In this document: positions 1-64,000 of the stretch, piece after piece
Layout: every line of letters starts with the position of its first letter
How positions within the stretch are numbered: the first letter of the stretch is position 1
NCBI GenBank assembly: GCA_963843145.1
Contig: CAWJJC010000003.1
Span: 32,001 to 96,000 of the forward strand
Source: an uncultured delta proteobacterium
Lineage (GTDB): Bacteria > Desulfobacterota > RBG-13-43-22
Length of the DNA: 64,000 nt
Direction: 5' to 3'
Translations under genes and position numbers: made by a program
The notes under the pieces: model-generated
Databases searched by the model: none
What the model was told of the DNA's origin: nothing
The model's input: only the letters and a program-made list of their open reading frames with translations

Positions 1-2
1 TG

Positions 3-2750
3 ACCATTTCGGCTTATGGAAAGATCAAGAAGATCTCCTGGCCCGGAGCGTTTCAATCCCAGGGATTTGCCGGAGATACTGTTTTTACCGATGATAACGC
101 CCAAGGGTATATTTTAGATAGCACCGGGACCCATCGGACGACCTATGATTTGGCCACTGGAAAGACTTTAATCGCCTTTGGCTATGATCAGGACAACAAA
201 CTGATTTCCATCACCGACCGGTTCAGTAATCAAACGGTCATTCAAAGGGATGGAAGCGGAGTTCCTCTTTCCATCACCTCGCCGGACGGGCAGGTTACCC
301 GATTAACGGTGGATGGGAGGAATCATCTCACGGCTGTTGCCTATCCGGACAATGCGGTCTACACCTTCGCGTATACTCCCGAAGGATTGCTGACCGAGAA
401 AGTGGATTCCCGGGGTAATCGCTACGGACATGGATACGATGCCTCCGGCCTGATCACCCAGGTTTTTGACCCGGAAGGAGGGAATTGGAGCTTTTCCCGA
501 ACGATGGATAACGCCGGTACCGTTTCCATTGCCATCCAAACCGCCGAAGGAAACGCCGCCACCTATGAGGATCGGACCGACTTTGGCGGCAATTATACCT
601 CGCAGAAAACGGATCCCTCGGGCTCGGTTTCCTCCTTTTTCCGTTCATACGACGGTCTCAGCGAAACGGAACAATCCTCCTGCGGCCTGGGCCTAACGAT
701 GAAATACGACATTGATTCGATCTTTCGCTACCGCTACCTTAAAGAATTTAGCCAACGCTCACCGGCAGGGCTCACGCGGGTCGCGACGGATGCGAAAACC
801 TATGAGGATACCAATAGAGATACCCTTCCGGATCGCATCACGAAAACACTGAGCCTGAATGGAAAAACCTGGATCTCAACCCATAATACCCTCTCCGGTA
901 CCTTGACTTCCACTTCTCCGCTGGGGCGGACCGCCACTCGGACCTATAACCCGGCGAATCTCCTGACCCAGAACATCTCGGTAGCCGGACTCCTTCCCCT
1001 GAGCTATGCGTACGATGAGCGGGGGAGAATAACCGGCAGCACGTGGGGGAGCAGGACCTCGACGATTGCCTATGATGAGCAAGGGAATATCGAGAGTCTG
1101 GTAACCCCGGATCAAAAGACCTATCATTTTATCTACGACCCCGTGGGCCGGCCTCAGGCCCAGGTCTTTCCCGATAACACCCTCCTCCTTTACCACTATG
1201 ATCTAAACGGTAATCTGGACCTCTTAACCAATCCCAATAACTTGGGCTACGGCTTCGATTACACCAAGGTCAATCTGCGAAAAAGCATGTCCCTGCCCGT
1301 TTCGGGAAGCTATCTATATAGCTATGACAAAGATCGGAACCTGAAGTCCATTGTCTTCCCTTCAAATAAAGAAATCACCAATACTTACACTTCAGGTCGG
1401 TTATCCAAGGTGACCACCCCGGAAGGGGAGATAACCTATAGTTACCTCTGCGGTCCCTTGCTTGCCGCGGCGGAAAAGGGTCCGGAAAAGATCGACTATG
1501 GCTACGATGGGTCCTTGCTGAAAACCGATAGCCGTACCGGCCTGCTTAACCAGACCATCTCCTATACCTATGACAACGACTTTCGGTTGGTTTCGATGAC
1601 TTATGGGGGGGCCTCACAGGCCTTGACCTATGACCTCGACGGATTGTTGACGGGAGCCGGCACTTTTGCCATCACCCGGAATGCCCAGAACGGGCTACCG
1701 GTGGAGATTTCGGACGGCGTTTTTAGTGCCGCCCGAACCTTCAACGGATACGGGGAGTTGGAAGGGATCACCTATAGCTTGGGCGGCGTTAACCCCTACA
1801 GGTACAGCCTGACCCGTGACATTGCCGGCAGGGTCACGAACAAGGTTGAGGTCTTCGGAAGCGAGAGCCGCAGCTTTGGCTATACCTACGATAGCAACGG
1901 GCGTCTGGTTGAGGTCAGGGAAAACGGTAATGTCGTCGAGGCTTATACCTATGACGCCAATGGCAACCGGCTTTCGGAGACGAACCAGTATCGGGGGATT
2001 AATCAACGGGCTTATTCTCATTCCCTTGAAGATCATCTGGTTTCGGCCGGAAACGACACCTATCACTTTGATGCCGATGGGTTCTTGACCGGGAGGACAA
2101 CCGCTCAGGGTGCATTGGCCACCGTCTACTCCTCGCGGGGCGAACTGCTGTCAGCCTCCCTGCCGGACACCACGGCCATCACTTACGACCATGACCCGTT
2201 GGGAAGAAGGATCGCCAAAAAGGTGAATGGGACGGTAGTAGAGAAATATCTCTGGAAGGATACGACTACCCTCCTGGCGGTTCACGATGGGAACGACAAC
2301 CTGGTTACGCGGTTTAATTACGGGGATAATCGCCTGCCGGTTTCCATGACCCAAAATGGATCCACTTATTATCTCTTGGTCGACCAGATAGGCTCCCTTC
2401 GGGCGGTGACCGATCCTTCCGGAAATATTATCAAACGGGTCGATTACGATACCTTCGGGAACATAATCGTTGACACCAATACCGCCCTTTCGGTACCCTT
2501 CGGCTTTGCCGGAGGTTTGCACGAAAGGGCTACCGGCTTAGTCCGCTTCGGCGCCCGTGACTACGACCCCGCCATCGGCCGCTGGACCGCCAAGGACCCC
2601 ATCGATTTCGCCGGTGGAGATGCGAATTTGTATGGGTATGTGATGAATGACCCGGTGAATTGGGTGGATTCGGAGGGGCGGGCTGACGGAATGTACCAGA
2701 ATTCGCCCTACGTAATTCCTTATGCACATCACTGTTTCATTACGCTTTAA
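3..2750 (+). CDS. YD-repeat/Rhs protein, probably a bacterial teneurin-like toxin carrier; 5'-truncated by the window edge
   Basis: The frame is open from base 3, upstream of the TTG at 150. It has many YD repeats (YxYDxxGR/NL) and the Rhs core end PFGFAGGLHERATGLVRFGARDYDPAIGRWTAKDP...NLYGYVMNDPVNWVDSEG. Confidence 0.9.
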   Translation, partial: TISAYGKIKKISWPGAFQSQGFAGDTVFTDDNAQGYILDSTGTHRTTYDLATGKTLIAFGYDQDNKLISITDRFSNQTVIQRDGSGVPLSITSPDGQVTRLTVDGRNHLTAVAYPDNAVYTFAYTPEGLLTEKVDSRGNRYGHGYDASGLITQVFDPEGGNWSFSRTMDNAGTVSIAIQTAEGNAATYEDRTDFGGNYTSQKTDPSGSVSSFFRSYDGLSETEQSSCGLGLTMKYDIDSIFRYRYLKEFSQRSPAGLTRVATDAKTYEDTNRDTLPDRITKTLSLNGKTWISTHNTLSGTLTSTSPLGRTATRTYNPANLLTQNISVAGLLPLSYAYDERGRITGSTWGSRTSTIAYDEQGNIESLVTPDQKTYHFIYDPVGRPQAQVFPDNTLLLYHYDLNGNLDLLTNPNNLGYGFDYTKVNLRKSMSLPVSGSYLYSYDKDRNLKSIVFPSNKEITNTYTSGRLSKVTTPEGEITYSYLCGPLLAAAEKGPEKIDYGYDGSLLKTDSRTGLLNQTISYTYDNDFRLVSMTYGGASQALTYDLDGLLTGAGTFAITRNAQNGLPVEISDGVFSAARTFNGYGELEGITYSLGGVNPYRYSLTRDIAGRVTNKVEVFGSESRSFGYTYDSNGRLVEVRENGNVVEAYTYDANGNRLSETNQYRGINQRAYSHSLEDHLVSAGNDTYHFDADGFLTGRTTAQGALATVYSSRGELLSASLPDTTAITYDHDPLGRRIAKKVNGTVVEKYLWKDTTTLLAVHDGNDNLVTRFNYGDNRLPVSMTQNGSTYYLLVDQIGSLRAVTDPSGNIIKRVDYDTFGNIIVDTNTALSVPFGFAGGLHERATGLVRFGARDYDPAIGRWTAKDPIDFAGGDANLYGYVMNDPVNWVDSEGRADGMYQNSPYVIPYAHHCFITL

Positions 2751-3042
2751 CGGAGACAAAAAGGACACATTAAGCTTTGATCCATCTGGGGTCCATTCGG
2801 ACACCAGCTCCAGATTGGTGGCCGAGGAAATGCCAAGCTTACCAGGGCAATCAAAATGAGATTGCGTTAGGAGGGAGATGAAAAAATGCACAGGAGACCA
2901 ATACAACTTTACAGGTTTCAACTGCTGTCACTGCGCAGAGCAAGCAATGAAAGGTTGTGGCATTACAATACCGGTCAATAATTGGCCAAATTGGCCGGTC
3001 AATCCTGGGCCACAACCTGGTGAAGCGGGGTACAGGCCATAG
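2727..3042 (+). pseudogene. Disrupted C-terminal toxin domain of the Rhs protein, putative permuted papain-like (His...NC) fold
   Basis: After HHCFI the coding sense continues in other frames (RFNGDKKDTLSFDPSGVH ... DCVRREMKKCTGDQYNFTGFNCCHCAEQAMKGCG...GYRP, TAG at 3040-3042). Joining them needs at least one frameshift plus either an in-frame TGA at 2857 or two more frameshifts. Confidence 0.55.
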
Positions 3043-3073
3043 TTGGACTAAGAGTCAATGAGGAAAGTCTTAT

Positions 3074-3452
3074 ATGGTAAGAGCTTGGGTTTTAGGAATC
3101 GTAATCCTCATTGTTTCAAACGGGGTTTGGCTGCTTGCTCTACAGTCTGCTGTTTTCATCCGTAGTATTAGTAATCTTGATGCAGATCTCTCCTTTTATC
3201 GCGGCTTTCATTTCGGCGAACATTGCGCCACGCAAGAAGATCTACTTGGCATTATCCTTAGCAATGCCAGGGCTTTTTTGATATTATAATGAATTTCATA
3301 TGCGAAATATTTGGCAAAGGTGTGGACTTACCAGGTTTCGAGGTGGGCTAGTTCTTTTCACAATTACATTGATATATAGTGCTGTCCTCTGCATATTGGG
3401 CGGTGCTGCGGGTTATTTTATCAGCAGAAATGAAGGAGGGAAAGTGGGATAG
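3074..3452 (+). pseudogene. Frameshifted small multi-TM protein, putative Rhs immunity protein
   Basis: RBS gagga precedes the ATG at 3074. Hydrophobic segments continue across frames (MVRAWVLGIVILIVSNGVWLLAL / SVVLVILMQISPFIAAFISANIAPRKKIYLALSLAMP / NFICEIFGKGVDLPG / GLVLFTITLIYSAVLCILGGAAGYFISRNEGGKVG*). The region is AT-rich and lies directly after the toxin tip. Confidence 0.55.
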
Positions 3453-3695
3453 ATGTTATTGAAGGTTAACATTCGGAAATGGGTTCTCTACAATTTGTAA
3501 CAGTTTAATCCCTACTTTACCCGGCACTCATTGAGACTTCAGCTTGAGTTATTATACAAGGCGGCCTGAGCAGAGCCGTATCGGCGGTGAGGAGCGTTTG
3601 GAGGAATTCCCTGGAGGGACGCCCTGTCTTCTGGCGGTTTGGACCAAACTGGGAAGAATGCTGTGGGTTTTTGATCCGCTATCCGCGAGTACATT

Positions 3696-4714
3696 GTGCC
3701 AGGTCTTGACATTTGACAAAGGAAGGGGACGATGAAAGTAAAATGGGAAGGCCGATTAGAATAGAATATCCTGGGGCGCTGTATCATATAACCAGCCGGG
3801 GGAATGAGCGGAAGGATATTTTCCAGGATGGGGCCGATCGGGAGAAGTTTCTCGAAATCGTGGCGGATTACCACGATCGGTTTGGTATCTTAGTCCATGC
3901 CTATGTGTTGATGGACAATCATTACCATCTGGTGCTGGAGACCCCTCAGGGGAATCTGGTTAAGATTATGCACGGGATCAATGGCGCCTACACGAGTTGG
4001 TATAATCGGAAATATAATCGGGTCGGTCACCTCTTCCAGGGGAGGTATCGGGCAATCTTGGTCGATAAGGATTCTTACCTGGTCGAATTAAGCCGGTATG
4101 TTCATTTGAATCCCGTCAGGGCTGGGATGAGCAAGCGCCCGGAGCGGTATGCCTGGAGCAGTTTCCCCGGGTACGTCTGGAAAGAAAAGGTGGTTGCTTG
4201 GGTGGAATACGCCTGGGTCCTTTCCCAATTTGGAACCCGCCAAGATCGCAGTCGAAAGAAATACCGGGAATATGTGCACCAAGGGATAGTAAAGGAGGGA
4301 AACTCGATATCTAAGGAATTGGTCGGACAGGCCATCCTGGGCCAAGAGAAATTCATAGAGGAGATTAAGGGCCTAATTCAGGGAAAGGTGCTGGACCGAG
4401 AAATTACCGAACGGAAACGGCTGAAGCAATATCCTTCGCCCGAGGACATTCTGACGGCGGTGGCCGCGGTTATGGAAACGCAGGAAAAAGCCATTACGCG
4501 GCGAGGGTCCCGGCAGCCTTTAGCCAGGAAGATGGCGATCTATTTGATGAAGCGTTATTCGGGGTTAAGCAACCAGGAGGTTGGTGAGGTGTTTGGGGGA
4601 TTGCATTACAGCGCCGTTAGTCAGGCCTCCATCCGATTTGGAAAAATAGTTGAAGGGGACAGACAGTTGAAAAATCAACTTGAAACTGTTATGTCAAAAG
4701 TCAAGACCTGACAC
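3696..4714. mobile_element. RAYT cassette delimited by 23-bp imperfect inverted repeats
   Basis: Left arm gtgccaggtcttgacatttgaca (3696-3718) and right arm tgtcaaaagtcaagacctgacac (4692-4714) are 21/23 complementary. The right arm overlaps the stop codon. Confidence 0.7.
3743..4711 (+). CDS. REP-associated tyrosine transposase (RAYT, Y1 HUH) with C-terminal DnaA-C-like HTH
   Basis: Motifs YHITSRGNER, HAYVLMDNHYHLV (HUH), HLFQGRY, YVHLNPVRAG and WSS. The C-terminus ARKMAIYLMKRYSGLSNQEVGEVFGGLHYSAVS is HTH-like. The ATG at 3743 (MGRPIRIEYPGA) fits the family N-terminus better than the TTG at 3713. Confidence 0.9.
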   Translation: MGRPIRIEYPGALYHITSRGNERKDIFQDGADREKFLEIVADYHDRFGILVHAYVLMDNHYHLVLETPQGNLVKIMHGINGAYTSWYNRKYNRVGHLFQGRYRAILVDKDSYLVELSRYVHLNPVRAGMSKRPERYAWSSFPGYVWKEKVVAWVEYAWVLSQFGTRQDRSRKKYREYVHQGIVKEGNSISKELVGQAILGQEKFIEEIKGLIQGKVLDREITERKRLKQYPSPEDILTAVAAVMETQEKAITRRGSRQPLARKMAIYLMKRYSGLSNQEVGEVFGGLHYSAVSQASIRFGKIVEGDRQLKNQLETVMSKVKT

Positions 4715-4786
4715 CAAGAGGGGGGTTGACAGGTTCAAGGGGATGATTATTTTTTTATTAAAAATTAGGCAAAGGAGGGATCGACC

Positions 4787-5245
4787 ATGACGATTTGGCG
4801 CTGGGGTGCACCGGTTGTGAACCGGGGAAATTTCCCCGAAGTGAACCGACTGCAGCAAGAGATGGATCGTCTTTGGAATGTGGTATCGGGGGCCGGGACG
4901 GGGCTCGAAGCCTCTCGGGTCTTTCCACCGATCAATATTTCGGAGGACGAAAATCAGGTGGTGGTGCAGGCCGAACTTCCCGGGATTTCCGGGGAGCAAA
5001 TAGAATTGTCGCTGACCGGAGACCAATTGATCCTGCGGGGGGAACGCCGGACCACTCAATCGGGGGAAAAAATTAATTATCATCGCAAGGAACGGGAAGA
5101 GGGCGTATTTAGGCGCATCATCAACCTGCCGTCCCGGGTGGATTCCCAAAAGGTGGAAGCCCTTTCCAAAAACGGTATTTTAACTATTAAAATCGCCAAG
5201 GCTGAAGAGGTGAAACCTCGCCAGGTTTCCATCCAGACGGCCTAA
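4787..5245 (+). CDS. Hsp20/alpha-crystallin small heat shock protein
   Basis: FPPINISEDE...AELPG...LILRGER...ERxxGxFxRxIxLP...ALSKNGILTIKIAK; RBS aaggagg. Confidence 0.93.
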   Translation: MTIWRWGAPVVNRGNFPEVNRLQQEMDRLWNVVSGAGTGLEASRVFPPINISEDENQVVVQAELPGISGEQIELSLTGDQLILRGERRTTQSGEKINYHRKEREEGVFRRIINLPSRVDSQKVEALSKNGILTIKIAKAEEVKPRQVSIQTA

Positions 5246-5269
5246 GGAAAGAAGGGGGGGGCATTCACC

Positions 5270-5674
5270 ATGAGCGAAAAAGAGATTCAGTTTAGAGGCA
5301 AACAGGAAGTCCAAGGTTCGGGCGAGCCGACCAAAACCGGGATCACTTTCGTGCCGGCCGTGGATATTTACGAGACCGAGGAGGCCCTGACCCTGGAAGC
5401 CGATATGCCCGGGGTCAGCCCGGAGGGCATACGGATTGATTTGAAGGACGATCAACTGACTGTCAGCGGGGAGGTTCTTGAATCGAAAGGAAACCAGGAA
5501 AGGGTTTTGCTGAAGGAATATGAAACCGGAAATTATTTTCGGCAGTTTGCCCTGGGGGAAGTGATCGATCAGTCCAAGATCACGGCCCAACTGAAAAACG
5601 GGGTTTTAACGCTGGTGTTGCCCAAAGTGGAGAAGGCGAAACCCCGGCGGATTGAAATCAAAGTAGAACAATAA
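5270..5674 (+). CDS. Hsp20/alpha-crystallin small heat shock protein
   Basis: PAVDIYET...ADMPGV...YFRQFALG...AQLKNGVLTLVLPK; in tandem with the previous Hsp20. Confidence 0.93.
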   Translation: MSEKEIQFRGKQEVQGSGEPTKTGITFVPAVDIYETEEALTLEADMPGVSPEGIRIDLKDDQLTVSGEVLESKGNQERVLLKEYETGNYFRQFALGEVIDQSKITAQLKNGVLTLVLPKVEKAKPRRIEIKVEQ

Positions 5675-5690
5675 ACGATACCCACAAAGG

Positions 5691-5924
5691 TTATTGCTTG
5701 GGCGCGGGCCTGGTTGCCGGGGATGAGGGTGCCGGGCCCGTGGCTTTTTTGGGGGCCTGACTTCTCAGGTATTGTCGTACCTTTTTGTCGGCTTCAATGA
5801 CTTCCTCCAGTTCCGGTCCGGAGATCATGTAAGAATAGCCCTTTTTGGCATCATGGGAAAGCCGAATCTGAAGACTGGTGGCCGCCAGCAGGAAAAGCAA
5901 ACATAGGCCGAGGATTTTCTTCAT
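5691..5924 (-). CDS. Small exported hypothetical protein
   Basis: The ATG at 5924 is preceded by gaagga and starts a signal-peptide-like MKKILGLCLLFLLAATS. Confidence 0.55.
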   Translation of the reverse strand: MKKILGLCLLFLLAATSLQIRLSHDAKKGYSYMISGPELEEVIEADKKVRQYLRSQAPKKATGPAPSSPATRPAPKQ

Positions 5925-6024
5925 AGGAGGTCCTTCACGGTGCGGCATAGCCGCAACCAAAGACAAAAGACGATCTCTCGCAGAGCGCGCAGAGATCGCA
6001 GAGAAATGACATTTTTTTTGTTCA

Positions 6025-7101
6025 TCATATCTGGGCGCTGAAGCGTTTCCGGGCCAGATGACAGACCTCGTTCAATAAGTGTAATAAATCGGCGGCCGTT
6101 TCTTCATCCAACGTCCCCAGCCCGCAGGCTGGGGTCAACAGGGCCTGAGAGTGCAGTCGGTTCGAATCGATCCCCTGGCGGATCAAGGAATCAAAATACC
6201 CCTGCAGTCGCTCCAGTAACCCTTCCGCAGTCTCCCGGCCGGTATAATCGTTGGTGGGGACGATTCCCCAGGCGATGGCCCGGTCCTGTTCCAGGAAAGC
6301 TCGGATATCCCGGGGGTAGAGCAGAAAGGCCTCCCCGAAGGCAAAGGCATCCAGGTTGATCAAATCGAGATCCAGGGAAAGCAGCAGAGACCAATCCGTA
6401 TTGCCGCAACAGTGGAGCCCGATCAGGGCGTTGCTTTTTTCTCGGATCAACCGAATGGTTTCCCCCAGGATATCCAAAACCTCCGAGCGGGACAAAGGGG
6501 TAAAGGCCGACCCATAGCCGGAGAGGGACGGCTCGTCGATAAACAGCAAGGCCTTTTTCCCCAGGGCCGCTATCTGTTCAATTTGACTCAGACCCTGGCA
6601 GGCCAAACCCTTGATTACCGCATCCAGCAGTTCGGGATCGTGGATCAGAAAGCGGTCGCGCTCATCCTTCAGGCTCAAGCCCAGAGTGACCGGTCCGACA
6701 ATCTGCCCCTTGAGGTAAGGAGCGGAGGCCTTCCGGGTCTGAATTTCGTGGAGCAGAGTAAAAAAGCCCGAGGCGAAATCGGGCCGTAAAGCAAAAAAAT
6801 CCAAGTTCCCGGACATGAATTTTTCATAAAAATCCAGCAGCGTCTGGGACCGGTTGCAGGAGGGATCAATCCGCACCGTTCGATTCTCAAGGTCCGGCTG
6901 CAGGCAAGGCAGGGGAGGGCTGAATTGAATCAGCATTTCCTCCCGGGGGCTGACCCGGACCATTTGGGGCCAGAAAGGGATCAGAAAGTCCAGGTCCAGA
7001 ATCACCTGGCAGGCCCGCTGAGGGGAAAGGAAGGGGACGCTCCCGATCCCGGCCCCGGAAAAAGAAGGCAGACCTCTCCAGTTCAGGGAGGAGGCGCTCA
7101 T
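6025..7101 (-). CDS. Core (single-barrel, MetE C-terminal-like) methionine synthase, MesB-like
   Basis: 358 aa with PFWPQ, KGQIVGPVTLG, FIDEP, Zn-ligand motifs GLHCCG and TPACGLG, and AWGIVPT. It overlaps the efp stop. Confidence 0.75.
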   Translation of the reverse strand: MSASSLNWRGLPSFSGAGIGSVPFLSPQRACQVILDLDFLIPFWPQMVRVSPREEMLIQFSPPLPCLQPDLENRTVRIDPSCNRSQTLLDFYEKFMSGNLDFFALRPDFASGFFTLLHEIQTRKASAPYLKGQIVGPVTLGLSLKDERDRFLIHDPELLDAVIKGLACQGLSQIEQIAALGKKALLFIDEPSLSGYGSAFTPLSRSEVLDILGETIRLIREKSNALIGLHCCGNTDWSLLLSLDLDLINLDAFAFGEAFLLYPRDIRAFLEQDRAIAWGIVPTNDYTGRETAEGLLERLQGYFDSLIRQGIDSNRLHSQALLTPACGLGTLDEETAADLLHLLNEVCHLARKRFSAQI

Positions 7102-7658
7102 TTGGCCCGTTCGATGTAGGCCCCGGTTCGGGTATCGATCCGCAATTTGTCCCCTTCCGCGATAAACAGCGGGACCTGGATCACGAACCCGGTTTCCAGG
7201 GTGGCCGGTTTGTTCCCCCCGCTGGCCGTGTCGCCCTTGAAACCGGGATCGGTAGCGGTCACCGTCAGTTCCACAAAGGTCGGCAATTCCAGACCGATGG
7301 GTTCCTGGCGGTAATTCAGGATTTTGAGGTTAATGTTTTCCTGAAGGAACTGGGCCTGTTCGCCCACTTGTTCCGCGGTCAGTTCCACCTGATCATAGCT
7401 CACGTTATCCATAAAAACGAATTTGTCCCCTTCTCGGTAGAGGAACTGCATGTCTTTTTCCTCCAGGTCGGGGCGGTCCACTTTTTCGCCGGATCGAAAG
7501 GTCTGGTCGGTCACTCGCCCATTGAGCAAATTTTTTAACTTGGTCCGGATGAAGGCCCCGCCTTTCCCCGGTTTGACATGCTGGAAATCAACGATCAAAT
7601 AGGGCTTGTTCTCTATTTCGATTCGCAACCCTTTGCGAAAGTCGGCAGTGGAATACAT
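7098..7658 (-). CDS. efp: Elongation factor P
   Basis: FQHVKPGKGGAF, TDPGFKGDTASGGNKPATLETG, VPLFI. Confidence 0.98.
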   Translation of the reverse strand: MYSTADFRKGLRIEIENKPYLIVDFQHVKPGKGGAFIRTKLKNLLNGRVTDQTFRSGEKVDRPDLEEKDMQFLYREGDKFVFMDNVSYDQVELTAEQVGEQAQFLQENINLKILNYRQEPIGLELPTFVELTVTATDPGFKGDTASGGNKPATLETGFVIQVPLFIAEGDKLRIDTRTGAYIERAK

Positions 7659-7759
7659 AGGTTTAAAATAATCCTCCTTAATTCAAAGTTGATGTGTTTG
7701 CAAAAAGTCCGTCAGAGCGTGTTTGTCATTTCAGAAACCGGAAGGTGAAAGAGAACCCT

Positions 7760-8266
7760 CTACTGGCCGGCCTTCTGCAATTGTTCCAGCCATTTTTTAA
7801 GGGTGGGCACCACCAGAGAATCCGAAGCACTGGTACTCTTTTCCTCTCTGGGGACTTCCTGTCCCCGGCCGATATCCTCCGGAAAATTGTCCACTACTCC
7901 GGCCAGGAGAACGGCCCACTCGGAAAAAGATTCCTGCCCTTGAACCCTCAAGGATTCCCCCAATTCTTTCAGAACTCCGGATAGCGGTTTGAATCCCGAG
8001 GCAAATGTTTTTATTTCTGCCAGGGCCCCGGCCGTTTCCCCGAGATCCAATTGGCATAAAGCCCGAAGTAGTCGAATTTCGTTCTGATTGGGAAAAAAAT
8101 CAAGACCTATCCGGCAGATTTCCACCGCCTGCCGGGTTTGACCCTGGCTGCGAAACAAACGGATCATGGCCGTCAATAGGGGGATCGAGGGATCAATTTT
8201 AACGGCGAACTCTTCAGTGCCTTGTTCGTTTTTACCGGCGATGATCAGTTGCGGGGGATTTGGCAT
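7760..8266 (-). CDS. Hypothetical protein with TPR-like helices
   Basis: GQTRQAVEICRIGLDFFPNQNEIRLLRALCQLDLG is TPR-like; co-oriented in the operon. The start is uncertain. Confidence 0.6.
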   Translation of the reverse strand: MPNPPQLIIAGKNEQGTEEFAVKIDPSIPLLTAMIRLFRSQGQTRQAVEICRIGLDFFPNQNEIRLLRALCQLDLGETAGALAEIKTFASGFKPLSGVLKELGESLRVQGQESFSEWAVLLAGVVDNFPEDIGRGQEVPREEKSTSASDSLVVPTLKKWLEQLQKAGQ

Positions 8267-8582
8267 GCGCTGGGGCCTCCTTTTTATTTTCGTCGTCTAT
8301 AAAAAATATAATTTCATTCGGTCTGACCAATCCAAATTCCTTTCGGGCCACTTCTTCCAAATAGAGGGGGTCCTGTTTTAACCGGGTGATTTCCCGATAG
8401 AGAGTTTCATTTTTTTTGTTTAATTCCTGGTTATCCCTAATTAAACTCTCACGTTTTTCGGCCAGTTGATGGATTTGCCGCATGCCCTCGTAGCCATGTA
8501 CGGTGAGGAAGAAAAAACCGGAGACCAAGACCAGCAGCATCAGCCAAAAGACCCAGCGAGAAGGCAACCTAAGAGGGGACAT
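8232..8582 (-). CDS. ftsB: Septum formation initiator FtsB/DivIC family
   Basis: N-terminal TM segment, coiled coil, and LEEVARKEFGLVRPNE motif. Confidence 0.85.
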   Translation of the reverse strand: MSPLRLPSRWVFWLMLLVLVSGFFFLTVHGYEGMRQIHQLAEKRESLIRDNQELNKKNETLYREITRLKQDPLYLEEVARKEFGLVRPNEIIFFIDDENKKEAPAHAKSPATDHRR

Positions 8583-9753
8583 TTCGCCGTGGTTCCTTTA
8601 TATTCCAGTGGAGTCCGGTGAAACGCCGCACTCTTTTCTTGAATTCCCGGAAAAAACCGCCATAGCTTTCCTGCCCTTGCAAGATTTGGAAGTAAATATG
8701 CATAATACCTGGATGTCTTTTCAAAAGCCACCAAAAAAGTCGGGGCCAGGCATAGACCCAGAAGGCCAATCGCAAGGCATAGCCGAATTCCGGCACCAGG
8801 GTTTGGGCCAGGGCCTGATCGTAGCCACCCAACTCCGGCCGACTTTTCCCCAGGGCCTGATGGATGGTTTGGGCTCCCAGTTGGCCGCTCCACAAAGCGT
8901 AATAAATGCCTTCCCCTAAAAAGGGGTCAACTAACCGGGCCGCGTCGCCGGCCCAGAGTACTCTTCCGCGGGAGTAGGCCCTTGGCCGGCCATCGAAACA
9001 GGGGATAGGATGGCCTTTCAAACGAGGACGATCCTGGGGACCGGGGGACATCGTTCGAAATTTACGGATACCGGATTGGGGGTCTTTTTCCTTTTTCGGC
9101 CAAAAACTGAGCCCAACGGAGAGGCTGTCCTCGCAGGGAAAGATCCAGCCATACCCGAAGTTCAGTGAACCCAAATAGATGGCCACGGTATCTTTCGGCC
9201 AGTGCCCGATCTGGTCGGAGTCCTTCAGCCGGCCTTCCAGGGCCTGGTAGGTCAAAAAACTTCGCCTGGCCCGCTGCCCAGGGGGCAGGGTATCATAAGC
9301 TCCCTGGGCCAAGATCAAAAACCGGGCCCGAAAACTTTGGCCGGGAGTAAAGGCCTCTATGGATTCGGCGTCTTCCCGAAAGGCGGTCAAGGGGGTTTGA
9401 AACCGAATCTCCGCTCCGGCCTGAACGGCTTCCCGGGCCAGCAAGAGGTCGAATCTCTCCCGGCGGATCATGTAGGCGACCGGTTGGTCGGAGGCGTATT
9501 CCCATTTTTGGTTCGGATGAAAATGGAATACGACCCGGTTGATCGTCCCTTCCACGACTTCATCCAGGAAAGGCCGGGAAAGGAAACGCTCCACTCGCTT
9601 GGAGATGCAGCCCCCGCAAGGTTTAGACCGCGGGAAAACCTTTTTCTCCAGGACTAAGACCTTTCGACCCGCCCGGCTCAGGGTGATTGCGGCCTGAGAA
9701 CCCGCCGGGCCGGCACCGACAATAATTACATCGTAATCGATGGGGGGAAGCAT
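8569..9753 (-). CDS. Geranylgeranyl reductase family FAD-dependent oxidoreductase
   Basis: DVIIVGAGPAG, FPRSKPCGG, RERFD, GYGWIFP, GDAARLVDPFLGEGI. Confidence 0.9.
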   Translation of the reverse strand: MLPPIDYDVIIVGAGPAGSQAAITLSRAGRKVLVLEKKVFPRSKPCGGCISKRVERFLSRPFLDEVVEGTINRVVFHFHPNQKWEYASDQPVAYMIRRERFDLLLAREAVQAGAEIRFQTPLTAFREDAESIEAFTPGQSFRARFLILAQGAYDTLPPGQRARRSFLTYQALEGRLKDSDQIGHWPKDTVAIYLGSLNFGYGWIFPCEDSLSVGLSFWPKKEKDPQSGIRKFRTMSPGPQDRPRLKGHPIPCFDGRPRAYSRGRVLWAGDAARLVDPFLGEGIYYALWSGQLGAQTIHQALGKSRPELGGYDQALAQTLVPEFGYALRLAFWVYAWPRLFWWLLKRHPGIMHIYFQILQGQESYGGFFREFKKRVRRFTGLHWNIKEPRRNVPS

Positions 9754-9888
9754 AGAGTCACCCTACTGATTTCCCGTGGAAAAATCAAAATTTATTTATC
9801 TGCGGCCACGGTATCCCTATCAAAATATTTGAAATAAAGCTTTTCTTCGGTTAAGATAGAATATCGAACACCACATAGGGAGGAACCG

Positions 9889-10560
9889 ATGAGAAGAATG
9901 GTAACCGCGACGTTAGTCTGCCTGTTATTTATTATTTCCGGGGGAAGCCTGGCCCAGGAGTCCATTTATTGGGTCGATCGGTTTTCGACGGATAAGGTTA
10001 AGGATGGGGTACCGGAAGGGTGGGAATTGGAAATCAAGGAAGGTGAGCCGGAACTCCAGGTGAAGAAGGAAGGGGATGGCGCTTTCGTTCGCTTTAAGTC
10101 CGACAAGTCCTCTTTCGGGATTCGCAAGGAGTTTGACCTGGATATTAAAGAGTTCCCCTATTTGAATTGGAAATGGAAAGCCGTCCAACTGCCTGAAAAA
10201 GGTGATTTTCATAAGAAAGACAGCGACGATCAGGCGGCCCAGGTTTATGTCATTTTCCCACGTTTTCCAGCCAAATTGAATAGCGAGTTCGTCTGTTACT
10301 ATTGGGAGACCAATCCCAAAAACAAGGGACTGGAAGGCCCCAGCGTGGCCTGGTCCAAGGCCCGGGTCATCGTCTTGGAGGCCGGGAAAGAGAAATTGAA
10401 TCAGTGGGTGACGGAAAAAAGGAACGTCTACGAGGATTACAAACGGCTGTTCAAGAAGGACCCGCCCAAGGCCGGGGGAGTCGCTTTCTATATCAACTCG
10501 CAACATACGCAGAGTTCGGCCGAATCTTTTCTGGGCGATATCTATTTTTCCAAGAAGTAG
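9889..10560 (+). CDS. Exported DUF3047-like protein
   Basis: Signal peptide; LNWKWK...DDQAAQVYVIF...WVTEKRNVYEDY pattern; RBS ggagga. Confidence 0.75.
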   Translation: MRRMVTATLVCLLFIISGGSLAQESIYWVDRFSTDKVKDGVPEGWELEIKEGEPELQVKKEGDGAFVRFKSDKSSFGIRKEFDLDIKEFPYLNWKWKAVQLPEKGDFHKKDSDDQAAQVYVIFPRFPAKLNSEFVCYYWETNPKNKGLEGPSVAWSKARVIVLEAGKEKLNQWVTEKRNVYEDYKRLFKKDPPKAGGVAFYINSQHTQSSAESFLGDIYFSKK

Positions 10561-10610
10561 CGCCGATCTGAGGAGTGCCCGCCAGTTTGCGAGTTTATCA
10601 GGTGATAAGT

Positions 10611-10741
10611 TCGCAAAAAGTCCCGAATTGTCATCCTGAACGAAGTGAAGGATCTCGGAACTAGCTGAAAGAACGAGATTCTTCGTCCCGCGTTATCGCG
10701 GGACTCAGAATGACAAACTCTCTCTGACAGACTTTTTGCGA
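10611..10741. repeat. REP-like nested palindromic element
   Basis: Perfect 12-bp terminal IR tcgcaaaaagtc/gactttttgcga, with inner IRs tgtcatcctga/tcagaatgaca and gaaggatctcg/cgagattcttc. It lies between convergent genes, and an inverted partial copy occurs at about 7699-7734. Confidence 0.8.
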
Positions 10742-10746
10742 GACCA

Positions 10747-11559
10747 TCAGGTGTTGCCCTGCTGAAAAATCGCTTCGGCCATATGTTTAAAGGCCAACGC
10801 GGTGGCGGTGGTTTCATGCCCCTGGAAATAGGGATGACCGCTGTCCGCTTCGGCCACCAATCCGGGCTCCAATGGAATCCGGCCAAGGAAAGGGGCGCTC
10901 CATTCCCGGGCCAGGGCTTCTCCTCCCCCTTTTTTAAACAGGTCAATTTCCTGACCACAGTGGGGGCAGGTTAAACCGCTCATATTCTCAACGATACCCA
11001 GGATGGGGAGGTTGACTTTTTTGAGAAACTGAAGGGATCGCCGGACATCTTCCACGGAAACCTCCTGTGGGGTGGTTACCACCAAGGCCTTGACTTCGGG
11101 TATAGTCTGGGCGATCGACAGGGGTTCGTCGCCCGTTCCCGGCGGGGCGTCGACCACCAGGTAATCCAGGGGACCCCAGAGCACATCGGAAAGCAGTTGG
11201 CGAATAGCTCCTCCCTTTCGGGGTCCGCGCCAAATGACGGCGGTATCCGTTCCTTCCAGGACAAAGGGAATGGAGAAGACTTTTAAGTTGGGGCTATACG
11301 CAATCGGGATTAACGCCCCGTCTTTGACTTCCGCCCGTCTACCGGCCAGTCCCAACATGTGAGGGATGCTGGGCCCGTGCAGGTCCACGTCCAGGAGGCC
11401 CACCTGCAGCCCCCGGTCCGCCAGGGCCACGGAAAGATGGACGGCCACGGTGCTTTTCCCCACCCCGCCTTTCCCGCTCAGAACCAATATCTTGTTTTTT
11501 ATCGGCGCCATACCCTGCCGAATTTTGGCTTTGAGGGCGGCGCGATCAAATAGATCCAT
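10747..11559 (-). CDS. apbC: Mrp/NBP35 family Fe-S cluster carrier ATPase (ApbC)
   Basis: SGKGGVGKST, DVDLHGPSIP, VIWRGP, DAPPGTGDE, VTTPQ, ENMSGLTCPHC. Confidence 0.93.
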   Translation of the reverse strand: MDLFDRAALKAKIRQGMAPIKNKILVLSGKGGVGKSTVAVHLSVALADRGLQVGLLDVDLHGPSIPHMLGLAGRRAEVKDGALIPIAYSPNLKVFSIPFVLEGTDTAVIWRGPRKGGAIRQLLSDVLWGPLDYLVVDAPPGTGDEPLSIAQTIPEVKALVVTTPQEVSVEDVRRSLQFLKKVNLPILGIVENMSGLTCPHCGQEIDLFKKGGGEALAREWSAPFLGRIPLEPGLVAEADSGHPYFQGHETTATALAFKHMAEAIFQQGNT

Positions 11560-11635
11560 AGGTTCTCCTTCCCTACGAAAATCAAAAACTTCCTTAGATA
11601 AAGCCTATGATTCTCGAAATTAGGTTATGATCCCT

Positions 11636-11771
11636 AAATTCGAAATTCGAAGCACGAAATCCGAAACAAATTCAAACGATCAAATTTCAAAACAAAAAAC
11701 TCTTTGTTTGGATCATTTGGATTTTGGACCTTCGTGCCTGTTTCGGATTTCGTGCTTCGAATTTCGAATTT
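11636..11771. repeat. Intergenic palindrome with perfect 33-bp arms built of ~7-nt units
   Basis: aaattcgaaattcgaagcacgaaatccgaaaca (11636-11668) and its exact reverse complement at 11739-11771. A partial copy lies at 46649-46678. Confidence 0.9.
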
Positions 11772-11782
11772 GAACCAAAAAT

Positions 11783-12595
11783 TCAAGAATTTTTGGTGAG
11801 GACGGCGTTCATACTGCCGGAGCGCAGGCCTTGCAGGTCCAGGGTGATATAGGTGAATCCCAAGGACGTCAGGGTTTGCTCCAGGGCCGCCTTGGTCCTT
11901 TTATTCATTATCTTCGGGAAATCCTTTTCTCGGACTTCTATCCGAGCTATCGGTCCGTGGACCCGCAGGCGGCATTCTCTAAAACCCAGCGACCGGAGGG
12001 CCGCTTCCGCCTGACCGATCCGGGATAATTGCTCTTTTTTTATGGGGGTCCCGAAGGGGATGCGGGTGGCCAGGCAGGCGGACGAAGGCTGGTTCCAGGT
12101 GGGCAGTCCCAGGCGTCGGCTCGCCCGGCGGATTTCTTCCTTGCGCCAGCCCAGCAGGGCGAAGGGGCTGACGACCTGGAACTCCCGGTTGGCCTGGAGT
12201 CCCGGCCGATAATCACGGAGGTCGTCCGCATTGGTTCCATCCAGGAGGTAAGGGACCCCTTTGGTTTTCAAAAAGTGCCGGGCCAGCCGGAAACGGTATT
12301 GTTTGCAATAATAACAGCGGTTGGGAGGGTTTTCTGTAAATTCCGGGAGCAGGTATTCCCGGCTGACCATTTTTTTTAGAGGAATTCCCAGAGATCCGGT
12401 TATTTCCAGGACCCGTTCTTTTTCTTCCACGGTCATCAGGGGGGACAGGAAACAGACAGCCAGGGGAGGGAGATCCCAGGCCTCCAGGGCCAGGTGCAGC
12501 AAGAGCGTGCTGTCCACCCCCCCGGAAAAGGCGATGGCCCCGGGCTGCCAGCGCCGGAGGGCGGCCATCAGATCTTTAATGGGGGGCGAAGCCAC
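11783..12595 (-). CDS. larE: ATP-dependent sulfur transferase LarE family
   Basis: PP-loop AFSGGVDS, NPPNRCYYCK, DGTNADD...RPG, SACLATRIP, RLRVHG, GLRSGSMN. Confidence 0.9.
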   Translation of the reverse strand: MASPPIKDLMAALRRWQPGAIAFSGGVDSTLLLHLALEAWDLPPLAVCFLSPLMTVEEKERVLEITGSLGIPLKKMVSREYLLPEFTENPPNRCYYCKQYRFRLARHFLKTKGVPYLLDGTNADDLRDYRPGLQANREFQVVSPFALLGWRKEEIRRASRRLGLPTWNQPSSACLATRIPFGTPIKKEQLSRIGQAEAALRSLGFRECRLRVHGPIARIEVREKDFPKIMNKRTKAALEQTLTSLGFTYITLDLQGLRSGSMNAVLTKNS

Positions 12596-12628
12596 TTACG
12601 GATTTCGAATTTCTAACCACAGGCTGAT

Positions 12629-13228
12629 TTATTCCATGGAAGAAAGGACCCGGTGCCCTTTTTTCTCCAGGGCTCGGATGATCGGATCCAGGGGAGCCTT
12701 TTCCAGACGGAAAAAATGCGTTTTTCTTTGGCCCTTGCCGGTCATACCGACGCTGATGATCTGGCCGCCGTTCTTTTGAATGATCCCGGAGGCCTCTTCA
12801 AAGGCCTTGGGCCGGTCGGCCAGGTGAAGGTCCAGACGGGAACTTGACTTCAAAAAACCCATGAGTTCAATGAAGGCGGCTAAAATATCCGGAGTGGTCA
12901 GGATCCCGACCAATTTCCCTTTATCCAGGACGGGCAGTCCGCCGATTTTATTTCGGTAGATAATTCGGGCGGCTTCTTCCAGGGAGTCATTGGGCCCCAC
13001 GGTGATCGGGTTCTCAATCATAATCTGTTCTACCGGTATGTCCCGCACCAGTGAGGGGAGCATCACCTCCCGGAGATCACTCTCAGTGATCAGGCCCACA
13101 AACAGAGGGCCATCAACCACGGGCAGGTGACGGACGGAGTATTTTTTCATCAGGGAAAGGGCCTCTACCACGGTGCAGTTCCGGTCTATGGTGATTAATT
13201 TTTTAACCATCCGATTTTTGATTAACAT
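12629..13228 (-). CDS. CBS pair plus ACT-like domain protein (AcuB-like)
   Basis: Two CBS motifs (VRHLPVVD...GLITESD; KIGGLPVLD...GILTTPD) and a short C-terminal ACT-like domain. Confidence 0.85.
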   Translation of the reverse strand: MLIKNRMVKKLITIDRNCTVVEALSLMKKYSVRHLPVVDGPLFVGLITESDLREVMLPSLVRDIPVEQIMIENPITVGPNDSLEEAARIIYRNKIGGLPVLDKGKLVGILTTPDILAAFIELMGFLKSSSRLDLHLADRPKAFEEASGIIQKNGGQIISVGMTGKGQRKTHFFRLEKAPLDPIIRALEKKGHRVLSSME

Positions 13229-13311
13229 GGGGAGCTCCTTTCACTCGGGAATATGTCCGTCTATTCTATTTTTAGCAGATATGCTAATATTTTTCAAGCT
13301 ATCATAAAGAG

Positions 13312-13340
13312 TTGACTAATTAAGGCAGATTTTTTAGTAT
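13312..13340 (+). promoter_or_regulatory. Sigma-70-type promoter for pgk-tpiA-secG
   Basis: TTGACT-N17-TAGTAT upstream of pgk. Confidence 0.55.
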
Positions 13341-13388
13341 AGCCCTAAACAAAAGTTATCTAATTTTTGTTTAGAAAAGGAGCACATC

Positions 13389-14624
13389 TTGCGCTACCTC
13401 AACGAGATCGATATCAAGAATAAAAAATTGTTGATCCGGGTGGACATGAATGTCCCCCTCGACAAAAATCAGAATATTACCGATGATAACCGCATCCGCA
13501 GCGTCCTGCCGACCATCAATTATGCCTTGGATGAAAATGCCAAGGTCATCCTCTGTTCCCACGTGGGACGGCCGAAAGGCAAGGTGGTGCCCGAATTGAG
13601 CCTGGCCCCGGTGGCCCGGCGTCTATCCCGGCTGCTGCAGAAAGAAGTCCAATTAGCGCCCGATTGCGTGGGACCGGAAGTGGAAAAAATGATTGCCCGC
13701 ATGAAACCCGGCGGCATCCTGCTACTGGAAAATTTACGGTTTCATCCCGAAGAAACAAAAAATAACGATACGTTCGGGAAAGAACTGGCCGCTCTGGCCG
13801 ACATCTACGTGAATGACGCCTTCGCCGTGGCCCATCGGGCCCATGCCTCGGTAGTGGCCGTGGCCAAGTATGCCCGGGAGGTGGCCGCCGGCTTCTTGAT
13901 GAAAGACGAATTGAAGTTTTTCCACCAGTCCCTGGAGAGCCCGGCACGGCCGCTGGTGGCGGTTATCGGCGGCTCCAAGGTCAGCGGCAAATTGGAGGCC
14001 CTGGAGAATTTACTGGATCACGTGGACAAAATGGTTATCGGCGGGGCTATGGCCAATACCTTTCTCAAAGGGGTGAATTATTACGTGGGCAATTCTCTGG
14101 TCGAGGAGGACCTGGTCAGTGTGGCGAATTGCCTGATGCGCAAGGCCAAGGATAAGGGGGTGAAATTGTACGTCCCGGTGGATTGCGTGGTGGCCGCCGT
14201 CATGGACCCTCAGGCCGAGACCAAGATCACTCCGGTTCAGGAAGTCCCCAAAGACTGGATGATCCTGGATATCGGGCCGGCCACCTCCCTGCTCTATTCC
14301 GAAGTCCTGCAGAACGCTAAAACCATCATTTGGAACGGACCTATGGGGGCCTTTGAGATGGACGCCTTCTCCCGGGGGACCATGGCCATGGTTCACTCGG
14401 TGGCCAATTCCTACGCCCTGACCATCGTCGGAGGCGGCGACACGGATGTAGCCGTTCACAAGGCCGGGGAGACGTCGAAAATATCTTACATCTCCACTGG
14501 CGGGGGGGCTTTTTTAGCCCTACTCGAGGGCAGCCAGTTGCCCGGGGTGGCGGCCCTGGAAGGAAAATTTGTTTTGGAACCCCAGGAACGGCTGGATTCC
14601 TGTCTCCCCGAGGCCTTGGGGTAA
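13389..14624 (+). CDS. pgk: Phosphoglycerate kinase
   Basis: [47 protein letters not shown]; TTG start with aaaggag RBS. Confidence 0.98.
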
Positions 14625-14634
14625 GGAGGGGATT

Positions 14635-15393
14635 ATGCGTCGGAAATGGATTGGCGGCAACTGGAAGATGCACAAGACGATCGGCGAGGCCCTGGCCCTG
14701 GTCCAATCGTTGAAAGACGGACTCCCCCACTCCGACGCCGTGGAGGTGCTGATCGCCCCAGCCTTCACCGCCTTGCCGGCGGTGGGGACGGCCCTCCGGG
14801 GGACTGCGATTCAGTTAGCGGGCCAAAATCTCCATTGGGCTGACCAAGGGGCCTATACCGGCGAAATTTCTCCGGGAATGCTCAGGGATGTGGGGTGTAC
14901 CCACGTCCTCATCGGCCATTCCGAGCGCCGCCACTGGTTCAAGGAAACCGATTCGATCATCAATCAGAAAATGCAGGCCAGCCTGAGGGCCGGCCTCCAA
15001 CCGGTCTTTTGCGTTGGGGAAACCCTGGAGGAGCGGGAAGCCGACCGGGTGGAAGCCGTCTTGTCCCGGCAGATCCGGGAGGGGCTCCTGGGGCTCAGCG
15101 CTGAACAGGCGGCTTCCGGGGTAATCGCCTATGAGCCGGTCTGGGCCATCGGGACCGGGAAAATGGCCACCCCGGAAATGGCCCAAGCGGTGCATTTCTT
15201 TATCCGGGGGCTGCTGGCCGATCTGTTCGATAAAAGGGTTGCATCCGACAAGAGAATTGTGTATGGTGGAAGTGTTACTCCGGAAACGACCCGGGGCTTG
15301 CTGGCCCAGGCAGATATCGACGGGGGGTTGGTCGGCGGAGCCAGTTTGAAAGCGGAGCCTTTTATCGCCATCATTCAGGAGAGCATAAAATAG
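14635..15393 (+). CDS. tpiA: Triosephosphate isomerase
   Basis: GNWKM, GHSERR, AYEPVWAIGTG, YGGSV, LVGGASL; ATG 14635 follows aaggagg. Confidence 0.98.
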   Translation: MRRKWIGGNWKMHKTIGEALALVQSLKDGLPHSDAVEVLIAPAFTALPAVGTALRGTAIQLAGQNLHWADQGAYTGEISPGMLRDVGCTHVLIGHSERRHWFKETDSIINQKMQASLRAGLQPVFCVGETLEEREADRVEAVLSRQIREGLLGLSAEQAASGVIAYEPVWAIGTGKMATPEMAQAVHFFIRGLLADLFDKRVASDKRIVYGGSVTPETTRGLLAQADIDGGLVGGASLKAEPFIAIIQESIK

Positions 15394-15396
15394 ACT

Positions 15397-15750
15397 ATGA
15401 CTGTATTTATTGTGATTATCCACATTATCGTCTGCATCGGGCTGATTCTGATCGTTTTGCTCCAGACCGGCAAAGGGGCCAGCATGGGGGCGGCTTTTGG
15501 AGGATCGAGCCAGACGATCTTCGGAAGTTCCGGCGCCACGACTTTCTTAGGCAAATTGACCACGGGAGTAGCGGTAGTCTTCATGGTCACTTCCCTGATC
15601 TTAGCCTTCATCTCCGGCCCCCGCACCGGGTCCTCGGTGGTTGGTTCCTCCACGGCCCCGGTTCGCCAATCGGCTCCGGCCGTGCCGGCAACCGGCAAGA
15701 CCGCCACTCCGACCGCTCCAGTGCCCCCAACGACGCCGACCGCCAAATAG
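15397..15750 (+). CDS. secG: Preprotein translocase subunit SecG
   Basis: VLLQTGKGASMGAAFGG...FLGKLT with two TM segments; conserved tpiA-secG-tRNA-Leu order. Confidence 0.95.
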   Translation: MTVFIVIIHIIVCIGLILIVLLQTGKGASMGAAFGGSSQTIFGSSGATTFLGKLTTGVAVVFMVTSLILAFISGPRTGSSVVGSSTAPVRQSAPAVPATGKTATPTAPVPPTTPTAK

Positions 15751-15764
15751 AAAGTTTTCCTAAT

Positions 15765-15850
15765 GCCGAAGTGGTGGAACCTGGTAGACACACCATCTTG
15801 AGGGGGTGGCGGGTAACTCCGTGCGGGTTCAAATCCCGCCTTCGGCACCA
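15765..15850 (+). tRNA. tRNA-Leu (GAG)
   Basis: Acceptor stem gccgaag/cttcggc plus ACCA end; anticodon arm ccatc-ttGAGgg-ggtgg; long variable arm; T loop gttcaaa. Confidence 0.96.
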
Positions 15851-15853
15851 CTG

Positions 15854-15896
15854 AAATAAAAAACGGCCAAGAAAAGCGCTTGGCCGTTTTTTATTT
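15854..15896. terminator. Intrinsic terminator after tRNA-Leu
   Basis: aaataaaaaacggccaag / cttggccgttttttattt inverted repeat. Confidence 0.85.
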
Positions 15897-15985
15897 ATAA
15901 AAAGCTCAAATCGCTGTTTATTGACTTCTTCTTTTCAAATTGATATTATTTTTAAATAAAGAAAACGTGCTCCCCTCGCGGAGAT

Positions 15986-16172
15986 TGTCCTGAGTGAGAG
16001 ACCAGATTATTCGCGGAGTTTGCCCTGAGCCGATAGACGAGATCCTTCGTTTCTCTCGGGATGACAGGAAGGCCAAGGACGCGAGAGAAAAGCAGGTAAG
16101 GGGCTCAGGATGACCAGCGCGGGGCTGAGCCTGAAAGGCGCAAGGAACAGAATGACGGTTTGGGACTTTTTG
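15986..16172. repeat. Degenerate REP-like element related to 10611-10741
   Basis: Contains gagatccttcg, gctcaggatgac, gaatgac and ggactttttga, matching sub-motifs of the 10.6-kb element. Confidence 0.5.
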
Positions 16173-16227
16173 AGGGGTCATTATTTCAGCTAACCATTTG
16201 ATCTTTTAAGAGCTTAAGGGGTGCATT

Positions 16228-17505
16228 ATGGCGCGAGTCGAGGTGTTTGAAAATAAAAAACCCGTCATTGGGATTAACGGGTTAGGGCGGATTGGTAAGC
16301 TGACCCTCTGGCATCACCTGGGACGAAAATATTTCCAGGAGATCGTGGTCAATACCGGGCGGGAGGTGGGTACGGGCTTACAGGCCATCGCGCAGCGGAT
16401 TGAAACCGATTCCACCTACGGCCTGCTGCACCGGTTTCTCTACGGGATCAAAGCCAAACGCTTCATCGAGATCGTGGACGAGAAAGCCGGAAAGATGTTG
16501 ATTGACGGTATCCCGGTGACCGTCCTCCGGGAGTCGCGGGTTCCGGCGGAGATCAAATGGCGGGATTACGGGGTGGATCTGGTCGTGGAAACCACCGGAA
16601 AATTCAAGGACCCCACGATTGCTCCCGACGACTCCGGAGGCTCCCTCCGAGGGCATCTGGCGGCCGGGGCCCGGATCGCCATCAATTCTTCTCCTTTCAA
16701 GATCAAGAACAAGGCCCTCTCCGTTCCGGATGACGCGATCATGCTGGTCTACGGTATTAATCACACGGCCTTCGATAGAAAAGCCCACCAGGTGTTGTCG
16801 GGCGCTTCCTGCACGACCACCGGTTTGGCCCATATGGTCAAGCCCCTGCTGGAAAACGAGGCCACCAATAAGATCCTGACCGCCTCCATGTCCACGGTGC
16901 ATGCCGTAACCAATACCCAGGCGGTCCTCGATTCCATGCCGAAGGCGGGGGAGAAGGACTTGAGGAAAAATCGAAGCATCCTGAACAATATCATTCTTAC
17001 TTCCACCGGCGCGGCCGTGGCTCTGGCCGAGGTCATCCCCGAGGTCAAGAACATCGGCTTCATGGCCGATTCCATCCGGGTCCCTACCAACACGGAGTCC
17101 CTGATCGTCCTGAATCTCACCTTCCAGAGCAAGATGAAGGCAGACGGGTCGCCCCTGGAACTGGACACGAACACCATCAACCGGATTTACCAGGATGCCG
17201 GGGAGCGGGACCCGGAAAACCTGCTGGTCTTTTCGATGGAACAGAATGTCTCCAGCGATCTCATCGGGCTGGATGCCGCCGTGGTGATCGAAGGACAGTT
17301 GAACCATACCCGGACCTCATTCATCGACATTGACTGCGCTTGGATCCCCGGCCTGCCTCCGCAGGTCATCCCCACGCTGCCTGAGAGTTGCCTCCGGGTG
17401 CCCGTGGTCCACGCCAAGATTTTCGGCTGGTACGACAATGAATACGGGAGCTATACCAACCGGTTGGGGGACCTGGCGGTTTACGTGCACAAGCAGTTGG
17501 CCTAA
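16228..17505 (+). CDS. Atypical long type I glyceraldehyde-3-phosphate dehydrogenase-family protein
   Basis: IGINGLGRIG, DSTYG, ETTGKF, catalytic SCTTTGLA, TVHA, STGAA, RVPT, GWYDNEYG; 425 aa with insertions. Confidence 0.88.
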   Translation: MARVEVFENKKPVIGINGLGRIGKLTLWHHLGRKYFQEIVVNTGREVGTGLQAIAQRIETDSTYGLLHRFLYGIKAKRFIEIVDEKAGKMLIDGIPVTVLRESRVPAEIKWRDYGVDLVVETTGKFKDPTIAPDDSGGSLRGHLAAGARIAINSSPFKIKNKALSVPDDAIMLVYGINHTAFDRKAHQVLSGASCTTTGLAHMVKPLLENEATNKILTASMSTVHAVTNTQAVLDSMPKAGEKDLRKNRSILNNIILTSTGAAVALAEVIPEVKNIGFMADSIRVPTNTESLIVLNLTFQSKMKADGSPLELDTNTINRIYQDAGERDPENLLVFSMEQNVSSDLIGLDAAVVIEGQLNHTRTSFIDIDCAWIPGLPPQVIPTLPESCLRVPVVHAKIFGWYDNEYGSYTNRLGDLAVYVHKQLA

Positions 17506-17506
17506 T

Positions 17507-17538
17507 AAAAAAGGGCGGGTTCAAACCCGCCCTTTTTT
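17507..17538. terminator. Bidirectional intrinsic terminator between convergent genes
   Basis: aaaaaagggcggg-ttcaaa-cccgccctttttt. Confidence 0.85.
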
Positions 17539-20500
17539 ATAGCGTCACCCGATTGGACTCCAGGGCCTCCCGCTCGTGGCGGCCCTGGTAAACGGCGCCG
17601 CTCCAGCCGTCGATGGAAATGAAGTCTCCCCCGGTGATGGTTTGGCCGTCCACGGTGCTGTAGCCTTTGGTTTCGTAGACGCTTAATTTAGTGAACCCCA
17701 CCACGCCGACCTTGTTGAGTTGGGGGATGGTGACCGCGGCATGGGAGGTGCTGCCCCCCCTGGCCGTCAGGAGCCCCTCCACCTGAAGCAAAACTCCCAC
17801 ATCGTCGGGTACGGAATCGGGACGAATCAGGATCAACGGCGTATCCGGTTCGCTTTCCCGGTACTGCCGGATCTCCTCCTCGGAATAGACCGCCCGGCCC
17901 GCCAGCGCCCCTCCGCTCACCCCGATGCCGTTTCCCAGCAGACTTTTTTTCAAGGCCGGGGAATCCTTAAAAATGGGCAGCTTGGTGGTTTCCCGCTGGA
18001 CCATTTCCCGGGTCTGGAGGATATGGAGGCCCTCCCGGGTGGCCTGCTCAAAGGTAAATTCGATCTCCTGGTGATTGAACCGTTTCTCATAGATCAGGAT
18101 TTCACAGAGACGAAGCAGTTGCCCAAATATTTCGGGAAAATTGGCCTCCAGGGAAATGGCCGTGTCCTTCCGTTCGTTCAACCGTTGTTTCTCCGAAATG
18201 GGATAGGTGGCGACCAGGCCGGAGACTATGTCGTCTCCCTGAACCCCGAAAATGAAGTCGCCGTACAAATTGATGCCGGGGGCGGAGCTTTTCGGGTCCC
18301 GGGTGAAGATCACCCCCGACCCGGATTGGCTGTTCAGGTTGCCAAAAATCATGGTTTGGACAATGACCGCCGTTCCCCACTCATCGGAGAGGTGCATCTG
18401 ACGGCGGTAAATGCGGGCCTGCTCGGAATTCCAGGAATCGATGACCCGAAGAATGGCGTCCTGGAGCTGGTCCCAGGGACGTTCGGGCACCTCCAAACCC
18501 TTATCCTCCAAGGCCCTTTTATAGGCTAGCGCAACCAGCCGCATCTGGTCCGGAGAGAACTGGATCTTACGGCTGACCCCGTAGCGTTGTTTGAAGGTGT
18601 CGATCAGGGAATCAAAAAAATTCCGATCCAGGCCCCGCAGCATCCCGTAGCTCTGCAGGTAGCGCCGGTAGGAATCCCAGGCCGCCCAGGAGAATCCTTT
18701 TTTTTGACTGAGTCCCTCGGCAATCCTTTCGTTGATGCCCACGTTCAAGATCGATTGCATCATGCCCGGCAGCGAGATAGTGGCGCCGCTGCGGACGCTT
18801 AACAGCAGCGGATTCTTGAGGTCTCCGAAATGGCGTCCGACCATCCTTTCCAGGTGCCGGATCTCCCGGAGGATGCGGACGTTCAGATCATCCATGATGT
18901 ACTGGTAGCCCAGCAGGGCTTCAATCCGGCGGAAGACCTCGGTAGTCAGCACAAAACCGGGGGGCACGGGGAACCCCATGGAAGCCAATTCCTTGAGAAA
19001 GTAACCCTTGTTGCCGAGGCGGATCTGGTTGTCTAATTTTTTATCGCGCCGGTACAGGGGGGTGATGGCGGTCTCCGGTTCATAGGCCATGACCAGGGTC
19101 AAAATCTGCTTGTTCTCTTTAAATTTTTCCAGTTCGGCCTGCAGGGTGCGCAGGATACGGTTGATGAAATTATCCAGCACCTGGAGGCCGAAGGCCGACG
19201 AGATGGCCATGCGGATAAAATTCTCGGAGAGTTGATAAAAGAGTTCTTCCTCCCGACCGGAGGCCCGCCCTCCCAACGTGGAGCCGTCCTCCTTCGAAAT
19301 TTGAGCAATGATCAGCGGCAGGTTGGGCTGGTGCACCTCGATGTAATATTCCCGAATAATGTCCTGAATGCCTTTGGAGATGAACTGGAAGATGTCGATA
19401 TACTGGTCGATGGAGAATTGTTTAATTTCCAGGGCGTGGCTGACATACTTCATCTTGGCTGAAAGTCCCTCAACGGCCACCCCTTCCAGGTCGAGGGCCT
19501 TGATATAGAGCCAGAGGTAGCGGTGGATGCGCACCAAGGTGCTTTTGGTGATGAATTTCAGATTAAGGGACTGGATCAGTTCTTCAAAGAGGAGCGTGGC
19601 CAGACTTTCCAGGCGCAGGGAAAGCCCCAGGGCTTCAAATTTCTTTTCCCGATAGGTGCCGTACATGGAGGGGATGCCGGCGGCAATATGGCGCTTGCGG
19701 TAGATGTTCTCCACGTACTCGCTTTTCTCGGGAGAGAGGATTACTTCCTTTAGTTGGACAAGAAAGTCCAGAATGACGGCCAGGCTCTTGTCCTGTTTCT
19801 TTTTTTGGAGATGGCGACGGAGGTCCCGGACTTTCGTCGCCTCAAAGAGGTAGGAGGTCTCCAGGTCCTTAAGGAGGTCAATATGCTGCGGGTTGTATTT
19901 CTTATAGAGCAGTTGATAGAAACGGATGAGCAGCCTGGCCCGTTCCCGGTCCTGCTCCGGGGTTTCGGTCACTCCCTGGATCTCTTTGGCTATTCGAGGA
20001 CCGTCCCAATTCAGGAAACCTTGGGGATCGGAGCGCACCTTTTCCAGCAGCGTGCGGAAGATCGTCTGCAGCCCTCGTGTCTTCCGGGCGCCTTCGGGGG
20101 TCTGGGCATAAACCTCCTCCGGAAGATGAGCCCGGAGGAAGGATTTTTTCCCGGTGGCCCAATAACGAAAAGCGTCCTCGAGGAAGGAGACCAATAGGCT
20201 ATTGCTCTCCACATGCGATTGTTTGCGGAGGAAATGGACGACCGGGTCCTGCCGGAAGGCAATCTCGTCCACCTCGGTGGATATCTCTCGCAGCTCCCCT
20301 TCCGCTCCGATTTCGCTGTAGTAGATGGGGAACAACCGCAGGAGTTGTTTGACCAGATTGAAAGCCGGGCCGATAGAGGTGTTGAGCAGGGCCGAGATGT
20401 TCTTCTGGAGCAGGTCCGTATCTCGGATGAAGACCCCTCCCAACTTCAGGTTGATGATCAGCGCCGAGAGCAGCCTCCGGGTCCATCTCGGTTTCAGAGC

Positions 20501-21754
20501 GATGATTTCCAGCCAGGAGCGGATATTCTCGATATGGGCCGGGTTGACCCGGATCTGCCAGTCCGCATTGGCGCCGGCGAGCTGCGGATGCTGAAACCCG
20601 AAGGCGATCAGCTCATCGATAAAGGTGTCCGCCAGCGGGTGATAGTTCAATTTGAAGACTTCTCGGGCCACGGTGGTAATGCAATTCAGGACGGTGCTGC
20701 GGTACTGAAAACAAGTTGCACATTTCTTTAGGAGCTGGAATACGTTTCGGACAAAATCGGTCAGATTCTCCGGCGTCTTCTCCCGAAACACCAGGGCCAG
20801 ACAGCGGTTGATCTCGATCAGCGTCCGGCCGTGGATATCGGCCAGGGCCGGGACGTTGATGATGTGAAAGAGAAAATCCAGCTTGATCAGGTACTCCCGA
20901 CCGGCATAGAGGCCGGACCGTTCCAGTTCGTCGGCCACCAATAGATAGCCTTCGACAATCTGGGCGTAATCGGGCCGGGTCAGGTAGCCTTCCGTTCCCG
21001 CACCGGCCTCCGGCCCGGGCCTTTCCGGCAGCGACTTTAGCTCCTCCCGCAGGGCGGCCAGCGATCGATGGGTCAGAGGCTTGACGATGGCATCGTAGCC
21101 GAAAAGGGCGGAAGCCTCCTCCCCCTCCCGGTTGAACCAATCCCGGGGATCGGGTTGTTCCAGCCAGAAAGAATATGTCGCCTGGAAGACCTGACGAAGA
21201 AATTGACCCAGGGGGAGGCCGTCGAACGAAAACGACTGCTCTCGAGCCGCCTGAAGGAGCTTTTTCCCATAGGTCGAACCTTTCCGGAAAAGGAAAGCCT
21301 CCTCTCGGGATAAATCAAGAAGGTTGTCGAGGAGGCCGGGGAAAAGGGTTCGATTCCGTTCGATCAATCCGCCGCTCTTGGACAGGATCAGGTCCAGAAA
21401 ATCAAAGAGGTATCGGAGGGCTGTTTCCCGGGTTTCTTCTCCGGCGCGGGAACGGATCACCTCGAGGTAAATCCCGACAAAAGTCTCCAACGCTTCCAGC
21501 CCTTTTTCATGGCGGTTAAAGTCATGGAGGTCGCCCAGGGAGAGGGTGCGGAGTTGCTTCAAGACGATCTCCCAGTTCACGAAGGGATGATTCATTTCCG
21601 TCAGGAGTTCCTGGGTCCGCTTGAAAACACCGTAGTGCTCCCGGGTAATGTCGAGCAGGACCCGGTATTTTTCGGGTATTTCCACCGTGGCGGCGGTTCG
21701 TTCCAGATTGGCCTGCAGGGCGGTGGAGACGAAGGTGGTTTCTGTATCTTTCAT
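17537..21754 (-). CDS. Large PPDK-related phosphotransferase: ~900-aa unknown N-terminal region, nucleotide-binding domain and phospho-His domain, no pyruvate-binding barrel
   Basis: LGNKG, PVPPGFVLTT, PLLLSVRSGATISLPGMM, QTMIFGN..SGSGVIFTRDP, QGDDIVSG, EIEFT, LQTR, GLLTARGGSTSHAAV. The protein ends about 60 aa after the catalytic His. Confidence 0.85.
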   Translation of the reverse strand: MKDTETTFVSTALQANLERTAATVEIPEKYRVLLDITREHYGVFKRTQELLTEMNHPFVNWEIVLKQLRTLSLGDLHDFNRHEKGLEALETFVGIYLEVIRSRAGEETRETALRYLFDFLDLILSKSGGLIERNRTLFPGLLDNLLDLSREEAFLFRKGSTYGKKLLQAAREQSFSFDGLPLGQFLRQVFQATYSFWLEQPDPRDWFNREGEEASALFGYDAIVKPLTHRSLAALREELKSLPERPGPEAGAGTEGYLTRPDYAQIVEGYLLVADELERSGLYAGREYLIKLDFLFHIINVPALADIHGRTLIEINRCLALVFREKTPENLTDFVRNVFQLLKKCATCFQYRSTVLNCITTVAREVFKLNYHPLADTFIDELIAFGFQHPQLAGANADWQIRVNPAHIENIRSWLEIIALKPRWTRRLLSALIINLKLGGVFIRDTDLLQKNISALLNTSIGPAFNLVKQLLRLFPIYYSEIGAEGELREISTEVDEIAFRQDPVVHFLRKQSHVESNSLLVSFLEDAFRYWATGKKSFLRAHLPEEVYAQTPEGARKTRGLQTIFRTLLEKVRSDPQGFLNWDGPRIAKEIQGVTETPEQDRERARLLIRFYQLLYKKYNPQHIDLLKDLETSYLFEATKVRDLRRHLQKKKQDKSLAVILDFLVQLKEVILSPEKSEYVENIYRKRHIAAGIPSMYGTYREKKFEALGLSLRLESLATLLFEELIQSLNLKFITKSTLVRIHRYLWLYIKALDLEGVAVEGLSAKMKYVSHALEIKQFSIDQYIDIFQFISKGIQDIIREYYIEVHQPNLPLIIAQISKEDGSTLGGRASGREEELFYQLSENFIRMAISSAFGLQVLDNFINRILRTLQAELEKFKENKQILTLVMAYEPETAITPLYRRDKKLDNQIRLGNKGYFLKELASMGFPVPPGFVLTTEVFRRIEALLGYQYIMDDLNVRILREIRHLERMVGRHFGDLKNPLLLSVRSGATISLPGMMQSILNVGINERIAEGLSQKKGFSWAAWDSYRRYLQSYGMLRGLDRNFFDSLIDTFKQRYGVSRKIQFSPDQMRLVALAYKRALEDKGLEVPERPWDQLQDAILRVIDSWNSEQARIYRRQMHLSDEWGTAVIVQTMIFGNLNSQSGSGVIFTRDPKSSAPGINLYGDFIFGVQGDDIVSGLVATYPISEKQRLNERKDTAISLEANFPEIFGQLLRLCEILIYEKRFNHQEIEFTFEQATREGLHILQTREMVQRETTKLPIFKDSPALKKSLLGNGIGVSGGALAGRAVYSEEEIRQYRESEPDTPLILIRPDSVPDDVGVLLQVEGLLTARGGSTSHAAVTIPQLNKVGVVGFTKLSVYETKGYSTVDGQTITGGDFISIDGWSGAVYQGRHEREALESNRVTL

Positions 21755-21770
21755 AAGTTTAGGCTATTTT

Positions 21771-21976
21771 TTTTTGCCGCAGACCCACGCGGACAAGGCA
21801 GACCATTTTTTTGCCCGGAGGACTTCTCCGGGCAAAACCCGCCATCGCTTTCGCGAGTCAAACGCATTCCATTAATAATTCCGTCCTGGTCACAATCGGT
21901 TTTATTGCCCGAAGGGCCGGACGGAAGCCTGGCGGCAGGTCGCCGCCAGGCTGTCTGCGCAAGTCGGCGGCAAAAA
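21771..21976. repeat. ~205-bp structured MITE/REP-like element
   Basis: Terminal IR tttttgccgcagac / gtcggcggcaaaaa; internal hairpins ttttgcccggag-gactt-ctccgggcaaaa and agcctggcgg...cgccaggct. Confidence 0.6.
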
Positions 21977-21994
21977 GGGGTTTGCCTTATCCAG

Positions 21995-22993
21995 CTATTT
22001 CATAATGAAGGACAAGAGCTCCAGCATTCGGTTGGAAAAGCCCCATTCATTGTCATACCAGGAGAGGACCTTGACCAGGGTGCCGCCGATCACGCTGGTG
22101 TTGGGCAGGTCCACGATCGAGGAATGCGGGTCCCCGTTGAAATCCAGGGACACCAATTCTTCTTCGGAACAGCGAAGGATGCCCTTCAGCGGGCCGTCGG
22201 CGTACTCCCTGAACTTGGAATTGACTTCGTCCTTGCTGGTGGCTCGGGATAAGGTGGCCACGAAATCGACCAGGGAGACGTTCGGTACGGGTACCCTGAC
22301 GGACAGGCCGTCCAATTTCCCTTTCATCTCCGGGATGACTTCCGCGATCGCTTTGGCCGCTCCGGTGGTGGTGGGGATCATGGACAGGGCGGCCGCCCGG
22401 GACCGGCGCAGATCCTTGTGCGGCTCGTCCTGGATGACCTGATCGTTGGTATAGGCATGGATCGTGGTCATCAGGCCGTATTCCACCCCGAATTCCCTCT
22501 GCAGGATCTTGACCACCGGAGCCAGGCAGTTGGTGGTGCAGGAGCCCATGGAGATGACGTGGTGTTTGGTTTTGTCGTACTGCTCCGGGTTAATTCCAAA
22601 GACGACCGTAACGTCCGGGTTTTTGGCCGGCGCGGAAATGACCACTTTTTTTGCCCCGGCCAGGAGGTGCCTTTCGGCGCCCGCCCGGTCGGTAAATTTG
22701 CCGGTGCTCTCCAGGACCACATCGACCTCCAGGGCTTTCCAGGGCAGGGACGCCGGATCCTTCATAGCGAAGGCCTTGATTTCCTTTCCGTCCACCCAAA
22801 TGGCGTTTTCTCCGGCCTTGACTTCCGCCTGCAGGACCCCATGGACTGAATCGTATTTCAGCAGATGGGCCATTGTCCGGGCATCGGCCAGATCATTGAC
22901 GGCCACGAATTCAACCGCGTTGCTCCTGAAACCCGCCCGAAATACCAGCCTCCCGATCCTCCCAAAACCATTTATAGCGACCTTAATGGACAT
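21995..22993 (-). CDS. gap: Type I glyceraldehyde-3-phosphate dehydrogenase
   Basis: VAINGFGRIGR, LKYDSVHG, ESTGKF, SCTTNCLAP, TTIHAYTNDQ, WYDNEWGFS. Confidence 0.98.
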   Translation of the reverse strand: MSIKVAINGFGRIGRLVFRAGFRSNAVEFVAVNDLADARTMAHLLKYDSVHGVLQAEVKAGENAIWVDGKEIKAFAMKDPASLPWKALEVDVVLESTGKFTDRAGAERHLLAGAKKVVISAPAKNPDVTVVFGINPEQYDKTKHHVISMGSCTTNCLAPVVKILQREFGVEYGLMTTIHAYTNDQVIQDEPHKDLRRSRAAALSMIPTTTGAAKAIAEVIPEMKGKLDGLSVRVPVPNVSLVDFVATLSRATSKDEVNSKFREYADGPLKGILRCSEEELVSLDFNGDPHSSIVDLPNTSVIGGTLVKVLSWYDNEWGFSNRMLELLSFIMK

Positions 22994-23051
22994 GATTATT
23001 TCCTCTTTCTGAAAAGGGTTAGGGGACTATGGAAATTGAGAACTTAGTGAA

Positions 23052-23080
23052 ATGCTATCCGAAAGAAGGGGGCTTGTCAA
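23052..23080 (-). promoter_or_regulatory. Sigma-70-type promoter for gap
   Basis: Minus strand TTGACA-N17-TAGCAT. Confidence 0.6.
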
Positions 23081-23182
23081 CTTATTGCGCCGGGGTTCAG
23101 GGACCCCGGTATGCGGGAAGCACCTTTTATGTCAATACGTTGGAGGGAAAAGGCCGGGGAGACTATTTTACATATTAACGTC

Positions 23183-23269
23183 GAACATTGAACATCGAAC
23201 GTCCAACCTCGAATGAAATACAAACCCCCCGTTCAAAATTCGATGTTGGGCGTTCGATGTTCAATGTTC
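23183..23269. repeat. Intergenic palindrome of ~7-nt units (gaacatt/gaacatc/gaacgtc)
   Basis: 32-bp arms at 23183-23214 and 23238-23269 with 2 mismatches. Partial copies lie near 47931-47956 and 34341. Confidence 0.85.
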
Positions 23270-23306
23270 ATCCTTTTCAGTTATCCTCCCCCACCTTGTC
23301 TGCGGG

Positions 23307-24608
23307 TTATTCTTCCTCTTCCTTGGCCTTCAGTTCCTCGGGGATGTACATGATCTCCTCGAAAATTTCCTTGAAGGACATGACCTTGATTCCCAGGTCG
23401 TATTCCTTTCCCAGGTCGCGGACCTGGTCGTAGCAGTTGTGGCAGGGGCAGATGACGATCTTGGCACCGGTGGCCCTGATCTGGTCGGCCTTGGCCTTGC
23501 CGGCTTCCATGCGGCGCCGTTTAAAGGGCGGTCCCATGGGGATGGCTCCGCCGCCGCCCGAGCAACAATAGTTGTAATTCCCGTGGGGATTCATTTCCCG
23601 GAAATCCTCGGCGATGTGGCTGACGATGAACCGGGCCTCGTCGGCCAGGCCGCCGTTCCGGGAGACATTGCACGGGTCCTGAAAGGTAATGGGATCTTTG
23701 ATTTTATGGGTGAACTTCAGCCGCCCTTCGCGGATGTATTCGGCGAAAAGTTTTACGCTGTGGATGACCTCAAAATTATGCTCACGCCCCAACCAGATCG
23801 GCCCTTCAAACTGAACGGCCCGAAGTGCGTGGCCTCACTCGGTGATGACGACGCGCTGGACCTGCAGCTCTTCGGCGGCGTCGCGGATCAGCTTAACAAT
23901 GTAACCGGCGGTCTTCAGGTCACCGGCAAACATGGCCAAGTTGGTGTCGTCCCAACCCATCTTGCTGGGAACGGTCCAGTCCTCTCCGACCACATGAAAG
24001 ACTTTGGCCGCCAATTGGATGTCCTGGGGATAATACTTAGGCTCCCGGGCATTGACGGTATACATGATCTTGGCGCCTTTCTTGTCGATCGGAATGGTAG
24101 CGCCGGGAAGCTCCTCTTGCAATTCCTCCTCCATCCACTTCACGGTTTCCACCCAGTCTTCTTCGGAGACGGCCATCTGGTTGCCGGTCTCGAGATAGTT
24201 CTTGATGGCGGCCTTCAACCCTTCCGGGGCCATGCCCTGGGAGGTCAGAATTCCCCGCAGCGTGGCCACCATGGTGGCCATGTCGATGCCGAAGGGGCAG
24301 AACATGGTGCAGCGGCGACAAATGGTGCAGTCGCCGTAAGCGATGTCATAGATTTCCCGGAGGTATTTTTCGTCCACCTTCCCTTTTTTTTTGACGAATT
24401 CTTTCAGCTTCTGGGCCTTGTAGGAGGGGACCATCTTGGGGTCTTTGTTCTTGGAGACATAAAAATGACAGGTGTCGGCACACAAGCCGCAATGGGCGCA
24501 GATCCGCATCCACATCTTCAGGCGGGCGTTCATCCGGGTGTCGATGGCCTGGCGGATGGACTCGGGATCGATGGTGACTTCGGGATACTTTCGTTGGGCT
24601 TCAGCCAT
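23307..24608 (-). CDS. TmcB/DsrK/HdrD-like Fe-S protein (2x[4Fe-4S] plus CCG domains), probable selenoprotein with Sec at the in-frame TGA 23835-23837; 433 aa
   Basis: The two track ORFs (23835-24608 and 23307-23792) share a frame. The readthrough is VITE-TGA-GHALRAVQFEG, equivalent to GGECGHMWR of DsrK in this window. Other motifs: CAHCGLCADTC, CTICRRCTMFCP, TFQDPCN, YCCSGGGG, CPCHNC. A hairpin follows the TGA. Confidence 0.88.
23798..23834 (-). promoter_or_regulatory. Putative bacterial SECIS element
   Basis: mRNA after the UGA: GGCCACGCACU-UCGGGCC-G-UUCA-GUU-UGAA-G-GGCCGA. The apical loop begins with G about 23 nt downstream of the UGA. Confidence 0.65.
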
Positions 24609-24632
24609 TGGAGTACTCCTCTTGATGACGGG

Positions 24633-25319
24633 TTAAACGGAATAGTTCCTTCGCCCGAATTCGACGCCGATAACCGAGCGGGAAACAAAGAACAGGATCC
24701 AGTGGGACAATTTGGAAAAGGGGACCAGTATCAGCATCAGTTCACCGGTCAGGATGTGGAGGGTAGTGGTATACTGCCCATAGAAGGGTAGCACCGAGGT
24801 CGTCCAGGCGTATACGCTGCCGTCCGGGTGGGTGTTGATGTATCCGGTGATGAAAGGCAGGGCGCAAACGATTAAAAGCAGATAATCCGAGGCGGTGGTG
24901 ATGATCCGGACTTCAGCCAGAACTATTCGTCGCACGATAAAGAAAAGGGTGATGGCGATCAAGGTCAGGGTCATCCAATCCGCCCAGTTGTCCGGCATTT
25001 GCCACCAACTCCAGCCAAAGCGGCTTTCCTGCCAGAGCGTGACATGGGCGCTGAAGAAGATAGGAACGGCCAGGAGACAAATATGAAAGACATATCCCAG
25101 AATGGTAAAGACGGGGGTTTTTTTAAGGTCCACATTTAAGGGGAGTAACCAACGCAGGATGGAAAGACTCATCCATTTAAAACTGAAATAACGATAAACG
25201 GGTTTGTCTTTTTTGGTACTCAGGGTGATGAAAAAAAGTAAGCGCAAGGCGCTTCCGACCAGGAAGGTTAGAAAGGCGATCCATAACAGGGGTCCTTCGA
25301 CAAAAGAAGTAAACGTCAT
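24633..25319 (-). CDS. NarI/TmcC/DsrM-like membrane cytochrome b subunit
   Basis: Five TM segments, FVEGPLLWIAF N-terminus, candidate heme His residues (VFHICL, SAH, TLHIL, KLSH), PFSKLSH motif; directly upstream of the TmcB-like gene. Confidence 0.85.
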   Translation of the reverse strand: MTFTSFVEGPLLWIAFLTFLVGSALRLLFFITLSTKKDKPVYRYFSFKWMSLSILRWLLPLNVDLKKTPVFTILGYVFHICLLAVPIFFSAHVTLWQESRFGWSWWQMPDNWADWMTLTLIAITLFFIVRRIVLAEVRIITTASDYLLLIVCALPFITGYINTHPDGSVYAWTTSVLPFYGQYTTTLHILTGELMLILVPFSKLSHWILFFVSRSVIGVEFGRRNYSV

Positions 25320-25630
25320 GACGACCTCCTTGAGATACAGAGATGGGTTTTTGAAGGGCTTAATTATTCACTATAACACAAGGCCCTATTTTCTTACTGA
25401 AAATAATATCCCCTGTCAATAAGTAATCTCTTCGGATGAAAAGAATATATTCGCCAGGGAAAATATTAGTCAAAATAAATTAGTTAGTTATGGAATGCAT
25501 GGGTTATTGACGGGCAGGGCCTGATCTCGGATTGCCAGGGGGTAATCCCGGAATCAGGGGACTATGTGAAATTTAGAACAATATTCTCTTTCGAGTAGCG
25601 GATTTAAAACGAAAATTCAATTACCCTGGG

Positions 25631-27289
25631 CTAGGCCGGTTTTTTGAATTTCTTAAAAAGATCGGCCATGGTCCCGAGGGCTCCGGATCCCTGATCCTGT
25701 CCCAAGTAGTGTTTCAATTCGGCTCGTTCCTGGTTTTCAATGACCGATTTCCTAGAGAGGGAGATCCGGCCCTGATCGTCGATCTTGATGACCTCCACTT
25801 CCAATTCCTCTCCTTCCTTCAATCCTTTGGGGGAAGAACCGGACCCGGCGGCCAGGTTACTTTGGTGAAGCAGGCCGCGAACCCGGGAGCCCAATTCGGG
25901 CAGATCCAGAAAGAGGCCGTAGGGTTTGACGCTGCTGATGACGCCTCTGGTGATCAGGCCGACTCGGGGCTTCAGGGGGGAAAACGGAAGAGCAGGGACC
26001 GACCGGTCCTCCGGAATTTCGACTCCGGCGGAAGACAGGGGAGATGAATGCGAATCCCCGGCCTCTAATTCATCCAACCTCCGACCGCGGCGGATCACAT
26101 CGCCGGTACGGGTCTCGGAAAGTTCGCCGGTCGAGTGCTCCGCCGGGGGAGCGGCTGCCTTCAGCGAGAGAGATACCCGTTGACGATCCCGGTCGATTTC
26201 CAGAATCATGACCGTTACGGTTTCCCCGGGGCTGAGCACCTGTTTGGGATGGGCAATCCGCCGGTCGGATATCTCTGAAATATGAATCAATCCTTCCAGG
26301 CCCGGGCTCAACTCCACAAAGGCGCCGTAAGGGGTTAAATGGCTGACCTGGCCGGAGACCAGGGTCCCTTCCTGAAAGGGGAGTTCCGCCTGCCAGGGAT
26401 CCGGTTCCAAGGATTTCATGGATAGACTGATTCGTTCTTCCCCTTTTTCCCCCTGCTCCAGTCGCAGGACTTGGACTCTGACCGCCTGCCCGGTTTGGAG
26501 GCGGTCGGCGGGGTCGGCGACCTGCTGCCTCGAAATTTCGGAAATGTGCAGCAAACCCTCTAGTCCGCCCAGATCCACAAAGGCGCCGAAGGGGGTTAAG
26601 CGCGTTATCACGCCGTCCAGAACGGCCCCTATGGCCAGGGTCTCTCTCACCTTGGCGGCCTGCGCTTCCCGTTCGGCCTGCAACACGGCCCTGCGGGAGA
26701 GGAGCACGTTCCGTCCTTCCTCCTCAATTCTCAGCACCTGGAATTTTTGGTTGGTCCCCACCAGGACTTCCGGATTTTCGCAGTAATGAAGGTCAATCTG
26801 GGAAAGGGGGCAAAAGGCCCGAGCGCCGCCAATCTCCACTTCCAATCCCCCTTTGTTGACCTTAAGGACCAGCCCTTCTACCGGGAGGTCCGCCTCATAG
26901 GCCCTCTGGAGCAATTCCCGTCCGGGCGTTCCGAGGGCTTTCCGCAGGCTCGTCCCCAGGTGGACTCCATGAGGAGTAAATTCGATCACGGTGAGGGAAA
27001 CCTCGGAGCCAACGGCGATGGTGGACCGGCCTTCGGCGTCTACAAAATTATCGATCGAGGCCCAGCCCTCGGCTTTATACCCGAAATCGACAAACACCGT
27101 ATCTTTAGTGATTAGGACGACCTGGCCTTGTACCATGTCTCCGGGTTGGATTTTCTTTCGGGAGGTCATGGAAGGTCGGGATTCGAAGAGTTCCGCAAAA
27201 CTGGTTTCTTCCGGTTGTCTTTCGGAAGGGTCTGAGGTTAATTCCGCTTCGTCTGGCGAAGGCTGGTCTTTCAGATCTGTTGAGTCCAT
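25631..27289 (-). CDS. Ribosomal protein S1-like protein (five S1 domains)
   Basis: Repeated S1 motifs: GDMVQGQV..VFVDFG, AFCPLSQ, FGAFVDLGGLEGLLHISE, YGAFVELSPGLEGLIHISE, YGLFLDL..GLLHQS. Confidence 0.9.
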   Translation of the reverse strand: MDSTDLKDQPSPDEAELTSDPSERQPEETSFAELFESRPSMTSRKKIQPGDMVQGQVVLITKDTVFVDFGYKAEGWASIDNFVDAEGRSTIAVGSEVSLTVIEFTPHGVHLGTSLRKALGTPGRELLQRAYEADLPVEGLVLKVNKGGLEVEIGGARAFCPLSQIDLHYCENPEVLVGTNQKFQVLRIEEEGRNVLLSRRAVLQAEREAQAAKVRETLAIGAVLDGVITRLTPFGAFVDLGGLEGLLHISEISRQQVADPADRLQTGQAVRVQVLRLEQGEKGEERISLSMKSLEPDPWQAELPFQEGTLVSGQVSHLTPYGAFVELSPGLEGLIHISEISDRRIAHPKQVLSPGETVTVMILEIDRDRQRVSLSLKAAAPPAEHSTGELSETRTGDVIRRGRRLDELEAGDSHSSPLSSAGVEIPEDRSVPALPFSPLKPRVGLITRGVISSVKPYGLFLDLPELGSRVRGLLHQSNLAAGSGSSPKGLKEGEELEVEVIKIDDQGRISLSRKSVIENQERAELKHYLGQDQGSGALGTMADLFKKFKKPA

Positions 27290-27355
27290 TGGGATCCTTT
27301 ACTATTACATGAATACGAAATTTCGAATTTGAACCAAAAATTTAAATATTTTTGG

Positions 27356-29425
27356 TTAGGTTTTTCCCTGGCCGCCGGCGGAAGGTGGGGATACCGGGCT
27401 GTAATGTGAAAAATGCATGGAAAAGGTTGCCCGACCTTGGCTGGCCGACCGCAGGGCCGTTGAATAGCCGAACATCAGCGAAAGGGGGGCGATGGCTCGA
27501 ACCTGTTGGATCTTTTTGCGGGAGCTGATTTTTTCGATTTTCCCTTTGCGGCCGTTTAAGTCCCCGATCACTTCTCCTAGGAATTCGTCGGGCACGATGA
27601 TTTCCATCCGCATGATGGGTTCCAGGAGTACCGGGTGGGCTTTCTGGCAGCCGTTACGAAAAGCCAGAGCGGCCGCCACCCGAAAGGCCATCTCCGAAAA
27701 TTGGCTTTCCGTGGTCTGTGCTTTGGTCAGGACTACCTTGACATCGACTACCGGGTATCCCTGAACCACCCCGGAAGTGCAGGATTCGTTCACGGCCGAC
27801 TCAATGGCATCAACGATGGCGGCGGGGACCGTTTCCTCCGGGACCAGGCTCATAAAGAGATTTCCTTCCCCGCGGGAGTTAGGGATCAATTGGAGGTTGA
27901 CCTGAGCCTGATGATGGACCCCTGCCAGTTCCCGATCAAAGATTTCTTCCACCTCGGCGGCCTGCCGAATGGTTTCCCGGTAGACGACCTGGGGTTTTCC
28001 GGTGTTGACCGACAGGTTATATTCCCTTTCCAAGCGGTGAACCAGCACCTCCAGATGCAGTTCCCCCATGCCGGAAATGACCGTCTGGCCGGAATCCTCG
28101 TCCATTCGAAAATGAAAGGTGGGGTCCTCCTCGGCCATTTTCCCTAGCACGTCGAGGATCTTTTCCTGCTGGCCGGAGGTCTTAGGCTCAATAGCCAGAG
28201 AGAGGACCGGTTCGTAAGTGTCAATGGCTTCCAGGATGATGGGGTGTTCAGGATCGGTCAAGGTATCGCCGGTAGCGGAGCTTTTTAAGCCGATGACCCC
28301 GATGATGTCCCCCGCCCGGGCCTGTTCGATCCGCTCCCGCTTGTTGGCATGCATGCGCAGGATGCGGGCCACCCGTTCCCGGGTTTTTTTAAGGGGGCTA
28401 TAGACCTCCTGGCCCACATTCAGGATGCCTGAATAGATCCTCAAATAGGTGAGCTTCCGTCCCTGATCCATGCTGATCTTAAAGGCCAGGCCGGCAAAGG
28501 GAGCGTCGTCCCGAGGGGGGCGGTTTTCCAGGATTTTGGTGTTTGGATTCTGGCCGCTTACCGGCGGAATATCGAGAGGATTCGGAAGAAAATGCACAAT
28601 ACCGTCCAACAGCGGCTGGACGCCTTTGTTCCTTAGGGCGGCTCCGCAGAAGACCGGAACGATTTTTAAATCGATGGTCCCTTGACGGATTACCGGAAGC
28701 AGGGATTCCGCTTCGATGGTTTCGCCGCCCAAATAACGCTCCAGAAGGGTTTCATCCAAGTCGGCCAGTATTTCCAATAATTTTTCCCGGTACAAGGCCG
28801 CTTCCTCCTGCAGTTCTGCCGGGATGGGCTGCACATCAAACTCGGCCCCCATGTTGTCCTCGTTCCATTTAAGGGCGTTAAAATGGAGCAGGTCGATGGT
28901 CCCCTGGAAATTTTCTTCCTTCCCCCAAGGCAGATGGAGGATTAGGGGCTGGGCCCCCAATTTATCTTTGATCTGGGAAACGGTCCCCTGGAAATCCGCG
29001 CCTACCCGGTCGAGTTTGTTGATAAAGGCGATTCGGGGCACATGGTACTTGTCCGCCTGGTGCCAGACGGTCTCCGACTGGGGCTCCACCCCGCCCACGG
29101 CGCAGAAAACAGCCACGGCCCCGTCCAAAATACGCAAGGAACGCTCCACTTCTATGGTGAAATCCACGTGACCGGGGGTGTCGATTATGTTGATGGTCTG
29201 GTTCAACCAATGGCAGGTGGTCACGGCCGAGGTGATGGTGATGCCCCGTTCCTGTTCTTCAGGCATCCAGTCCATGACCGCCTCCCCGTCATGGACCTCC
29301 CCGATTTTGTAGGATTTGCCGGTATAAAAAAGGATGCGCTCGGTCAAAGTGGTCTTGCCGGCATCGATGTGGGCCATAATGCCGATGTTTCGTATCTTGC
29401 GCAGTCGTGAATCTTTGGCCGTCAT
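27356..29425 (-). CDS. fusA: Elongation factor G (outside the str operon)
   Basis: [56 protein letters not shown]; ATG 29425 is preceded by ggagga. Confidence 0.95.
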
Positions 29426-29571
29426 ACCGGGAACCCCGATTCCTCCGTTAGGTAGGGGGAACTGTAGGCTATTTTCCATCATTCGTCAAGGGGGCAAAGC
29501 AAAAGGTGCCCGTCGCGAGGGGAAGGATCCTCACGGGTAAGGCGTTGTTAATTTCAGGGACCTTTGCTATA

Positions 29572-30240
29572 ATGAACGCTATGTTTTCGGTTGCGCGATC
29601 CCAATTACTGGCGATCTACAAACGCCTCCAGGCTGCCTTAGGGCCGAGCGGTTGGTGGCCGGGGGAAACCCCGTTGGAGATTATCGTCGGGGCTATTCTA
29701 ACCCAAAACACCTCCTGGCGCAATGTGGAGCAGGCTTTGGCCCGACTGAAAGAGGAGGGGGCTCTCTCGGTTGAGCGGCTAACGCGAATGGGGGAAGCAC
29801 AATTGGCCGAGTGGATTCGGCCGGCCGGATATTATCGGATCAAGGCCCGGCGCCTCAAAAATTTTTTTCATTTTCTCCAAGAGGAGTATCAGGGCCAAAT
29901 CGGGGCACTGGTTGAGCAGCCTCTGGAAAAAGTCCGGGATCAACTGTTGGGTGTTCGGGGCGTTGGGCCGGAAACGGCGGACAGTATACTATTGTACGCC
30001 CTGGGCAAGCCCACATTTGTGGTGGACGCCTACACCCATCGGATCTTTTCCCGTCACCGACTGGTTCCCGAGGAATCCGACTATGAGGGCTTGCGCTCTT
30101 TTTTTATGGAGTCCTTGCCGGAGGAAGCCCCCCTGTTCAACGAATTTCATGCCCTCATTGTTCGGACGGCCAAGACCTATTGCAAGAAAAAGGCGCCGCT
30201 TTGCGGGGAGTGTCCCTTGCGGGACCTGGAGCCGGCTTGA
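29572..30240 (+). CDS. Endonuclease III-like HhH-GPD DNA glycosylase with Fe-S motif
   Basis: WWPGE, GAILTQNTSWRNV, GVGPETADSILLY, FVVDAYT, C-terminal CKKKAPLCGECP. The start is 29572 or 29581. Confidence 0.9.
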   Translation: MNAMFSVARSQLLAIYKRLQAALGPSGWWPGETPLEIIVGAILTQNTSWRNVEQALARLKEEGALSVERLTRMGEAQLAEWIRPAGYYRIKARRLKNFFHFLQEEYQGQIGALVEQPLEKVRDQLLGVRGVGPETADSILLYALGKPTFVVDAYTHRIFSRHRLVPEESDYEGLRSFFMESLPEEAPLFNEFHALIVRTAKTYCKKKAPLCGECPLRDLEPA

Positions 30241-30334
30241 CCTAAATCAGCCGGTTTTTTTCTCTCGGGCCTTATGCGGACAGCCGAGGCAGGAAAATAT
30301 AAAGGGGCGAGAAAACTAGCTAATTGGATACCAT

Positions 30335-30380
30335 AATAATCAATAGTCAATTGTTAATTATCAATTGACTATTGATTATT
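30335..30380. repeat. Perfect 19-bp AT-rich inverted repeat
   Basis: aataatcaatagtcaattg-ttaattat-caattgactattgattatt; a related half-site lies at about 36588-36612. Confidence 0.85.
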
Positions 30381-30428
30381 GAACATGTTGCAAGTTAAAG
30401 AGGCTATTTACGTCTTAAGGATGGAAAC

Positions 30429-30776
30429 ATGAAGAAAAAAATTATCGTTTTTTTGACTGCCGGGTTTTGGATCTTGGTACTGTTCAGCGGCTGCCTTCCG
30501 CCCAAGCAGGTTATCGGCGGGTATGAGGATCCGGCCAAGAGGATTCAGCCCGAGGAGGTCGAGAAATCGGGCGAGCGAGCGGAAGAAAAGAAGAAAATGG
30601 AAGCCTTGATCCGAAAGTTGGAGGAAACCGAAAAGCGGCTTTTGGAGATGCAGCGGAAAACCCAGGAGACCTACCAGCGGCTGGAAGAGGCCTCGAAAAA
30701 AACCGAAAGGTCGTTGGAACGCATCGAAAGGGCCGGGGAAAAGATTGAAGCCGTGGGTAAAAAAGAAGCTCCATGA
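30429..30776 (+). CDS. Hypothetical coiled-coil lipoprotein
   Basis: Signal peptide with lipobox FSGC, followed by a Glu/Lys-rich coiled coil; ATGA overlap with the next gene. Confidence 0.7.
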   Translation: MKKKIIVFLTAGFWILVLFSGCLPPKQVIGGYEDPAKRIQPEEVEKSGERAEEKKKMEALIRKLEETEKRLLEMQRKTQETYQRLEEASKKTERSLERIERAGEKIEAVGKKEAP

Positions 30777-31606
30777 GATCAAAAACACGCACACCCCGAA
30801 AATCGCGGGGATGGTTCCAAAAACTGGATCAGGATAATATCTTTTTTTTAGCCTCCGGGCTGGCCTTTGATTTCCTGATCTGCTTTATCCCTTTGATCTT
30901 GGTCATCCTCTCTTTACTGGGATTTTTTCTTAATTCCTCCCAGGAGATTCTGAATTACGTTCGAACCTATCTGGTCCGGATGCTTCCCCAGGCCTCACCT
31001 AAATTGACCGCCAATATCCTGAATCTGGTCAAGGATCGCCAGATCGTCGGGCTAGTGGGTTTTATAGGGTTGATTTGGGCGGCCATGCGCCTCTTCGGTT
31101 CCATTCGGACCGTCCTGAACAAGACCTTGGAAATCGTCTCCCATCATAGCTACCTGCGGGAGAAACTCCATGACCTGCTTTATGTATTAATTACCGGAAT
31201 CCTATTCCTCTTCTCCATCCTCCTGAACAGCATTTTCGATCTGATCCGGACGATCCCGGCCAAGCTGGGGCTGCCTCCTTTGTTGGACCTGAAATGGTGG
31301 GGCTGGACGGCCGGCATCCTGGTGGCCTATTTTTTTTCGGTGTTGATGTTTTTTGTCCTCTTTCGTTTTTTACCCACTCGAAAACCATCCACCCGGGCCG
31401 CCTTTCTTGCGGCCCTGCTCATTGCCGGCCTCTGGGAAGTGGCCAAACACCTTTTTCGTATTTATGTGAATTTTATCAATTCCTTTGCCGCGGTCTACGG
31501 GTCGTTGGGCCTGCTGGTCGTTTTTATCCTTTGGATTTATTATTCTTGCCTGCTTTTTGTCCTGGGCGGGGAGATCATGTGGCTTTTCTCCAGAGAGCGG
31601 TCATGA
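30773..31606 (+). CDS. YihY/virulence factor BrkB family membrane protein
   Basis: DNIFFLASGLAF, multiple TM segments, VYGSLGLLVVFILWIYYS..LGGEI. Confidence 0.9.
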   Translation: MRSKTRTPRKSRGWFQKLDQDNIFFLASGLAFDFLICFIPLILVILSLLGFFLNSSQEILNYVRTYLVRMLPQASPKLTANILNLVKDRQIVGLVGFIGLIWAAMRLFGSIRTVLNKTLEIVSHHSYLREKLHDLLYVLITGILFLFSILLNSIFDLIRTIPAKLGLPPLLDLKWWGWTAGILVAYFFSVLMFFVLFRFLPTRKPSTRAAFLAALLIAGLWEVAKHLFRIYVNFINSFAAVYGSLGLLVVFILWIYYSCLLFVLGGEIMWLFSRERS

Positions 31607-32490
31607 CCGGGGCGGGGTTGGTTCAGCAAGTTATCAATGGCCTCAACCTGGGATGCCTCTATGCTTTGATCGCCATCGGCTACACCCTGGTCTACGGGAT
31701 ACTACGTCTGATCAATTTTGCCCACGGGGATGTCTTAATGGTGGCCACTTACTTTTCCTATTACGGGGTAGTGCAGTTTGCCCTGCCCTGGTGGCTGGCT
31801 GCTCTGGTGGCCCTACCGCTGACCGCGTTGCTGGGAGTGGCTATCGACCGGGGGGCCTACCTGCCCGTACGCCGGGCCCCCAGGATTTCGGCCTTGATCG
31901 CGGCCATCGCTGTTTCCTTTTTTCTGGAAAATTTGGGACTGGTAATTTTTGGCGGCCGGCCCAAAGCATTTTACCGCCCGCCCGTGCTGGGAGAAATCGT
32001 CGAGTGGGGCGGGGTCCGAATTCTCAGCCTGAGCTTCTGGACCCTGGCGATCACCTTGGTCATCCTGGGCCTGGTTTTCGTTTTCATCTATAAGACGCGG
32101 ATCGGTCTGGCCATGCGAGCGGTTTCCCGGGATATGGAAACCGTATCGCTGATGGGCGTTCCGGTAAACCGGGTCATCAGCCTGACTTTTGCACTGGGTT
32201 CGGCTCTGGCAGCCGCCGGTGGGATTCTCTGGGCTATGAAATATCCCCAAATCAATCCCCTGATGGGGATTATCCCCGGTCTGAAGGCCTTTGTGGCAGC
32301 GGTCCTGGGGGGGATTGGGAACGTTTTCGGCGCCGTGGCCGGAGGGCTGATTCTGGGAATCCTGGAAATACTCCTGGTCGCCTGGTTGCCTTCCCTGGCG
32401 GGTTACCGGGATGCCCTGGCCTTTTTCCTTTTGATTACCATTCTCCTCCTTCGGCCGACGGGTCTTTTCGGCGAAAAGTCATCCGGTTAG
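31603..32490 (+). CDS. livH: Branched-chain amino acid ABC transporter permease LivH
   Basis: NGLNLGCLYALIAIGYTLVYGILRLINFAHG, GLKAFVAAVLGGIG, RPTGLFG; ATG 31603 overlaps the yihY stop. Confidence 0.93.
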   Translation: MTGAGLVQQVINGLNLGCLYALIAIGYTLVYGILRLINFAHGDVLMVATYFSYYGVVQFALPWWLAALVALPLTALLGVAIDRGAYLPVRRAPRISALIAAIAVSFFLENLGLVIFGGRPKAFYRPPVLGEIVEWGGVRILSLSFWTLAITLVILGLVFVFIYKTRIGLAMRAVSRDMETVSLMGVPVNRVISLTFALGSALAAAGGILWAMKYPQINPLMGIIPGLKAFVAAVLGGIGNVFGAVAGGLILGILEILLVAWLPSLAGYRDALAFFLLITILLLRPTGLFGEKSSG

Positions 32491-32496
32491 ATTTTT

Positions 32497-33552
32497 TTGG
32501 CTAGAGTTTATCGGAGATTACCCTTGCTTTCCTCCCGCCGGGATACTATTTTCACCCTCTTAAGTGTGCCCGTCCTGCTGGCCGTCCTGTTTTTTTTCAG
32601 CCGCTACAGTTCCGAGTACCAAATCCGGATCCTGAGCCTGGTCGGTATTTTCATTTCATTGGCGGTGAGTTACAACCTGATCAATGGGGTCACCGGACAG
32701 TTTTCCCTGGCCCCCAACGCCTTCATCGCTCTGGGGGCTTATACCGCCGCCCTGCTGACCATGGCCCCGGAAGAAAAAAGGATTTCTTTTATTATCGAGC
32801 CTTTGATCTGGCCGCTCAATCAGGTCTGCCTGCCTTTTCCCCTGGCCCTGCTGTCGGGGGGGGTGGTGGCGGCTTTGTTTGGTTTTCTGATCGGGTTTCC
32901 CGTCTTCCGGGTCAAAGGGGATTATCTGGCCATCGTCACCCTGGGGTTCGGGGAAGTGGTCCGGGTAGCGGCCAATAACCTCCAATCAATTACCAACGGC
33001 CCTTTGGGCCTCAAGGGCCTTCCCCCCTATACCAATCTGTGGTGGTCCTGGGGGGTGGCGCTCCTGACCGTCGTTTTTGTGGCCCGGCTGGTTAGGGGCA
33101 GCTACGGCCGGGCGCTGAAGGCCGTTCGCCAGGACGAGCTGGCGGCGGCGGCCATGGGAATCAATGTCTTCTGGCATAAGATGCTGGCCTTCGTCATCAG
33201 CGCCTTTTTCGGCGGTCTGGGCGGTGGGCTCTTGGCCCATCTCATCACCACTATTTCACCGACCCTGTTTTCCTTCTTCCTGACCTTTAACCTCCTGATC
33301 ATGATTGTGGTGGGGGGGTTGGGGAGCATCACCGGATCGGTCATCGCGGCGGCCCTGATCACCTGGGGCGGGGAATGGCTCCGCTGGGTGGAGGAGCCGA
33401 TGCACCTTGGGCCTTGGCAGGTGCCGGGAATTCCCGGGATGCGCATGGTCTTGTTTTCCTTTATTCTATTAGTGGTCATCCTCTTCGCCCGGGAAGGGCT
33501 CATGGGCCGGAGGGAATTTTCCTGGGATAAGGTGTTACGCCGAAGGCCATGA
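32497..33552 (+). CDS. livM: Branched-chain amino acid ABC transporter permease LivM
   Basis: GVTGQFSL, KGDYLAIVTLGFGE, GRALKAVRQDELAA, GGLGSITG. Confidence 0.92.
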   Translation: MARVYRRLPLLSSRRDTIFTLLSVPVLLAVLFFFSRYSSEYQIRILSLVGIFISLAVSYNLINGVTGQFSLAPNAFIALGAYTAALLTMAPEEKRISFIIEPLIWPLNQVCLPFPLALLSGGVVAALFGFLIGFPVFRVKGDYLAIVTLGFGEVVRVAANNLQSITNGPLGLKGLPPYTNLWWSWGVALLTVVFVARLVRGSYGRALKAVRQDELAAAAMGINVFWHKMLAFVISAFFGGLGGGLLAHLITTISPTLFSFFLTFNLLIMIVVGGLGSITGSVIAAALITWGGEWLRWVEEPMHLGPWQVPGIPGMRMVLFSFILLVVILFAREGLMGRREFSWDKVLRRRP

Positions 33553-34328
33553 CTCTGCTGGAGATCCGCCACCTGACGTTATTTTTTGAAGGGCTGATGG
33601 CCGTCAACGATTTTTCCTGGCAGGTAGGGCCGGGGAAGATCATGGGCCTGATCGGGCCGAACGGGGCCGGAAAGACAACGGTTTTCAATCTGATTACCGG
33701 GGTGTTGAAACCCCGGGAGGGGCGGATTCGTTTCAACGACCGGGAGATTACCGGCTGGCCGCCCCACGCCGTTTGCCGGGAGGGCATCGGCCGCACCTTT
33801 CAGAACATCCGGCTGCTGCCCGAGATGACCGTGCTGGAAAACGTTCTGGTGGCCTTTCACGTCCGCCTGCGATCCTCTTTCTGGGGCGCGGTTTTCCAAT
33901 TTCCCCGCTATCGGCAGGAAGAGCGGTCCATGCAGCGCGAGGCGCGGGCTATTCTGGAACGGATGGGACTGGCAGAAAAGGCGGAGGCCTCGGCCCACTC
34001 CCTGACCTACGGCCAGCAGCGGAAGCTGGAGATCGCCCGGGCCCTGGCGACCCGGCCGCAACTGTTGTTGCTGGACGAACCGGCCGCGGGCATGAATCCC
34101 CGGGAAACCGTAGAGTTGATGGCGCTTATCCGGCAAATCCGCTCTGATTTTAAGCTGTCTCTCCTGGTGATTGAACACGATATGCGCTTTGTGGCCGGAC
34201 TCTGTGATGGGGTGAAGGTACTTGACTACGGGGCCACGATTGCCGAAGGAACCCCCCAGGAAATTCAGCATGACCCCCGGGTGATCGAAGCCTATCTGGG
34301 GAAGAAGCAAGAGGGGATGCCGGAATAG
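33549..34328 (+). CDS. livG: Branched-chain amino acid ABC transporter ATPase LivG
   Basis: GPNGAGKTT, RTFQNIRL, LTYGQQRKLEIARA, LLDEPAAG, VIEAYLG. Confidence 0.95.
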   Translation: MTLLEIRHLTLFFEGLMAVNDFSWQVGPGKIMGLIGPNGAGKTTVFNLITGVLKPREGRIRFNDREITGWPPHAVCREGIGRTFQNIRLLPEMTVLENVLVAFHVRLRSSFWGAVFQFPRYRQEERSMQREARAILERMGLAEKAEASAHSLTYGQQRKLEIARALATRPQLLLLDEPAAGMNPRETVELMALIRQIRSDFKLSLLVIEHDMRFVAGLCDGVKVLDYGATIAEGTPQEIQHDPRVIEAYLGKKQEGMPE

Positions 34329-34365
34329 AGGCTTCAAAATGAACATCGAACAAAGAACTTTCAAC

Positions 34366-35073
34366 ATGTTAAAAGTCACTGATCTTCAGGTCCGCTATCA
34401 GGGTATCGAAGCGCTGAAAGGTATTTCCTTCCAAGTTCCCCAGGGCCGTATTGTCTCCCTGATCGGGGCCAACGGAGCCGGGAAAAGCACGGCCCTGCGG
34501 ACGGTGGCCGGCCTGGCGCGCCCGGCGGGAGGGAAGATATTCTTCCAGGGACAGGAAATATCCCGGAGGCCGGTCCATGACATCACCCGGCTGGGCATCA
34601 GCCTAGTACCGGAGGGCCGCAAGATTTTTTCCAATCTTTCGGTCCTGGAAAACCTCTACCTGGGGGCTTACACCCGACCGAGGGATGCCGCCTTCATCAA
34701 AGATCTGGAGTGGGTTTACTCGGTGTTTCCCCGGTTGGAAGACCGGAAGCGTCAGCGGGCCGGGACCCTTTCCGGAGGGGAACAGCAGATGCTGGCCCTA
34801 GGTCGGGCACTGATGGCCTCCCCCAAGCTCCTGATGATGGATGAACCTTCGCTGGGACTGGCGCCCCAGTTGGTAGCCGAGGTCTTTGGGGTGATCCGGA
34901 AAATACATGAGGCGGGGACCACCATTCTGCTCATCGAGCAGAATGCCTGGGGGGCGCTGGAAGTGGCCGATTACGCGTATGTGTTGGAGATCGGCCGCAT
35001 TGTCCTGCAAGGAAAGGGGTCGGATCTGCTGGCCGATGATGCCATTCGCCGGGCCTATTTGGGGGAAGGATAG
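34366..35073 (+). CDS. livF: Branched-chain amino acid ABC transporter ATPase LivF
   Basis: GANGAGKST, VPEGRKIF, LSGGEQQMLA, DEPSLGLAP, IEQN. Confidence 0.95.
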   Translation: MLKVTDLQVRYQGIEALKGISFQVPQGRIVSLIGANGAGKSTALRTVAGLARPAGGKIFFQGQEISRRPVHDITRLGISLVPEGRKIFSNLSVLENLYLGAYTRPRDAAFIKDLEWVYSVFPRLEDRKRQRAGTLSGGEQQMLALGRALMASPKLLMMDEPSLGLAPQLVAEVFGVIRKIHEAGTTILLIEQNAWGALEVADYAYVLEIGRIVLQGKGSDLLADDAIRRAYLGEG

Positions 35074-35074
35074 G

Positions 35075-35210
35075 GCTGAGGAGGGGAGATGGAAGAGGGA
35101 AGAGGGAAGAAAAGAATAGAAGACAGAGGAGAGAAGGGAGAAGACAGAAAGATGGAAGATGGAAGATGGAAGCGGAAGGCAGAAGAGAAAAGAAGACAGC
35201 AGGGAGATAG
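35075..35210 (+). repeat. Purine-rich ~7-nt tandem tract (gatggaa/gagggaa)
   Basis: gatggaagagggaagagggaaga ... gatggaagatggaagatggaag, almost pyrimidine-free on the + strand. Confidence 0.7.
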
Positions 35211-35231
35211 TTGGTTGGGAATAGGATTGTG

Positions 35232-36572
35232 ATGAGTAGGGACCTATCAGCATCTGAAGAAACGAAAGGCCGAGAAAACGTACCCCTAGCCGAGCGGATG
35301 CGACCCCGCAGGCTGGAAGAATTTATCGGGCAAAACCATTTGTTAGGCCCGGGGAAATTTCTGCGGAGCATGCTGGAGAGCGGCCGGATTTTTTCCATCC
35401 TCTTGTGGGGGCCGCCAGGATCCGGGAAAACGACCTTGGCCCGGATGGTCGCCCACTACGCCCAAGCCCATTTCGTCCAGTTCTCCGCGGTGCTTTCCGG
35501 GGTCAAGGAGATTCGGGAAGTGGTCAAGGAGGCCGAAGAGCGGCTGCGGGTTGAAAATCGGAAAACCATTCTTTTCGTGGATGAAATCCACCGTTTCAAC
35601 AAAGCCCAGCAGGACGCCTTTCTGCCGCATGTCGAACGGGGGCTGATTACGCTGGTCGGGGCGACTACCGAGAATCCGTCTTTTGAGGTGATCGCCCCGC
35701 TGCTCTCCCGGACCAAGGTTTTAGTGCTGAAACGTCTGGCCGCCGAAGACCTGGGAAAGATTATCGACCAGGCCCTGACTGATCCGGAGCGGGGGTTGGG
35801 GCACTCTCCCTTAGCTCTCGATTCCGAGGCCCTGGAGTTGTTGAAGTGGAAGGCGGATGGCGATGCCCGGGTCGCCCTGAACACCCTGGAACAGGCCTGG
35901 GCTTTAACCAACGCGGATGCGGCGAAAGGTTCCCGGATTACCCTGACGGTCATGGAGGAGGCCATCCAGAAGAAAGCCCTGCAATACGACCAGGGCGGGG
36001 AAGAGCATTATAACCTCATCTCGGCCCTTCATAAAAGCCTGCGAGGCGGAGACCCCGATGCCGCCCTCTACTGGCTGGCCCGCATGCTGACCGCCGGGGA
36101 AGATCCCTTGTTCATCGTCCGCCGATTGATTCGTTTCGCCACGGAAGATGTGGGACTGGCCGATCCCCAGGCTTTGCCCCAGGCCCTGGCGGCTAAAGAG
36201 GCCTACCATTTTTTGGGATCGCCCGAGGGGGAACTGGCCCTGGTCCAGGCCACGATCTATCTGGCCACCGCTCCCAAGAGCAACACCCTCTACCGGGCCT
36301 ATGGCGCGGTGCGGGAGGATGTGGAAAAATTTCAATCTCTGCCGGTACCGTTTCACCTCCGCAATGCCCCGACCAAACTGATGAAAGGGCTGGGATACGG
36401 TCGGGGATACCGTTATGCTCATGATTATCCTCAGGCTCTGGTACCTCAAGAGTATCTGCCGGACCCGTTACGAGGCCGGACCTATTACCAGCCCACGGAC
36501 CGCGGGTATGAAAAAACAGTGCGGGAACGATTGGCGGTTTGGAGAAAGAGGTTGAATCCAGGGAAGGGGTAG
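35232..36572 (+). CDS. rarA: Replication-associated recombination protein A (RarA/MgsA)
   Basis: PLAERMRP, WGPPGSGKTTLA, VDEIHRFNKAQQD, ATTENPSF, HYNLISALHKSLRG, PVPFHLRNAPT. Confidence 0.96.
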   Translation: MSRDLSASEETKGRENVPLAERMRPRRLEEFIGQNHLLGPGKFLRSMLESGRIFSILLWGPPGSGKTTLARMVAHYAQAHFVQFSAVLSGVKEIREVVKEAEERLRVENRKTILFVDEIHRFNKAQQDAFLPHVERGLITLVGATTENPSFEVIAPLLSRTKVLVLKRLAAEDLGKIIDQALTDPERGLGHSPLALDSEALELLKWKADGDARVALNTLEQAWALTNADAAKGSRITLTVMEEAIQKKALQYDQGGEEHYNLISALHKSLRGGDPDAALYWLARMLTAGEDPLFIVRRLIRFATEDVGLADPQALPQALAAKEAYHFLGSPEGELALVQATIYLATAPKSNTLYRAYGAVREDVEKFQSLPVPFHLRNAPTKLMKGLGYGRGYRYAHDYPQALVPQEYLPDPLRGRTYYQPTDRGYEKTVRERLAVWRKRLNPGKG

Positions 36573-36634
36573 GGTATTTAAAGTGTTAATAATCAATTGT
36601 CAATTATTAATTAAGAGCGGATAAAAGGCCGGGA

Positions 36635-36763
36635 ATGAAAATTGGAAAACGGGTAGGTGCCGCGGTCTTTTTGCTGCTGCTTCTGGCCGGCTGCGGAGAC
36701 CAACCCGGGATTGAAGGCCCCGGCCGCTTGCGGATCAATAGAAAGGGAGTGTGTTTTCCATGA
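36635..36763 (+). CDS. 42-aa putative lipoprotein, below the ORF-track cutoff
   Basis: MKIGKRVGAAVFLLLLLAGCGDQPGIEGPGRLRINRKGVCFP*: basic n-region, hydrophobic h-region, LAGC lipobox. Its TGA overlaps the pgi ATG (ATGA). Confidence 0.5.
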   Translation: MKIGKRVGAAVFLLLLLAGCGDQPGIEGPGRLRINRKGVCFP

Positions 36764-38199
36764 AACGATGGCAGGATCCCAGTTGGGTGGAAGAAATGAA
36801 ATTGGAATTGGATTTTAACCTGATGATGGCCCCGCCGCTGGACCCAGGGTCGGGAATCGTTGACCAAGATATCCAGGACTTGGTCCCCCTATTCCGAGAA
36901 ATTCATCAGGGCCTGTCAAATCAGAGGACCGCGGGCCAGCTTCCTTTTCTGACGATACCCTTTCATCCTTCCCTGGTCCAGGAGATCAAGAAATATGCCC
37001 GCCAGGTTAAGGGCTGGGTTGAAAATTTTGTAGTACTGGGGATAGGCGGGTCGGCTCTAGGGGCCAGGGCCCTGCAAACCGCCTTAAACCACCCCTACCA
37101 CAACCTGCTTTCGCGAACCATGCGCAAAGGATTCCCCCGCCTCTTCGTCCTAGACAATGTGGATCCCGACGGCTTCAAGGCCCTAGTGGATATGATCGAT
37201 GTTCGAAAAACCCTTTTCAACGTGATCAGCAAATCCGGCGGGACGGCGGAAACCATGAGTCAGTTCCTGATCGTCCGCGAGATCCTTAAGAAACGGTTGG
37301 GAAATCGGAAAGAAACGGACCATCTGGCGATTACCACCGACCCGGTCAAGGGAATATTGCGGAAAATCGCCCAGGAGGAACAAATCGCCAGTTTTTCAAT
37401 CCCGCCTTTGCTGGGTGGAAGGTTTTCGGTCCTCTCCGCGGTTGGTTTGTTGCCGGCGGCCATGGTGGGCATCGACATCAGTGAACTTTTGGCTGGGGCC
37501 CGGGAAATGGAACAACGCTGTCGATTCGAAGAGGTCCTGCAAAATCCCGCCTACCTTTGCGCTGCCTTGGCCTACCTGGCTTTTCAAAAGAAGCAAAAAT
37601 CAATCCGGGTCTTTATGCCCTATGTGGATGCCTTGAAAGGCGTCGGGGAATGGTTTGTCCAGCTTTGGGCCGAGAGTCTGGGAAAACGGTTTAACCAGAA
37701 GGGCCAGGAGGTCTGGGTTGGGCAGACCCCCATCGTGGCTTTAGGCGCCACGGACCAGCATTCTCAATTGCAACTTTATATGGAAGGGCCTCCCGACAAA
37801 GTGTTGACCCTGGTGGGGGTTAGAAATTACACCGGGATGCAGCCCATTCCCAAGATGTATCCCGAGGCCGAAGCCCTGGCCTACTTGGGCGGCCACTCTT
37901 TAAACGAGTTGATCCAAGCCGAATTACAAGCAACCCGAATGAGCCTGGCAAAAAATGGCCGTCCCAGTCTATTGATTACCCTCCCGAGGATCAACCCCTT
38001 CACCGTCGGGCAGTTGTTGTTCCTTTTAGAACTCGAAACCTATCTTTGTGGACAACTTCTATCCATCGACCCCCTGGATCAACCCGGAGTGGAACAGGGA
38101 AAGGTGCTGGCCTATGCCTTGTTAGGCCGAAAGGGTTTTGAGAATCAAGTTCAGGGTTGGGACCCTTTTATGATAAGCGAAGCCCAATATAAGCGTTAG
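36760..38199 (+). CDS. pgi: Glucose-6-phosphate isomerase
   Basis: VLGIGGSALG, ISKSGGTAET, GGRFSVLS, QLWAESLGK, GATDQHSQLQLY, DQPGVEQGK. Confidence 0.96.
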   Translation: MKRWQDPSWVEEMKLELDFNLMMAPPLDPGSGIVDQDIQDLVPLFREIHQGLSNQRTAGQLPFLTIPFHPSLVQEIKKYARQVKGWVENFVVLGIGGSALGARALQTALNHPYHNLLSRTMRKGFPRLFVLDNVDPDGFKALVDMIDVRKTLFNVISKSGGTAETMSQFLIVREILKKRLGNRKETDHLAITTDPVKGILRKIAQEEQIASFSIPPLLGGRFSVLSAVGLLPAAMVGIDISELLAGAREMEQRCRFEEVLQNPAYLCAALAYLAFQKKQKSIRVFMPYVDALKGVGEWFVQLWAESLGKRFNQKGQEVWVGQTPIVALGATDQHSQLQLYMEGPPDKVLTLVGVRNYTGMQPIPKMYPEAEALAYLGGHSLNELIQAELQATRMSLAKNGRPSLLITLPRINPFTVGQLLFLLELETYLCGQLLSIDPLDQPGVEQGKVLAYALLGRKGFENQVQGWDPFMISEAQYKR

Positions 38200-38340
38200 C
38201 CAAAAATTCTTGCAATTTTTGGTTCAGAATAGTCAAGGTACGGTTCAAGAAAGGAATTCCGCATCAAATCCCTTGAGGCAAATCCGGACAGGGTAAAACC
38301 TTTCAAGCTGGTCAAATACTTCTTCCTGAGCAGCTTCCTG

Positions 38341-39690
38341 GTGATGCTGATCTTTGCCTTTTCCCTGGCCTATCTCATCACCCAGCGCTCGGAAAAGACG
38401 TTGCTAAAAAAAACCGAGGACTTCGCTTTACTCCTGGCGGAGAATTTGAACCATCAGGTTTTTTTCAATTTCGTGCTGCCCGTGACTGTCAAGTTCGGGC
38501 AGGTTCAATTGCGGAACACGGACCAATTTAATCTCCTCGATCAGATCATCCGTAATACCCTGTACAGTTTCAAGATCGAAACCGTGAATATCTACGACCC
38601 CCGAAATGTTCTGGCTTATAGCACCGACCGAAGTATGGTGGGGAAAAAAGAGGCGGGCGGCACCGACTATAAGAAAGCCATGAAAGGTAAATACAGTTCT
38701 CGTTTGATCAGCGAAGATGTGTTTATGGAGATCTGGCCCCGGAAGCTCCCACCGACTAAAAAGTTGATCACCACTATTCCTTTCCGGGTGGAAAGCCCGA
38801 CGGCCAAACGGACCGGGCAGATTTTGGGGGTCTTTGAGATCACCCAGGACATCTCCGGGGATTATCAGGATATCCTCTGGGATCAATACCTCCTGGTCCT
38901 GATTTCCGTCGTCCTGATTCTTTTGTTGTTTGTCGTCCTGCTTTTTATTGTCAAACGGGGGGAAACGATCATCGATAAAAGAGCGGAGGAGCGTAAGAAA
39001 TTAGTGGAAAAATTGCACCAATCCGAAAGAATGGCCAGCCTGGGAGCGATGATCGCTTCGGTTTCCCATGAAATTAAAAACCCCTTGGGAATCATCCGCA
39101 GCACCGCCGACCTGCTGGAAAAGAAGATCAGGCAATACGAACCGGAAAACCAATTGGCCTCCGTGATCGGTGAGGAGTCGGTACGTTTAAACCGGATCGT
39201 TACTGAATTCCTGGATTTTGCCCGTCCGCAGGTAGTGCAATATCTGCCGCTAGAAATAGAGGCACTTTTAGAAAAAAATCTGCAATTCCTGGATCCGGAG
39301 ATTCAAAAGCAGGGAGTAACGGTCACCAAGTTCTTTTCCCCCTCGGCCCAGCCCCTTTTCGGGGACCCGGACTTGCTCTACCGGACCTTCCTGAATATCC
39401 TCCTCAACGCGTTGCAAGCCATGCCGGAAGGCGGAATCTTGAGCCTGACTGTCCGCCACCAGCCCCAGGAAGTGGAAGTGGAGATCAGTGATACCGGATC
39501 GGGTTTTTCCCCAGAGGCCCTGGAAAAGGCCTTCGATCCCTTCTTTACTACTAAAGAAAAAGGAAGCGGACTGGGCCTGGCGATCGTTAAAAATACTATC
39601 GAGGCCCATCAGGGCAGGATTAGTCTGGAGAATGGAGTCCACGGAGGTGTAGCGGTCCGTATCGTTTTGCCCAGGGGGGCCACGGCCTGA
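38341..39690 (+). CDS. Membrane sensor histidine kinase (NtrB/ZraS-like); true start probably further upstream
   Basis: Periplasmic sensor between TM segments; H-box SHEIKNPL, N-box NILLNALQA, DTGSG, FDPFFTTK, GSGLGL. The frame is open upstream to 38233. Confidence 0.92.
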   Translation: MMLIFAFSLAYLITQRSEKTLLKKTEDFALLLAENLNHQVFFNFVLPVTVKFGQVQLRNTDQFNLLDQIIRNTLYSFKIETVNIYDPRNVLAYSTDRSMVGKKEAGGTDYKKAMKGKYSSRLISEDVFMEIWPRKLPPTKKLITTIPFRVESPTAKRTGQILGVFEITQDISGDYQDILWDQYLLVLISVVLILLLFVVLLFIVKRGETIIDKRAEERKKLVEKLHQSERMASLGAMIASVSHEIKNPLGIIRSTADLLEKKIRQYEPENQLASVIGEESVRLNRIVTEFLDFARPQVVQYLPLEIEALLEKNLQFLDPEIQKQGVTVTKFFSPSAQPLFGDPDLLYRTFLNILLNALQAMPEGGILSLTVRHQPQEVEVEISDTGSGFSPEALEKAFDPFFTTKEKGSGLGLAIVKNTIEAHQGRISLENGVHGGVAVRIVLPRGATA

Positions 39691-39729
39691 ACGCCCTTTA
39701 ACAAGAACCTATAAATCCGAAATCCGAAA

Positions 39730-41172
39730 ATGGAAACTCTATTAGTTGTCGATGACGAAAAAAACTATCTCCTGGTGTTGAAGGAATTGCTGGCCGACGA
39801 GGGCTATGAGGTGTTGACGGCCCAATCCGGCGCCGACGCCTTGGCCATTCTTAACGAAACGGAATTGGACCTGGTCGTCACCGATATGAAAATGCCAGGA
39901 ATGAGCGGTTTGGAGTTGTTGGAAAAATTGAAACAGAAAGACCCTCAATTGCCGGTGGTCATGATGACCGCCTTCGGTACCGTAGAAAAAGCGGTTGAGG
40001 CCATGAAAAAAGGGGCGTTTGATTATATTTCCAAACCGTTTGATAACGAAAGTCTGAAAAAAACCGTAGCCACGGCTTTGAATATGTGGCGGGTGATCAA
40101 GGAGAACCGTTTTCTTTCCCAGGAATTAAAGGCAAAATTTGGACCCTCCGATTTAATTGGAAACAGTCTGGCCATTCGACAGGTTCGTGAACTTATTCAA
40201 AAAGTCGCTGCAACCAAGGCGACGGTCCTGGTGACCGGTGAGTCCGGCACCGGCAAGGAATTGGTGGCCCGGGCCATTCACGCGCAGAGCCCGCGGAGAG
40301 ACAAGCCCCTGATTTCGGTCAACTGCTCGGCCTTGGCCGAAACCTTGCTAGAGAGTGAATTATTCGGTCATGAACGGGGGTCCTTCACCGGGGCCACGAG
40401 TCAGCGGAAAGGCCGATTCGAAATCGCCGATGGGGGAACCCTGTTCTTGGATGAAGTTGGGGAAATGGCCCCTAGCGTTCAGGTCACCCTGCTGCGGGTT
40501 TTGCAAAACCGGGAATTTGAACGGGTGGGCGGCAACAAAACCATCAAGGTGGATGTACGCTTGATAGCCGCCTCCAACCGGGATTTGAAGGAGGAAATAC
40601 CCAGAGGAACTTTTCGAGAGGACTTATATTATCGATTGAATGTAGTCCACATCGAGGTTCCTCCCTTAAGAGACCGGCGGGACGATTTGCCTCTACTGAT
40701 TCGCTACTTTCTGGAGCGTTTTTCCAAAGAACTGAATAAGGAGACCCCCACCCTGAGTTCCGAGGCGATGACCGTCATCAGGGATTACTCCTGGCCGGGG
40801 AATATCCGGGAATTAGAGAATATGCTGGAGCGAGCGGTTATCCTGGCCTCCAGTTCATTGATCCACGCGGAGGACCTTCCCATTCATCCCAAGGGCCGGA
40901 CGAGCCAGGACTGGTCGGCCGACGAGGTTATTCCCCCGGGTTTAAAGCTGAATGAGGTCCTGGAGATGGTGGAAAAGAAAATGATCCTCAATGCCTTAGC
41001 CAAAACAGGCCATGTCCAGTCCCATGCGGCGGAACTCTTGGGGATTGAGAAAAATTTATTTAAATATAAAATGCGAAAATACGGGTTGGTAATCCTGAGA
41101 TTAAGTAGACGAAGATCAATGGTTGCCTTTGGGCTTAAAAAGGGAGCAGTAAAAAAAATTTTACCAAAATAA
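39730..41172 (+). CDS. Sigma-54-dependent response regulator (REC-AAA+-HTH, NtrC/AtoC type)
   Basis: VVDDE, TDMKMP, GESGTGKE, ESELFGHERGSFTGA, FLDEVGE, FREDLYYRLNV, WPGNIREL, HTH AAELLGI..FKYKMRKYGL. Confidence 0.96.
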   Translation: METLLVVDDEKNYLLVLKELLADEGYEVLTAQSGADALAILNETELDLVVTDMKMPGMSGLELLEKLKQKDPQLPVVMMTAFGTVEKAVEAMKKGAFDYISKPFDNESLKKTVATALNMWRVIKENRFLSQELKAKFGPSDLIGNSLAIRQVRELIQKVAATKATVLVTGESGTGKELVARAIHAQSPRRDKPLISVNCSALAETLLESELFGHERGSFTGATSQRKGRFEIADGGTLFLDEVGEMAPSVQVTLLRVLQNREFERVGGNKTIKVDVRLIAASNRDLKEEIPRGTFREDLYYRLNVVHIEVPPLRDRRDDLPLLIRYFLERFSKELNKETPTLSSEAMTVIRDYSWPGNIRELENMLERAVILASSSLIHAEDLPIHPKGRTSQDWSADEVIPPGLKLNEVLEMVEKKMILNALAKTGHVQSHAAELLGIEKNLFKYKMRKYGLVILRLSRRRSMVAFGLKKGAVKKILPK

Positions 41173-41241
41173 TTTAATTAATTTAGATGGTTATATTTAT
41201 GACCGCGTAGGAATTTCTCTTGCAGGTAAAAAAAATTTTAC
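41149..41241. promoter_or_regulatory. Two identical palindromic enhancer-like sites GTAAAA-aaaa-TTTTAC
   Basis: gtaaaaaaaattttac at 41149-41164 and 41226-41241, upstream of a sigma-54 promoter, with an AT-rich spacer in between. Confidence 0.65.
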
Positions 41242-41351
41242 TTTTATGGGCATTGAGGCCAAGACGGTTTGGGGGGAGGCAAAAGGGTCTTATTTAATAT
41301 ATTTAATAATATCATATAATTAAATAGATTATGGAATGCCCTCCCCCTCGT

Positions 41352-41367
41352 TGGTATGAGGCTTGCA
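41352..41367 (+). promoter_or_regulatory. Sigma-54 (-24/-12) promoter
   Basis: TGGTATGAGGCTTGCA has the exact GG-N10-GC spacing with the TTGCA -12 box. Confidence 0.8.
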
Positions 41368-41376
41368 TTACCAAAA

Positions 41377-41447
41377 GCCAAGTAAACAATCTCTTTTCTC
41401 CTTTCCCCATAAAGCCAACTCCATAAGGGTTGGCTTTATAATTTTTA
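41377..41447 (+). ncRNA. Putative ~70-nt sigma-54-dependent small RNA with CU-rich anti-SD seed
   Basis: Predicted +1 at about 41377-41378. It contains an unpaired ucucuuuucuccuuucccc tract, then the hairpin auaaagccaac...guuggcuuuau (41409-41439) and a U tract, and has no ORF. Confidence 0.65.
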
Positions 41448-41543
41448 GCCGATTAAAAAGCCTTTTTGCCTGCCCGGCATCATTTTATTCTGGACAATAA
41501 ATAAAATTATATGTAATTATAGTATGTTATAAGGAGACTGGGA

Positions 41544-42779
41544 ATGCCCGGGCGATTCAAACAGCAAAAATCAAAAGAGGGAAGAAAGAAAGATCCTGCC
41601 TTCCAGGGAAAAGTGGATTATTGCCTTCAACGACTGGAGTCTTATCGGGGGGAAACCGATATCCTCCCGCGGGTTATTGAGGAATTGCTTCCCGGTCTGG
41701 AAGCCGATCCCACACTGGCTGAAGCTTTCCTTGTCCAGGCTACGGCTCGAAAAGATGAGCTTCTGGCGTCATTTCTAAGCCGGTTAAAAGACCGGACGGG
41801 GAGTTCAGCCCTGCGGCGGAGAATCAAAGGCGCGCTGTATCAGTTAAGCCAGCGGGGTCTTGAAATTCCGGAAGAGGCAAAAAACAAAGAGACCGGTCCA
41901 GCTATTCTGAGGCCATCCGAATCCCTGCCGCTGGAGTGCTACGTGTCGGACTTTGACCCCCTGGGTAGCCGAATGCTCACTTTGGTGATCCCCCGGGTCC
42001 CTCAGGGAAGAATTTTGGTCTTTGCCCTGGCAAACTGGGATCAGGGTCTGGAAGACTTGACGGCCTTGGAGGTTTCCAAAAAACAGGTAAAATCCCTTTT
42101 GGAGGAAAGCCAGGAGAGCTCCGGCTACCCGTTATATCCGTCCGACCCGAACCAGGTTGTCTTTCTGCTCCGGGAGGCCTATGACCGATCCCCGGCGTTG
42201 AAAACCGAGGATAAAAAGGTGTACGCGGTATTAATGACTTATCTGGAAACCATGGGTCCTTTCACCCAGCGGCCGATCATCAAGGACTTGATCCCCAGCG
42301 ATGAACAGGAAAATCAAAGCGGCGGGGATTGGGAATCCCTGAAATCGATACCGGAGCTGATGGCCTTTCAACTGCCTTCCGACCTTTTGTCTTCCTGTGC
42401 TCGGCAACTTGAGGAGATTAACAGCAGTCCCCTGGTCCTCGACGCCGGGCAGCAGAAAGAGCGTCTTCAGAGGGTCATCCAGCAGGCGGCCACGGATATT
42501 TTTACCCCGGCGCGGATTGAGAATTTTCATCGGCACCTGGAGGAGATAGCCTATCTTTACTGGCTGAAATCGGCACCCGAACTGTCCTGGGACCTGGTTG
42601 CAGCGGCAGCCAGGCTGGAAGGCGAACCTTTAGACCGGGAAAAGCGGGGAAGCCCCCTTCTGGCCTGGTTGATTGAAAAGGAATTCCAGGAAAATGAAGA
42701 AACAACGAGCGGGTCCGTCGAAGAGTCTGAAACTCGAACCGAAGGGGGGCTCATCCTCCCCCATTGGGTAAAAAAGTAG
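41544..42779 (+). CDS. Hypothetical protein (helical)
   Basis: 411-aa ORF with aaggag RBS and its own AT-rich upstream promoter-like region; no motif recognised. Confidence 0.8.
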   Translation: MPGRFKQQKSKEGRKKDPAFQGKVDYCLQRLESYRGETDILPRVIEELLPGLEADPTLAEAFLVQATARKDELLASFLSRLKDRTGSSALRRRIKGALYQLSQRGLEIPEEAKNKETGPAILRPSESLPLECYVSDFDPLGSRMLTLVIPRVPQGRILVFALANWDQGLEDLTALEVSKKQVKSLLEESQESSGYPLYPSDPNQVVFLLREAYDRSPALKTEDKKVYAVLMTYLETMGPFTQRPIIKDLIPSDEQENQSGGDWESLKSIPELMAFQLPSDLLSSCARQLEEINSSPLVLDAGQQKERLQRVIQQAATDIFTPARIENFHRHLEEIAYLYWLKSAPELSWDLVAAAARLEGEPLDREKRGSPLLAWLIEKEFQENEETTSGSVEESETRTEGGLILPHWVKK

Positions 42780-42788
42780 GAAGGTCTC

Positions 42789-43187
42789 ATGACCTCTTTA
42801 TCCGTAGCCACCAGCAGAAGGACCGAGTTCATCGACATCACCCCGGAGGTCCAAAAAGCCCTGGACCAGTCCGGCTTCAAGGAGGGCCTGCTGACCATCT
42901 TTGTCCCCCATACTACGGCCGGGGTTACCATCAACGAGGGGGCCGATCCCAGCGTCCAGGAGGACCTCCTCAACTCTTTGAATCAGGTGATCCCCTTTAA
43001 GGGGGCCTATCAACATAGGGAGGGAAACTCCCCGGCCCATATCAAGGCCAGTCTGCTGGGCTCTTCAGTGACGGTCCTGGTGGAAAAAGGGCGGATGGTT
43101 CTGGGAACCTGGCAGGCCATATTCTTCTGCGAGTTTGACGGTCCGCGGAACAGAAAGGTATATCTCCAGGCGGTGGCGGTTTCCTAA
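42789..43187 (+). CDS. yjbQ: YjbQ/UPF0047 family protein
   Basis: PHTTAGVTINE, HREGNSPAHIK, LGTWQAIFFCEFDGPR. Confidence 0.93.
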   Translation: MTSLSVATSRRTEFIDITPEVQKALDQSGFKEGLLTIFVPHTTAGVTINEGADPSVQEDLLNSLNQVIPFKGAYQHREGNSPAHIKASLLGSSVTVLVEKGRMVLGTWQAIFFCEFDGPRNRKVYLQAVAVS

Positions 43188-43237
43188 ACTCCGGAATTAG
43201 GTCGCTAAGATATAAATTCGAAACTCGAATGGGGTGC

Positions 43238-43693
43238 TCAAAAAGTTGCGGTCCTGATAAATTCCTTCAGGGTATCCAGTTGATCCAGGGAGAGCGATTT
43301 TTTTAGCAGCCGCTGTCCAACCAAAATTGGGATTTTTTGATGCAGGGCCAGGGCGATGGCGTCACTGGGGCGGGATTCGGCGCTGATTACTTCCTGGTTC
43401 AACCGATAAACCACCTTGGCGAAATAGGTCTGGTCCTTAAAGTCATAAATCTCGACCCGGACGAATTCGATACCCGACCTATCCAGGATAGATAAATAGA
43501 GTTCATGGGTTAAGGGTCGCGGGGTTTGGACCAGCCCTTTTTCTTTCGCAATGGCCAAAATTTCAGGTTCTCCCACGAACATGATCAAAGAGGATTCGGC
43601 CAGGGCGTGTTCTTTTAAGATGAGCAGGTTGCCGTTTTCCTTTTCACTCTTCAGGATGATTTCGTGGATCGGGATAAAGATGGGATCTTCCAT
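43238..43693 (-). CDS. Bifunctional nuclease (DUF151) family protein
   Basis: PRPLTHEL, TYFAKV, SRPSDAIALAL. Confidence 0.85.
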   Translation of the reverse strand: MEDPIFIPIHEIILKSEKENGNLLILKEHALAESSLIMFVGEPEILAIAKEKGLVQTPRPLTHELYLSILDRSGIEFVRVEIYDFKDQTYFAKVVYRLNQEVISAESRPSDAIALALHQKIPILVGQRLLKKSLSLDQLDTLKEFIRTATF

Positions 43694-43794
43694 AAGGGAT
43701 TCTTTTTTCGTCAGGGGTTTGAAGACGGACTTCTTACCAATTTTTCTTAGGTGATCCGCCGGAAAAGGTCAAGCTTTATTGAAGGAGTCAGACG

Positions 43795-45525
43795 ATGCAT
43801 TCGGGGATAGAATTAAAAGATTGCTTTAAATCATACACTTATGATCAGGAAAAGGCGAATTCCCCCCGGGAAACCATCGAACGGGTGCGTGCCCGGTTAA
43901 AGGAGATTGACCTGGATATCCTGAAAGAAACGGTCCGGATCGATACGGGGCGTCTGGGAATCCCGATTTATATCAGCCGCTGCGGGTCGGACGCGGTACA
44001 GGTTATCGGTACCCAAAAGCAAATGGGGAAGGGGGGGACCGCGGAACAGTCCGAGGCCAGCGCTTTAATGGAACTGGTGGAGCGGTTCAGTTTTTTTTCC
44101 TTTATCCGGGAGAGGGATTTTATCATCGAGACCTGTCAAAACATCAAAGGACAGGCCATCTCCTTTGAATCCCTGGCCCGGTGCTTTTACGATCAATCTT
44201 CGGATCTGGAGCAAATCCGGTCGCTCTGGGAGACTATCCCCCTGGCTTGGGTCTGGGCCCGCAATTTGACCGCCCAGAAAGACGTTTTGGTACCCATCGA
44301 CTGGTTTTACCTCATCCATGAATACAACGGCCCTTCGGCCGGAAACACCCAGGAGGAGGCCATTCTTCAGGGGCTCTGCGAAGTCCTGGAACGCCATGTT
44401 TCCTCGGTGATCAGCCATGATTTCCTGCTCACGCCCTCCATCGATCCGGGATCGGTTACGGACCCGGCGGCCCGGGAACTCATCGAAAAATTTGACCGAC
44501 TAGGCATTAAATTATTTTTGAAGGATTTCAGCCTGGACACGGGGATTCCCACCGTAGGTTCCTTGGCGTATGACCCGACCACCTTCCCGGAAAAAAGCGA
44601 GATCGTTTTTACCGCCGGAACCACTCCCAACCCGGAGAAATCCCTGATTCGGGCGGTAACCGAGATCGCTCAATTAGCAGGCGACTTTGTCAACCGGACT
44701 CAATACCGTCCCACCCTGCCCAAGTTCCAGCGGCTTGAGGAGGCCCAATACGTAATGGCCAACCCCGGAACGGTCTCCATCCAGGAACTGCCGAATTTAA
44801 CCCAAGACAATATCCGGTTGGAAATCGAGGCCTGCGCCCAGGCCTTAAGCCGGGTGGGGCTGGAAGTTTATATCGTGAATACCACGCACCTACGGTTGGG
44901 AATACCGGCGGTCTACACGATCATCCCGGGGGCCCATTTTCGAGATCGTACCCGGCACACCGGTGTATTGTTTCATTTGTCCAAACTGGTTTCCATGATG
45001 GAAGACCCGGGGGAGGCGGTCCGGGAACTCCGGAAGATTCACCAGGTCTTTCCGAACCGATACGAAGTCAATTTCTTCATGGGGTTCGCCCTGGAGCGGA
45101 ATGAACAGCCGGAAGAGGCCCTGGTTCATCTACAGCAAGCCCTTGGCCAACATCCCAGGGATATTGATCTTAGCAGCATCCACTGTCATGTCGGCGTCTG
45201 TCTGAAGGACCTGGAACGTTTTGAGGAGGCTATCGAGTCCTTGAAAAAGGCCAAATCACACAATGATGCCCAAAAAGAGATTTATAACACCCTGGGTTTC
45301 TGCTATTTTAAAATCAAGGAACATCATCAGGCCATCGAGGCCTTTGAACGAGCCATTGAAATTGACCCCGGATCAGGGATCGATTACGCCAATATCGGGT
45401 CCAATTTGCGGGAATTGGGGCATATTCAGGAGGCCATCCATTGTTACCGGATCGCCCTGGAACTGGACCCGACCCTTGATTTTGCCCGAACGAATATTGA
45501 ACGGCTATCGGCAGGGGGGAGTTAA
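43795..45525 (+). CDS. YcaO-family protein with C-terminal TPR repeats
   Basis: YcaO ATP-binding motifs QMGKG, SALMELVERFS, NGPSAGN, GLCEVLERH, RAVTEIAQ; the last ~150 aa are TPRs (YNTLGFCYFK, YANIGSNLRELG). Confidence 0.9.
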   Translation: MHSGIELKDCFKSYTYDQEKANSPRETIERVRARLKEIDLDILKETVRIDTGRLGIPIYISRCGSDAVQVIGTQKQMGKGGTAEQSEASALMELVERFSFFSFIRERDFIIETCQNIKGQAISFESLARCFYDQSSDLEQIRSLWETIPLAWVWARNLTAQKDVLVPIDWFYLIHEYNGPSAGNTQEEAILQGLCEVLERHVSSVISHDFLLTPSIDPGSVTDPAARELIEKFDRLGIKLFLKDFSLDTGIPTVGSLAYDPTTFPEKSEIVFTAGTTPNPEKSLIRAVTEIAQLAGDFVNRTQYRPTLPKFQRLEEAQYVMANPGTVSIQELPNLTQDNIRLEIEACAQALSRVGLEVYIVNTTHLRLGIPAVYTIIPGAHFRDRTRHTGVLFHLSKLVSMMEDPGEAVRELRKIHQVFPNRYEVNFFMGFALERNEQPEEALVHLQQALGQHPRDIDLSSIHCHVGVCLKDLERFEEAIESLKKAKSHNDAQKEIYNTLGFCYFKIKEHHQAIEAFERAIEIDPGSGIDYANIGSNLRELGHIQEAIHCYRIALELDPTLDFARTNIERLSAGGS

Positions 45526-45628
45526 AGCCCCCCTTTGGCCACGCTACGGCAAGGAAGGCGGCGAGGGACATTAACACTCCCCCCTAAGACCCCGCTGACA
45601 TAAATTTACGCAAACGAAAGCCTTTTTT

Positions 45629-46319
45629 ATGTTCGATTATTTATCCGTTTTTGAAAAATACGAAGCCCTGGTCCAGGAGGTGGACCGGGCCATCGGCCGG
45701 GTTCAGGAGACCCATCCGGACCAGATCCGCTGTCACCGGGGTTGTTCGGACTGTTGTTCCGCGGTGTTCGATCTGACCCTGGTCGAGGCCTTTTATTTAA
45801 ATGCGCATTATCATTGGGAATTGCCCGAGGAGCAGCGTCTGGCTATCACCGAGCGCGCGGAGACGGCCGACCGGCAGTTCTATCAGATCAAGCACAAGCT
45901 GCACCGGATGCGGCTGCGGGAAGGGAAAACGGATCAGGAATTGCTTTGGTACCTGGCGGAGCAACGGGTCCGCTGTCCTTTGCTGAACACCGCGGAAGGC
46001 TGCGATCTCTATGCCTATCCGGCCGATCACCTGCCGGGTATACGGGATCCCCACGGCTATTCAGGGGGAACCCCGCATTTGCGAGCTTTCTGGATTTGAA
46101 TCCGGCCACTCTTATCCTACCATCCATCTCGACCGGATCAACGATCGGCTTTTTTCGCTCTCCCGTTATTTGCTGGGGGAAGCCGGGATAGCAGACCCGG
46201 ACCAGAAATTGAACGGGCTGCTGGTCCCGGCCTCCGAGGCCTTAATGACTGAATATCATGAGGATTATTTTCGTCTTTTAGCTAAAAGGAGCCTCCAGGA
46301 TGCCGTTGTCAACGCTTGA
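45629..46319 (+). CDS. YkgJ/CxxxCxxCC cysteine-cluster protein, with a +1 frameshift near 46019
   Basis: CHRGCSDCC, CPLL...CDLY; removing one C in gcctatccggccg restores YRPITCRVYG and joins the two track ORFs. Confidence 0.82.
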
Positions 46320-46650
46320 AGTGGAAACAAGGAAGAAAGCCATTTTTGACCAGATGTCGCCCCGGCAGCAAAAGGTGGTTCTGAGGAAGGGTTACGAACG
46401 CTGGGATCCTTTTGTCGAACCCAATGATCCCATCGATTTGCGCAAAGGTAAAATGAAGGCCACGGCCACTGAATTGGCCAAGGCTTTCTTAGTCAGTTGC
46501 TCGCCGGAGGCCTATAGTAATTCTTTCGGCCAAGGGGTTTGGGAGATCTGCCTGGGATTGGTCAATGACGATGAAAAGTATCGCGGGATGTACGAGTTTG
46601 CCGTCTGGCATGCGCAGCAATTGAAGGCCAGGAACAAAGAGGATCTATAA
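46300..46650 (+). CDS. Conserved-looking hypothetical protein
   Basis: aaaggag RBS; overlaps the previous gene; KKAIFDQMSPR...GYERWDPF.EPNDPIDLR. Confidence 0.75.
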   Translation: MPLSTLEVETRKKAIFDQMSPRQQKVVLRKGYERWDPFVEPNDPIDLRKGKMKATATELAKAFLVSCSPEAYSNSFGQGVWEICLGLVNDDEKYRGMYEFAVWHAQQLKARNKEDL

Positions 46651-46681
46651 ATTCGTAATTCGAAGCACGAAATCCGAAGCG

Positions 46682-47053
46682 TCAACTATTTTTGGCCAAC
46701 AACTTGATAAAAATAAAGGCCCCCCGGCCGGTTTTGTAGGTCCACTTCCCTCCCAGGACCCGGTGTTCGAAGGGGTTATAGCCTTCCAGATGCTTGATCG
46801 AGTAGTCTTGGTCCGCTTCCAGGGCCAGGGCCTTGTCCCAGTCGTCCTGGCTGGCTAAAACCAGGCCTTCCATCAGGGCCGCGCCCAGATTGTTCCCGGT
46901 GGAATCATACACCGCGATGGCTTCACAGGAGCAGGTCCATTTAAAAAAGTCGCCCTGGCTTCTGGACAATTTGGCCGGGGGCCGACCGAAAGCTTGCTGG
47001 CAGAAAGGGCAGCGGGGAATCTCGGATTCCCGTCGTCTGAATTGCTGGTGCAT
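46682..47053 (-). CDS. Hypothetical zinc-ribbon-like protein
   Basis: CPFC ... CSC pairs; sigma-70-like TTGACA/TATTCT upstream on the minus strand. Confidence 0.65.
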   Translation of the reverse strand: MHQQFRRRESEIPRCPFCQQAFGRPPAKLSRSQGDFFKWTCSCEAIAVYDSTGNNLGAALMEGLVLASQDDWDKALALEADQDYSIKHLEGYNPFEHRVLGGKWTYKTGRGAFIFIKLLAKNS

Positions 47054-47147
47054 AGTTTGCCTTTATTGTTTTGTGCTTAGTTGATAGAATAAGAACCGGC
47101 CCCGGCCTTGTCAATCCATTCCGGAAGGCCATAGAAAGGAACGTATT

Positions 47148-47789
47148 ATGAACAAACCCTTGGTGCTGACCCAGACCCAGAACACGGATGACTATATCGA
47201 GGAACTTAAGCTCGCCCTGGCCAAGAATATGGACTGCGGGACCACCCATTACAACCTGGCGGTGGCCCTGGTCAGCAAGGGTTTGTGGGAGGAAGCCAAA
47301 GGAGAATTCAAGGCCGCCATTGAAGGCAGTCCCTCCCTGGCCGAGGCCTATGTGGATTTAGGCGGTCTTTATTTCCAAGAGGGCGATGTGGAGAACTGCA
47401 TCCGTCTTAATCTTGAGGCCATTAAGGTGCGGCCCAAGTTTTCCGTTCCTTATGGAAACGTGGGCTTCGCCTACCTGCAAAAAGGAGACGTGGATGCGGC
47501 CATCGACATCCTGGAAAAAGCGATGGAAATCAACCCCCAATTTGTCCAGGCCCTGACAACCCTGGCCAGCGCGTACTTCATGAAAGGCCGGTTAGAGGAC
47601 AGTATTACGACCTCTTTGAAGGCCCTGGAACTGGCGCCAAATTTTGGGGTCGCCCATAACAACCTGGCCTTAGGCTACCTGGAAAAGGGGGAACACCGGA
47701 AAGCGATCCAGCACCTTGACCTGGCGGCGGCCAACGGGTTCGCCGTTGATCCTGAATTCCTTAAAGAACTGGAACCGTATCGGGAGTAG
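47148..47789 (+). CDS. Tetratricopeptide repeat protein
   Basis: About five TPRs (HYNLAVAL, AYVDLGGLY, YGNVGFAY, LTTLASAY, HNNLALGY); RBS aaagga. Confidence 0.92.
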   Translation: MNKPLVLTQTQNTDDYIEELKLALAKNMDCGTTHYNLAVALVSKGLWEEAKGEFKAAIEGSPSLAEAYVDLGGLYFQEGDVENCIRLNLEAIKVRPKFSVPYGNVGFAYLQKGDVDAAIDILEKAMEINPQFVQALTTLASAYFMKGRLEDSITTSLKALELAPNFGVAHNNLALGYLEKGEHRKAIQHLDLAAANGFAVDPEFLKELEPYRE

Positions 47790-47811
47790 TATGTAAATAG
47801 CCTCAGCCCTG

Positions 47812-47900
47812 GTCATTGCGAGCGGAGCGAAGCAATCCCCCGATTGAGCTTGGGGAGCGTTGTGAGCCAACTGGGGGATTGCTTCGTCACTTCGTTCCTC
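47812..47900. repeat. REP-like palindromic element
   Basis: gtcattgcgagcggagcgaagcaatcccc ... ggggattgcttcgtcacttcgttcctc; cgaagcaatcccc/ggggattgcttcg is a perfect IR. Confidence 0.7.
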
Positions 47901-47995
47901 TAATTTAATAACAGAAACGAGTTCTGAATGTCGAACGCCCAACATCGAATGTCGAAAGGGCGTTTCGTGATGGTACCCGGAGGAACAGACTGCTT

Positions 47996-49150
47996 TTGCC
48001 TTATTCCCCTCCCATCCGCTTCCTGGGGTCCTCCTTATTAGGAAAAATCCCGCTTACGGGACTCGATCCGCAGACGATCATTCCCCTGGAGCGCCCGGGG
48101 ACTGGAAAGGCCTCCGGGTTTCCCCTGGCCGTCTACTTCCAGGCCATCCAGCAGGTTATCGAGAAAGGGGAGTATGGGGGACTGCTGGGCGCATTAAGCA
48201 CCCGATTGGACCGTAAGGTAACCATCCAAGAAATAAAGGAAATCCTGCTTTTTTCCGAAAAGCACGGCAGCGATTACCACCCGGCCCGGGTCGAGGTGTG
48301 CCTCTCTGATCAAGTGATCCCCCTGGTCATGAACGTGGCCCTCACCGACAGGGGGCGGTTGGTTTTAGCCCACGAGTTTGGAGTGTTGGATGAACTCAAC
48401 CGGAAACCTGCCCGGTCTTACCTTCCCCAGGCGTATTTTTGGGATGAAGCGGAGGTCGCTTCCGTTCAAGAGGGCCAACTTTCTCTGCCAATGTACCTGG
48501 CCGAGTGGCTGGAGGGATTTCATGAATTCCACCTTTCCCGGGACCCGGCCGACGGTGAACAGAAGTTGGTCTTGTGGGATTCGGCCCGCTCCGACCATTA
48601 CCTGCCCGACCGGACTGTTAAAGATATCTTTAGAGAAATCGCTTATATAGTAACTTCTTATTATGACCTGGAGACCTTTGCCCAGATCCATCCCTGGCAT
48701 CTGGCGGCCGGGGATTTCATTGCCCGCCTAGCAGAGGACAGCGTCGAGGTCCGGCTGGTGGCTGCCCGGCAGTACGGACCCCTGATCGGTCCCCCGGATT
48801 TGCCCCGAGAGGAAGCCTTGCTGTTTTTCCTGCTGAATTTAAGTGTTCGGATCCGCTTGGATCGGGTGGACGGGGTAGGGGAGGTAGCCTGGGCGACGGA
48901 TCATTGCCTGCGCCCGATGCTTGAAGGCTTCTTCCTAGCCCTGAAGGAAAAATCAGGAAGAGGAGAAATACCCGACGAATTTTTGTCCTATTCCCGGGGC
49001 TACTTGAAATCCCAAACCTTGGAGGACCTGGAGGGGCTTTTCCCCGCCCTGGTGGACTCAGTCAATCCCTCCGCCCCGGACCTTCCGGTTATCCGGATGC
49101 ATTTGGATGAGCATATCAGGGATGTTTTTAGCCAGCTCAGCGCTTTGTGA
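47996..49150 (+). CDS. Hypothetical protein directly upstream of dsrA; possible divergent kinase/phosphotransferase-like fold
   Basis: 384-aa ORF with motif-like blocks EKHGSDYHPA, EWLEGFHEFHLS, PWHLAAGDF, RLDRVDGVG. The start is uncertain and the fold is a guess. Confidence 0.75.
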   Translation: MPYSPPIRFLGSSLLGKIPLTGLDPQTIIPLERPGTGKASGFPLAVYFQAIQQVIEKGEYGGLLGALSTRLDRKVTIQEIKEILLFSEKHGSDYHPARVEVCLSDQVIPLVMNVALTDRGRLVLAHEFGVLDELNRKPARSYLPQAYFWDEAEVASVQEGQLSLPMYLAEWLEGFHEFHLSRDPADGEQKLVLWDSARSDHYLPDRTVKDIFREIAYIVTSYYDLETFAQIHPWHLAAGDFIARLAEDSVEVRLVAARQYGPLIGPPDLPREEALLFFLLNLSVRIRLDRVDGVGEVAWATDHCLRPMLEGFFLALKEKSGRGEIPDEFLSYSRGYLKSQTLEDLEGLFPALVDSVNPSAPDLPVIRMHLDEHIRDVFSQLSAL

Positions 49151-49262
49151 TCCGGAATGGAAACCCCCCGTCTTTAAGGGGGGGGTTGGGTCTAATTCCG
49201 CCCTCTTTGGATGGAAAAGGGTATTCCACCATTGGTAACCGTTGCGCAATCTTGTTTTTTTG

Positions 49263-49292
49263 TTGACAAAAAGGGAGATATGGGACTATAGA
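49263..49292 (+). promoter_or_regulatory. Sigma-70-type promoter for the dsr operon
   Basis: TTGACA-N18-TATAGA about 250 bp upstream of dsrA. Confidence 0.55.
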
Positions 49293-49539
49293 ACGCAGTT
49301 ATATTTAAATGGCTAAATTCTTTTTCTTTTTCGGTCCCCTTTTTCTAGATAACAACATAACAACCGGTGAGTTACCTAATTATATGTTTTTGAAATCATG
49401 TGAAAAAGGAGACAATATAACGAGGGAACAAGGTAGATTTTTGAAAGGAGGTGAACCGGTTTCCATTCCATCTATAAAGGCAAGGCTATATTTCTTTTAT
49501 ATAAATTTGAAATAAAACCAAAAAAGGGAGGTTTAACGA

Positions 49540-50850
49540 ATGAAACACAAAACACCCCTGCTGGATCAGTTAGAAAGCGGGCCCTGGCCAAGCTTTGTTT
49601 CGGACATCAAGCGGGAGGCCGAAGCGCGGGCCAAGAACGAAAAAGGCGTGGATTTTCAGATCCCGGTCGAGGTTTGTGATGATATTCTGGGCGTGATGGA
49701 GCTGACTTACGAGCAGAAGGAGACCCACTGGAAACACGGCGGTATCGTCGGAGTTTTCGGGTATGGCGGCGGGGTTATCGGCCGTTATTGCGACCAGCCG
49801 GAGATGTTTCCCGGCGTGGCCCACTTCCACACCATTCGGGTCAATCAACCGGGCGGGAAATATTATTCCACAGACTATTTAAAGAAGTTATGCGACATGT
49901 GGGATAGGCGGGGCAGCGGGCTGACCAACATGCACGGTTCCACCGGGGACATCATCCTCTTGGGAACCTATACCCACCAACTGGAAGAGGTCTTTTATGA
50001 ATTAACCCATGACTTTAACCAGGACCTGGGCGGGTCGGGCTCTAACCTGCGGACCCCTTCGGATTGCCTGGGCATGTCCCGCTGTGAGTACGCCTGCTAC
50101 GATACCATGGCCCTGTGTTATGATCTGACCAATGAGTATCAGGATTTTCTACACCGGCCGGCCTTCCCCTATAAGTTCAAGTTTAAATTCGACGGTTGCC
50201 CCAATTGCTGCGTGGCCTCCATTGCCCGATCCGATATGTCCTTTATCGGGACCTGGCGGGACGACATCCGGATTGACCAGAAGGCGGTCCAGGCCTACGT
50301 GGGCGGGGAAATTCCGCCCAACGCCGGCGCCTTCAAGGGAAGGGATTGGGGGGCTTTTGATATCAACGCCGAGGTCATCGATCTCTGCCCCACCAAATGC
50401 ATGTCCTGGGACGGTAAGCAACTGAAAATCTACACCCCGGAATGCACCCGTTGCATGCATTGCATCAATGTCATGCCCCAGGCCCTGCGGATCGGTGAAG
50501 ACCGCGGCGTGGCCATCCTTTGCGGGGCCAAGGCCCCCATCCTGGACGGCGCCCAGATGGGCTCGCTGCTGGTGCCCTTCATGAAGGTGGAGCCGCCTTA
50601 TACCGAGATCAAAGATCTGATTGAGAAGATCTGGGATTGGTGGATGGAAGAAGGGAAAAACCGGGAACGACTGGGCGAGCTGATGAAACGTCAGGGTTTC
50701 CAAAAACTCCTGGAGGCCACCGGTCTGGAACCGATTCCCCAAATGGTCAAGGAACCCCGGACCAATCCCTATATTTTCTGGCGGGCGGATGAAGTTCCCG
50801 GCGGGTTTGAACGCGACATTAATGAATATCGCAAGCACCATCTGCGTTAG
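49540..50850 (+). CDS. dsrA: Dissimilatory sulfite reductase alpha subunit
   Basis: TPLLDQLESGPWPSFV, THWKHGGIVGVFGYGGGVIGRY, siroheme-[4Fe-4S] motif CLGMSRC...GCPNCC, CTRCMHC. Confidence 0.99.
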   Translation: MKHKTPLLDQLESGPWPSFVSDIKREAEARAKNEKGVDFQIPVEVCDDILGVMELTYEQKETHWKHGGIVGVFGYGGGVIGRYCDQPEMFPGVAHFHTIRVNQPGGKYYSTDYLKKLCDMWDRRGSGLTNMHGSTGDIILLGTYTHQLEEVFYELTHDFNQDLGGSGSNLRTPSDCLGMSRCEYACYDTMALCYDLTNEYQDFLHRPAFPYKFKFKFDGCPNCCVASIARSDMSFIGTWRDDIRIDQKAVQAYVGGEIPPNAGAFKGRDWGAFDINAEVIDLCPTKCMSWDGKQLKIYTPECTRCMHCINVMPQALRIGEDRGVAILCGAKAPILDGAQMGSLLVPFMKVEPPYTEIKDLIEKIWDWWMEEGKNRERLGELMKRQGFQKLLEATGLEPIPQMVKEPRTNPYIFWRADEVPGGFERDINEYRKHHLR

Positions 50851-50863
50851 GAGGTGAGCACTC

Positions 50864-52006
50864 ATGCCATACGATCCGAAAGAACCTTTAAAAGACAGAA
50901 TCACGGACCTGGGACCGAGACATTACGAAGAGTTTCTTCCCCAGGTGATCAAAAACAACTACGGTAAATGGGTTTCCCATGAAATCCTGGAGCCCGGGGT
51001 ACTGGTGCACCTGGCTGAAAACGGCGACAAGGTCTTCACCGTCCGCGTCGGCGGAGCCCGGCTGATGAGCATTTCCCATATCCGGGAGATCTGCGAAATC
51101 GCCGACAAGCACTGCGACGGGCATCTGCGCTTCACCACCCGGAACAACATCGAGTTCATGGTGGATGACCTGGCCAAGGTCGAACCCCTGAAAAAAGAAC
51201 TGCTCGGCCGCAAGCAGCCCGGCGGGGGCTTCAAGTTTCCCATCGGCGGGACCGGCGCCGGAATTACCAACATCATTCACACCCAGGGCTGGATCCACTG
51301 CCACACCCCGGCCACCGACGCCTCCGGCGTCGTCAAGGCGGTCATGGACGAACTGTTCGAGGAATTTACCCACATGCGCATGCCGGCCCAGGTGCGGATC
51401 TCCCTGGCCTGCTGCCTCAACATGTGCGGGGCCGTGCATTGCTCGGACATCGCCATCTTGGGCTATCACCGCAAGCCGCCCATGGTCGATTGGGAAGTGA
51501 TCGACAAGGTTTGCGAGATTCCTTTGGCTATTGCCGCCTGCCCGACCGCGGCCATTAAACCGGGCAAGTTCACCCGGGAAGACGGGACCACGGCCCAGGG
51601 CGTGCAGGTGAATGCCGACCGCTGCATGTTTTGCGGTAACTGCTACACCATGTGCCCGGCCCTGCCTTTGGCCGACGACGCGGGCGACGGCATCGTGATC
51701 ATGGCCGGCGGCAAGGTCTCCAACCGGATCAGCCCGCCCAAGTTCTCCAAGGTGGTGGTGGCTTTCTTGCCCAATACCCCGCCCCGCTGGAAGGAGACCG
51801 TTGACTGCATCAAAAATCTGGTGGAAGTCTACGCCAAGGACGCCCGAAAGTACGAGCGGGTGGGCGATTGGGCCGAGCGGATCGGCTGGGAGCGGTTCTT
51901 CGAAAAGACCGGCCTGCCTTTCACCCATCACCTGATCGATGACTTTCGGGATCCGGCTTATTACACCTGGAGGCAGACCAGTCAGTACCGCTTCACTAAT
52001 TCCTAA
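50864..52006 (+). CDS. dsrB: Dissimilatory sulfite reductase beta subunit
   Basis: [62 protein letters not shown]. Confidence 0.99.
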
Positions 52007-52027
52007 ACTTAACTCCATACCTAATTT

Positions 52028-52070
52028 CCCCTCCCTCTTCCTCCCCCCGGGAAAAGGAGGGGGGAGGGGA
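52028..52070 (+). repeat. GC-rich hairpin between dsrB and dsrD
   Basis: A C/T-rich arm cccctccctcttcct pairs with the G/A-rich arm aggaggggggaggga. Confidence 0.5.
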
Positions 52071-52129
52071 CAGCCAGCGGAGATAGTTTTTCCTTCCCTT
52101 GGGCTGGAAACCAAGAAATGAGGGACATC

Positions 52130-52366
52130 ATGGACGACGCCGAAGCCAAAAAGTACATTGCCGAAGAACTGGAAAAGAAGAAGGGTAAGTCGAAATTCTA
52201 TCTAAAGGATTTTTACGCGATGCTGCCCGACCGGAAGGCCAGGGAGGTGAACAAACTGGTCAATAATATGGTTATGGAAGGGGTCCTGGAGTATTGGTCC
52301 AGCGGGAGCACCACCTTGTACGGGTTGAAAGGTGCCGGAAAGCAGCAGTCCGCCGAAGGGGAGTAA
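52130..52366 (+). CDS. dsrD: Dissimilatory sulfite reductase D protein
   Basis: KSKFYLKDF, LEYWSSGSTTLYGL; located after dsrB. Confidence 0.96.
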   Translation: MDDAEAKKYIAEELEKKKGKSKFYLKDFYAMLPDRKAREVNKLVNNMVMEGVLEYWSSGSTTLYGLKGAGKQQSAEGE

Positions 52367-52422
52367 TCGGGTCTTTCCGAAAACCTGAAATCCGTTGATC
52401 GGTTTTTTTTGCAGTTAAGACA

Positions 52423-53829
52423 ATGAATTCGCCCCGATTGGTAATGGCCGCCCTCCGTGGGGGAGCCGGGAAGACCGTGCTGACCATGGGCCTTCTGGCC
52501 GCCTGGCACGATCGGGGGATCAAGGTAGTACCTTTTAAGAAGGGTCCGGATTATATCGACGCCGGGTGGCTGGCCAAGGCGGCCGGCCACCCCTGCTATA
52601 ATCTGGACCCTTTTTTAATGGGGAAAAAGACCCTGGTGGCTTCATTCAAAAAAAGGTTCCTGGAAGGGGAGCTGGCCTTGATTGAAGGCAACCGGGGGGT
52701 TTTCGATGGGATCGACGCCCAGGGCACCTACAGCACGGCCCAGTTGGCCAAGTGGCTCAAGGCCCCGGTGGTCCTGATCCTCGACTGTACCAAGGCCACC
52801 CGGACCGTGGGGGCCATGGTTTTAGGCTGCCTGGCCTTTGATCCCGACCTACCCCTTAAAGGGGTAATTTTAAACCATATCGTCCGCAGCCGGCACGAGG
52901 CGGTGATCCGCAGGACCATTGAACAGATCTGCGACCTTCCCATTCTAGGGGTGATCCCCCGGATGGGCCCCGGCCGTCTGCCTGAAAGGCATCTGGGTCT
53001 GGTGCCTTTTCAAGAACACCCCGAGGTGGAGCAGACCGTACAATTCACCCGGGGAATGGCTGAAAAATACCTGGATTTGACCGGCTTGCAGGCCCTGGCC
53101 GGCCAGGCGCCACCGTTGCTTTCGGAGGCCTCCCCTTGGACTGAAAAGGGTCGGAAGGGTAGGGAAGGCCGTCCCCGGATCGGGGTGATTCAGGATACGG
53201 CTTTTCAGTTCTACTACCCGGAAAATCTGGAGGCTTTAGAAAACGCCGGGGCCGAGTTGGTTTTTCTGAACGCCCTTTCCGGGCAATTTCCGCCGGGCCT
53301 GCAAGCCCTGTACATCGGCGGCGGTTTCCCCGAAACCCAGGCCCCGCAGCTTTCCCAAAATGAACCTTTTCGACGAGACCTGGCCGCGGCCATCGAAGCC
53401 GGTCTCCCGGTTTATGCCGAGTGCGGCGGTTTGATGTACCTGGGGAAAACGCTGGTTTATCGGGGTGACGCCTTTCCCATGGTGGGGGTTTTTCCGTTTA
53501 CCTTTGGTTTGGAAAGAAAGCCCCAGGGGCATGGCTATACTCGGATCAAGGTGGTGGAAACCAATCCCTATTTCCCGGTGGGGACGACCTTGAAGGGCCA
53601 TGAATTCCATTATTCCCGGGTGATCGAGGGCGATTTGAAGGTCTGGAAAATGGCTTTTCAGATGACCAAGGGGGAGGGCTTGGATGGCCGCCGGGATGGG
53701 GTGGTCTATAAGAATACCCTGGCCACCTATACCCATCTCCATGCTCTGGGAAGTCCGGAATGGGCCCGGGGGTTGGTAGCCCGGGCCGGGGAAACCCGGA
53801 GGAAGAAAAGCGGGAGAGCCCGCAATTGA
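52423..53829 (+). CDS. dsrN: Siroheme amidase (cobyrinate a,c-diamide synthase family) DsrN
   Basis: GGAGKT, FKKGPDYID, IEGNRG, PERHLGL, AFQFYYPEN, YAECGGLMYL, GHEFHYS; inside the dsr cluster. Confidence 0.93.
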   Translation: MNSPRLVMAALRGGAGKTVLTMGLLAAWHDRGIKVVPFKKGPDYIDAGWLAKAAGHPCYNLDPFLMGKKTLVASFKKRFLEGELALIEGNRGVFDGIDAQGTYSTAQLAKWLKAPVVLILDCTKATRTVGAMVLGCLAFDPDLPLKGVILNHIVRSRHEAVIRRTIEQICDLPILGVIPRMGPGRLPERHLGLVPFQEHPEVEQTVQFTRGMAEKYLDLTGLQALAGQAPPLLSEASPWTEKGRKGREGRPRIGVIQDTAFQFYYPENLEALENAGAELVFLNALSGQFPPGLQALYIGGGFPETQAPQLSQNEPFRRDLAAAIEAGLPVYAECGGLMYLGKTLVYRGDAFPMVGVFPFTFGLERKPQGHGYTRIKVVETNPYFPVGTTLKGHEFHYSRVIEGDLKVWKMAFQMTKGEGLDGRRDGVVYKNTLATYTHLHALGSPEWARGLVARAGETRRKKSGRARN

Positions 53830-53943
53830 GTTTATTTTTCCTTGAGAAATTGTGGATTTTCCCCTTGACATTTTATTTAAAATAAGTCATGTATGGGCCA
53901 CAAAATTTATTAACCCATTAACACCATTGAGGAGGATGAAGGC

Positions 53944-54261
53944 ATGGCAAACATTGAATTTAGGGGAACAACCTTTAGTGTGGATGAAGACGGATTCATC
54001 GACGATTTCAATAGCTGGACCCGTGACTGGGTGGATTATGTAAAGGAATCCGAGGGAATTAAGGAACTGACCGAAGAACACTGGAAGATTATCAATATCC
54101 TGCAGGACTATTACAAGAAAAACGGGATCGCCCCCATGGTGCGGATCCTTTCCAAGGTGACCGGTTTCAAACTGAAATACATCTATGAATTGTTTCCGTC
54201 CGGACCGGGTAAAGGGGCCTGTAAGATGGCGGGACTGCCCAAGCCCACCGGTTGCGTGTAA
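53944..54261 (+). CDS. dsrC: Sulfur carrier DsrC
   Basis: VDEDGF, HWKII, APMVRIL, LFPSGPGKGACKMAGLPKPTGCV with both C-terminal Cys; AT-rich upstream region with TTGACA at 53865. Confidence 0.98.
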   Translation: MANIEFRGTTFSVDEDGFIDDFNSWTRDWVDYVKESEGIKELTEEHWKIINILQDYYKKNGIAPMVRILSKVTGFKLKYIYELFPSGPGKGACKMAGLPKPTGCV

Positions 54262-54351
54262 TTGTTGAGATTAGGATCACGGGGCAGGTGACGAGTAGCG
54301 GATTGAAGACATTGTGATTGAATTCCTGACCCGTTACTCGTCACCCGGCCG

Positions 54352-54903
54352 ATGGACCTGAATAAATTATTAATAGAAAAAAAGCCCGCTTTCCTTAAAC
54401 GGTGGTTTACTCTCATCGTGGAAACCTACCCCGATGAGTCCACGCGTTTTCTAAAATATCAAAAAGATCGTTTTGCCAATCCGGTCGGTCATGCCTTTTC
54501 GCAGGCCATCGACCGACTATATGAAGAGGTTGTTTCCGGGGTGGATCCCCAACGGGCCGCTCCGGCCTTGGATCAGATCATACGGATTCGAGCCATACAA
54601 AACTTTTCCCCCTCCCAGGCGGTCGCCTTCGTCCTCTTTTTGAAAACCGTCATCCGCGAAGCCCTGGAGGAGGATATTAGACGATTCGGGATCAAGGAAG
54701 AACTGCTGGTCATCGAGACCCGTATTGACCAATTGGCTTTGCTGGCCTTTGATCAGTATGTAGCCTGCCGGGAAAAGCTCTACGATTTAAAGGCCAACGA
54801 ACTTCGCCGGCAGACCTATCGATTGTTGCAGCGGGCCAAAATTATCGGGGAGCCCCCCGCCTCCGACCTGAACTCCGAAGAAAGCAACGAGGGAAAGGCT
54901 TAA
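54352..54903 (+). CDS. dsrT: DsrT (RsbRD N-terminal-like)
   Basis: DRFANPVG, IIRIRAIQNFSPSQAVAF, AFDQYVACREKLY; precedes dsrM. Confidence 0.92.
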   Translation: MDLNKLLIEKKPAFLKRWFTLIVETYPDESTRFLKYQKDRFANPVGHAFSQAIDRLYEEVVSGVDPQRAAPALDQIIRIRAIQNFSPSQAVAFVLFLKTVIREALEEDIRRFGIKEELLVIETRIDQLALLAFDQYVACREKLYDLKANELRRQTYRLLQRAKIIGEPPASDLNSEESNEGKA

Positions 54904-54924
54904 TAAGAAGGAGAGGAAAGGTCC

Positions 54925-55953
54925 ATGAATTTCATACTCAGCTTAATCATAACACTGGTGATTGTCCACCTTTTGGTCGTAATCCCCCTGGTAGGGATAC
55001 TGGCGGCCAATTTGCAGTTCCTGTTCGGGGTCATCATCCCCTATGCGGCGGTGCTGGTCTTTTTGATCGGGATGATCTGGCGGGTGACCGACTGGGCCAA
55101 ATCCGCGGTTCCTTTTCGGATTCCCACCACGGCCGGACAGCAGAAATCGCTGCCCTGGATCAAGGACAGCAAATTAGACAACCCCACCACTACAGCCGGG
55201 GTGGTGGGCCGGATGCTCCTGGAAATCTTGCTCTTTCGATCCCTGTTCCGGAACACCCGGATGGAATACCGCGAAGGTCCCCGGGTGACCTATGAATGGG
55301 AAAAATGGTTGTGGCTGTTCGCGTTGGTTTTTCATTATGCCTTTCTGGTGGTTTTGCTCAGGCATCTTCGTTTTTTTACCGATCCCGTGCCGGGCTTCGT
55401 TCAACTTCTGGAATCGCTGGACGGGTTTATGCAGATGGGGATCGCCCCCCTGGCCGGATTGGGACTGCCGGTGCTGCAGCTCAGCGGAGTAGTCCTGCCG
55501 GCGGCCGTCACTTTTCTTTTGCTTCGCCGTCTGCTGATCCCTAATGTCCGTTACATTTCGCTGCCGGCTGATTTCTTCCCCCTGTTGCTGATCCTGGGCA
55601 TCGCCACCACCGGCATCCTGATGCGTTATATACTCAAATTGGACATCGTCGGCGTCAAGGAGTTGATGATCGGCCTGGTGACCTTCAGGCCTGTGGTGCC
55701 CCCGGGGATCGGGGTCCTTTTCTACATCCATCTTTTCCTGGTCAGCACCCTTTTTGCCTATTTCCCCTTCAGCAAGCTGGTCCATCTGGGCGGCATCTTT
55801 CTCAGCCCGACCCGGAACCTGGCCAACAATAACCGGATGGTTCGGCACATCAATCCCTGGAGCTATCCGGTGAAGGTCCACACCTATGAAGCCTACGAGG
55901 ATGAATTCCGCGAAAAAATGATTGAGGCTGGAATCCCAGTGGAAAAGGAGTAA
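54925..55953 (+). CDS. dsrM: DsrMKJOP membrane cytochrome b subunit DsrM
   Basis: PFRIPTT.GQQKSL, FRSLFRN, FHY...RHLR, YFPFSKLVH, SPTRN, RHINPW. Confidence 0.97.
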   Translation: MNFILSLIITLVIVHLLVVIPLVGILAANLQFLFGVIIPYAAVLVFLIGMIWRVTDWAKSAVPFRIPTTAGQQKSLPWIKDSKLDNPTTTAGVVGRMLLEILLFRSLFRNTRMEYREGPRVTYEWEKWLWLFALVFHYAFLVVLLRHLRFFTDPVPGFVQLLESLDGFMQMGIAPLAGLGLPVLQLSGVVLPAAVTFLLLRRLLIPNVRYISLPADFFPLLLILGIATTGILMRYILKLDIVGVKELMIGLVTFRPVVPPGIGVLFYIHLFLVSTLFAYFPFSKLVHLGGIFLSPTRNLANNNRMVRHINPWSYPVKVHTYEAYEDEFREKMIEAGIPVEKE

Positions 55954-55955
55954 TC

Positions 55956-57593
55956 ATGGCCTTTAAGAATATACCCAAGCCCAATGAATTAGCCGATATT
56001 GGTCATAAACCGCCCTTGATGAAGGGCTGGCTGGATACGCCGGTGGATATTCGAACCGGGGTATTTTGCTACGCCGGCCAGCCTAAGAATCTGGAGGTGG
56101 TGGGCCTGCCCAATCCCCGGAAATGGGCTCCTTTAGACGAGGACTGGCAACTGCCCGACAACTGGAAAGAGATCTTTCTGGAGGGGATGCGGGAACGATT
56201 GAGCAAATACCGAACCTTTCATGTCTTTATGGATATCTGCGTGCGCTGCGGTGCCTGCGCGGACAAATGTCATTTTTTCATCGGCTCCGGGGATCCCAAG
56301 AACATGCCGGTCTTGCGGGCCGAACTGCTGCGCTCCATCTACCGCCGGGAATTCACTTTTGCCGGCAAAATGTTGGGGAAGATGGCCGGGGCCCGGGACT
56401 TGACCCCCGAAGTGCTCAAGGAAATCTGGTATTATCTGTTTCAGTGCACCGAATGCCGCCGTTGTTCCCTCTTCTGCCCCTATGGGATCGATACCGCCGA
56501 GATCACGATTATCGGGCGGGAATTGCTCAACCTGCTGGGTTTGAACATCGACTGGATCGCCGGGCCGGTGGCCAACTGTTACCGCAAGGGGAATCATCTG
56601 GGGATCGAGCCCCATGCCTTTAAGGACATGATTGAGTTTTTTCTGGATGAAGTCGAGGGGGTCTGCGGAATCCGACCGGAGCCGACCTTTAACCGCAAAG
56701 GGGCGGAAATTCTCTTCGTCACCCCCTCAGGCGATGTCTTTGCCGATCCCGGCACCTATACCGCCATGGGGTACCTGATGCTCTTCCACCAACTGGGCCT
56801 GGATTACACCTGGAGCACCTACGCTTCCGAAGGAGGGAATTTCGGGTTTTTTACCTCCATGGAAATGGCCAAACGGCTCAATTACAAGATTTATGCCGAG
56901 GCCAAACGGCTGGGGGTCAAGTGGATCCTGGGCGGTGAATGCGGCCATATGTGGCGGGTGGTCAACCAGTACATGGATACCTACAACGGTCCGGCGGATT
57001 TTCTGGAAGAGCCCGTTTCCCCGATCACCGGGACTAAATTCGAAAATGCCAAGTCCACCAAAATGGTCCATATCGTTGAGTTCACGGCTGATCTGATCCG
57101 GAACGGTAAGCTCAAGTTGGATGCCAGCCGCAACGACAATCTGCGGGTCACCTTCCACGACTCCTGCAACACCGCCCGGGGGATGGGAATTTTGGAGGAG
57201 CCCCGCTATGTCCTCAAACACGTCTGTAATAATTTTTTTGAAATGCCGGAAAACACGATTCGAGAGCAAACCTTCTGCTGCGGCAGCGGCTCGGGACTGA
57301 ACGCCGGGGAAGATATGGAGTTGCGCATGCGGGGCGGGTTTCCCCGGGCCAACGCCGTCCGTTTTGTCCACGATCGATTCGGGGTCAATATGCTGGCCAA
57401 TATCTGCGCCATCGATCGGGCGGCCTTGTCTACATCCATGGAATACTGGGTGCCGGAAGTCGGGGTTACCGGGCTGCACGAGATGGTGGCTAATGCGCTG
57501 ATCATGGATGGCGAGGGGGAGCGCACCACCGACCTGCGCGGGGAACCCTTGCCCGGATTCGAAGAGAAGGAGGAGGGCGAAGAAGATGCATGA
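55956..57593 (+). CDS. dsrK: DsrK (HdrD-like Fe-S/CCG subunit)
   Basis: CVRCGACADKC, CTECRRCSLFCPYGID, SEGGNFG, GECGHMWR, FHDSCN, FCCGSGSG, ICAID. Confidence 0.98.
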   Translation: MAFKNIPKPNELADIGHKPPLMKGWLDTPVDIRTGVFCYAGQPKNLEVVGLPNPRKWAPLDEDWQLPDNWKEIFLEGMRERLSKYRTFHVFMDICVRCGACADKCHFFIGSGDPKNMPVLRAELLRSIYRREFTFAGKMLGKMAGARDLTPEVLKEIWYYLFQCTECRRCSLFCPYGIDTAEITIIGRELLNLLGLNIDWIAGPVANCYRKGNHLGIEPHAFKDMIEFFLDEVEGVCGIRPEPTFNRKGAEILFVTPSGDVFADPGTYTAMGYLMLFHQLGLDYTWSTYASEGGNFGFFTSMEMAKRLNYKIYAEAKRLGVKWILGGECGHMWRVVNQYMDTYNGPADFLEEPVSPITGTKFENAKSTKMVHIVEFTADLIRNGKLKLDASRNDNLRVTFHDSCNTARGMGILEEPRYVLKHVCNNFFEMPENTIREQTFCCGSGSGLNAGEDMELRMRGGFPRANAVRFVHDRFGVNMLANICAIDRAALSTSMEYWVPEVGVTGLHEMVANALIMDGEGERTTDLRGEPLPGFEEKEEGEEDA

Positions 57594-57981
57594 CAGCGGT
57601 AAGATTATCACGGGGATAGTCATTTTCGTCATTCTGGTGACTTTTCCGATCTGGTACAACCTGGGTCGGGCCACGCCGCCACCGGATCCTAAAATCGACA
57701 CACCGGTGATTCAGGCCTTGGCGGTAAAGAAGTGTATCGAACCTAAAAACCAGATGAAATACACCCATATGGAGATTCTGGATCAATGGCGGCAGACGGT
57801 TGTGCGGACCGGGGAACGGATTTATACGGCCGGAGACGGGAAGCAGTACGATATGAGCCTCCAAAATACCTGCCTGAAATGCCATTCCAACAAGAGTCAG
57901 TTCTGTGATCAGTGCCACAATTACCTGCAAGTCAAACCCTATTGCTGGGACTGCCACCTTGCGCCAAAGGAGAAAAAGTAA
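57586..57981 (+). CDS. dsrJ: Triheme cytochrome c DsrJ
   Basis: N-terminal TM segment; CLKCH, CDQCH, CWDCH; ATG 57586 overlaps the dsrK end. Confidence 0.96.
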   Translation: MHDSGKIITGIVIFVILVTFPIWYNLGRATPPPDPKIDTPVIQALAVKKCIEPKNQMKYTHMEILDQWRQTVVRTGERIYTAGDGKQYDMSLQNTCLKCHSNKSQFCDQCHNYLQVKPYCWDCHLAPKEKK

Positions 57982-58757
57982 TGGGCCTCAATCGAAGAGA
58001 TTTCCTGAAAATAGCCGGTATTTCCGGCCTCATGGGGCTGGGAGGAAAAGCGGCGCTGGAGGTCCTCCGGCCGGGGGAGTTGGAGGCGGCGCTGCCTCAG
58101 GCCCCTCCAATCGTAGCCAAGCATTGGGCCATGGTCATCGATACCCGGAAGTTTAAAACGGAGGAAGATTTTCAGCGCTGTATCGATGCCTGCCACCGGT
58201 GGCACAATGTGCCTAAGATCCCCAGTGCCAAGGAAGAAGTCAAGTGGATCTGGACAGACACGTACAATCACGCTTTTCCCGACGATGAACACGAATACCT
58301 GTCCGATTCGGTGGAAAACAAGAAGTTCTTGATTTTTTGTAACCACTGCACCAATCCCCCCTGTGTCCGGGTTTGTCCCACCCAGGCCACGTTTAAACGG
58401 GCCGACGGGATCGTCATGATGGATTTTCACCGCTGCATCGGCTGCCGGTTCTGCATGGCCGGCTGTCCCTACGGTTCCCGGAGTTTCAACTGGGGGGATC
58501 CGCGCCGTTACCTCAAGGAACCCACCAATCCGGACTTTCCGACCCGCTCCAAGGGGGTGGTGGAGAAATGTAATTTCTGTGAGGATCGATTGGCCAAAGG
58601 ACTGCATCCGGCCTGCGTGGAGGCCTCCCAGGGGGCGTTGGTTTTCGGCGATTTGGCCGACCCGAATTCCGAGGTCAGAAAACTGCTGAAAGCCAATTAC
58701 GCGATTCGTCGTAAACCCGGTCTGGGAACGTATCCCAACCTTTTTTATCTGGTATGA
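57981..58757 (+). CDS. dsrO: Periplasmic Fe-S protein DsrO
   Basis: Tat signal NRRDFLK; CNHCTNPPCVRVCP, CIGCRFCMAGCPY, KCNFC. Confidence 0.97.
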   Translation: MGLNRRDFLKIAGISGLMGLGGKAALEVLRPGELEAALPQAPPIVAKHWAMVIDTRKFKTEEDFQRCIDACHRWHNVPKIPSAKEEVKWIWTDTYNHAFPDDEHEYLSDSVENKKFLIFCNHCTNPPCVRVCPTQATFKRADGIVMMDFHRCIGCRFCMAGCPYGSRSFNWGDPRRYLKEPTNPDFPTRSKGVVEKCNFCEDRLAKGLHPACVEASQGALVFGDLADPNSEVRKLLKANYAIRRKPGLGTYPNLFYLV

Positions 58758-58764
58758 GGTGGTT

Positions 58765-59934
58765 ATGTTCGAGAAAGCGCTTAGAGGAAGCAAGGGATAT
58801 TTTACGTGGTTGGCCTTCTTGGGGGTTTTTATCGCCACCGGGGTGGCCTGCTACCTCTATCAATTTAACGAGGGGTTGCGCATTACCGGTATGAGCCGGG
58901 ACGTGTCCTGGGGGTTCTACATCTCCCAATTTACCTTCCTGGTCGGGGTGGCGGCCTCGGCCGTCATGTTGGTGCTGCCTTATTATCTCCATGACGTCAA
59001 GGTCTTCGGCAAGATCACCATCCTGGGTGAATTCCTGGCCATCGCTTCGGTGACCATGTGTCTGCTCTTTATCTTTGTGGACCTCGGCAATCCCGTCCGG
59101 ATCTTAAACGTGATCCTCTATCCGACGCCCAATTCCATCCTCTTCTGGGATATGATTGTGCTGAACGTCTATCTCATCCTGAATATCCTGATCGGTTGGA
59201 ATATCCTGGCCGCCGAACGCAAAGCCGTGGCCCCGCCCCGCTGGGTCACCCCCCTGATTTACCTTTCCATCCCCTGGGCGATCAGCATTCACACGGTCAC
59301 GGCCTTCCTGTATGCCGGCCTGCCGGGGCGCCATTTTTGGCTTACGGCCATCATGGCAGTCCGCTTTCTGGGCTCGGCCTTTGCCGCCGGCCCGGCCCTG
59401 CTGGTGCTCCTGGCCCTGATCGTCCGCCGGGTCACCGGGTTCGACGCCGGTAATGAGGCCCTGAAAAAACTGATCAACATCATCACCTACGCCATGCTGG
59501 CCAGCATCTTCTTCGTCATCCTGGAAATTTTCACCGCCTTTTATAGCCAGATCCCGGGCCATATGTATGCCTTCCAGTATCTTTTTTGGGGATTGGAAGG
59601 CCATAACAAATACACTACCTGGACCTGGGTCTCCGTGTGTATGGGGCTAACCTCGGCCCTGTTGCTGGTCATCCCCTGGACCCGGAACAAGATGGGCATA
59701 GCTGCCCTGGCCTGCGTCGGTGTGTTTGGCTCCCTCTGGATTGAAAAAGGGCTCACCCTGGTGGTCACCGGTTTTATCCCCAACCCGCTGGAACACGTGG
59801 TCGAATACGCCCCCACCGCCCCGGAGATTTTTATCGCCCTGGGGGTTTGGGCCACCGGTTTCCTGGTGCTGACCCTCCTGTATAAGATCGCCATCACCGT
59901 GAAGCTGGATCCCAACAGCGCTTCCGTACATTAA
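58765..59934 (+). CDS. dsrP: NrfD/PsrC-family membrane protein DsrP
   Basis: TGMSRDVSWGFYI, FLVGVAA, VDLGNP, SIHTVTAFL; about ten TM segments. Confidence 0.96.
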   Translation: MFEKALRGSKGYFTWLAFLGVFIATGVACYLYQFNEGLRITGMSRDVSWGFYISQFTFLVGVAASAVMLVLPYYLHDVKVFGKITILGEFLAIASVTMCLLFIFVDLGNPVRILNVILYPTPNSILFWDMIVLNVYLILNILIGWNILAAERKAVAPPRWVTPLIYLSIPWAISIHTVTAFLYAGLPGRHFWLTAIMAVRFLGSAFAAGPALLVLLALIVRRVTGFDAGNEALKKLINIITYAMLASIFFVILEIFTAFYSQIPGHMYAFQYLFWGLEGHNKYTTWTWVSVCMGLTSALLLVIPWTRNKMGIAALACVGVFGSLWIEKGLTLVVTGFIPNPLEHVVEYAPTAPEIFIALGVWATGFLVLTLLYKIAITVKLDPNSASVH

Positions 59935-59950
59935 GTAATCCGACTAGAAC

Positions 59951-59988
59951 AAAAAAGGCCCATCCGGTATCCGGATGGGCCTTTTTTT
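59951..59988. terminator. Bidirectional intrinsic terminator ending the dsr cluster
   Basis: aaaaaaggcccatccgg...ccggatgggcctttttt. Confidence 0.9.
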
Positions 59989-60038
59989 CGTCTTCGACGG
60001 GATGAACCCAACCATTGCGAAAGACAGGGAGGCCGGTA

Positions 60039-60638
60039 TTATTCCTTCTTTATCCCATGAAACAGCTCGCTTCCCACTCCGGGATAGACTTTTCTTTTTT
60101 CCGGCAGGGTGGGATGAACTGCTGGAGGCCAGACGTCTCGGTTAGGCTCGGCTCCCTCCCGGGTGATGGCGGAGGGGGCCGTATCTTTCATCACCGGCTG
60201 GAGGCGCACCTCGATCCCTTCCACCGCATGACTAAATTCAATGGGGATTCCATTGGGGTCATAGGTGTAAATGGAATGGATGAATCCGTGGTCGATGACC
60301 TCCGAGACTTCGAAACCGCCGACCTCTAATTTATCCTTCAATTCCCAGAGTTGCGCTTCCTGTTCAAGGCCGAAGGAAACGTGATCGAAGATAAAGGGAC
60401 CTTTGACCGGGTAGCCGTGCTCCTTTTCCTCCACCGGCCCCACCCCCGGCCATTCAAAAAAAGCGATCAGGTCCTGGGGGGAGATTTCGAAGAAATAGTG
60501 GCGGTATCCGGGATGACCCAAACCGGCCACCAGCCGCATCCCCAGCAGATCACGCCAAAAGCGGATGGTTCTGTCCATGTCGCCGGTGACCAGGGCCAAA
60601 TGATTGATACCGGTATAGCGGATCAAGTTTTCCTCCAA
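60039..60638 (-). CDS. VOC/glyoxalase family protein
   Basis: GINHLALVT, FDHVSF, SIYTYDPNGIPIEF. Confidence 0.88.
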   Translation of the reverse strand: MEENLIRYTGINHLALVTGDMDRTIRFWRDLLGMRLVAGLGHPGYRHYFFEISPQDLIAFFEWPGVGPVEEKEHGYPVKGPFIFDHVSFGLEQEAQLWELKDKLEVGGFEVSEVIDHGFIHSIYTYDPNGIPIEFSHAVEGIEVRLQPVMKDTAPSAITREGAEPNRDVWPPAVHPTLPEKRKVYPGVGSELFHGIKKE

Positions 60639-60774
60639 AGATTAAGGTTATCTTTTTGTATTTTATATCCGAAATCAAAATCGTCAACCCCCTTTCGATC
60701 TCCGTTAGAAACTTGACAGAAAAGATAATTTTTATTAGATTACCGGATTACCTAATCTAGAGAAGGAGGAGCGC

Positions 60775-62073
60775 ATGAAAAAGAGCATGGTGTTTTGCCT
60801 GGTTTTTTCCCTCATGATCCTGCTGGCGGTGGGGCTGGCCTCGGCCAATACCATCAAGATCGGGGTGATCTACCCCCTGACCGGCGGGGCGGCGGCGGAG
60901 GGACGGGAACTGCGAGCCGGCGCTGAACTGGCGGCGGAGATCGTCAATAATTCCAACCCGGCCATGGCCATGAGTATGGCCAAGAATGCCGGCATCAAGA
61001 GCCAGGGCGGGGCCAAGATCGAGCTGATTTTCAAAGATCACGAAGGCAACCCGACCCTGGGGGCCGACCTGGCCAAGAAGCTCATCCTGGACGATAAGGT
61101 GGTGGGACTCCTGGGCTGCTATCATAGCGCCGTCACCAAAACCGTCAGCGCCGTGGCCGAACAGTACGGCATCCCCATGATCAACGATTCCTCCACTTCT
61201 CCCGATCTGACCAAACGGGGCTTCAAATGGTTCTGGCGGACCACCCCTCATGACGGCACCTTCACCCGGGATCTCTTTGAGTTTATGAAGGGGCTGACCC
61301 AAGGGAAGGCCAAAGGCGTCAAGGCCGTCCCCAAGGAGGAAATCAAAGATCTGGCTTCCGCCTGTGAAAAAACGGAGTGGGGTTCCCATGTCTCTGAGTT
61401 GATCGAACTCTACAGCAAGGAATACGGGTTCAACGTCAAGAAGTCGATCCTCTATGCCGCCAAATCCGCCGACCTGTCGAGCGAAGTGGGATCCTTGAAA
61501 GCGGTGAAGCCGGACGTCATGCTCTTTGCCTCCTATGCCTCCGATGCCATTCTGATGATGAAAACCCTGAAGTCCCAGAAGGCCCAGCCCAAGATTCTCT
61601 GGGGGCAGGACGCCGGCTTTGAGGCCCCGGAGTTCCGGACCAGTCTGGGGGACGATGTGGCCGGGATCTTGACCCGAACCGTTTTCTCACCCAAGATCGC
61701 CGAGGTGAAGAAGGTGGCCGGACAGGTCAACGACCTCTACAAGAAGAAACACAACCGGGATCTGAGCGGGGCTTCGGCCCGGGCCTTTACCGGGGTTCAA
61801 GCCTGGGTGGAGGTGCTGGAAAAGGCCGGTTCCACCAAACCGGCGGACATCCAGAAGGCCGCCAACGCCATCAACATACCCGGAAATCAGTTGATCGTTC
61901 CCTGGGCCGGGATCAAGTTCGCCACCAGCGGAGACGACCTGGGCCAGAATGTCCTGGGATCGGGCATGATCGGTCAATATCAGAAGGGGAAGGACGGTCA
62001 GATCGTCCTGGAAATCGCTTATCCCTTTGATGTGGCCACGGCTAATTTAATTTATCCGTTTAAAGGTTTCTAA
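60775..62073 (+). CDS. Branched-chain amino acid-type ABC transporter substrate-binding protein
   Basis: Signal peptide; IKIGVIYPLTG, LLGCYHSAVT, LTKRGFKWFWRT; RBS aggagg. Confidence 0.93.
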   Translation: MKKSMVFCLVFSLMILLAVGLASANTIKIGVIYPLTGGAAAEGRELRAGAELAAEIVNNSNPAMAMSMAKNAGIKSQGGAKIELIFKDHEGNPTLGADLAKKLILDDKVVGLLGCYHSAVTKTVSAVAEQYGIPMINDSSTSPDLTKRGFKWFWRTTPHDGTFTRDLFEFMKGLTQGKAKGVKAVPKEEIKDLASACEKTEWGSHVSELIELYSKEYGFNVKKSILYAAKSADLSSEVGSLKAVKPDVMLFASYASDAILMMKTLKSQKAQPKILWGQDAGFEAPEFRTSLGDDVAGILTRTVFSPKIAEVKKVAGQVNDLYKKKHNRDLSGASARAFTGVQAWVEVLEKAGSTKPADIQKAANAINIPGNQLIVPWAGIKFATSGDDLGQNVLGSGMIGQYQKGKDGQIVLEIAYPFDVATANLIYPFKGF

Positions 62074-62197
62074 GGATGTCCCATGATCGACGGGCCATCG
62101 ACGTCCGGCGATAAAAAAACTGAAGGCTTAAATGGGGGAGGGCCGAGGATGCTGCTTCCCCATTTTCAATAATTCAGAATCGGTTTTTTCGATCTTT

Positions 62198-63112
62198 ATG
62201 GAAATATTACTCAGCGCCCTGGTTTCCGGTCTCATGCTGGGCCTGGTCCTGGCCGTCATGGCCCTGGGGTTGACCATTATTTTCGGAGTCATGGACATGG
62301 TCAATTTCGCCCACGGGGAATTTTTGATGATCGGCATGTATACCGGGTTGCTGACCGCCCAGTTCACCGGGGTCGACCCCTTGTTCGGCCTGCCCGTGGC
62401 GGCCGTGGTGGGCTTTCTTTTAGGGGTACTCTGTTATTACGGCCTGGCCAGATACCTGCTGCGCGGTCCGATGCTGGCCCAACTTTTGGGCACTTTTGGT
62501 CTGATGCTTTTTTTGCGTAATTTGGCGCTCCTGGTCATGGGTTCTGAAGACCGGGCCCTTCATGAAGGTCTTCTGGTGGGCAAGAGCCTGGAAATCGGAA
62601 TGGGGATTATCATCCCGGCCACCAAGCTGGCGGCGGCTGTTCTGGGGATCACGGCTTTTGTCTCCGTCTGGCTGTTGATGAACAAAACCAAGGTGGGGCA
62701 GGCCCTGACCGCCACCTCGCTGAACGCCGAGGGGGCCCGTTATATGGGCATCCAGACGGAAAAGATGAACGCCCTGGCCTGGGGATTGGGGGGGGCTACG
62801 GCCACCTTGTCCGGGGCGCTCCTGGTCAATTTCTGGTCGGTCAACCCTTTCGTGGGTCTGCTTTTTACCATGATCGCCTTTACGGTGGTGGCCCTGGGAG
62901 GATTCGGCAGCGTGCCCGGGGCTTTTTTTGCCGGACTGGTGGTGGGATTGATTACCGAACTGCCCGGGATCTGGGACTTCTTCACTTATACCTTTCATAT
63001 TCAGTGGATGCAAAAAGTCCCCATGACTTCCTTTAAATACACCTTCGTTTATTTGGCCTATTTCCTGATCATGGTTTTTCGACCCCGGGGACTGTTCGGA
63101 TGGAAGCAGTAA
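62198..63112 (+). CDS. Branched-chain amino acid ABC permease (LivH-like)
   Basis: ALGLTIIFGVMDMVNFAHGEF, AFTVVALGGFGS, FRPRGLFG. Confidence 0.92.
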   Translation: MEILLSALVSGLMLGLVLAVMALGLTIIFGVMDMVNFAHGEFLMIGMYTGLLTAQFTGVDPLFGLPVAAVVGFLLGVLCYYGLARYLLRGPMLAQLLGTFGLMLFLRNLALLVMGSEDRALHEGLLVGKSLEIGMGIIIPATKLAAAVLGITAFVSVWLLMNKTKVGQALTATSLNAEGARYMGIQTEKMNALAWGLGGATATLSGALLVNFWSVNPFVGLLFTMIAFTVVALGGFGSVPGAFFAGLVVGLITELPGIWDFFTYTFHIQWMQKVPMTSFKYTFVYLAYFLIMVFRPRGLFGWKQ

Positions 63113-64000
63113 AGAGCGCGTTCGATTTTTCCGATTTTCCCCGCCTGGACCGGACCCTGGCCGTTTTGGGCGCGGCCGGCCTGTTCCTGTTCCCTTTAAT
63201 GCCCCACTCTTCCTTTGCCATGGTCACCCTGATCCAGTTTCTAATGTTCAGCACCTACGGGATGGGTTGGAATACCATCGGCGGCTACGGCGGACAGGTG
63301 GATCTGGGCAAGGCCCAATACGTGGGCATCGGGGCCTATACGACGGCGGTGATGCTGATCCGCTGGGATGTCCCCTTTTGGGTCTCCATGCCTATCGGCC
63401 TGGGTCTTTCGGTGGCCTGGTCCTTCCTGATCGGGTATCCGTTGTTTCGGCTGAAGGGACATTATTTCGCCATCGCCACCATCGCCACCTCTCTGGTCTT
63501 GAAGGATGTTTTCGAGGTCTGGAATTTTGTGGGGGCCTCCCGGGGTCTGGAGATTTCCCCCATCAAATACCAACCCCCCGACTTCCTGCGGCTGATTTTC
63601 CGAAGCGATGTTCCCTACTACTACACCATGTTGGGGATTTTCTTTTTGGGGCTCCTGATCATCAACTGGTTCAGGAAATCACGTTTGGGATTTCAACTGC
63701 GATCGATCAAAGACAATGAGGATATTGCCCGCTCTTTGGGCATTGATGTCCACTGGGCCAAGATCAAAACCTATGCCGTGGCTACGGCTTTTGTCAGCGT
63801 GGTCGGTTCGTTTCATGCCTGTTATATTAAGAACATTGAGCCCGAAGATACGATGAGCCTGGATATTTCGGTACTTATCGCCCTGATGGCCATGTTGGGT
63901 GGAGCCGGCTCTCTCTGGGGCCCGGTTATCGGAGCGGCCATTCTGATCCCCATGAAAAGCTATTTGAAGGAGTGGCTGGGAGCACAGGCCGGGTTGGTGG
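63100..64000 (+). CDS. Branched-chain amino acid ABC permease (LivM-like), 3'-truncated by the window edge
   Basis: Read manually from ATG 63100: WNTIGGYGGQVDLG, RLKGHYFAIAT, SIKDNEDIARSLG, LGGAGSLWGP. It is missing from the ORF track because there is no stop within the window. Confidence 0.9.
   Translation, partial: MEAVKSAFDFSDFPRLDRTLAVLGAAGLFLFPLMPHSSFAMVTLIQFLMFSTYGMGWNTIGGYGGQVDLGKAQYVGIGAYTTAVMLIRWDVPFWVSMPIGLGLSVAWSFLIGYPLFRLKGHYFAIATIATSLVLKDVFEVWNFVGASRGLEISPIKYQPPDFLRLIFRSDVPYYYTMLGIFFLGLLIINWFRKSRLGFQLRSIKDNEDIARSLGIDVHWAKIKTYAVATAFVSVVGSFHACYIKNIEPEDTMSLDISVLIALMAMLGGAGSLWGPVIGAAILIPMKSYLKEWLGAQAGLV

What the first reader, a model, noticed from the sequence alone, without database searches (positions are those of the whole stretch)
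43795..49150. Stand-alone YcaO-TPR enzyme cluster immediately upstream of dsrAB: candidate Dsr-associated protein-modification system
Seen: a YcaO domain with intact ATP-binding motifs is fused to TPRs instead of ending in a PxP tail. It is followed by a YkgJ-type Cys-cluster protein, a small hypothetical protein, an all-TPR protein and a 384-aa unknown, which (apart from one small opposite-strand gene) point into dsrABD. I see no precursor peptide, E1/ThiF partner, SagB dehydrogenase, TfuA, protease or exporter nearby. Established: YcaO enzymes phosphorylate backbone amides to form azolines, amidines or thioamides, and the methanogen YcaO-TfuA pair thioamidates the folded enzyme McrA. Inference: the TPRs could recruit a folded protein substrate such as DsrA, DsrB or DsrC, with locally produced sulfide as nucleophile. 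The cluster could instead be a DsrAB assembly system.
Basis: inference. Interest (0 to 1): 0.72.

Follow-up and report, generated by a model that had tools for sequence, protein, structure and literature searches.

The report
Orphan YcaO enzyme beside sulfite-reductase genes
An ATP-using protein-modifying enzyme found almost only in sulfate-reducing bacteria sits here beside their sulfite-reductase genes; in many relatives its gene lies next to that of the sulfur carrier DsrC, which makes its unknown target testable.

Summary

(1) The gene at 43795-45525 is an intact YcaO-TPR fusion with a complete ATP motif. It is the genome's only YcaO, and the genome has no TfuA. It matches the description of D. 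vulgaris DVU2210, which has a published molybdate phenotype and an unknown target.

In 401 genomes of the phylum, 137 carry the fusion. Of these, 133 have dsrA and 136 have dsrA or aprA.

It lies next to dsrAB only in the window's own family. In 11 of 40 other families looked at, it lies directly beside dsrC. Elsewhere it lies beside LarE or a NIL-ferredoxin.

(2) The genes at 45629-49150 are a YkgJ-type protein, a 116-aa protein, a 123-aa protein, a TPR protein and a 384-aa protein. They recur around dsrAB in at least 12 families without the YcaO. The 384-aa protein has an aminoglycoside/choline-kinase-like fold.

Best reading: a sulfur-inserting (thioamide-type), protein-directed YcaO coupled to DsrC, joined in this lineage to a separate dsrAB accessory module. 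The chemistry and the target are inferred, not shown.

The scan noted this YcaO-TPR family before, on other genomes.

The parts
43795..45525 (+). YcaO-TPR fusion protein, 576 aa. It is of the DVU2210 type: a stand-alone, ATP-dependent amide-activating enzyme with a C-terminal TPR domain.
   Evidence: Pfam YcaO E 8.2e-75 plus TPR families. The ATP motif is intact. It is the only YcaO in the genome and there is no TfuA. Full-length homologues occur in 137 of 401 genomes of the phylum.
45629..46319 (+). YkgJ-type CxxCxxCC (putative Zn/Fe-chelating) protein. In this assembly it is read in two frames because of one extra base at about 46017.
   Evidence: The window piece scores 19.2 bits for PF03692, under the cut-off of 23. 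The intact 229-aa relative L044:11815-12504 scores 31 bits. The DNA alignment shows the extra A. One public contig lacks a base at 46019.
46300..46650 (+). 116-aa protein with no known family; a member of the dsrAB-linked module.
   Evidence: No Pfam or NCBIfam hit. Homologues occur in 17 of 20 other genomes of the family. In G059 a homologue lies upstream of TPR-h384-dsrA.
46682..47053 (-). 123-aa Cys-rich protein on the opposite strand. In other families it is the N-terminal part of a longer protein that carries DVU0298-family HEAT repeats.
   Evidence: No family hit in the window. L125:3932-5020 and L127:6284-7390 carry it fused to HEAT_2 and NF045662.
47148..47789 (+). All-TPR protein, 213 aa; a member of the dsrAB-linked module.
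   Evidence: TPR Pfam families. Orthologues at 47-76% identity lie beside h384 or dsrD in 13 of 20 fetched h384 loci, and also in L124, L125 and L127.
47996..49150 (+). 384-aa protein with an aminoglycoside/choline-kinase-like (protein-kinase-like) fold; the most widely dsrAB-linked gene of the module.
   Evidence: No Pfam or NCBIfam family. AF2 model with pLDDT 93.6 and pTM 0.92. VIA Z 13.1 to 8agy, 12.9 to 4dbx and 12.7 to 2olc. 847 representatives in the 50%-identity library. Found in 65 of 401 genomes, and at least 38 of those copies lie within about 6 kb of dsrA.
49540..52366 (+). dsrA, dsrB and dsrD (dissimilatory sulfite reductase and its activator).
   Evidence: TIGR02064 at 613 bits, TIGR02066 at 489 bits, PF08679 E 4.7e-30.
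52423..53829 (+). dsrN-type a,c-diamide synthase.
   Evidence: NF002204 and TIGR00379 above their cut-offs. The name dsrN comes from the gene's context and is recalled.
53944..54261 (+). dsrC, 8.4 kb downstream of the YcaO-TPR gene, with the canonical C-terminal arm ...GACKMAGLPKPTGCV.
   Evidence: PF04358 E 3.4e-37. Alignment A3. It is the best of 3 DsrC-family genes in the genome.
54352..57593 (+). RsbRD_N-domain protein, then DsrM-like and DsrK-like proteins (the rest of the dsr locus).
   Evidence: PF14361, PF02665, and Fer4 plus CCG domains.

Best explanation
The region is a lineage-specific join of two separate units.

Unit 1 (43795-45525) is a stand-alone YcaO-TPR enzyme. It fits the family described for D. 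vulgaris DVU2210. This family is confined, as far as sampled, to Desulfobacterota that carry the dissimilatory sulfate-reduction genes. My reading of how it works:
- It uses ATP to activate a backbone amide of a folded cellular protein, not a RiPP precursor.
- It replaces the oxygen with sulfur, giving a thioamide.
- The TPR domain serves for partner binding or dimerisation.
- Its functional partner is DsrC, either as the modified substrate (the flexible C-terminal arm) or as a TusE-like sulfur relay.

Unit 2 (45629-49150) comprises a YkgJ-type metal-binding protein, a 116-aa protein, a 123-aa protein, a TPR protein and a kinase-fold protein. It is an independent accessory module of dsrAB, most likely serving maturation or regulation of the reductase.

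Shown: gene content, intact motifs, distribution, and the neighbourhood patterns. Inferred: the protein substrate, the thioamide chemistry, the role of DsrC, and the role of unit 2.
For: - Enzyme identity: Pfam YcaO E 8.2e-75 with an intact, invariant ATP motif. The best curated relative is the McrA-thioamidation YcaO (TIGR03266, 140.9 bits). The best solved relative is MJ1094/6pe3 (E 2.3e-48), ahead of the azoline enzymes TruD, LynD and MusD.
- Not a RiPP enzyme: it is a single conserved gene in at least 555 species records with changing neighbours, and there is no TfuA or second YcaO in the genome.
- Tie to sulfate reduction: of 401 sampled genomes, 137 carry it. 133 of those have dsrA, 125 have aprA, and 136 have one or the other. 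Of the 185 genomes that have neither dsrA nor aprA, 1 carries it.
- Tie to DsrC: dsrC lies directly adjacent on the same strand in 13 loci from 11 of 40 families. It is downstream in 9 families and upstream in 2. These are canonical DsrCs with both cysteines. In 3 of 5 genomes checked, the adjacent dsrC is the only DsrC-family gene. On a tree of 132 family members these loci fall in 3 clades; at least 3 changes are forced, and 0 of 500 label shuffles scored as low.
- Sulfur theme: in other lineages the adjacent gene is LarE (TIGR00268, 311-318 bits, 14 loci) or a NIL-ferredoxin (4 loci).
- Precedent: E. coli YcaO thioamidates folded uL16 without TfuA and has a TPR-like domain (PMC13063428, abstract and passages).
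- Genetics: loss of DVU2210, or S195R in its ATP motif, changes molybdate sensitivity. DVU2210 is also mutated during sulfate-free syntrophic evolution (PMC7774982 and PMC8319347, passages).
- Unit 2 is separate: the same genes surround dsrAB in G059, G039, G027 and others while the YcaO-TPR lies elsewhere. h384 is within about 6 kb of dsrA in at least 38 of 65 genomes, across 12 families.
Against: - The delta-DVU2210 mutant grows like wild type by sulfate respiration, and its authors conclude there is no direct role in sulfate reduction (PMC7774982).
- 72 of 205 dsrA-positive genomes lack a full-length copy, so it is not a core Dsr component.
- dsrC adjacency is seen in 13 of 132 loci. It is seen in none of the 80 closest relatives fetched by the search for related loci. 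It could trace to as few as 2-3 ancestral arrangements.
- In the window itself dsrC is 8.4 kb away.
- The LarE and NIL-ferredoxin neighbours fit DsrC as a sulfur donor at least as well as DsrC as a substrate.
- No thioamide or other backbone change on any Dsr protein is reported in the papers I could search. I did not re-examine the solved structures.
- Kinship: the co-occurrence counts are not independent, because whole families share both traits.
- I did not see the DVU2210 sequence itself. I could compare only a printed 20-residue motif, of which 15 of 20 residues are identical to the window.
Confidence: 0.42

Rival explanations
1. DsrC (a TusE-family protein), LarE and the NIL-ferredoxin are alternative sulfur donors for the YcaO-TPR. 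The protein that gets modified is something else that the TPR domain recognises, for example another sulfate-reduction enzyme or a ribosomal protein.
For: - The three recurrent neighbours are all sulfur-handling proteins: DsrC PF04358, LarE TIGR00268 and NIL plus Fer4.
- Other thioamide-forming YcaOs use a separate sulfur-delivery partner, and the donor for E. coli YcaO is still unknown (PMC13063428 passages).
Against: - Sulfate reducers live in millimolar sulfide, so a dedicated donor seems less necessary (inference).
- DsrC in sulfate reducers is known as the DsrAB substrate rather than a biosynthetic relay (recalled).
- No candidate target emerges from the neighbourhoods.
Confidence: 0.2
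2. The enzyme does not modify a protein. It activates a small oxyanion or metabolite with ATP, as Zane et al. proposed for molybdate (a futile ATP cycle). Its link to sulfate reducers would then reflect sulfate or sulfite handling.
For: - Deleting DVU2210, or mutating its ATP motif, relieves molybdate toxicity in a delta-sat strain (PMC7774982).
- Its distribution tracks aprA as well as dsrA: 125 of 137 carriers have aprA.
Against: - All characterised YcaO enzymes act on peptide or protein backbone amides (recalled; abstract of PMC13063428).
- A conserved 170-residue TPR domain argues for a protein partner.
- The molybdate effect can also be explained as an anion competing with hydrosulfide at a thioamidating site (inference).
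Confidence: 0.1
3. One reading: all six genes (YcaO-TPR, YkgJ, the 116-aa protein, the 123-aa protein, the TPR protein and the 384-aa protein) form one YcaO-centred modification system aimed at DsrAB.
For: - In the window's own family the genes are contiguous and mostly co-directional, upstream of dsrABD.
- 50 of 65 genomes with the kinase-fold gene also carry the YcaO-TPR.
Against: - 87 of 137 YcaO-TPR carriers lack the kinase-fold gene, and 15 of 65 kinase-fold carriers lack the YcaO-TPR.
- In G059, G039, G058 and the families, the five-gene set occurs without an adjacent YcaO.
- Within the family itself the join is broken in G009 and in the genus relative L044.
Confidence: 0.08
4. A RiPP pathway with an unrecognised small precursor gene nearby.
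For: YcaO enzymes are best known from RiPP clusters, and small ORFs cannot be excluded by inspection.
Against: - There is no E1-like, dehydrogenase, protease or exporter gene in 39730-57593.
- Neighbourhoods differ from lineage to lineage while the enzyme stays 40-60% identical over its full length.
- There is no PxPxP tail in 0 of 132 members.
Confidence: 0.03

Closest known systems
DVU2210 of Desulfovibrio (Nitratidesulfovibrio) vulgaris Hildenborough, 'YcaO-like, TPR domain protein' (Zane, Wall and De Leon 2020, PMC7774982)
   Same: - Same two-domain architecture and same phylum.
- Same ATP motif: 15 of 20 printed residues are identical to the window.
- Desulfovibrio species carry full-length homologues that are 40-44% identical to the window protein.
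- It is a stand-alone gene of unknown target.
   Different: - DVU2210 is not reported to lie beside dsr genes, whereas here the gene abuts the dsrAB locus.
- I could not compare the full DVU2210 sequence.
- The published work concerns molybdate sensitivity, not a protein modification.
Methanogen YcaO that makes thioglycine in McrA (TIGR03266; MJ1094, PDB 6pe3)
   Same: - It is the best curated and best solved relative of the YcaO domain.
- It acts on a folded metabolic enzyme of an anaerobic energy pathway.
- The habitat is rich in sulfide.
   Different: - The score of 140.9 bits is far under the 365-bit cut-off.
- The methanogen enzyme has no TPR domain.
- There is no TfuA here.
- The host is a bacterium without Mcr (the absence of Mcr was not tested).
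E. coli YcaO, which thioamidates ribosomal protein uL16 (Rice et al. 2026, PMC13063428)
   Same: - It is a stand-alone YcaO without TfuA that recognises the tertiary structure of a cellular protein.
- It has a C-terminal TPR-like domain (passages).
   Different: - Only residues 158-295 align by profile.
- NF040716 scores 68 bits against a cut-off of 700.
- The distribution differs: Pseudomonadota versus sulfate reducers.
Azoline-forming cyclodehydratases (SagD family TIGR03604; LynD, TruD, MusD)
   Same: They share the YcaO ATP-binding fold.
   Different: - The score is 111.4 bits against a cut-off of 219.
- There is no E1-like partner or fused domain, no PxPxP tail, and no precursor or dehydrogenase.
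Aminoglycoside / choline / methylthioribose kinase-type phosphotransferases (compared with the 384-aa protein)
   Same: - The fold matches: Z 13.1 (rmsd 4.8, 237 residues aligned) to 8agy, Z 12.9 to 4dbx and Z 12.7 to 2olc.
- K89, D240 and D289 are invariant in 60 sequences.
   Different: - No Pfam or NCBIfam family matches, and identity is only 7-13%.
- The catalytic-loop Asn is not evident in the sequence.
- Substrate unknown.
- The genomic context, beside dsrAB, is new as far as my searches show.

Membership tests
YcaO superfamily (PF02624) | Match to the YcaO ATP/Mg-binding domain above the curated score | tested here: met
   252.6 bits against a cut-off of 25.7, covering residues 77-380.
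YcaO superfamily (PF02624) | ATP-binding motif S-x6-7-E-x3-Q-x3-E-x2-E-R (as quoted in PMC7774982) | tested here: met
   S181, E188, Q192, E196, E199 and R200 are present. The last five are invariant in 37 homologues.
DVU2210-type YcaO-TPR of sulfate reducers | YcaO domain followed by a C-terminal TPR domain in one protein of about 575-590 aa | tested here: met
   The Pfam architecture fits. Full-length alignment over residues 1-573 is found in 137 genomes. Homologues from Desulfovibrio are named 'YcaO-like family protein'.
DVU2210-type YcaO-TPR of sulfate reducers | Direct sequence orthology to DVU2210 | tested here: inconclusive
   Only the 20-residue motif printed in the paper could be compared: 15 of 20 residues are identical to the window and 17 of 20 to L036. 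The full sequence is not held by any tool I used.
McrA-glycine thioamidation YcaO (TIGR03266) | Score above the equivalog cut-off | tested here: not met
   140.9 bits against a cut-off of 365.
McrA-glycine thioamidation YcaO (TIGR03266) | TfuA partner in the genome (present in many members, not all) | tested here: not met
   PF07812 finds no match in G000, which is 97.9% complete.
TOMM cyclodehydratase, SagD family (TIGR03604) | Score above cut-off; E1-like partner; proline-rich C-terminus | tested here: not met
   111.4 bits against a cut-off of 219.25. No ThiF/E1 domain occurs among the 17 neighbouring ORFs. No PxPxP occurs in 0 of 132 C-termini. That the PxPxP feature defines this family is recalled.
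E. coli-type YcaO (NF040716) | Score above the equivalog cut-off | tested here: not met
   68 bits against a cut-off of 700, covering only residues 158-293.
YkgJ / CxxCxxCC family (PF03692), for 45629-46319 | Match above the gathering score | tested here: inconclusive
   The frameshifted window piece scores 19.2 bits, under the cut-off of 23. Intact orthologues score 31.0 and 27.6 bits.
APH / choline-kinase-like phosphotransferases, for 47996-49150 | Protein-kinase-like two-lobe fold | tested here: met
   Z 13.1, 12.9 and 12.7 to 8agy, 4dbx and 2olc, with 213-253 residues aligned. Foldseek gives E 4e-5 to protein kinases.
APH / choline-kinase-like phosphotransferases, for 47996-49150 | Sequence-family membership and complete catalytic motifs | tested here: inconclusive
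   No Pfam or NCBIfam hit at E <= 0.01. K89, D240 and D289 are invariant. Their equivalence to the kinase Lys and Asp residues was not mapped residue by residue.

The most novel reading that the evidence does not exclude
The YcaO-TPR of sulfate reducers works directly with DsrC. Either it puts a backbone thioamide (or a related ATP-dependent amide modification) on DsrC's C-terminal swinging arm, or it draws sulfur from DsrC to thioamidate another enzyme of the pathway. Either case would be the first dedicated post-translational modification enzyme of dissimilatory sulfate reduction. It would also be a third instance, after McrA and uL16, of YcaO thioamidation of a folded cellular protein. Separately, dsrAB would have a previously unnoticed accessory module built around a kinase-fold protein.
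Probability: 0.3. Interest if true: 0.85.

Novelty: new variant of a known kind. Interest (0 to 1): 0.62.

Why it matters
- Dissimilatory sulfite reduction is one of the oldest and most important energy metabolisms on a global scale, and DsrC is its central sulfur carrier.
- An orphan ATP-dependent amide-modifying enzyme occurs almost only in organisms with this pathway and is repeatedly encoded beside dsrC. That gives a concrete hypothesis that can be tested cheaply.
- The D. vulgaris deletion and point-mutant strains already exist, so comparative mass spectrometry of DsrC and the other pathway proteins would decide it.
- The result would also explain the puzzling molybdate phenotype of DVU2210.
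- The second result stands on its own: a kinase-fold protein, a TPR protein, a YkgJ-type protein and a HEAT-repeat protein recur around dsrAB in at least 12 families. This points to unstudied maturation or control of the reductase.
- The module could also serve as an extra marker when reading dsr loci in metagenomes.

Tried and rejected
- Complex prediction of YcaO-TPR (alignment A2) with DsrC (alignment A3) returned 'no answer', score 0.00 in two runs. It is no evidence either way.
- The look-up of sequencing runs listed no RNA holder, so expression and co-transcription could not be examined.
- Read laying covered only parts of 45500-46500, using low-depth contigs.
- The promoter and terminator scans of 43200-49700 gave counts at or below those of shuffled sequence: 3 against 4.3, and 13 against 10.3. 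No operon boundaries can be drawn from them.
- Literature searches:
  - 'YcaO' with 'DsrC': 0 papers.
  - 'YcaO' with 'sulfate-reducing' and 'thioamide': 0 papers.
  - 'DVU0298': 1 paper, seen as a listing only.
  - Searches for descriptions of genes upstream of dsrA gave nothing on the module. The one exception is a figure legend in PMC6018796 that mentions four unnamed syntenic unknown genes in acidobacterial dsr loci. I could not compare those genes.
  - The library holds open-access papers only.
- I first thought aprA was missing from the own genome. It is present, but in six frame pieces.
- I considered that the co-occurrence might track aprA rather than dsrA. The data cannot separate the two.
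- Distribution outside the phylum could not be tested with genome searches. The protein atlas lists almost only Thermodesulfobacteriota clusters and one Myxococcota cluster, which is a lead only.
- One row, L046:13645-14863, was dropped from the h384 alignment because it contained a stop codon.

Full report
**What is there**

The window is G000:C3:32001-96000 of a 5.35-Mb, 32-contig assembly. ORF listing and Pfam/NCBIfam scans give this gene order on the + strand unless noted:

- YcaO-TPR (43795-45525)
- a YkgJ-type CxxCxxCC protein (45629-46319, read in two frames)
- a 116-aa protein (46300-46650)
- a 123-aa Cys-rich protein on the - strand (46682-47053)
- an all-TPR protein (47148-47789)
- a 384-aa protein (47996-49150)
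- dsrA, dsrB, dsrD, a dsrN-type amidase, dsrC (53944-54261), an RsbRD_N protein, and DsrM- and DsrK-like proteins

The YcaO domain scores E 8.2e-75. The ATP motif quoted in PMC7774982 is complete: S181, E188, Q192, E196, E199, R200. Its last five residues are invariant in 37 homologues. No family member has a PxPxP tail (0 of 132). The assembly holds one YcaO and no TfuA.

**The YkgJ frameshift**

- In relatives the YkgJ gene is one ORF of about 215-230 aa.
- The window has one extra A at 46017.
- One short public contig lacks a base at 46019 (depth 2).
- The same assembly has aprA in six frame pieces.
- I therefore read the frameshift as more likely an assembly error than a pseudogene, but this is not settled.

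**Where the YcaO-TPR occurs**

- More than 5,500 clusters match it at E <= 1e-20. The best-scoring are named only 'YcaO-like family protein' or carry the automatic E. coli-derived label.
- The search for related loci confirmed 555 of 599 candidate stretches in species-representative genomes. The 80 loci kept are all Deltaproteobacteria/Thermodesulfobacteriota by record title.
- In an even sample of 401 genomes of the phylum, 137 have a full-length copy at E <= 1e-100.
- Of those 137, 133 have dsrA at E <= 1e-50 and 125 have aprA at E <= 1e-100. 136 have one or the other.
- The four carriers without dsrA are G138 (61% complete), G215, G386 and G398. Three of these four have aprA.
- Conversely, 72 of 205 dsrA-positive genomes lack a full-length copy, and 192 genomes have neither the YcaO-TPR nor dsrA.
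- Among genomes with both dsrA and aprA, 122 of 168 carry it. Among dsrA-only genomes, 11 of 37 carry it.
- These genomes are kin, and whole families share both traits (for example f10 12/12 and 12/12; f25 0/7 and 7/7). The Fisher value therefore overstates the association. The direction is still clear: the gene is essentially restricted to organisms with the dissimilatory pathway, and it is not universal among them.

**Neighbourhoods of the YcaO-TPR**

I compared 132 loci.

- The window's arrangement, next to the five genes and dsrAB, is confined to its own family: 6 of the 9 rows of that clade. Within the family it is broken in G009 (L041) and in the genus relative L044.
- None of the roughly 120 loci of other families has dsrAB within the fetched flanks.
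- dsrC lies directly beside the gene on the same strand in 13 loci from 11 of the 40 family codes looked at.
  - Downstream: G051, G060, G089, G123, G130, G185, G214, G271 and G298.
  - Upstream: G037, G078, G291 and G363.
- These are canonical DsrCs ending ...CKMAGLPKPTGCV.
- In G123, G291 and G037 the adjacent dsrC is the only DsrC-family gene of the genome. In G363 and G060 it is the better-scoring of two.
- On a FastTree of the 132 proteins the dsrC-adjacent rows form three clades (7 of 8, 2 of 3 and 4 of 4 rows). At least 3 changes are forced by well-supported branches, and 0 of 500 label shuffles scored as low.
- The tree has long branches and was made by the quick method, so the number of independent origins (2 to 5) is uncertain.
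- None of the 80 closest relatives shows the dsrC adjacency.
- Other recurrent immediate neighbours are a LarE sulfur transferase (TIGR00268 at 311 and 318 bits against a cut-off of 150; 14 loci, mostly one clade) and a NIL-domain ferredoxin (4 loci).
- Elsewhere the neighbours are housekeeping genes that differ by lineage: ABC ATPases, RNase D and Smr, and a dynamin-like protein.

**What is published**

- Zane, Wall and De Leon 2020 (PMC7774982; abstract and passages) describe DVU2210 of D. vulgaris Hildenborough as a 'YcaO-like, TPR domain protein'.
  - Its deletion, or S195R in the ATP motif, makes a delta-sat strain resistant to 3 mM molybdate.
  - The single deletion grows like wild type on sulfate.
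  - The native target is stated to be unknown.
- Turkarslan et al. 2021 (PMC8319347, passages) list DVU2210 among the genes that are highly mutated during sulfate-free syntrophic evolution. The same study reports recurrent missense changes in DsrC.
- Rice et al. 2026 (PMC13063428; abstract and passages) show that E. coli YcaO thioamidates folded uL16 without TfuA. They note that it has a 150-residue TPR domain and that its sulfur donor is unknown.
- I could compare the window only with the 20-residue motif printed for DVU2210 (15 of 20 identical). Full-length homologues from Desulfovibrio species exist and are 40-44% identical to the window protein.
- No paper in the searchable library holds both 'YcaO' and 'DsrC'.

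**How it most likely works**

- By curated models the YcaO domain is nearest to the McrA-thioamidating enzyme (TIGR03266, 140.9 bits), but far under that model's cut-off of 365. By solved structures it is nearest to MJ1094.
- It fails the cut-offs of the SagD and E. coli equivalogs as well. It is thus a distinct clade.
- Several features argue for a cellular protein substrate rather than a RiPP:
  - it is conserved as a single gene;
  - it has a TPR domain;
  - RiPP genes are absent;
  - uL16 and McrA provide precedents.
- All three recurrent neighbours handle sulfur (DsrC/TusE family, LarE, NIL-ferredoxin). That points to sulfur insertion, that is, a thioamide.
- The data cannot tell whether DsrC is the substrate or the sulfur relay. 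Its disordered, invariant C-terminal arm would suit a YcaO active site.
- A thioamidating site that binds hydrosulfide could be uncoupled by molybdate or thiomolybdate. That would fit the published phenotype. This step is pure inference.

**The other five genes**

They are not partners of the YcaO in any general sense.

- In G059 the order YkgJ, 116-aa protein, TPR, 384-aa protein, dsrABDN is the same as in the window, but the YcaO-TPR lies on another contig.
- In G039 the genes lie shuffled inside the dsr locus.
- In G058 four of them cluster 230 kb from dsrA.
- A profile of the 384-aa protein finds it in 65 of 401 genomes, and 61 of those have dsrA.
- From the coordinates, at least 38 copies lie within about 6 kb of dsrA on the same contig, in 12 family codes. 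13 copies do not, or are on another contig. For 10 the dsrA position was not listed. 4 genomes have no dsrA.
- Twenty further loci show three recurring layouts:
  - dsrABD-TPR-YkgJ facing h384-(123-aa/HEAT);
  - TPR-h384-dsrABD-dsrN;
  - h384 divergent from dsrA, with dsrN beside it.
- 13 of those 20 loci include dsrA.
- 87 of 137 YcaO-TPR carriers lack the 384-aa gene, and 15 of 65 carriers of that gene lack the YcaO-TPR.

The 384-aa protein:
- It has no Pfam or NCBIfam family.
- It has 847 representatives in the 50%-identity library.
- It folds with high confidence (pLDDT 93.6) into an aminoglycoside/choline-kinase-like fold (Z 13.1 to 8agy, 12.9 to 4dbx, 12.7 to 2olc).
- K89, D240 and D289 are invariant.

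In other families the 123-aa protein is fused to DVU0298-family HEAT repeats.

A metal-binding YkgJ protein, two repeat scaffolds and a kinase-fold enzyme kept beside dsrAB and dsrN suggest maturation or control of the reductase. Nothing here tests that.

**Verdict**

- It is wrong in treating the region as one system, and dsrAB synteny is not general.
- The gene family is already in print as DVU2210, with its function unknown.
- As far as my searches reach, three things are new: the quantified restriction to dsr/apr genomes, the recurrent dsrC, LarE and NIL-ferredoxin adjacency, and the separate dsrAB-linked kinase-fold module.
- Earlier notes of this scan on other genomes (e1-5126830, e1-4376376) reached compatible readings. 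I reached the DVU2210 paper and the two-module view from my own calls before reading them.

Noticed in passing
G000:C14:53502-55285 (outside the window): The genome's aprA matches TIGR02061 in six consecutive pieces in different frames. The same-genus genome G003 also shows no intact aprA and has a dsrA split in two. Either these assemblies are rich in indel errors, or aprA is decaying in this genus.
   Followed up: partly
window 46010-46025: One extra A at 46017 splits the YkgJ-type gene. A 151-base public contig covering 45891-46042 lacks one base at 46019 (depth 2).
   Followed up: yes
L094:9165-9989, L039:5152-5991 and 12 further loci: A LarE-family sacrificial sulfur transferase gene (TIGR00268, 311-318 bits) lies directly upstream of the YcaO-TPR gene on the same strand, often overlapping it. 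Most cases fall in one clade of the tree.
   Followed up: partly
L034:8336-8776, L156, L159, L168: A NIL-domain plus 2x[4Fe-4S] ferredoxin gene lies directly beside the YcaO-TPR gene in three family codes (f31, f39, f102). In L034 a tRNA 2-thiouridylase (MnmA-type) gene lies divergently on the other side.
   Followed up: no
G058:C1:1585907-1587058, G122:C1:1525739-1526896, G322:C1:69695-70849 and others: Some genomes carry a second, shorter YcaO paralogue of about 485-520 aa. It is about 40% identical over residues 7-385 and lacks the full TPR domain. In G122 and G322 it lies only about 8.5 kb from the YcaO-TPR gene.
   Followed up: no
L125:3932-5020, L127:6284-7390: In other families the 123-aa Cys-rich protein of the window is the N-terminal part of a protein of about 365 aa. 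The rest of that protein is a DVU0298-family HEAT-repeat domain (NF045662, 170-186 bits).
   Followed up: partly
window 54352-54903: An RsbRD_N-domain protein sits between dsrC and the dsrM-like gene, in the position where DsrT is usually drawn. The name is recalled and was not tested.
   Followed up: no
window 39730-43693: A sigma-54 response regulator, a 411-aa unknown protein, a UPF0047 protein and a bifunctional-nuclease-domain protein lie upstream of the YcaO-TPR gene. They are conserved there across the family (L042, L043, L045, L048).
   Followed up: no
G018:C8 and G018:C25: One family genome holds two copies of the whole stretch from YcaO-TPR to dsrA, on two contigs. This is either a duplication or two strains binned together.
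   Followed up: no
L037:6502-8877: In G039 a B12-binding radical SAM gene lies between the YcaO-TPR gene and a DsrC paralogue.
   Followed up: no
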